Shown: piece after piece, positions 1-25,077 of the stretch | How the letters are laid out: each line of letters begins with the position of its first letter | How positions within the stretch are numbered: position 1 is the first letter of the stretch | Source of the DNA: an uncultured Bacilli bacterium | GTDB lineage: Bacteria; Bacillota_I; Bacilli_A; RF39; UBA660 | Direction of reading: 5' to 3' | DNA: 25,077 nucleotides | Assembly (NCBI GenBank): GCA_947856335.1 | Contig: CANUCD010000001.1 | Span: 1-25,077, forward strand | Notes under the pieces: generated by a model | Told to the model about the DNA's origin: nothing | What the model saw: the letters and a program-made list of their open reading frames with translations, nothing else | Database searches by the model: none | Made by a program: the position numbers and the translations under genes

Positions 1-749
1 GTTCCTTTATCTAAATCTAGATTTTTACCAATTACTTTTGGCATTTCCCATTTAAAATCACAGTTGGGACAATAATACTTTCCTAAAGTTTCAAAGTTAT
101 AATACTCATAGTTTAATCTAGTTCCACATTTAAGACAATAATAAGTGTTTAAATTTTCAAATATTTGTTTTTCGTATGAATAATTATTTTTATCTATGCT
201 GTAGTGGATGTTTTTGTTTGGAAGCTCTAATTCAAAGTGTCTTAAATATGGTTCATCTATTGTTGTAATGATAGTTGTATTATCAGGTAAGTTTTTTTTG
301 ATTTCTTCTTTTATAATATCAATATTAAATTGTCTTGGGGGTTGGTCTTTGGTAAGATTTGTGATAATTAAATAGTTGGGGTTAATATCTTTATATATTT
401 CTTTTACGTATCTTTCGTCTGTTTCTAATATTAAGACATCTTTTTTTATTTTACCAAAAAGATTACAGTTTTTAAGACAGGCAGTTGTAATACCATATTT
501 GAGATTAGAACCAGCATTATTAAAACAAACAGACATACCATTATCTTTTAGGACATCACTAATTAAATTAGAAACACTTCCCTTTCCAGATGAACCTGTT
601 ACAATTAGTCTTATCTTGGGATATTTTAATTTTTTTAATATATTTTTATCTATTTTTAGAGCATATAATCCAGGAAGAGATGTGCCCCTTTTTAATACTT
701 TGCCTGCTAAAATGGTTAGTTTGGCTACAATGATACTTAATGTTTTCAT
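1..749 (-). CDS. murT: MurT-like Mur ligase family protein (lipid II isoglutaminyl synthase subunit), 5' part only; runs off the window edge
   Basis: Not in the ORF track (no stop in window). Hand translation from ATG at 749 (SD GAGGT upstream): MKTLSIIVAKLTILAGKVLKRGTSLPG..., P-loop-like VTGSSGKGS, ETDE, TNLTKDQPPR (cf. MurT TNLFRDQLDR) and a CLKC...CPNC four-Cys zinc site typical of MurT. Confidence 0.85.
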   Translation of the reverse strand, partial: MKTLSIIVAKLTILAGKVLKRGTSLPGLYALKIDKNILKKLKYPKIRLIVTGSSGKGSVSNLISDVLKDNGMSVCFNNAGSNLKYGITTACLKNCNLFGKIKKDVLILETDERYVKEIYKDINPNYLIITNLTKDQPPRQFNIDIIKEEIKKNLPDNTTIITTIDEPYLRHFELELPNKNIHYSIDKNNYSYEKQIFENLNTYYCLKCGTRLNYEYYNFETLGKYYCPNCDFKWEMPKVIGKNLDLDKG

Positions 750-771
750 TTCTTACCTCATTTTCTATATC

Positions 772-803
772 TTTATTTTAACATTTTTTGCTTTTTTTTT
801 AAA
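772..803 (-). promoter_or_regulatory. Putative sigma70/SigA promoter for murT
   Basis: Minus strand TTTAAA (803-798) - 17 nt - TAAAAT (780-775), with TG of an extended -10 (TGT-TAAAAT). Confidence 0.45.
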
Positions 804-809
804 TCCTAT

Positions 810-838
810 TTGACAAGAAATTTATTCTATAGTACTAT
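810..838 (+). promoter_or_regulatory. Putative sigma70/SigA promoter for glmS
   Basis: Perfect TTGACA (810-815) - 17 nt - TACTAT (833-838), about 30 nt upstream of the glmS ATG. Confidence 0.65.
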
Positions 839-869
839 TTTATTATGAAATGTAAAGGAAGTGGTTTTA

Positions 870-2669
870 ATGTGTGGAATTGTTGGTTATGTTGGTAAAA
901 ATAATGCAGTTTTAAAGCTAATAAAGGGATTAAAAAACTTAGAATATAGAGGATATGATTCGGCTGGTATTGCTATATATAATAAGAATATAGAAGTAGT
1001 AAAAGAAAAAGGGAGAATTAGTCATTTAGAAGAAGAAATACCAGCTAATTTAGTGGGTAATGTTGGTATTGCTCATACAAGATGGGCTACTCATGGCGTT
1101 CCGTCTAAGATAAATGCTCATCCACATCTAGATAATCATAAACGTTTTGCTGTTGTTCATAATGGAATTATTGAAAATTATTTAGAGATTAAAAACTTTT
1201 TAGAGCAAAAAGGTTATAATTTTATTTCTGATACTGATACAGAGGTTATTCCAGTATTACTAGATTACTACTATGAGCTTCATCATGATGTTTTGATTGC
1301 GTTTCAAAAAATGTTAAAAAAGATTAAAGGTAGCTATGCAATTTTAGTTTTAGCTTTTGATTTACCTAATACTATTTTAGTAGCTAAAAATCATAGTCCT
1401 ATGGTTATTGGACTAGGGTACGATGGCATATATGTTGCATCAGATATTCCAGCTATACTTGAGTATACAAAAGACTTTTACTTTTTAGATGATGAAGAAA
1501 GTGCTGTTATTACAGATAAGATAGTCTTTTATAATAAAGATTTTGAGAAAATCAAAAAAACTAGTAAAAAAATTGATTGGGAAATGGATGAAACTAGTAA
1601 AAATGGATATGAAGATTATATGTTAAAAGAAATTCATGAGCAGCCAAGTGCCCTTATTCAGACTCTAAATGGAATCATATGTAAAGATAAACCTATTTCA
1701 TTTGTTAATTTTAAAATTGATAAAAAATATTTAGAATCTTTAAGGCAAATTTATATTGTTGCGTGTGGAACAGCGATGCATGCAGGTTTAGTTGGTAAAT
1801 ATGCGATGGAAAATTTGGTTCGCATACCTGTAAGTGTTGTTGTAGCTAGTGAATTTAGATATCAAAATCCAATTATTGATAATAATACTTTATGCTTATT
1901 TATTAGTCAATCAGGTGAGACGGCTGATACAATAGCAGCTGTTAAACTCGCTAAAAAAATGGGAGCTAGAACTATTGCTATAACAAATGTTTTTGAATCT
2001 TCTATTACTAGAGAAGCAGATGATACTATTTATACTCATGCTGGTTTTGAAATAGCTGTTGCATCAACTAAGGCTTATATATCACAAGTTGGTATAGTAG
2101 TTGCACTTGCGCTTTATATGGCAGAAACTTTAAATGGTTTAAAATATGAAGCTTTAAAAACAGAACTAATGGATTTACCTAAGTTTATGAGTGATGTTAT
2201 AAGTAATGAAAATGTGTATCACAAACTTGCTTTAAAAATGAAGGATGAAGAACATTTATTTTATATTGGAAGAGGAAATGATTATAATATTGCCTTAGAG
2301 GGGTCATTAAAACTAAAAGAAATATCTTATATACATAGTGAGGCATATCCTGCTGGAGAATTAAAACATGGGCCTATTGCTTTAATTGATAAAGGTACTT
2401 ATGTAGTTGGTATTATTACTGATGATAAGATAGCTCTTAAAACACTAAGTAATTTAGAAGAAGTAAAATCTAGAGGGGCTAATATTATTTTAGTTACAAA
2501 TCAAAAGTTAAAAGAAGAAAATGTTTTTATAATACCAAAGATAAGTTCTATTTTAAGTCCTATTCTTGCTATTATTCCATTACAGTTGCTTGCTTATTTT
2601 ATTGCCAAAGAAAAAGGCTTAGATGTTGATAAGCCTAGGAATTTAGCTAAGTCTGTTACGGTAGAATAA
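870..2669 (+). CDS. glmS: Glutamine--fructose-6-phosphate transaminase (isomerizing)
   Basis: N-terminal MCGIVG (catalytic Cys; true start ATG 870 rather than GTG 861), EYRGYDSAG, HTRWATHG, HNGIIEN, SQSGETADT, C-terminal DKPRNLAKSVTVE. Confidence 0.98.
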   Translation: MCGIVGYVGKNNAVLKLIKGLKNLEYRGYDSAGIAIYNKNIEVVKEKGRISHLEEEIPANLVGNVGIAHTRWATHGVPSKINAHPHLDNHKRFAVVHNGIIENYLEIKNFLEQKGYNFISDTDTEVIPVLLDYYYELHHDVLIAFQKMLKKIKGSYAILVLAFDLPNTILVAKNHSPMVIGLGYDGIYVASDIPAILEYTKDFYFLDDEESAVITDKIVFYNKDFEKIKKTSKKIDWEMDETSKNGYEDYMLKEIHEQPSALIQTLNGIICKDKPISFVNFKIDKKYLESLRQIYIVACGTAMHAGLVGKYAMENLVRIPVSVVVASEFRYQNPIIDNNTLCLFISQSGETADTIAAVKLAKKMGARTIAITNVFESSITREADDTIYTHAGFEIAVASTKAYISQVGIVVALALYMAETLNGLKYEALKTELMDLPKFMSDVISNENVYHKLALKMKDEEHLFYIGRGNDYNIALEGSLKLKEISYIHSEAYPAGELKHGPIALIDKGTYVVGIITDDKIALKTLSNLEEVKSRGANIILVTNQKLKEENVFIIPKISSILSPILAIIPLQLLAYFIAKEKGLDVDKPRNLAKSVTVE

Positions 2670-2706
2670 AAGTATTGTTTAAATGCTATAATTTATAATT
2701 GTTATG

Positions 2707-2745
2707 AACCTTGTTTCCTAGATAAATAGGAACAAGGTTTTATTA
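2707..2745 (+). terminator. Intrinsic terminator after glmS
   Basis: AACCTTGTTTCCTA-gataaa-TAGGAACAAGGTT stem (13 bp, one bulge) followed by a T-rich tail. Confidence 0.7.
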
Positions 2746-2800
2746 TGGTTAATATATAAAACTTGTTATGATTTTATAAGAAATATTTGTTTCATAGTTT

Positions 2801-2830
2801 AAAAAAACAATGATTACTCATTGATTTTTT
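2801..2830 (-). terminator. Probable intrinsic terminator after wecB (possibly bidirectional)
   Basis: Minus strand CAATGA-gtaa-TCATTG followed by T7; the plus strand also ends in T6. Confidence 0.5.
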
Positions 2831-2848
2831 AGATTTTATAAAATTTAT

Positions 2849-3958
2849 CTAATTATTAACTTTATATTTTTCTATAATGGCATCTACTATATATTTGCTT
2901 GCAAAACCGTCTCCGTAAGGATTTGCTGATTTTGCCATTTTTTCGTATTCTTCTTTATTGGTTAGTAATAGTTTGGTTTCTTCATATATTTTATTTGTAT
3001 CAGTTCCAACTAGTTTTAAAGTGCCTGCTTCTATTCCCTCTGGTCTTTCTGTTGTATCTCTTAGGACTAATACTGGTTTACCTAATGATGGCGCTTCTTC
3101 TTGAACACCACCACTATCTGTAAGTATTAAGTAAGCTTTATTTTGAAAATTATGGAAATCAAATACTTCTAATGGTTCTATTATTTTTACTTTATCAGAG
3201 TTTCCTAATACTTCATTTGCTATTTCTCTAATTTTAGGGTTCAAATGGATGGGATAAACTACTTTTACATCTGAAAACTCATCTACTATTCTTTTTATAG
3301 CTGTAAAAATATGACGCATTGGTTCACCTAGGTTTTCTCTTCTGTGTGCTGTTAGTAAAATCATTCTATTATTTCCTAACCACTCAAAAACCGGATGATA
3401 ATAATCTTTGGTAACAGTTGTTTTCATTGCATCAATAACTGTATTACCAGTTACATAAATAGTTTCTTCTTTCTTGTTGTCATTTAATAAATTTTGTTTG
3501 CTTAGTTCTGTAGGTGCAAAATTCATATCAGCTAGACAAGATACCATTTGTCTATTCATTTCTTCTGGGTATGGTGAGTATTTATTATACGTCCTAAGTC
3601 CTGCTTCAACATGACCAATATCTACTTGATTGTAAAAAGCTGCTAGAGCTCCTGCAAAGGTAGTCGTGGTATCCCCATGAACTAGAACAATGTTAGGCAT
3701 TTCTTTTTTTATTACTTCTTCTAATCCTACTAATGCTCTAGTTGTAATATCTGCTAGAGTTTGTCCTTGCTTCATAATATTTAAATCATAATCTGGAGTT
3801 ATGTTAAATGTCTCTAGTACTTGGTCTAACATTTCTCTATGTTGAGCAGTTACACAGACAATACATTCAATTTCCTTTCTTCGCTTTAATTCTTGAACTA
3901 GGGGTGCCATTTTTATAGCTTCAGGTCTAGTTCCAAATACAGTCATTACTTTAATCAT
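2849..3958 (-). CDS. wecB: UDP-N-acetylglucosamine 2-epimerase (non-hydrolysing)
   Basis: VFGTRPEAIKMAP, TAQHREML, VHGDTTT, HVEAGLRT, TAHRREN, TDSGGVQEEAPSLGKPVLVLR, ERPEG, NPYGDG. Confidence 0.97.
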   Translation of the reverse strand: MIKVMTVFGTRPEAIKMAPLVQELKRRKEIECIVCVTAQHREMLDQVLETFNITPDYDLNIMKQGQTLADITTRALVGLEEVIKKEMPNIVLVHGDTTTTFAGALAAFYNQVDIGHVEAGLRTYNKYSPYPEEMNRQMVSCLADMNFAPTELSKQNLLNDNKKEETIYVTGNTVIDAMKTTVTKDYYHPVFEWLGNNRMILLTAHRRENLGEPMRHIFTAIKRIVDEFSDVKVVYPIHLNPKIREIANEVLGNSDKVKIIEPLEVFDFHNFQNKAYLILTDSGGVQEEAPSLGKPVLVLRDTTERPEGIEAGTLKLVGTDTNKIYEETKLLLTNKEEYEKMAKSANPYGDGFASKYIVDAIIEKYKVNN

Positions 3959-4319
3959 TTTTTACCTTCTTTCTATTTTCTAATTCTTCTATTTTTTTCT
4001 TTAATATAGATAATTCTTGAACTAAGTTTTTGTTTTTTTCGTTTGCTTTTGAAAGGTTAGTAGTTAATACAAATATTAGATATGCCAAAACAAAAAAACC
4101 TAATAAAAATACCATATTTGAAGTAGTTTCAAAGCCTAATAAATCAGCCATTTTAATAATAATGCCAGGAAAAATTGTTACTATTATCAATAAAAAAATA
4201 ATTATAATCCATAAACTGGCATATCTCATAGAAATTTTCTTTTTATTTATTTGTAAAAAAACTAAAGCTAAAAATACTAACAATAAAATTATTAAAAATA
4301 TTCTTAAAGTTATATTCAT
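3951..4319 (-). CDS. DUF2304 family small membrane protein (GacJ-like partner of a polyprenyl-phosphate glycosyltransferase)
   Basis: 122 aa, three hydrophobic segments, 'YASLW', 'LLGFETTSNMVF' and a C-terminal coiled-coil 'LVQELSIL'; directly downstream of a DPM1-like GT2. Confidence 0.8.
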   Translation of the reverse strand: MNITLRIFLIILLLVFLALVFLQINKKKISMRYASLWIIIIFLLIIVTIFPGIIIKMADLLGFETTSNMVFLLGFFVLAYLIFVLTTNLSKANEKNKNLVQELSILKKKIEELENRKKVKND

Positions 4320-4321
4320 AT

Positions 4322-5032
4322 TTATTTTTCACCTCGTTTGCCAAATAAACCATTTATGAAAATTGCAATTGAAACTGAAAACATATAATAAGCACTATTT
4401 AATGGTTTTATTGATGATTTACCATGTTGTCTTTCGTGCATTTCTACTGGTATCTCTTTTATTTTCATTTCCTTGTTTTTTAAATAAATTATTGTTTCTG
4501 GTTCAGGATATTCTGTGGGATAATTTTCTGCAAATAATTTAATTACCTTTTTATTTGCCGCTCTAAATCCGCTAGTAGGATCAGTTATTTTTATTTTCCC
4601 AAATACTTTTATAAGAATAGATAACAATTTTATTCCAACTTTTCTAGCAGTTGATGATTTAAATTCACTTAAATTTCCAATAAATCTAGAGCCAATAACA
4701 AAGTCATTTCCTCTTTTTATTTCTTCAATTAAAGTATTTATGTATTTTTCGTCATGTTGTCCGTCTCCATCAAACTGAATAGCTATATCGTAATCATTAT
4801 AATATGCATATTTATAACCTGTTTGTACAGCACCACCTATTCCTAAATTGCTAATTAACGTGATGGCATTCAATTTTTCTTTTTGACAAATTTCTTGGGT
4901 TTTATCAGTACTTCCATCGTTAATTATGATATAGTCAATAGCGTCATTAGATTTTATATTTACTATTTTTTCCACGGTTTTTAATATATTTAATTCTTCA
5001 TTATAAGCAGGAATTATTATTAGTACTTTCAT
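4322..5032 (-). CDS. Family 2 glycosyltransferase, DPM1/GacI-like (undecaprenyl-phosphate sugar synthase)
   Basis: Start likely ATG 5032 (MKVLIIIPAYNEE); INDGSTD, SNLGIGGAVQTGY, QFDGDGQH, GSRF, DPTSGFRA, EYPEPE, EMHERQHGKSS. Confidence 0.9.
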   Translation of the reverse strand: MKVLIIIPAYNEELNILKTVEKIVNIKSNDAIDYIIINDGSTDKTQEICQKEKLNAITLISNLGIGGAVQTGYKYAYYNDYDIAIQFDGDGQHDEKYINTLIEEIKRGNDFVIGSRFIGNLSEFKSSTARKVGIKLLSILIKVFGKIKITDPTSGFRAANKKVIKLFAENYPTEYPEPETIIYLKNKEMKIKEIPVEMHERQHGKSSIKPLNSAYYMFSVSIAIFINGLFGKRGEK

Positions 5033-6323
5033 TTTTATGCCCTTTCCATTCTTTGATTTTTTGATATATAATATATAATCCCATTCCAATTATAATAAAC
5101 CTTATCGGAAATAATGTTATAGCATATCTACTGTACGCAAAAGAATAGCAATATAATAAAATTTGGTATCCATATACTGCAATTAACAAAAGCCAATCTA
5201 TAATTTTTTTCCTATTTATAATAATTACTATACTTGAAATGGCAAATAAAATCAAATCTATTTTTCTTAATAAAAGGTTAAAATCAATATTTATTCCAAA
5301 AAGTTCATCCCAATAAAAACTTGAATGCAACATGATTTTAGGCTTCTCTATTAAATATGATTTTAGCATAGATATTTTATCTTCTTTCCACCATTCTTTC
5401 ATGCGATATTTTGCTTTTAAACCGTCATACTCTAGTAAATAATATTTTGTAAATTGATCCTTTGGCATATTACCACTGAGGTAATCTTTTACTTTGGCTG
5501 GTAACTTATCATAAACGTTTTTATCGTAATCTAATTCTTCATCGCTTGGATATCCATATCCTTGATATGTTCCTAATAATAAAGGGTTCCCCATTCCATA
5601 TGTTAAAGGAATAAATTTATCAAAAACTTTATAATTTCTATATATCCAAGGAGCCAAGCATATCAATAAGGCCATTCCACCTATTATACCTTTTTTTATT
5701 AATTCTTTAAATGGATATTTTTTTAATAACAAAGCAATAGCTAAAAATATTGGGTAGAGACCAATTGTAGGTCTAATATATACTCCTATAATATAATAAA
5801 TGACAATAAAGTAAAAATCTTTATTTTTATAATCTTTTAAAAATTTTAATGAATGATAAGTCAGCAATAATAATATTAACATAAATGGGGTTTCGGTTAA
5901 AATCAAATTATTCATCCATAGAAAATCTGGCGCTAATAAAAATAAACAACAAAAGGAAGCTATCCATTGATTAGCATACATTCTTATTATTTTATATAGA
6001 ATTATTATTGATATTATTCCCATTAAAAGCCAAAACAATTTTAATGCAATTATTAGTGCAATCCCAGTACCGAACATTAGACAAAATCCAGCTATTAAAA
6101 AAGTTAAGCCAGGCATTATTTGAGCTGAAATAACTCCATGCATAGTTATTTGTCCTTCTTCAAAAAATCTAATTCCACTATTTATATAACTTAAATCGTC
6201 GCTGTTTATATTATAATCATAACCTAGATATAAAATAGAGGATACATATAATGCTAGGGCAATAATTAACACAATTAGTAAGCTGTAGTTATTTTTTATA
6301 TATTTTTTTACTTTGTTTTTCAT
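5001..6323 (-). CDS. Polytopic GT-C fold glycosyltransferase (ArnT/PMT, GT39-like; GacL-like role)
   Basis: Start likely ATG 6323 (MKNKVKK). About 10 TM segments, acidic 'NSDDLSY' in the first extracytoplasmic loop, 'ILTE', 'IRP', 'PW.YRNY'. Confidence 0.7.
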   Translation of the reverse strand: MKNKVKKYIKNNYSLLIVLIIALALYVSSILYLGYDYNINSDDLSYINSGIRFFEEGQITMHGVISAQIMPGLTFLIAGFCLMFGTGIALIIALKLFWLLMGIISIIILYKIIRMYANQWIASFCCLFLLAPDFLWMNNLILTETPFMLILLLLTYHSLKFLKDYKNKDFYFIVIYYIIGVYIRPTIGLYPIFLAIALLLKKYPFKELIKKGIIGGMALLICLAPWIYRNYKVFDKFIPLTYGMGNPLLLGTYQGYGYPSDEELDYDKNVYDKLPAKVKDYLSGNMPKDQFTKYYLLEYDGLKAKYRMKEWWKEDKISMLKSYLIEKPKIMLHSSFYWDELFGINIDFNLLLRKIDLILFAISSIVIIINRKKIIDWLLLIAVYGYQILLYCYSFAYSRYAITLFPIRFIIIGMGLYIIYQKIKEWKGHKNESTNNNSCL

Positions 6324-7380
6324 AATTTTTCTCACTTTCTTTTTTCTTATGTTTAAATAATATATCTGTTTTAAGTACAAAGAATAATAAAATAATCATT
6401 AGAGCAATATATAGTGCTATTGCTATTTTATTATCTCCAATTACATATAAGATTGATACTGCTGAAAACAAAATGTTAATAAAATAAATAATAAGAATAG
6501 TTTTTCGTGTAGAAAAGTTCATTTTTAATAATTGATGATGTAAATGATCTTTATCTGGTTTACCAATTGACTCTCCTTTTAACATTCTTCTTAATATAGC
6601 AAATAGAGTGTCAAAAATTGGTATTGCTAAAATTACTAATGGTACTATTAAGGAAGTTATTGTAGTCATTTTAAATCCTAAAAGAGAAATGACAGCGATC
6701 ATAAAACCTAGGAATAAACTTCCAGAATCACCCATAAATATTTTGGCTGGTGGAAAGTTGTGTCCTAAAAAGCCTATTGTTGCTCCAAGCATTATGAGTG
6801 ATAATATAATATCTAATCCACCTATTTTATTTACTATAAAGGCAATAATTGCAATAGTACCATAGTTAATAGCACTTATTCCTGCTGCTAAGCCATCAAG
6901 TCCATCAATTAAGTTTATAGCATTTGCAATAGCTACTATGAATATTACAGATAAAATAGTACCTAACCAATATGGGAAATCGAGATTTAAACCCAAAAAG
7001 GTTATCTCTGTAAAATAAGTCTTTCCATAAAATACTACAATTGATGCTGCAATAATTTGAAATAAAAACTTTGTTCTTGCTCTAATTGGTTTTATATCAT
7101 CTATAAAACCTGTTAGAACAATAATAAATGCTCCTATTAAAATTGATAGCATTTGGGTTGTTGGTTCTCCATAAATCATATAACCTATGATGAATGCTCC
7201 AAATATAGCTAGACCTCCACATCTAGGCATTGGTACCTTGTGTACTTTTCTTTCATTTGGCATATCTAATGCACCTACATGTGTAGCAATTCTTTTAGCT
7301 AAGTAAGTTAATAAATAGCTTGATAATATAGTTACTAATAATATTAGATATATAGAATATCCGTTTACTTCTAAATTCAT
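6289..7380 (-). CDS. tagO: MraY-like undecaprenyl-phosphate GlcNAc-1-phosphate transferase (TagO/WecA)
   Basis: Start likely ATG 7380 (SD AGGTG). D.PNERKVH..PMPRCGG, GFIDD, NAINLIDGLDGLA, IFMGDSGS, DKDHLHHQL. Confidence 0.92.
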   Translation of the reverse strand: MNLEVNGYSIYLILLVTILSSYLLTYLAKRIATHVGALDMPNERKVHKVPMPRCGGLAIFGAFIIGYMIYGEPTTQMLSILIGAFIIVLTGFIDDIKPIRARTKFLFQIIAASIVVFYGKTYFTEITFLGLNLDFPYWLGTILSVIFIVAIANAINLIDGLDGLAAGISAINYGTIAIIAFIVNKIGGLDIILSLIMLGATIGFLGHNFPPAKIFMGDSGSLFLGFMIAVISLLGFKMTTITSLIVPLVILAIPIFDTLFAILRRMLKGESIGKPDKDHLHHQLLKMNFSTRKTILIIYFINILFSAVSILYVIGDNKIAIALYIALMIILLFFVLKTDILFKHKKKESEKNYEKQSKKIYKK

Positions 7381-7396
7381 ACTTTCACCTGATAAT

Positions 7397-7425
7397 ATCA
7401 TAACATATTTGTGTTAAAAAAAAAA
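7397..7425 (-). promoter_or_regulatory. Putative internal extended -10 promoter for tagO-GT-C-GT2-DUF2304-wecB
   Basis: Minus strand TGT-TATGAT (7405-7397); the -35 position falls in a T10 tract (A10 at 7416-7425 on plus). Confidence 0.4.
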
Positions 7426-7454
7426 GAAAAGTACTTCATTATTTGCAAAAAAGA

Positions 7455-8183
7455 CTATTTTTGTTGAAGTTTCTTTTCTTTCTTTATTTCAAGTATAAAT
7501 TTTATATTATTATTATAAAATCTTTTTAATCTGCTTGGTTCTTTTAATATTCTATATAGCCATTCCAAGTTAAGTTTAATAAATATTTTGGGTGCCCTTT
7601 TTTTGTGTCCACTTATTACATCAAAAGAGCCTCCTACTCCTACAAATATTCCTTTTTTGAATTTATTTATGTATTTGTAAATCAGCTTTTCTTGTTCTGG
7701 TATTCCAAGGGCAACTAAAACTATGTCTGGCTCTTTTTTAATTATTTCTTTCATTATTATATCACGGTCATTCACATATCCATTTTGAAATCCACAAATT
7801 TTTAAATTTGGATAGTTTTCTTTTACATTTTTTATTAAATCATCTATTACTTCTTGTTTTGAGCCGAAAAAGTAAATGCTTTTTTTTAATTCATTCCCCA
7901 ATTTCAATAATTCATTTGCAATATCAATTCCTGCTATTCTTTCTGTAATATTAATACCTAAAATTTGAGCTGCTTTTACCACTCCTATTCCATCGGGGAC
8001 TATCAATACGTTATTATCATTCAATATTTTTGATACTGTTTCGTCTGTTTTAGCATATTTTAATGTCTCTGGGTTAGCTGTCACAATTAATTTTTTTTGT
8101 TTTTTATTTAGCAATGTTTTCAGATCTTCAAAAAACGTAATTTTCCCTTTATTATACATTTTTTCTAAATACTTTTTATACAT
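7455..8183 (-). CDS. tagA: WecB/TagA/CpsF family glycosyltransferase (ManNAc transferase)
   Basis: Start likely ATG 8183 (SD GAGGT). TANPE, PDGIGVV, ERIAGID, FFGSK, VALGIPEQE, GVGGSFDV, RAP, LEWLYR...P.R. Confidence 0.9.
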   Translation of the reverse strand: MYKKYLEKMYNKGKITFFEDLKTLLNKKQKKLIVTANPETLKYAKTDETVSKILNDNNVLIVPDGIGVVKAAQILGINITERIAGIDIANELLKLGNELKKSIYFFGSKQEVIDDLIKNVKENYPNLKICGFQNGYVNDRDIIMKEIIKKEPDIVLVALGIPEQEKLIYKYINKFKKGIFVGVGGSFDVISGHKKRAPKIFIKLNLEWLYRILKEPSRLKRFYNNNIKFILEIKKEKKLQQK

Positions 8184-8185
8184 AA

Positions 8186-9301
8186 TTACCTCTTTTCTAA
8201 TAGTGCTATCCAAAGTTTTTGTACTTCTTTAATATTATATTTATTTTTTCTTTTATTATTTTCCAGTATTTTTTTTTGTAAAACTTGTCTGTTATTAAAA
8301 TAGTATAAAACCTTTTCAGCCATTAAATTAATGTCTCTATTTGGTATTAAAATTTCTTTGTCATTTTCAAGTATTTCACAAGCACCTTGAGCGGTATCAA
8401 AAGCTATTGGTAGAATCCCAGCTTCCATTGCTTCCAATAAAACAATTCCAAAAGATTCAGTGTAAGAAGTCATTAAAAATATCGTACTATCAACTAAATG
8501 TTTGGATATTTCTTTACTATTCAAAGTTCCAAGTAAATGAATTTTATTCTCTAAATGATAATCTTTGATTTTGTTTTCTATTTTTTCTTTCTCTGGACCA
8601 TCACCAATTAATGATAGGTCAATATTTTTATCTTTTTCATTTACTTTTTCCATAACATCTATTAAATCTAAAAATCCTTTTTCAGAGCTTAGTCTACCAA
8701 CACTAATAATTTTATTATTGCTTATATCTGACTTTTTACTAATATTTAAATCGTATGTATTTGGTATATAAACACATTTTATATTGGTTTTATCTTTATA
8801 AAAATTATAAAGCTCTTTGGATACTAATACAAAATAATCTAGTTTTTTTATGCAATTTAAAGTTTTTGTAATATATTTTTTGTTATTATTATGATGGTTA
8901 TGCTCAGTTGCAATTTTTATTATTTCCCTTTTGGCATATTTGCCAACATATTTGTTATGGAAAGCTCGCGTTGTTATAATATAATCGCTCTTTATTTTTT
9001 TTATAGCATCAATATTTAATTTTCTCTTTAAGTATAATATTTTTAATGATTTATATCCTTCTTTAAATATCTTTCCTAATTTAATATGTTTGATAGCGTG
9101 TTTTAATTCTTCTCTATTAGATATATCATTTATAAGATAAGTTATTTTGGCATTACAAAAATCATAAATTCTATTTTTGCTTTTGTAAGTAAAAATAATT
9201 TCTATATCATAATAATTCTTTAACATTAAACATAGTGTTGAAATGTATTTTTCTGCACCACCTACTCCATCATGTAAAGCTAAAATTGTTATTTTTTTCA
9301 T
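8186..9301 (-). CDS. Family 4 (GT-B) glycosyltransferase
   Basis: GGAEK near the N-terminus, ISVGRLSSEKG, S..ESFGIVLLEAM. Confidence 0.9.
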   Translation of the reverse strand: MKKITILALHDGVGGAEKYISTLCLMLKNYYDIEIIFTYKSKNRIYDFCNAKITYLINDISNREELKHAIKHIKLGKIFKEGYKSLKILYLKRKLNIDAIKKIKSDYIITTRAFHNKYVGKYAKREIIKIATEHNHHNNNKKYITKTLNCIKKLDYFVLVSKELYNFYKDKTNIKCVYIPNTYDLNISKKSDISNNKIISVGRLSSEKGFLDLIDVMEKVNEKDKNIDLSLIGDGPEKEKIENKIKDYHLENKIHLLGTLNSKEISKHLVDSTIFLMTSYTESFGIVLLEAMEAGILPIAFDTAQGACEILENDKEILIPNRDINLMAEKVLYYFNNRQVLQKKILENNKRKNKYNIKEVQKLWIALLEKR

Positions 9302-10011
9302 TATTTATTTCTCGAAATATACTTTCTGTATTTTTCTGCTTTTGCTTTAGTATTTATACTTAATTTTAGCTTCTTCATAATTTTATATTTCAAAGACTTT
9401 TTATTGTCTAACCACGAACCAGTAAATACATGAATTGATACAGAATCTTTTGATGGATTACAAAAAATATAGTCTGGATAGACTGCTATATCATCTTTTA
9501 AAATTTGATATTTATTTCCTAATTCGCACTTATAATCGTTTATCAAAATATTTGAAACAGAAATGGTGTTGTTACTTGAGAAGTCAAAGTTGTATAATTT
9601 TAGTTCATCATAATAATCAAGCATTTTTTTAGTCAATAAATGATGCTTTTTAGCTCCGAAAACTGCCGTAAATGGGTGAGTATCATTTTCAAAGCCTACA
9701 AAAGCATCGTGTTGTAAGTACTTATCAAAATTATCTAGTAATATAACATCTGTATCTAAATAAATTCCTCCTTCATGATAAATTACATATGCTCTTATAT
9801 AATCGCTAACATATGCCCATTTTTTGGCTTCATATGCTGCTTTACAAAAAGGATGGGAATTGATATCGAAATTATTTTCATTCCATTCTTTGATTTCATA
9901 ACCTTCTAAGTGTTTTTGCCAAGTTTTCATACATTTTTGAATATCTTTAGGCTTTGGATTGCCCCCTACCCATATGTAATGGATTATTTTGGGTATTTTA
10001 TCTTTTTTCAT
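9301..10011 (-). CDS. GT32/OCH1-like DXD glycosyltransferase (capsular polysaccharide synthesis type)
   Basis: Start likely ATG 10011 (SD GGAGG, overlapping the upstream TAA). IPKIIHYIWVGG, SDYIR, GGIYLDTDV. Confidence 0.9.
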   Translation of the reverse strand: MKKDKIPKIIHYIWVGGNPKPKDIQKCMKTWQKHLEGYEIKEWNENNFDINSHPFCKAAYEAKKWAYVSDYIRAYVIYHEGGIYLDTDVILLDNFDKYLQHDAFVGFENDTHPFTAVFGAKKHHLLTKKMLDYYDELKLYNFDFSSNNTISVSNILINDYKCELGNKYQILKDDIAVYPDYIFCNPSKDSVSIHVFTGSWLDNKKSLKYKIMKKLKLSINTKAKAEKYRKYISRNK

Positions 10012-11174
10012 TATTCCTCCTTTATTACAATTGTTATGAATGGGTATATACATAAAAATTTAGTAATATTTATCATTTTTTTATAGTCTTTTTCATTTGA
10101 TACTTCTATTGTTTTAAAACCATCTTGCATTTCTTTAATTATTTTTAAATATATTGATGATAGATTATTATTTAACAAATCGTTATTAAACTTTCTCATA
10201 TCTTTACCATAATAAATAAAATCTTGATTATCAATTTTATTAATTTTTATTGTCCGATTATTTTTGCTTTGGTAAAACGATAGCAAATTTGCTAAAAAAA
10301 GATTTTCTTTGTATTCATTTTTATATCTTTTTCTTAATATAAATTTAATAATTTTGCTTTTACATTTACTTTCTTTTTTTATGTAAATTGGTTTATATGT
10401 TATATGGGCTTTATTTAAAGTTCTAAATAAATAATATTGTAGTTTATAAAAAGGTATACTATAATATTTCATCAAATTAATTGCTGTTCTTAATTCGCCA
10501 TTTATTACATTTAATTTTCCTACTGGATTATTTATATAATTTCCTTCAAAAATACGATATTTAAAAAAAGGAAAAATAGCATTTTTTACATTTAGCATTG
10601 CTGGTTTTTCTCTTAGATCCAACCAAAACGGTGTATTCCAAGTTAAATAATTGTACTTCACTGTTGTCGTAAAACTTTTATATGTGTGAAAAGCTGTGTC
10701 AGTGTATAAATTTCTTCCTAACCATAAAAGCTGTAATGCTATAGTACTTTCACTTTTTTTATATTTTTTTACCTGTAAATTTCCAGTTATTTCTGATTTT
10801 TCGTTAATAATTATAGGACTAGATATTAAAGCATCTATTTTTGAGTTTTTAAACTCTTTTAAAGCTTTTTCTAGTACATATTTGTCTGCAAGCAAATCGT
10901 CTGAATGTAAAATGTAGATATAATCACCCGTAATGTATGGGAATATGTTTAAAATAGCATTTAATTGATCTTGATTATTATGATAATAATATTTTATTCT
11001 TTTTTCTTTTTTCTTCTTCAAATATTGTTGTATAATTTCCCTTGTATCGTCAGTTGATCCGTCATCAGAAATTAAAAGTTCCCAGTTTTTATATGTTTGC
11101 ATAACCACAGAGTCAAGAGCTTCTATGATACTTTCTGAATCATTATAAGTGGGCATAATAATTGTAAACTTCAT
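10011..11174 (-). CDS. Family 2 glycosyltransferase
   Basis: Start likely ATG 11174 (SD AGGAG). IIMPTYN, QTYKNWELLISDDGSTD, LHSDD. Confidence 0.88.
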   Translation of the reverse strand: MKFTIIMPTYNDSESIIEALDSVVMQTYKNWELLISDDGSTDDTREIIQQYLKKKKEKRIKYYYHNNQDQLNAILNIFPYITGDYIYILHSDDLLADKYVLEKALKEFKNSKIDALISSPIIINEKSEITGNLQVKKYKKSESTIALQLLWLGRNLYTDTAFHTYKSFTTTVKYNYLTWNTPFWLDLREKPAMLNVKNAIFPFFKYRIFEGNYINNPVGKLNVINGELRTAINLMKYYSIPFYKLQYYLFRTLNKAHITYKPIYIKKESKCKSKIIKFILRKRYKNEYKENLFLANLLSFYQSKNNRTIKINKIDNQDFIYYGKDMRKFNNDLLNNNLSSIYLKIIKEMQDGFKTIEVSNEKDYKKMINITKFLCIYPFITIVIKEE

Positions 11175-11190
11175 ATCTTTTCTCCTCGTA

Positions 11191-11222
11191 ATTATCATAT
11201 CAAAAATGTAGTAGAAAATCAA
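11191..11222 (-). promoter_or_regulatory. Putative promoter for the GT2-GT32-GT4-tagA unit
   Basis: Minus strand TTGATT (11222-11217) - 17 nt - TATGAT (11199-11194), with extended -10 TGA-TATGAT. Confidence 0.6.
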
Positions 11223-11252
11223 ATGTTTTACATTAAATTTAAAGCAGCAATT

Positions 11253-11288
11253 AAAAAAACTCATTATAAAAATATTTAATATAATGAG
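11253..11288 (-). terminator. Intrinsic terminator after the Wzy/ligase-like gene
   Basis: Perfect 9-bp stem CTCATTATA (11260-11268)/TATAATGAG (11280-11288), followed by T7 on the minus strand. Confidence 0.65.
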
Positions 11289-11302
11289 CATGTTTTTATA
11301 AA

Positions 11303-12610
11303 TTATTTATTTTCCAATGTTATTTTAGGTTTTAGCGAAAAGAAAATGTACAAATAATATATTGTTAAAAATGATGATACAGCTGGTGCACTAATAATAT
11401 GCCCTGCAAAAAATCCTATACCTAATATTAGCAAAAACATTAAAATTGCATAACTTAAATTTAAATTCCATTTATAGCTTTTTGATTTAACGGATTTTAT
11501 TAAACTGTATAGAAGAAATAAGTATGGGAAACACAAAATTAAAAAGCCAATTAACCCATAATGGTAAAAAATGTCAAAAAAATCCATTTCTGCTATTTTT
11601 ATTTCTTGTTTTTCGGCATCATAAAAACCAATACCAAATAATTTATCTACTACATTAGCCTCCATATATTCTTTATTCATTTCCTTAACTTTAATATCTC
11701 GGTTACTTAATAGTTGTGATAAAAAACTTTCTTCTGGTTTAGGGGGCTGTTGCGGATTCGGTTGTATAGTTGTATTAGGAGGCACGGTTTCTACAATAGG
11801 CTGCTTCTCATTTTTAGAATTATATTCTTCAATATTTGCATACAATTTATCACCAAACGGAGAATATAAAATTGAATAAATAAGTATTATTATTAATAGA
11901 AAAGCCTTATTAATTACTTTTTTTCTCTTAAAGAGAATATATAATATTGCATATATAATTATAACCATTCCTAATCCAATTGTAGCTACTTTTGTAGCAA
12001 TTGCTAATATAGTTAAAATCGAAATAAATGATATTATTAGAAACCAGATTTTGTGCTTTTCTAATAAAGAAAATGTTGCCGGATAAAGCATTAATAATAT
12101 GGGTCCAACTTCATTTGCGGCATAAAACCAACCAACTAAACCATACTTTTCTCTAACATAAGAATTGAAACTTGATTGCAAAATTACGGGTAGTAGAATA
12201 AATATTATATAAAATATTAAACCTATTAAAAATATTTTTTGCCATTTTTTCGTGTCAAAGCCATATTCATCACATAAGTTTAACATTCCTAATATTAAAA
12301 TTGGGAAATACATAAACTTAAATATTAAATTTGCTTCATTATAAAGTGCCCGTAATGTGAAATATTCTGGTTTTGTTAAAATGTATGTTATTGCAAATAT
12401 CGCTAATATTGAAAAATATATTATAGTTAATTTCTTATATTTAGATTTTGATAGGAAGAAAACATACATTACTAAAAAAACAAGTAAAGATATTCGGACT
12501 ATAACTCCAATTGTTAATGGGAAATCACCATACCTTGTCATTAAACCAGTAAGTAAATTAATTAATGGAAATAATAAAAATATAATATACATCGCTTTTA
12601 TTTTTTTCAT
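11303..12610 (-). CDS. O-antigen ligase/Wzy-like polytopic membrane protein (polymerase or ligase)
   Basis: Start likely ATG 12610. About 11 TM segments, 'GWFYAANE', 'ATKVA', late loop 'LSNRD...LFGIG', 'EMDFFDIFYHYG', 'AGHII.AP', as in O-antigen ligase-like proteins. Confidence 0.7.
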   Translation of the reverse strand: MKKIKAMYIIFLLFPLINLLTGLMTRYGDFPLTIGVIVRISLLVFLVMYVFFLSKSKYKKLTIIYFSILAIFAITYILTKPEYFTLRALYNEANLIFKFMYFPILILGMLNLCDEYGFDTKKWQKIFLIGLIFYIIFILLPVILQSSFNSYVREKYGLVGWFYAANEVGPILLMLYPATFSLLEKHKIWFLIISFISILTILAIATKVATIGLGMVIIIYAILYILFKRKKVINKAFLLIIILIYSILYSPFGDKLYANIEEYNSKNEKQPIVETVPPNTTIQPNPQQPPKPEESFLSQLLSNRDIKVKEMNKEYMEANVVDKLFGIGFYDAEKQEIKIAEMDFFDIFYHYGLIGFLILCFPYLFLLYSLIKSVKSKSYKWNLNLSYAILMFLLILGIGFFAGHIISAPAVSSFLTIYYLYIFFSLKPKITLENK

Positions 12611-12641
12611 TTCATTATAAACTCCTTTGGGCTGCCTATAT

Positions 12642-12673
12642 AAAAGTTTAACATAATTTTTTATATTCGACAA
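12642..12673 (-). promoter_or_regulatory. Putative internal promoter for the Wzy-like gene
   Basis: Minus strand TTGTCG (12673-12668) - 17 nt - TAAACT (12650-12645), with extended -10 TGT; SD AGGAG at 12626-12622. Confidence 0.5.
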
Positions 12674-12680
12674 TATTTTT

Positions 12681-14189
12681 TTATTCAGTATACTTTCCTT
12701 TTACTTTAATAAATTCTATTCCACGTTTGATTAGCGATCTAAACGATTTAAATAGAGCAAAGAAAAAAATAGTTAATATAATACCAGTTATAATTGCAAA
12801 AATTATTACATAAATCATCCACATAGTTACTTTAGAAAATTGTAACTCTAAATAATTAAAGGCAAATATAAATAGTAGATTGATTATTAGCACAATAAAA
12901 TATATTACAAAATAATGAATTGGATTTCTTTTAAATATATTTTTAAATATATATATAGCATTGAATATAAATGTTGTAGCAAACCTTGAAAGAACTGTTC
13001 CTAATAGTACTCCCATTATGCCTAGCTTGTGAATTAGTGAAAAAGATATGATAATGTTTAATATGGCTTCTAGAATCGTTGCTTTTTTTGTTTCTTTAAA
13101 TAAGCATAAACCATTTATTACTATTGTTGTTGCTTTATCTACAATTAATTGGAATAAAATTAGGCAAAATAGGGATAATGTAAAGTTTGTTACTACATAT
13201 TCTTGCCCTACCCAAAATTTAATTAATGAATTTAAAAAACCGTACAGCATTATATTAATAAAACTAGCTATAAACAAGAAAAAAATGTACATTTCTGTAA
13301 ACACCATATACTTTTTTTCTCCTTGTTCTTTAAACATTACATTAGCAAAACTTGGTGTAATTGCTGAAGAAACTAAAAAGACTATATCACCTAAAAATTT
13401 AGTGATATAATTATATGATGAGTATATAATAACACTAATTGGATTAATAAAAGTTGAAATTAAAATAATGTCTGTATTTGAATTTAAAAGATCCGCACCT
13501 TTTCTCCAAATCATATCTTTCGTTCCCTTTAAATAACTTTTATTAAATTTTTTATTATCTTTTAGCCATGGATATTCTTTAAATATTTTTTTATTAATGA
13601 TTAAATCTACTACAACTGTTAAAACAATACCTGGAATTAAAATAAAGAGATAGTCTACACCTAATAATACTAGGATTATTTCAATTATAGTTTCTGCTAT
13701 TCTTATACTTTTAACTCCTAAATTAATTTTATATGACTTTTGATCAGCTTCAATTACGAAACGTGGAGCTATAAAGAAATAATCAACAATATTTCTGATT
13801 ATAAATATAAGGAATATAAGCTGTATATATCCAATAGGCAAATCTGCTTTTGTAAAAAAATGAACAAAAAAGCTGATAATTAGTGCTATTATAAAGATTA
13901 TTGAGCCAATGATACTATAAAATCTTTTTGATGTACTATAAATGTCGTTAATTTCTTTAGTATCATTTTTTGCAAATGCACTATAAAGTTTTTTATTGAG
14001 TAATAAACTAAATCCAATATCTGTAATAGCAAGATAACTAAATATTTGATAAAATAGTTGATTTAGTGAATAAACATCATTACTAAGACCGTTTACAAAA
14101 ATTCTAATTTTTACAAAGCCTAAAATTCCAACTATTAAAGTTAAACTAACAGACGTAATGATATTTTTAAGAGTGTTTTTTGTACGCAT
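12681..14189 (-). CDS. wzx: Wzx/MOP family polysaccharide flippase
   Basis: Start likely ATG 14189 (MRTKNTLKN). About 12-14 TM segments, 'R.F...L...Y.LN.LF.QI.SYL...D.G', 'ADQK.Y', 'TD.ILIS', 'EAILNI.ISF.L...LGIMGVLLGT'. Confidence 0.85.
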   Translation of the reverse strand: MRTKNTLKNIITSVSLTLIVGILGFVKIRIFVNGLSNDVYSLNQLFYQIFSYLAITDIGFSLLLNKKLYSAFAKNDTKEINDIYSTSKRFYSIIGSIIFIIALIISFFVHFFTKADLPIGYIQLIFLIFIIRNIVDYFFIAPRFVIEADQKSYKINLGVKSIRIAETIIEIILVLLGVDYLFILIPGIVLTVVVDLIINKKIFKEYPWLKDNKKFNKSYLKGTKDMIWRKGADLLNSNTDIILISTFINPISVIIYSSYNYITKFLGDIVFLVSSAITPSFANVMFKEQGEKKYMVFTEMYIFFLFIASFINIMLYGFLNSLIKFWVGQEYVVTNFTLSLFCLILFQLIVDKATTIVINGLCLFKETKKATILEAILNIIISFSLIHKLGIMGVLLGTVLSRFATTFIFNAIYIFKNIFKRNPIHYFVIYFIVLIINLLFIFAFNYLELQFSKVTMWMIYVIIFAIITGIILTIFFFALFKSFRSLIKRGIEFIKVKGKYTE

Positions 14190-14203
14190 TTTTATCATCC
14201 CCA

Positions 14204-15343
14204 CTATTCTTTGATATCAAAATTACCACAATTCAGATTTTCGACAAATCTTTTTGTGGCTTGACCATCATTTAAGTAATTAAATTTTTTATTGAATTTT
14301 TTTAATTTTTTCTCATATCCAGTAAAACTAGTATCTAAATTTTTTAAAGTATTATAAAGTTCTTTTTCTGTATAACATATTGGTCCTGGCATTATTTTTT
14401 GATAATCGATTACAATTCCTGGATAAGTACTATATTTTTCATAATCATATGGATACAGAATAATTTTTTTATCCGTTAATGCAAATTCATAGATTGATGC
14501 TGAATAATCTGATATTAATATATCAGTTATTGGGTATAAATCTACTATATCAGGTACATTTTCGCAATTTATAAAATTAGAATTCTTAAAAATATTTTTA
14601 TCAGTTTTAGAGTTTAATAGTGGATGCAATCTTACTAAAAACACATAGTCTTGTAATTCACATAGCGATTCAATATTTAATTTTATGTTTTCCTTTCCTA
14701 ATAAATCTTCACGATACGTTGGTGCATATAATACTATTTTTTTATCTAAAGGAATATTATACTTCTTTTTTAAATTTTCAATTTCATCTGATGATAGTTT
14801 TTTAGATCTTGCAATTGGATCTGTGCTGGGTATGCCTAATCTAAAAATCTTTTGGTCAAATCCTGTTGAATTTTTTATCTGCGTTTCTTCTTCTTCACAC
14901 ATAGATATATATATATCCCAGTCCTGAATATGTTTTAATTTATTTTCTGTATGCTCTTTTCTATATTCATCTATTTCTAGTCCCATCTTTTTTACAGGTC
15001 CGTGACCATGGAATGTTTGAATATAAATTTGAGATTTTTTCTTTTTTAATACTGGATTTACACTGTCGCTCATTATCCAATATTTAGCTTTTGAGATATA
15101 ATATAAAGATTTCAATGTCCGGTGATAACATATATCTTTGCTGTCTAATTTATCAATTTCTGTACCTTTATATACCATGTATTTCATATTAAATTTTGAA
15201 TTGCAATTTTTCTTCAAGTATAAGTATATTTCTCTTGGATTTCCATCAACTCTATTTCTACTAGAAAAAAAGACAATATGATTATCTTCTACTTTAAAAA
15301 TCTTAAAAAATAGATTTAAAAAGAAAATTATAATGTTTTTCAT
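14204..15343 (-). CDS. CDP-glycerol glycerophosphotransferase family protein (TagB/TagF-like)
   Basis: QTFHGHGPVKKMG (cf. QTWHGTPLK), LYAPTYRE, LVRLHP, DILISDYSAS.YEF, ILYPYD, DGQATKR. Confidence 0.88.
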   Translation of the reverse strand: MKNIIIFFLNLFFKIFKVEDNHIVFFSSRNRVDGNPREIYLYLKKNCNSKFNMKYMVYKGTEIDKLDSKDICYHRTLKSLYYISKAKYWIMSDSVNPVLKKKKSQIYIQTFHGHGPVKKMGLEIDEYRKEHTENKLKHIQDWDIYISMCEEEETQIKNSTGFDQKIFRLGIPSTDPIARSKKLSSDEIENLKKKYNIPLDKKIVLYAPTYREDLLGKENIKLNIESLCELQDYVFLVRLHPLLNSKTDKNIFKNSNFINCENVPDIVDLYPITDILISDYSASIYEFALTDKKIILYPYDYEKYSTYPGIVIDYQKIMPGPICYTEKELYNTLKNLDTSFTGYEKKLKKFNKKFNYLNDGQATKRFVENLNCGNFDIKE

Positions 15344-17172
15344 TTTACGCCTTTCATATATTCTTTATATTTTTTTAAGGCATCAACTAGAGTTTGATTT
15401 TCTTTTTCTGTTTTTACGGCAATCCTAATAAAACTTTCATTATCAAAGCCTTTTTTGCTCGATAAATCTTTAATTAATAAATTATATTTTTCTAATAAAT
15501 ATAGTGTTAAATCCTGTGAATCCATATCAATTAATTTAACCATAACATAATTTGCCTGAGAAGCATAAACTTCTATGAATTCTAATTTTTTTAGTTGTTC
15601 TATAAATTTTTTCCTTGTTTCACATATTTTATTGCATGCTATCTCATAGTTTTTACTAAACGGAACAAATATTTGCAAAAAATATTCTGCAAAAGAATTA
15701 ATATTCCAAACAGGCATATTATCTTTAAATTCTTTTAAAAATTCCTTATTTGATGAAGCTAGAACGCCTAATCTTAAACCTGGTATGCCATAAGATTTAC
15801 TTATGCTTTTTATGACGATTAAATTTTCATATTTATCTAAAATCTTGTCATCAATTAAGGTATAGCGTAATTCTGGTTCAGCAAAATCAATAAATGACTC
15901 ATCAAAAATAATTATTTTATTTTTAGCATTATATTTGTCTATTACTTCTAGTATATCTTCATATTTTATAAAGCTTCCACTTGGATTATCAGGATTTATA
16001 ATAACTAAAGCATCTATTTTATCAATATACTGTAACAAATAATCTTTTGTTAATTGATAGTTATTTTCTTTTGTGTTTAAAAATACTATTTCAGTGTTTG
16101 GTAAACATCTAACATACTCATTAAAAGTAGGAAATGGAATTCCAATCTTTCCTTTTAATATCACTTTTAGTTGATTAATTAATTCTGCAGCACCATTTCC
16201 AACTAGTAGTTTGCTTTCATCGACATTGTTAAAAAAACGTGATATGCAATTACTTTGTATACTCATTGTAGAAGGATAATCTACTAATAAATTTTCAAAA
16301 TTGTATTTCATTTTATCAATCATTGCTTGCGTAGGAAAATACGGATTTACTAAATAGCAAAAATCAATCAGCTCTTTAAATCTCCAATATCCGCCAAATC
16401 TTTTTTGATACAATTCTAGTTGTTGCTTTCCGCTCGAAAAAAACAAAGTTGCAATGTCTAGATCTTGACAATCATCTATTTCATACCACTTTTCTTTGGT
16501 TATTTTAAATGCTTTTATCCCTGATTTTGGAATAGACGAAATAACTTTTAATACTAATTCATAGTAATCATTTTTACCATAAGCATTTATATATGCCTCT
16601 AAAAAAGGAAGATAATAATTATTTAAGTATTCTTTACTAAATTTATAAATATTTACCGTTTTATAATATTTATTTATATCACTATAATTAAAATCAGCTT
16701 TTTCAATAAACTCTATAATATTATCATTTTCATCTATCGTAACTACAGTACCATCCATCCATTCATCATATTTGGCAACTACAGCAGCATTTGTATATGG
16801 TGAATTTACTAATTTTTTTATTATATTTTGTTCATATATTAAATCTGATTCTAACAAAATGGTATCATCTTGACATAATTGATCTTTTGCCATATATAAT
16901 GAATAAATATTATTAGTTGAATCATAGTCATTATTATCTATAAAGGTAATTTTTATTTTTTTATCTAGGTTATGTTTTTTTATATATTTTTTTAAATAAT
17001 CTTTTTTATATCCTACTACTAATAATAGACTATGAATGTTTGCTTCTAGTAAGGCATCTATTGCTCTTTCTAATAGAGAAATCCCGTTGATCTCTAACAT
17101 GCACTTCGTATTATTTTTTGTATATTTTCCTAATCTCTTGCCTTTACCGGCCGCTAACATGATTGCTTGCAT
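15340..17172 (-). CDS. Fusion: N-terminal LicC-like (phosphocholine-type) cytidylyltransferase + C-terminal class I/II PLP enzyme (CobD/HisC-like)
   Basis: N-terminal AAGKGKRL, KCML, VGYKK, NNIYSL, ESDL, WYEID. C-terminal DFCYLVNPYFP, NPDNPSG, DESFIDF, SISKSYGIPGLRLG (PLP Lys), SQANY, IRIAV. Confidence 0.88.
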   Translation of the reverse strand: MQAIMLAAGKGKRLGKYTKNNTKCMLEINGISLLERAIDALLEANIHSLLLVVGYKKDYLKKYIKKHNLDKKIKITFIDNNDYDSTNNIYSLYMAKDQLCQDDTILLESDLIYEQNIIKKLVNSPYTNAAVVAKYDEWMDGTVVTIDENDNIIEFIEKADFNYSDINKYYKTVNIYKFSKEYLNNYYLPFLEAYINAYGKNDYYELVLKVISSIPKSGIKAFKITKEKWYEIDDCQDLDIATLFFSSGKQQLELYQKRFGGYWRFKELIDFCYLVNPYFPTQAMIDKMKYNFENLLVDYPSTMSIQSNCISRFFNNVDESKLLVGNGAAELINQLKVILKGKIGIPFPTFNEYVRCLPNTEIVFLNTKENNYQLTKDYLLQYIDKIDALVIINPDNPSGSFIKYEDILEVIDKYNAKNKIIIFDESFIDFAEPELRYTLIDDKILDKYENLIVIKSISKSYGIPGLRLGVLASSNKEFLKEFKDNMPVWNINSFAEYFLQIFVPFSKNYEIACNKICETRKKFIEQLKKLEFIEVYASQANYVMVKLIDMDSQDLTLYLLEKYNLLIKDLSSKKGFDNESFIRIAVKTEKENQTLVDALKKYKEYMKGVK

Positions 17173-17185
17173 ACTTCTTTCTCCT

Positions 17186-18127
17186 TTATACCCACTTTTT
17201 TTCCTGTGGTGCTTTTAAGTCAATTTCTTTCGTTTTTTCATTTTTGCACATATCATATATTTTTTTAGCAAAATAAATATCGAATATGGAATTACCTATA
17301 TTATAAGCCATTATTTTTTCTTTATTATCTTTTCTGCCGAGATCTTTATTTGTTAAGACTTCTGATAATTCATGTACTTCCTTAAATTTATCAAAATACT
17401 TAAATCCTTGTACATGGCCGATATCATCGACTATAAATTTATCAAAAAACAAGTCACAATTTTGAAAGCCTAAAGTGTGGATTGGTACGACTAAGCAACC
17501 ATCTTTAAACCATTCATCTTTGCCAAAATTTATATCTGTACTGGTTACGCAAGAAACTATGATATCACTATTTTTTATTAAATCTTCATAATTATCGACT
17601 ATATTAAAGTTAATATTTTTACAATGTTGAAATCGTTCTAAAAATCTTTCAGCCTGGTCTTTATATTTATATACTTTTAAATTTATTTTGTCCTTTATTC
17701 TTTTTGAAAAAATGTTCATGAAAGCATAGGCAATATTCCCTAGACCTATAATTGCTACATTTTTGTAATCTTCAATTGCTAATGTTTCAATAGCTAAAAC
17801 TGCTACTGCTGCAGTACGATAGGCAGTAATAATATTTCCATCTAATAAAGCTAAATTTTGTCCTGTATTAGAATCATATAGTATTATTTGACTATCTAAT
17901 GCCGGTTTCCTTTCAGGATATCTGCTTACGATTTTAACTCCTGCCACATTTAGCGAATCAATTATTGAAGGCATTACATTAATAAAAATATGGCCTTCTT
18001 TTTTCATACTAATTTTTGGTGGTAACTGGCAATTTTTTTTATCTAGAAAAACTTGCTTAGTCCACTCCATATATTCATCTGTGCTTAAATTTAGATTCTT
18101 AATCATTTCAAAATCAATTATTTTCAT
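17186..18127 (-). CDS. Ornithine cyclodeaminase/mu-crystallin family NAD(P)-dependent oxidoreductase
   Basis: Start likely ATG 18127 (SD GGAGG). MPS, GVKIVSRYP, LYDSNTG, ITAYRTAA, Rossmann IGLGNIA, SDIIVSC. Confidence 0.88.
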   Translation of the reverse strand: MKIIDFEMIKNLNLSTDEYMEWTKQVFLDKKNCQLPPKISMKKEGHIFINVMPSIIDSLNVAGVKIVSRYPERKPALDSQIILYDSNTGQNLALLDGNIITAYRTAAVAVLAIETLAIEDYKNVAIIGLGNIAYAFMNIFSKRIKDKINLKVYKYKDQAERFLERFQHCKNINFNIVDNYEDLIKNSDIIVSCVTSTDINFGKDEWFKDGCLVVPIHTLGFQNCDLFFDKFIVDDIGHVQGFKYFDKFKEVHELSEVLTNKDLGRKDNKEKIMAYNIGNSIFDIYFAKKIYDMCKNEKTKEIDLKAPQEKKWV

Positions 18128-18153
18128 TTGTTCCTCCAATTTTTTATATAAGT

Positions 18154-18182
18154 ATTATAACATATTTAATAATCCGTTTAAA
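18154..18182 (-). promoter_or_regulatory. Putative promoter for the OCD-LicC/PLP-TagF-wzx operon
   Basis: Minus strand TTTAAA (18182-18177) - 17 nt - perfect TATAAT (18159-18154), with extended -10 TGT. Confidence 0.65.
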
Positions 18183-18276
18183 GTTTAAATCATTTTTTAT
18201 ATTGTTATATAAATATAATTTTAAAAATTACCTATGTTACTATTTAAGAAATAATATGAAGCATAAAATTCATTTT

Positions 18277-20586
18277 TCAATATTTCAAATTATTTGCCCA
18301 ATAGTAATTTATGTTAGTAAATTCATTTATATTTTCTTGATAATGACTAAGTGAAGCAGAAATATACTTTCCATCTTCTTTATAGTAAATCGGATTAATT
18401 ACATCTATTTTTTCTTTTAAATCATCAGTATATTTTAGATATTCATTACCTTCATAATCAATATATTCAAATAGTTCATTCATTAGGAAGTTAGGACTTA
18501 TTGTATCTAATTTGCCGATAAAATCTTTATCAAATACTTTTTTTGCTTGATCATTAGCATGAATTACATAAGGAATACTATAATAATTTTCAAAACCTTC
18601 AATTGTTGATATATCCATGTTTATTCCCAATTCTTCATATATATAGTTTCCTTCTCCTAGGTATGGATTATGATCTCCAAAGAATATTAATATAGTTGGT
18701 TCCTCATAATTATCTAAGAAATTCACTAACTCATATAAAGCATCAGTTGAATCTTTTATTCCTGATAAGTAATTATTAAATGTATTATACCCTTCTTCGC
18801 TGTATCCTAAATTCTCTATATAAGTTTCTTCAGCTGGTGTTGCTGAATAAGGACCATGATTTTGATAAGTTACAGTGAAGTTAAAATAATTATTACCCTT
18901 TTTATTTATTTCTTGAAGGCGATTAGTAAGTTCAGAATATAGTTCGTGATCATCAGCTGCACCTCCCCAGCCACTATAAATACCAAATTTATTTTCATAA
19001 TTCCAATAAGTATCAAAACCTAAGTTTGCATTAACTGTATTTCTATTATAAAAAGCTCCATAAATTGGGTGCATAGCTTCTACTATATATCCTTGTTCTT
19101 TAAAATATCTTGCATAAGAATTAGTTGGTTTTCTAAATGACGGAAAAGCATTGTATCCTGTAATAAAACGTCGCTCAGTATTTACTGTTCCGCCACCAAA
19201 TATATCGACAATAATATTACCATATAAAGAATTTTCTTTTATTTCTTCTAATTTACCATAAACATCGCTTGTAAATTCAATAGTATCAAATTTTGAAAAA
19301 TCATTATATGCCTCTAACATAATTGCAATAATATTTACTTTTTTATCTTCCGGAATATTCTCATATGTATAGTTATTTAATATTTCTTTGGCTTCTTCTT
19401 CATTATAGCCAGCTGGTTTGCTATCTAAAATTTCCGTGCTGCTATAAATAAATGGATAAATAAGTCCTCTTATTTGTGATTGTCTTGTAGAAATCCAAAT
19501 ATTTATATTTGAAGTGTTTCCTATGCTATTATAAATATCGCTATTAGTGTAAATGTTTTGATAAGTAAAATAACTGATTATTAATAATGCAATAGCGATG
19601 GGAATAGTTATTATTGCTTTTAGGTTAATTTTCTTATAGTTCTTTTTTAGCCAAAGAACTATTATTAAGCATAGTAATATACATATAACTGTATACCATC
19701 TTACAATAACATCGTATCTGCTAGTCATTAATAATGCTTCTTTAAAGTAGGAAATATCCTCAATTTTAAAGACATCGTCTCGATAATATAACTTTGTTTT
19801 ATTAATTATACCTATCAAGAAAACAAAAAATGAAGCAATTCCAAAAGAAAGCCATAACCTTTTAGTAAGAAACAAGAAAATAAGTATTACTAACAAAATA
19901 GGAAATAGATTTAACATTAATAATTTCGGCTCATTTAAATAATTATTAATCATACTTGTATCTAAATAAACTGTGGTAAAAGTAAAGGAAATAAGCAATA
20001 ATAAAATTGATAGAACGATCGGCATAGCACATCTAAATATTACCCTTAAAACTTTATTGTTTTTATATTGTATGAAGATTTTTCCTTTTTTTACATATGT
20101 ATATTTTGATTGAAACAAACTACTGTTTTTAAACTTGTGATAATAGGCTTCTTGGTACTTAGTATTGTTATGCGTTATTTGATCTGAATAATCATTTAAA
20201 TCTAGTTCATACTTATCATTCATTTTACTAGCGATTAAGGTCTCTTTCTTTAAAAATGGTTTTACAATTATTTCTGGGCTTTGAGTAATAATTGTATTAT
20301 CAGACGAGTAATGATCTTGATACCATTCGTTTAATTTTTTTTGATGAGTAACCTTAAATTTCTCAATAACATTATTCAAATTTTTTACATGTTTAATATA
20401 AACATGATATTTTTTGGATTTATTAATTTCAGCTTTTGTGGATATAAAACTTAATAAATAAAGCAAAATATGTAAAAAAATATAAATACAAAGCTTTTTG
20501 TTTTTGCGGCAACAAAATAGAAAAAAATCTCGATCAATATTTCCCTTATATACTATTTTGGAAAATTCATATATATTTTTCATCAT
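18277..20586 (-). CDS. LTA synthase/GacH-like phosphoglycerol transferase (sulfatase/alkaline phosphatase fold) with an N-terminal degenerate HAD-like domain
   Basis: About 5 TM segments after ~aa 180, then IMLEAY, GGGTVNTE (nucleophile Thr), HPIYGAFYNR, TYQNHGPY, FGDHNPY. The first ~170 aa resemble HAD-IB phosphatases without the catalytic Asp. Confidence 0.85.
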   Translation of the reverse strand: MMKNIYEFSKIVYKGNIDRDFFLFCCRKNKKLCIYIFLHILLYLLSFISTKAEINKSKKYHVYIKHVKNLNNVIEKFKVTHQKKLNEWYQDHYSSDNTIITQSPEIIVKPFLKKETLIASKMNDKYELDLNDYSDQITHNNTKYQEAYYHKFKNSSLFQSKYTYVKKGKIFIQYKNNKVLRVIFRCAMPIVLSILLLLISFTFTTVYLDTSMINNYLNEPKLLMLNLFPILLVILIFLFLTKRLWLSFGIASFFVFLIGIINKTKLYYRDDVFKIEDISYFKEALLMTSRYDVIVRWYTVICILLCLIIVLWLKKNYKKINLKAIITIPIAIALLIISYFTYQNIYTNSDIYNSIGNTSNINIWISTRQSQIRGLIYPFIYSSTEILDSKPAGYNEEEAKEILNNYTYENIPEDKKVNIIAIMLEAYNDFSKFDTIEFTSDVYGKLEEIKENSLYGNIIVDIFGGGTVNTERRFITGYNAFPSFRKPTNSYARYFKEQGYIVEAMHPIYGAFYNRNTVNANLGFDTYWNYENKFGIYSGWGGAADDHELYSELTNRLQEINKKGNNYFNFTVTYQNHGPYSATPAEETYIENLGYSEEGYNTFNNYLSGIKDSTDALYELVNFLDNYEEPTILIFFGDHNPYLGEGNYIYEELGINMDISTIEGFENYYSIPYVIHANDQAKKVFDKDFIGKLDTISPNFLMNELFEYIDYEGNEYLKYTDDLKEKIDVINPIYYKEDGKYISASLSHYQENINEFTNINYYWANNLKY

Positions 20587-20592
20587 AATCTC

Positions 20593-20707
20593 TCCCTTTA
20601 AATTAAAGATATTTTACCATAAATTACGTTTCTTATCAAATTATTATATTAATTGTTCATTAAGACATTGATAATAGTTTTTGTGAAATTCATCTAATTT
20701 AAAGGGA
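20593..20707. repeat. Perfect 13-bp inverted repeat pair enclosing an 89-bp promoter-bearing segment
   Basis: TCCCTTTAAATTA (20593-20605) is the exact reverse complement of TAATTTAAAGGGA (20695-20707). Confidence 0.9.
20611..20639 (-). promoter_or_regulatory. Putative promoter for the LtaS/GacH-like gene
   Basis: Minus strand TTGATA (20639-20634) - 17 nt - TAAAAT (20616-20611), with extended -10 TGG; SD AAGGGAG just upstream of ATG. Confidence 0.65.
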
Positions 20708-20783
20708 ATACCATTGCATCTATTTCCCAAGATTTAATATCATTTTAATTAATTTTATGTACTTTAAATTCTACACTATTATT

Positions 20784-20822
20784 AAAAAAACATATACTTC
20801 TAATATCAAAAAGTATATGTTT
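20784..20822 (-). terminator. Intrinsic terminator of the cysS-yugP-like-fic unit
   Basis: Perfect 12-bp stem AAACATATACTT (20788-20799)/AAGTATATGTTT (20811-20822); T-run follows on the minus strand. Confidence 0.7.
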
Positions 20823-20881
20823 ACTCTAGCAATAAACACTCTATAAAAAAGTTTTGCATGTGAAATTTCAGTTAGTTTCTT

Positions 20882-21690
20882 TTATATCTTTAAATCATTA
20901 TTGTTTAATTCATTGTTTTTATTTAATAATAAATTTTCAAAAAACATTTTTAAATATTTTTTATCTGCTTTTATACCTTTGCTATAATTTGTATAATTTG
21001 CTCTTACTAAGGCATTTCTAAAATATTTTGACTTATCTTTGAATAATTCGTTATTCACTTTAAATCCCATACTAATTAAATATTTTTGAATAAAAACTGC
21101 TGTCGTTCTTGTATTTCCTTCACAAAAAGGATGTACTTGCCATATTCTTGAGGTAAACTCGCAAATTCTATCTATTAATTCTTCTTTACTAAAATTAATA
21201 TAGTCTTGTTCTTTTTCTTCATTAAAATCATACTTTAAAGTTTCTTCTATTAAATCATAAGACTGATAAGTAACAGTATCATTATTTAATATTGGTTCAT
21301 CTTTAGTTATATTATATAATCTAAAAATACCAGGATTATATTTTTCTTTATTCAAATTACAAAATAATTTTGATGATAATTTTTTAAAGTTAAATAATCA
21401 AATCTAAAAGACTTATTACTTAGTATTTCATAAATAGCAACAGAAACTTCATCAGCTTCTTCTTCATCGTCATTATGATTATATTTATTCTTCTTATAAT
21501 GAGTTGTTATCTCTTCTTTAACTTGTTGATATGTTTTTTTGCCGCTTATATGACTTGCAGATAATTCAATCATATATTTAGAAGGTTTTAGTTCATCCAC
21601 TTCCTGAAGTCCGAAGGCAATATCCCAATATAATTCTTTTATTTTAGAATTCTTTTCATCTTCTACTTTATCATAAATAATCTCATCCAT
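20882..21690 (-). pseudogene. Fic family protein with N-terminal VbhA-like domain, split by an apparent 1-bp frameshift (ORFs 21352-21690 and 20882-21355)
   Basis: Fragment 1: AFGLQEVDELKPSKY...EEADEVS. Fragment 2: YNITKDE, HPFCEGNTRT, FRNALVRANY. Adding one A to the A4 run at 21368-21371 (minus strand) gives a continuous 269-aa frame reading ...YHQKLFCNLNKEKYNPG.... Confidence 0.7.
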
Positions 21691-21752
21691 TTAATAATTC
21701 TCCTATCTATTTTGTTTTGTTCATTAAGTAGCAGTAGCACTTTTTAATATCT

Positions 21753-22385
21753 TTACCTAAAATAATTAATAAAACTATATGGCAGTGTTGCTAGTTTGGA
21801 TAAAGCTAATAACAAAGATTTATCTTGATAGGCTTTTAAGGGTTTCATTAGTTTTTCTTTTTTTACTAGTTCATATAATTTATTTAATTCTTCCTCTGAT
21901 CTAAATAGCGATGATATTAAAATAAATTCAACTATAAAAGTTATGATAAAAAGAACTAAGCCTAAACGAATTACTAGTATGTTATTAGCAAAAGTTCCTA
22001 ATATAATAAATAAGTAACTTGCTATTACTAAAAACGAATTCACTTTGTGACCAGTGCTTACGTTTTTTCTTTCTGGGTCTGTTTCTAGAGCAACATTAAA
22101 AGCAGTTACTCCCGCATAAATAGTCTCACCATCAAAGACATCTGGGGATAATTTAATTACATTTCTATCTTTATTATAATGATCTAAATATTTGCCATTT
22201 TTTTTAATGATATGAGGTTCTTCTTGACAAAACTTGGAAGATACTTTTCTTGCTATTTCAAAACCTGATAAATTCGTTTCATTTTTTATATTCTTTGTTG
22301 TTTTTACAACACTTCTATAAAGCATATTAATTAAAATAATTAAGCCAACAACTATTATAAATATTATATCTATGATTATTCCCAT
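21753..22385 (-). CDS. YugP-like (putative neutral zinc metallopeptidase family) membrane protein lacking the HExxH motif
   Basis: LSGFEIAR, LDHY, VIKLSPDVF match the family pattern; the expected AAHExGH position reads TAFNVALE. Confidence 0.6.
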   Translation of the reverse strand: MGIIIDIIFIIVVGLIILINMLYRSVVKTTKNIKNETNLSGFEIARKVSSKFCQEEPHIIKKNGKYLDHYNKDRNVIKLSPDVFDGETIYAGVTAFNVALETDPERKNVSTGHKVNSFLVIASYLFIILGTFANNILVIRLGLVLFIITFIVEFILISSLFRSEEELNKLYELVKKEKLMKPLKAYQDKSLLLALSKLATLPYSFINYFR

Positions 22386-23770
22386 TATTTTACCTCGTAA
22401 ATGGTTCCATCTCTCGTATCTTTTAAAGTAATACCCATACCTGCTAATTCATCACGAATAGAATCTGCTAGGGCATAGTCTTTATTTTTCTTAGCATCAT
22501 TTCTTTTTTCTATCATCTCTTTGATGTATTCTTCATCAATATTTTTTTCGTCTTTCTTTAGTAAATCTAATGATAACACTGCATCCATTTTTTCTATTAC
22601 TTTAATCTTTGTGGTATCATTTGTATCAGCTTTTAATAAATCATAAAGTAAAGTAATAGCATTCGCAGTATTCATGTCATCTTCTAGGCATTTGCTAAAC
22701 TTGGTAACGTACGTTTTTAATACATCTTCATCTATATTACCATCATTTTTTAAACTAGCTATTCTTGATTTTAGTTTTTTATAGGCATTTTCAGCTCCAG
22801 AAAGTGATTCAAAGCTAAAAGTTAGTTGCTTTCTATAATGACTAAGTAGTACCATAAAACGATAACTTAGAGGATTAAATCCTTCTTCTTCTAGAAATGA
22901 TACAGTTAATACTTTTCCTTTTGATTTGCTCATTTTACCAGATGCATCATTTAAGTGTTCGCCGTGTACCCAATATTTACACCAATCATGTCCTATGTAA
23001 GCCTCACTTTGAGCTATTTCATTAGTATGATGGGGAAATATGTTATCAACTCCACCACAGTGAATATCTAAATATTCCCCTAAATATTTTAAAGATATTC
23101 CAGAACATTCGATATGCCAGCCTGGGTAACCTTTACCAAAAGGACTATCCCATTTTAATTCTTGGTCTTCATATTTTGATTTAGTAAACCATAAGACAAA
23201 ATCTGTTTTATTTTTTTTGTTTGTATCTTCTTCAACAGTCTCTCTTACCCCACTTATTAGTTCTTCTCCAACATGATTAGTAAGTTTGTAATAATCATCT
23301 AGTTTTGATGTATCAAAATAAACATTTCCACCAGTTTGATATGCATAACCTGTATCTAATAATTTGGTAATTATTTTAATATATTCCTCTATATTGTTTG
23401 TAGCAGGACTTACAATATCAGGTTTTTTGATATTTAATTTTTCGGTATCTTTGAAAAATGCTTCGGTGTAAAATTTGGCTATATCAAGTACGGTTTTATG
23501 CTCCTTTTTGGCACTATTTACCATTTTATCATCGCCAGTATCAGCATCACTTGTTAAATGACCAACGTCTGTAATATTCATAACTCTTGTTACATCATAG
23601 CCTAAAAAGCGAAGTGTTTTTTCTAATATATCTTCCATAATATAGGTTCTTAAATTACCAATATGAGCATAACTATATACTGTTGGTCCACAAGTATACA
23701 TTCTTACAACTTTATCTTCCCAGGGAACAAAGTCTTCTATTTTTCTTGTCAATGTATTGTAAAGTTTCAT
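22385..23770 (-). CDS. cysS: Cysteine--tRNA ligase
   Basis: MKLYNTL (start 23770; alternative 23776), CGPTVY, HIGN, GYPGWHIECS, DIHCGGVDNIFPHHTNE, KMSKS, LADSIRD. Confidence 0.98.
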   Translation of the reverse strand: MKLYNTLTRKIEDFVPWEDKVVRMYTCGPTVYSYAHIGNLRTYIMEDILEKTLRFLGYDVTRVMNITDVGHLTSDADTGDDKMVNSAKKEHKTVLDIAKFYTEAFFKDTEKLNIKKPDIVSPATNNIEEYIKIITKLLDTGYAYQTGGNVYFDTSKLDDYYKLTNHVGEELISGVRETVEEDTNKKNKTDFVLWFTKSKYEDQELKWDSPFGKGYPGWHIECSGISLKYLGEYLDIHCGGVDNIFPHHTNEIAQSEAYIGHDWCKYWVHGEHLNDASGKMSKSKGKVLTVSFLEEEGFNPLSYRFMVLLSHYRKQLTFSFESLSGAENAYKKLKSRIASLKNDGNIDEDVLKTYVTKFSKCLEDDMNTANAITLLYDLLKADTNDTTKIKVIEKMDAVLSLDLLKKDEKNIDEEYIKEMIEKRNDAKKNKDYALADSIRDELAGMGITLKDTRDGTIYEVK

Positions 23771-23944
23771 AATCATTTCCTTTCTTGTTATTATTATATT
23801 ATAAAGTTTAAAGAAAGAAAAGATTTACTTATAAAGATAGAGCTATTTTATTGGGTAACGATTGTTATTTATCATTTTATTAAAGTTTTTCTTTGATTTT
23901 GGATATAAATTATCTTATTTTTCAAATACTATAAATGTGATTAT

Positions 23945-24769
23945 ATGAAATTAGAACAAAGAGCACTATTGATACATATATTAGTAAATATTTTACTTAT
24001 TATAGCAAAAGTTATAATTGGGTTTTTCTTTCATGTCTATTTATTAGTAGTGGATGCTATATATACGGGCAGTGATTTTTTGTTTAACATTCTTACTTGG
24101 ATTGGTATTAAGATTGGAAATAAAAAAGCTTGCAAAAAATATCCATATGGATATGGGAAAATCTTTTATGTTGTGTTACTAATAATTAACTTGATTAGTA
24201 TCATAGTTGGTATAGTTATATTAGTGTTAAGTTTTTTTATAGAATATCAAGTAAGTTCTATTTGGATAGTCTTTTTTCTTTTAGTTTTTATAATCATTAA
24301 ATTTGGAAGTGCACATTATTTATATGTTGTTGCTAAAAAAAGAGAAAATGACCTCTTATTATCTTCGAGTGTTATATCTAAAATGGAAGTTTATTCTACT
24401 ATTCTACTTATTTTTATTCTTTTTTTAAATCAGTTTTTCCCAATGTTTAATATGATTGGAAGTATTTTTATTGCTAGTATTCTTATTATTCAAAGTTTTT
24501 TATCAATTATAAAAAATAGTTGTATGCTTCTTGGAACATTAGAAGAAGATACCGTTTTAGAAGAAAAAGTATTACAAGCTGTGGATAAATATAAAGTTAT
24601 TAACATTTCTGATATTAAATTTATTAAGATTGGCTCTTATTATCAAGTTATTTTAAAAGTTAAAGTAAACAAAAATATTAAAGTAAGAGAGCTTCTTAAT
24701 ATTGAAAATAAAATAAAAAAAGAACTTAAAAAGTATCGATTTAAGTTCATTCATTTTCAGTTACTTTGA
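23945..24769 (+). CDS. Cation diffusion facilitator (CDF)-like transporter, divergent
   Basis: About 6 TM segments then a soluble C-terminal domain; K...G, 'D..Y..SD', 'YPYGYGK' (cf. HPYGHGR), 'G..YQV'. Metal ligands degenerate. Confidence 0.7.
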   Translation: MKLEQRALLIHILVNILLIIAKVIIGFFFHVYLLVVDAIYTGSDFLFNILTWIGIKIGNKKACKKYPYGYGKIFYVVLLIINLISIIVGIVILVLSFFIEYQVSSIWIVFFLLVFIIIKFGSAHYLYVVAKKRENDLLLSSSVISKMEVYSTILLIFILFLNQFFPMFNMIGSIFIASILIIQSFLSIIKNSCMLLGTLEEDTVLEEKVLQAVDKYKVINISDIKFIKIGSYYQVILKVKVNKNIKVRELLNIENKIKKELKKYRFKFIHFQLL

Positions 24770-24988
24770 TTATTGTAAGAATAAAATTAGTGATATGATA
24801 AAAAATAATATTCCTAAAATTAAAGTTAGACGACTTATAAATAGTTCAAAGCCTCTTTCTTTCATATTTTGAAATAACATATCATTACCACCAGTTATTA
24901 TTTGACCAGCACTGCTTGCTTTATTTCCTTGAAGTAATACTACAACAATCAATAAAACAGATATTACTAGTAAAATTGTTTCTAACAT
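24770..24988 (-). CDS. secG: Preprotein translocase subunit SecG
   Basis: VVLLQ..K.SS....GG...LF...KERG.E..ISRLT.ILG..F. Start probably ATG 24988 by SD spacing; 24994 and 24997 are also possible. Confidence 0.92.
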   Translation of the reverse strand: MLETILLVISVLLIVVVLLQGNKASSAGQIITGGNDMLFQNMKERGFELFISRLTLILGILFFIISLILFLQ

Positions 24989-25077
24989 AAACATCATTCC
25001 TTTTTGATTAGTAGATATAGTATATCACAGTTTTTTAGTTAAAACAACTATAAGTTTTTGGGCACTTAATTTTATAT

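What the first reader, a model, noticed from the sequence alone, without database searches (positions are those of the whole stretch)
14204..18182. Candidate pathway for an unusual CDP-activated amino-alcohol phosphate: OCD-like reductase + LicC-PLP fusion + TagF-like transferase
Seen: one promoter precedes tightly coupled OCD/mu-crystallin, LicC-like cytidylyltransferase fused to a PLP enzyme, TagB/F-like transferase and Wzx. The PLP domain motifs DESFIDF and IPGLRLG resemble CobD (L-threonine-O-3-phosphate decarboxylase). Established knowledge: LicC activates phosphocholine; HisC/CobD-like enzymes in Campylobacter capsule loci make ethanolamine- or serinol-phosphate; OCD/mu-crystallin enzymes reduce imines. 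Inference A: phospho-Ser/Thr is decarboxylated, reductively N-alkylated with pyruvate to an opine-like N-(1-carboxyethyl)amino-alcohol phosphate (a substituent type I recall from Proteus O-antigens), CDP-activated and transferred by the TagF-like enzyme instead of LicD. Inference B: OCD acts as an alanine dehydrogenase recycling the amino donor for DHAP to serinol-phosphate. Either route would give a zwitterionic wall polymer.
Basis: partly seen in the sequence, partly recalled or inferred. Interest (0 to 1): 0.72.

Follow-up and report, generated by a model that had tools for sequence, protein, structure and literature searches.

The report
Opine-type phospho-amino-alcohol wall decoration cassette
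A small-genome gut-type Gram-positive bacterium carries a tightly packed gene set that most likely makes CDP-ethanolamine from phosphoserine, probably adds a carboxyalkyl ("opine") group to its nitrogen, and attaches the product to a wall polysaccharide. I found no paper describing genes for this kind of decoration.

Summary
On the minus strand lie an OCD/mu-crystallin homologue (17186-18127), a LicC-like cytidylyltransferase fused to a CobD-like PLP domain (15340-17172), a TagF-like phosphotransferase (14204-15343) and Wzx (12681-14204), with gaps of 13 bp or less.

The genes co-occur elsewhere. Of 56 scorable fusion clusters, 15 have an adjacent OCD gene, 13 have an adjacent genuine opine dehydrogenase (Octopine_DH family), none has both, and 28 have neither. 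On the fusion tree the two dehydrogenase types are intermixed, so they have replaced each other repeatedly. It argues against Inference B, as does the same OCD clade occurring in Lic-type loci with no PLP enzyme.

Phosphoserine to ethanolamine is the favoured route:
- The nearest solved homologue is a CobD-type decarboxylase (6OUX).
- FrbH has the same domain order.
- Serine-kinase-like DUF1015 genes flank the fusion in six loci.

TagF-like is the only family member and TagD is absent in this 87%-complete genome, so it probably uses the fusion's product. No phosphoserine source was found in this genome.

All chemistry is inferred. I found no paper on the cassette. This scan has met it before on other DNA, with the same reading.

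The parts
18277..20586 (-). LtaS/EptA-like membrane protein of the sulfatase family. It has a soluble N-terminal extension of about 180 aa, about five TM segments and an extracellular catalytic domain. It is a probable accessory part of the module.
   Evidence: Pfam Sulfatase at residues 418-691, 4.2e-20; translation. Sulfatase-family ORFs lie in 11 of 14 TagF-type fusion clusters but only 2 of 28 LicD-type clusters (Pfam).
18154..18182 (-). Promoter-like site (TTTAAA, 17 nt, extended -10 TG-n-TATAAT) in the 137-bp gap upstream of the OCD gene.
   Evidence: As a class these sites are not enriched over shuffles, so it is only a candidate.
17186..18127 (-). OCD/mu-crystallin-family NAD(P)-dependent enzyme (313 aa from ATG 18127). 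Proposed imine reductase that N-carboxyalkylates the amino-alcohol head group.
   Evidence: Pfam PF02423 3.2e-33. It falls far below every NCBIfam equivalog cut-off. Best solved match is 4M54 at 1e-19, with the GxGxxA, GVK and YRTAA motifs conserved. RBS and start codon. An adjacent OCD is seen in 15 of 56 scorable fusion clusters. The clade lies next to LicC-like genes in 4 of 4 genomes of a 400-genome draw.
16438..17172 (-). LicC-like nucleotidyl(cytidylyl)transferase domain of the fusion protein (about residues 1-245).
   Evidence: Pfam NTP_transferase and NTP_transf_3. PDB matches LicC 1JYK 3.2e-13 and PntC-AEPT 6PD1 9.2e-13. The LAAGxGxRLG motif is invariant in 15 homologues.
15340..16401 (-). 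CobD-like PLP domain of the fusion protein (about residues 258-610, plus stop). Proposed (CDP-)phosphoserine decarboxylase.
   Evidence: TIGR01140 CobD 175 bits against hisC 146 bits. PDB 6OUX 3.8e-44, 3FKD 6.5e-30 and CobD 1LC5 2.4e-26, against 1e-17 or weaker for most HisC-labelled chains; the exception is 3FTB at 7e-37, which I take to be an uncharacterised structural-genomics entry. PLP Lys459, Asp424, Asn396 and Arg583 are invariant.
14204..15343 (-). TagF/TarF-like CDP-alcohol phosphotransferase (379 aa), translationally coupled to the fusion gene. Proposed to transfer the head-group phosphate onto the lipid-linked repeat unit.
   Evidence: Pfam Glyphos_transf 2.2e-81. TarF model 186 bits against a cut-off of 550. 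It is the only Glyphos_transf in the genome, and no TagD-type cytidylyltransferase was found. TagF-like genes adjoin the fusion in other loci.
12681..14204 (-). Wzx-type flippase (507 aa), overlapping the TagF-like gene by 1 bp.
   Evidence: Weak Pfam Polysacc_synt hit (7.5e-4). Homologous ORFs sit beside many fusion genes.
2849..12673 (-). Rest of the wall-glycan operon: Wzy/O-antigen-ligase-like, GT2, DXD glycosyltransferase, GT4, TagA/WecG, TagO/WecA-like GT4-family transferase, PMT_2, GT2, DUF2304 and UDP-GlcNAc 2-epimerase. This is the acceptor polymer's assembly line.
   Evidence: Pfam.

Best explanation
The four genes are a head-group cassette inside a Wzx/Wzy-type wall-polysaccharide operon.

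1. The fusion protein takes a phospho-amino acid, most likely O-phospho-L-serine. Its LicC-like domain joins it to CMP. Its CobD-like PLP domain removes the carboxyl group, giving CDP-ethanolamine. The order is taken from FrbH; the reverse order is not excluded.
2. The OCD-family enzyme uses NAD(P)H to reduce the imine formed between the head group's primary amine and a 2-oxo acid (pyruvate is the obvious candidate). This gives a CDP-activated N-(1-carboxyalkyl)ethanolamine, an 'opine-type' head group like the N-(1-carboxyethyl)ethanolamine phosphate of Proteus O-antigens.
3. The TagF-like enzyme transfers the phospho-head group from the CDP donor onto the undecaprenyl-linked repeat unit.
4. 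Wzx flips the unit and the Wzy-like protein polymerises it.

The upstream LtaS-like protein probably belongs to the TagF-type version of the system; its role is open.

What is shown: domain content, conserved gene neighbourhood, interchange of two dehydrogenase families, and the absence of other CDP-alcohol synthases in this genome. What is inferred: every substrate and product.

My odds by layer:
- CDP-amino-alcohol head-group pathway: 0.85.
- Phosphoserine to ethanolamine by decarboxylation: 0.6.
- OCD as opine-type N-carboxyalkylating reductase: 0.45.
- TagF-like enzyme using this donor: 0.6.
For: **Domains**
- The NT domain is LicC/PntC-like.
- The PLP domain matches CobD-type decarboxylases far better than most HisC-labelled chains (6OUX 3.8e-44 and 1LC5 2.4e-26, against 1e-17 or weaker; the exception, 3FTB at 7e-37, I take to be an uncharacterised structural-genomics entry). 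The CobD model scores 29 bits above the hisC model.
- 6OUX carries the same molecule name as SMUL_1544. I recall that enzyme as the L-serine-O-phosphate decarboxylase of norcobamide synthesis.

**Precedent**
- FrbH has the same N-terminal cytidylyltransferase plus C-terminal decarboxylase layout. It cytidylylates an amino-phosphonate and then decarboxylates it (PMC8976061; PMC9088020).

**Context**
- The fusion family has more than 8000 members.
- In every context inspected it lies among surface-glycan or envelope-lipid genes, and LicD or TagF-like transferases lie within 10 kb in most clusters.

**Dehydrogenase swap**
- Of 56 scorable 90%-identity clusters, 15 have an adjacent OCD gene, 13 an adjacent Octopine_DH-family gene, none both, and 28 neither.
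- No third dehydrogenase family turned up among the 'neither' loci.
- The Octopine_DH neighbour matches scallop octopine dehydrogenase over its full length (2.5e-28) and also N-(1-D-carboxyethyl)-L-norvaline dehydrogenase.
- On a maximum-likelihood tree of 71 fusions the two types are intermixed. At least 9 changes are forced for each, with well-supported sister pairs of opposite type.
- As far as I know, the chemistry the two families share is NAD(P)H-dependent reduction of an amine/2-oxo-acid imine (my knowledge of SbnB, ketimine reductases and opine dehydrogenases).

**OCD follows the head-group machinery, not the PLP step**
- In a 400-genome draw its close homologues occur in 4 genomes. 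Two sit beside the fusion. Two sit in loci with a LicC-like NT, a choline-kinase fusion, Amidohydro_3 and LicD or a CDP-alcohol phosphatidyltransferase, but no PLP enzyme.

**Phosphoserine as substrate**
- DUF1015 genes (proposed serine kinases 'SerBK', bioRxiv 10.1101/2024.10.14.618325) adjoin the fusion in 4 of the 7 genome loci inspected and lie one gene away from it, just past the dehydrogenase, in 2 of the 80 metagenome loci. These include two SerC-less Mollicutes.
- In one Mollicute the next gene is an Mf1 equivalog (326 bits, cut-off 225). Mf1 accepts CDP-ethanolamine in vitro (PMC11982090).
- One locus has DUF1015, the fusion and OCD together (G275), so OCD is not the phosphoserine supplier.

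**TagF-like enzyme as the transferase**
- It is the only Glyphos_transf in the genome. No TagD-type enzyme and only one other weak NTP_transf_3 hit were found.

**The product type exists in nature**
- N-[(R)-1-carboxyethyl]ethanolamine phosphate occurs in Proteus mirabilis O-polysaccharides (PMC9630907).
Against: - No enzyme of this cassette has been assayed, and every product is inferred.
- This genome (87% complete) shows no source of phosphoserine: no SerC, no 2-hydroxyacid dehydrogenase, no DUF1015, no GHMP or choline kinase, and no PhnU2-like importer.
- Four of seven near-complete fusion-bearing genomes lack SerC, though at least three of these have DUF1015 at the locus.
- TagF-family enzymes are known to me only with CDP-glycerol or CDP-ribitol donors. 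A diol such as serinol would suit them better than ethanolamine.
- Half of the fusion loci have no dehydrogenase, so the OCD step is optional and its place in the sequence is unknown.
- I know of no OCD-family enzyme shown to synthesise an opine. SbnB works in the oxidative direction.
- The DUF1015 neighbours match the Pfam model only partly (1e-15 to 1e-21), so they may phosphorylate something other than serine.
- CobD-like versus HisC-like assignment by score is not proof of reaction type.
Confidence: 0.45

Rival explanations
1. The decoration is plain phosphoethanolamine. The fusion makes CDP-ethanolamine and the TagF-like enzyme transfers it unchanged. The OCD enzyme has an auxiliary role other than modifying the head group, such as amino-acid or redox housekeeping linked to the pathway, or making or salvaging the precursor.
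For: - Half of the fusion loci work without any dehydrogenase.
- LicD-type Mf1 accepts CDP-ethanolamine (PMC11982090).
- OCD-family members have many activities, and none of the NCBIfam equivalogs is met.
Against: - An auxiliary role does not explain why an unrelated opine dehydrogenase replaces OCD repeatedly in the same position.
- It does not explain why the OCD clade also sits in PLP-less Lic-type loci.
- It does not explain why OCD coexists with a serine-kinase-like gene in one locus.
Confidence: 0.2
2. This is a serinol-phosphate pathway. The PLP domain is an aminotransferase that turns DHAP into serinol phosphate. The NT domain makes CDP-serinol. The TagF-like enzyme adds, or even polymerises, serinol phosphate. 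The dehydrogenase recycles the amino donor or further alkylates the amine.
For: - DHAP is available in any glycolytic cell, whereas this genome shows no phosphoserine source.
- TagF-family enzymes normally use diol phosphates.
- Some loci pair the fusion with long TagF-like proteins and TagGH-type ABC exporters, with no other cytidylyltransferase in view.
- A Mollicute with an Mf1 equivalog has the fusion next to it. From memory, Mycoplasma fermentans GGPL-III contains 2-amino-1,3-propanediol phosphate.
- HisC-like DHAP aminotransferases exist (Cj1437; papers listed).
Against: - The PLP domain scores far closer to decarboxylases than to most HisC-labelled chains.
- FrbH, with the same architecture, is a decarboxylase.
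- Serine-kinase-like DUF1015 neighbours fit phosphoserine rather than DHAP.
- Donor recycling does not fit an Octopine_DH replacement or the PLP-less OCD loci.
Confidence: 0.12
3. This is an aminopropanol-phosphate pathway. The PLP domain is a true CobD-type L-threonine-O-3-phosphate decarboxylase, and the head group is (R)-1-amino-2-propanol phosphate, with or without N-alkylation.
For: - The best NCBIfam model is CobD.
Against: - The score is well below the CobD equivalog cut-off (175 against 291 bits).
- The nearest solved homologue is 6OUX (155 bits) rather than Salmonella CobD (96 bits).
- No GHMP kinase, the family to which the threonine kinase PduX belongs (my own knowledge), was found in this genome.
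- The kinase-like neighbour seen elsewhere is of the proposed serine-kinase family.
Confidence: 0.07
4. This is a phosphonate head group. The cassette activates 2-aminoethylphosphonate or a related aminophosphonate, as PntC and FrbH do.
For: - The NT domain resembles PntC (6PD1).
- FrbH acts on a phosphonate.
- Some fusion loci carry a PhnS2/PhnU2-like ABC importer.
Against: - No PEP mutase was found in this genome, and no PhnU2-like importer either.
- None of the gene lists returned for fusion contexts shows a PEP mutase or phosphonopyruvate decarboxylase family.
Confidence: 0.03

Closest known systems
FrbH of FR-900098 biosynthesis (Streptomyces rubellomurinus)
   Same: It has the same two-domain layout: an N-terminal cytidylyltransferase and a C-terminal CobD-like PLP decarboxylase. 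It activates an amino-acid phosph(on)ate with CTP and then decarboxylates it (PMC8976061; PMC6697681).
   Different: FrbH acts on 2-amino-4-phosphonobutyrate in an antibiotic pathway. Here there are no phosphonate genes, the context is a wall-glycan operon with a transferase and flippase, and a dehydrogenase partner is attached. I could not obtain the FrbH sequence, so direct similarity was not measured.
Lic phosphocholine pathway (LicA/LicB/LicC/LicD) of Streptococcus pneumoniae and Haemophilus, and Mf1 of Mycoplasma fermentans
   Same: The logic is the same: a LicC-type enzyme makes a CDP-activated amino-alcohol, and a phosphotransferase puts the phospho-head group on a surface glycan or glycolipid. 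LicC is the best solved match of the NT domain. Most relatives of the fusion are paired with LicD.
   Different: This cassette has no choline importer or kinase. The amino-alcohol phosphate is made internally by a PLP domain. In this window the transferase is TagF-like, not LicD. An imine-reducing dehydrogenase is added.
CobD / SMUL_1544 (PDB 1LC5, 6OUX), phospho-amino-acid decarboxylases of cobamide synthesis
   Same: These are the closest solved homologues of the PLP domain (3.8e-44 and 2.4e-26). The conserved PLP-lysine and phosphate/carboxylate-binding positions are kept.
   Different: They are stand-alone enzymes in cobamide operons. The NCBIfam CobD equivalog cut-off is not met (175 against 291 bits).
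Opine dehydrogenases (octopine DH 3C7A/3IQD, CENDH 1BG6) and SbnB (4M54) of the OCD family
   Same: These are NAD(P)-dependent enzymes that make or break the C-N bond between an amine and a 2-oxo acid. The Octopine_DH partner of sister fusions matches octopine DH at 2.5e-28. The window's OCD matches 4M54 best, at 1e-19.
   Different: The proposed amine is an amino-alcohol phosphate or its CDP ester rather than an amino acid. SbnB runs oxidatively in siderophore precursor synthesis. No equivalog model is met.
TagF/TarF CDP-glycerol glycerophosphotransferases
   Same: There is a full-length Glyphos_transf domain (2.2e-81), and TarF is the best model.
   Different: The score is far below the TarF cut-off (186 against 550 bits). 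No CDP-glycerol synthase was found in the genome. The gene is translationally coupled to the fusion, so the donor is probably a CDP-amino-alcohol, which to my knowledge would be a new donor for this family.

Membership tests
LicC-type CTP:phospho-alcohol cytidylyltransferase (NTP_transferase fold) | N-terminal GxGxRL nucleotide-binding motif and LicC-like fold | tested here: met
   Pfam PF00483 and PF12804. LicC 1JYK 3.2e-13 and PntC 6PD1 9.2e-13. The motif is invariant in 15 homologues.
LicC-type CTP:phospho-alcohol cytidylyltransferase (NTP_transferase fold) | Uses CTP and phosphocholine | not testable with these tools
   This needs an enzyme assay. The lack of a choline kinase in this genome argues against phosphocholine as the substrate.
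CobD (L-threonine-O-3-phosphate decarboxylase, TIGR01140) | Score above the curated equivalog cut-off | tested here: not met
   174.9 bits against a cut-off of 290.55. It is the best-scoring model but not a member.
CobD (L-threonine-O-3-phosphate decarboxylase, TIGR01140) | Closer to decarboxylases than to histidinol-phosphate aminotransferases | tested here: met
   6OUX 155 bits, 3FKD 108 bits and 1LC5 96 bits, against 68 bits or less for most HisC-labelled chains. The exception is 3FTB at 131 bits, which I take to be an uncharacterised structural-genomics entry. CobD model 175 bits against hisC model 146 bits.
HisC histidinol-phosphate aminotransferase (TIGR01141) | Score above the curated equivalog cut-off | tested here: not met
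   145.6 bits against a cut-off of 276.55.
FrbH-type bifunctional cytidylyltransferase/decarboxylase | N-terminal cytidylyltransferase fused to a C-terminal CobD-like PLP domain | tested here: met
   Domain order. FrbH architecture from PMC8976061.
FrbH-type bifunctional cytidylyltransferase/decarboxylase | Cytidylylation followed by decarboxylation of the CMP-linked amino acid | not testable with these tools
   This needs an enzyme assay.
Ornithine cyclodeaminase/mu-crystallin family (PF02423) | Family domain, Rossmann GxGxxA motif and conserved Lys and Arg of the carboxylate site | tested here: met
   PF02423 3.2e-33 over residues 22-300. The GLGNIA, GVK and YRTAA motifs align with 4M54.
Ornithine cyclodeaminase/mu-crystallin family (PF02423) | Membership of a characterised subfamily (OCD, SbnB, archaeal AlaDH, Pyr2C/Pip2C reductase, BhcD, EutC) | tested here: not met
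   All NCBIfam equivalogs score 118 bits or less against cut-offs of 266-500 bits.
TagF/TarF/TarB CDP-glycerol glycerophosphotransferases | Glyphos_transf domain | tested here: met
   PF04464 2.2e-81, positions 9-364 of 367.
TagF/TarF/TarB CDP-glycerol glycerophosphotransferases | Equivalog score and a CDP-glycerol supply (TagD) in the genome | tested here: not met
   TarF 186 bits (cut-off 550), TarB 95 bits (cut-off 500), TarL 108 bits (cut-off 1000). The only CTP_transf_like hit is a marginal 20.6-bit one. The genome is 87% complete.
Phosphonate (PntC/AEP) head-group pathway | PEP mutase in the genome or locus | tested here: not met
   No PF13714 hit in this genome, and none in the gene lists returned for fusion contexts.

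The most novel reading that the evidence does not exclude
Gut bacteria of several lineages carry a kinase-free, self-supplied route from phosphoserine to a CDP-activated N-(carboxyalkyl)ethanolamine ('phospho-opine') head group. The N-alkylating step is done interchangeably by two unrelated dehydrogenase families, OCD/mu-crystallin and octopine-DH. In this window the head group is installed by a TagF-family enzyme using a CDP-amino-alcohol donor, possibly together with an LtaS-like extracytoplasmic transferase. This would assign genes to the carboxyethyl-ethanolamine-phosphate substituent known chemically from Proteus O-antigens, and it would widen the donor range of TagF enzymes.
Probability: 0.4. 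Interest if true: 0.75.

Novelty: new variant of a known kind. Interest (0 to 1): 0.6.

Why it matters
Phosphocholine and phosphoethanolamine decorations shape how hosts, antibodies, lectins, phages and cationic peptides see bacterial surfaces.

If this reading is right, the cassette gives bacteria a way to make such a head group without importing choline or ethanolamine, and to change its charge by turning the amine into an amino-acid-like secondary amine. The fusion family is very large (more than 8000 scored relatives, many from gut metagenomes), and about half of the loci carry the dehydrogenase. The chemistry could therefore be common in the gut yet invisible to current annotation.

It would also:
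- give a genetic handle on N-(1-carboxyethyl)ethanolamine phosphate, a substituent known from Proteus O-antigen chemistry;
- provide a clean natural case of two unrelated enzyme families replacing each other;
- suggest a new donor type for TagF-family transferases.

Tried and rejected
- **Genome-collection scan with the single protein.** It returned only one irrelevant locus, because the patterns were too specific. The alignment-based metagenome scan replaced it.
- **Names for close homologues.** None is on record.
- **Literature searches.** I searched for the fusion, for opine dehydrogenase or OCD together with LicD, teichoic acid or phosphoethanolamine, and for the genes behind the Proteus substituent. 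No description of the cassette turned up. The Proteus O-antigen gene-cluster paper and its supplements mention none of the relevant families.
- **A third dehydrogenase family in loci lacking OCD or Octopine_DH.** The neighbours are glycosyltransferases, flippases, ABC exporters, an integrase, NeuB, DUF3048, Hsp33 and similar.
- **The idea that OCD supplies phosphoserine.** Rejected because one locus has both a serine-kinase-like gene and OCD, and because OCD occurs in PLP-less loci.
- **The idea that SerC is required.** Rejected because 4 of 7 near-complete fusion-bearing genomes lack it.
- **Promoter statistics.** Promoter-like sites are not enriched in this AT-rich DNA.
- **One Pfam call failed** on guessed coordinates.
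- **Not attempted:** structure prediction and complex prediction. Neither would decide substrate identity, and I make no claim that the proteins bind each other.

Full report
**What is in the window**

The window is AT-rich (about 25% GC). It comes from an 0.84-Mb assembly that is 87% complete, whose relatives have genomes of 0.6-2.4 Mb and include TGA-recoded Mollicutes.

Most of the minus strand from 2849 to 20586 is one wall-glycan operon. In transcription order it encodes:
- an LtaS-like sulfatase-family membrane protein (18277-20586);
- an OCD/mu-crystallin homologue (17186-18139);
- a 610-aa NTP_transferase plus Aminotran_1_2 fusion (15340-17172);
- a Glyphos_transf protein (14204-15343);
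- a Wzx-like flippase (12681-14204);
- a Wzy/O-antigen-ligase-like protein, three glycosyltransferases, TagA/WecG, a TagO/WecA-type transferase, PMT_2, GT2, DUF2304 and a UDP-GlcNAc 2-epimerase.

The four genes of the finding are separated by +13, -4 and -1 bp. The OCD gene starts at ATG 18127, five bases after a GGAGG. A promoter-like site with an extended -10 lies at 18182-18154, but such sites are no more common here than in shuffled sequence.

**The fusion protein**

Its N-terminal 245 residues match LicC (1JYK, 3e-13) and the PntC domain of Tde1415 (6PD1).

The C-terminal domain matches the 'threonine phosphate decarboxylase-like enzyme' 6OUX best (3.8e-44). Next come 3FTB (7e-37, HisC-labelled; I take it to be an uncharacterised structural-genomics entry), 3FKD and Salmonella CobD 1LC5 (2.4e-26). 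The remaining histidinol-phosphate aminotransferase chains reach only 1e-17 or weaker. The NCBIfam CobD model scores 175 bits and the hisC model 146 bits, both below their cut-offs.

6OUX carries the annotation given to SMUL_1544. I recall that protein as the serine-phosphate decarboxylase of norcobamide synthesis; this rests on memory.

The one characterised protein I know with this architecture is FrbH. Its N-terminal domain cytidylylates 2-amino-4-phosphonobutyrate, and its C-terminal domain then decarboxylates the CMP conjugate (PMC8976061; PMC9088020; PMC6697681).

The fusion family is very large, with 8000 scored relatives, the scoring limit. Its catalytic positions are invariant in 15 diverse members.

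**Co-occurrence**

I fetched 80 metagenome loci and several assembly contexts. I marked neighbours with profile models built from the window's own proteins and from locus proteins.

The 93 fusion genes fall into 68 clusters at 90% identity, and 56 of these have enough flank to score.
- 15 have an OCD gene within 400 bp.
- 13 have a gene of the Octopine_DH family (PF02317) within 400 bp.
- None has both, and 28 have neither.
- All but one of the dehydrogenase genes are on the same strand as the fusion.

The 'neither' loci hold no third dehydrogenase family. The Octopine_DH neighbour aligns over its full length with scallop octopine dehydrogenase (2.5e-28) and also matches N-(1-D-carboxyethyl)-L-norvaline dehydrogenase.

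A maximum-likelihood tree of 71 fusions shows the two kinds of locus thoroughly mixed. At least nine changes of each label are forced by well-supported branches, and there are sister pairs of opposite type. The window and its 74%-identical relative (OCD type) are closest to a 70%-identical Octopine_DH type. The careful tree search did not finish, so this is the quick tree with SH-aLRT support.

Two unrelated dehydrogenases that replace each other repeatedly beside near-identical partners most probably do the same job. As far as I know, the activity the two families share is NAD(P)H-dependent reduction of an imine between an amine and a 2-oxo acid.

**Where the OCD enzyme acts**

In a draw of 400 near-complete genomes of the phylum, close homologues of the window's OCD occur in four.
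- Two, this genome and G275, have it beside the fusion.
- Two, G325 and G185, have it beside a LicC-like nucleotidyltransferase, a wHTH-NT-choline-kinase fusion, an Amidohydro_3 protein, and LicD or a CDP-alcohol phosphatidyltransferase, with no PLP enzyme. In G185 the OCD gene is broken into three pieces.

The OCD clade therefore follows the CDP-amino-alcohol machinery, however the amino-alcohol phosphate is made. This fits action on the head group's amine. It does not fit recycling of an amino donor for a transaminase (Inference B), and neither does replacement by an opine dehydrogenase.

**Which phospho-amino acid**

DUF1015 genes adjoin the fusion in four of the seven genome loci inspected and lie one gene away from it, just past the dehydrogenase, in two of the 80 metagenome loci. 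A 2026 preprint proposes DUF1015 proteins to be serine kinases ('SerBK'), structurally related to the serine kinase SbnI (bioRxiv 10.1101/2024.10.14.618325).

Two of these loci are in SerC-less, TGA-recoded Mollicutes. In one of them the order is DUF1015, fusion, LicD, and that LicD is an Mf1 equivalog (326 bits, cut-off 225). Mf1 transfers phosphoethanolamine from CDP-ethanolamine in vitro (PMC11982090).

G275 has two LicD genes, DUF1015, the fusion, OCD and Wzx in a row. This shows that OCD does not stand in for a phosphoserine supply.

Another frequent type of locus (a 464-member cluster) replaces all this with an ABC importer. The importer is nearest to, but below the cut-offs of, the putative 2-aminoethylphosphonate transporter PhnS2/PhnU2, and it comes with an extra wHTH-nucleotidyltransferase and LicD.

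Together with the 6OUX match and the FrbH precedent, this favours phosphoserine to CDP-ethanolamine.

**The gap in this genome**

The assembly shows:
- no SerC, ThrB, GHMP kinase, choline kinase or PEP mutase;
- no PhnU2-like permease and no DUF1015;
- no 2-hydroxyacid dehydrogenase, where the only hit is a weak one on the OCD gene itself.

At 87% completeness this is not proof of absence, but the precursor's origin here is unexplained.

Across the draw, 3 of 7 fusion-bearing genomes have SerC against 16% overall, and 4 lack it. This keeps the serinol rival alive. DHAP is always available, and TagF-type enzymes normally handle diol phosphates. From memory, M. fermentans GGPL-III contains 2-amino-1,3-propanediol phosphate.

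**The transferase**

Most relatives of the fusion are paired with LicD. This window and about 14 clusters use a TagF-like protein instead.

In this genome the TagF-like gene is the only Glyphos_transf. There is no convincing TagD-type enzyme, and the only other NTP_transf_3 hit is a weak one on another contig. The fusion's product is therefore the only visible CDP donor. The protein is far below the TarF, TarB and TarL equivalog cut-offs.

TagF-type loci have a further signature. Sulfatase/LtaS-like membrane proteins occur in 11 of 14 TagF-type clusters against 2 of 28 LicD-type clusters. Some TagF-like and sulfatase-like proteins carry YidC-like (60KD_IMP) N-termini. The LtaS-like gene just upstream of OCD in this window therefore probably belongs to the module. 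Its role is open; one guess is transfer from a lipid-linked donor outside the membrane.

**Comparison with what is known**

- The logic is that of the Lic pathway: CDP-activated amino-alcohol, then a phosphotransferase.
- The fusion's architecture is that of FrbH.
- The PLP domain resembles CobD and SMUL_1544.
- The dehydrogenases resemble opine dehydrogenases and SbnB.

No curated equivalog model is met by any of the three proteins. I found no paper in the library that describes the cassette.

This scan has met the same cassette on other DNA several times, and follow-up agents reached the same reading. Those are unchecked AI notes that I read only after forming my view, and I do not count them as evidence.

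What this window adds:
- the TagF-like/LtaS-like variant;
- the DUF1015 and Mf1 links;
- the PLP-less OCD loci;
- the tree showing repeated OCD/Octopine_DH exchange;
- the missing precursor supply in a reduced genome.

**Verdict**

All chemistry remains to be tested.

Noticed in passing
window 18277-20586 (-); L109:8618-10105, L110:5830-7473, L111:14817-16775, L079:11838-14516: Sulfatase/LtaS-like membrane proteins accompany the fusion in 11 of 14 TagF-type clusters but only 2 of 28 LicD-type clusters. Some of them, and some TagF-like proteins, carry a YidC-like (60KD_IMP) N-terminal domain. This suggests a two-enzyme route for the TagF-type variant, one inside and one outside the membrane.
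   Followed up: partly
L100 (G154:C1) 8705-12430; L101 (G387:C9) 3310-6243: Two TGA-recoded, wall-less Mollicutes carry DUF1015 followed by the fusion. In G154 the next gene is an Mf1 equivalog (326 bits, cut-off 225), the glycolipid phosphocholine transferase of Mycoplasma fermentans. The pair may supply a second head group, ethanolamine-P or serinol-P, for glycoglycerolipids.
   Followed up: partly
L107 (G325:C17) 9214-15320; L108 (G185:C6) 1660-9007: The same OCD clade sits in PLP-less loci with a wHTH-NT-choline-kinase(-NT) fusion, a stand-alone LicC-like NT, an Amidohydro_3 protein, and LicD or a CDP-alcohol phosphatidyltransferase. In G185 the OCD gene is split into three ORFs and is probably a pseudogene.
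   Followed up: partly
L007:3787-7996 and L016, L019, L022: A very abundant fusion type (a 464-member cluster, including Hadza gut samples) is preceded by an ABC importer and a wHTH-nucleotidyltransferase. The importer is nearest to the putative 2-aminoethylphosphonate transporter PhnS2/PhnU2 but falls below its cut-offs. This suggests that an imported amino-phosph(on)ate is the substrate there.
   Followed up: partly
whole genome G000: No GHMP-kinase domain was found in the 87%-complete assembly, so no IspE, mevalonate-pathway kinases or GalK. SerC, ThrB and 2-hydroxyacid dehydrogenases were not found either. The organism looks strongly auxotrophic.
   Followed up: no
window 20882-21690 (-): A 157-aa Fic/DOC-domain ORF overlaps a preceding 112-aa ORF with no family hit. 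This may be a toxin-antitoxin-like pair lying upstream of the glycan operon.
   Followed up: no
My scan lists a promoter-like site at 20639-20611 (10 of 12, with TG). I did not check the repeat or look for an invertase.
   Followed up: no
L110:15791-17053: One TagF-type fusion locus of the ABC-exporter (TagGH-like) kind carries an Amino_oxidase/NAD_binding_8 flavoprotein among its glycosyltransferases. This may be a different amine-tailoring enzyme.
   Followed up: no
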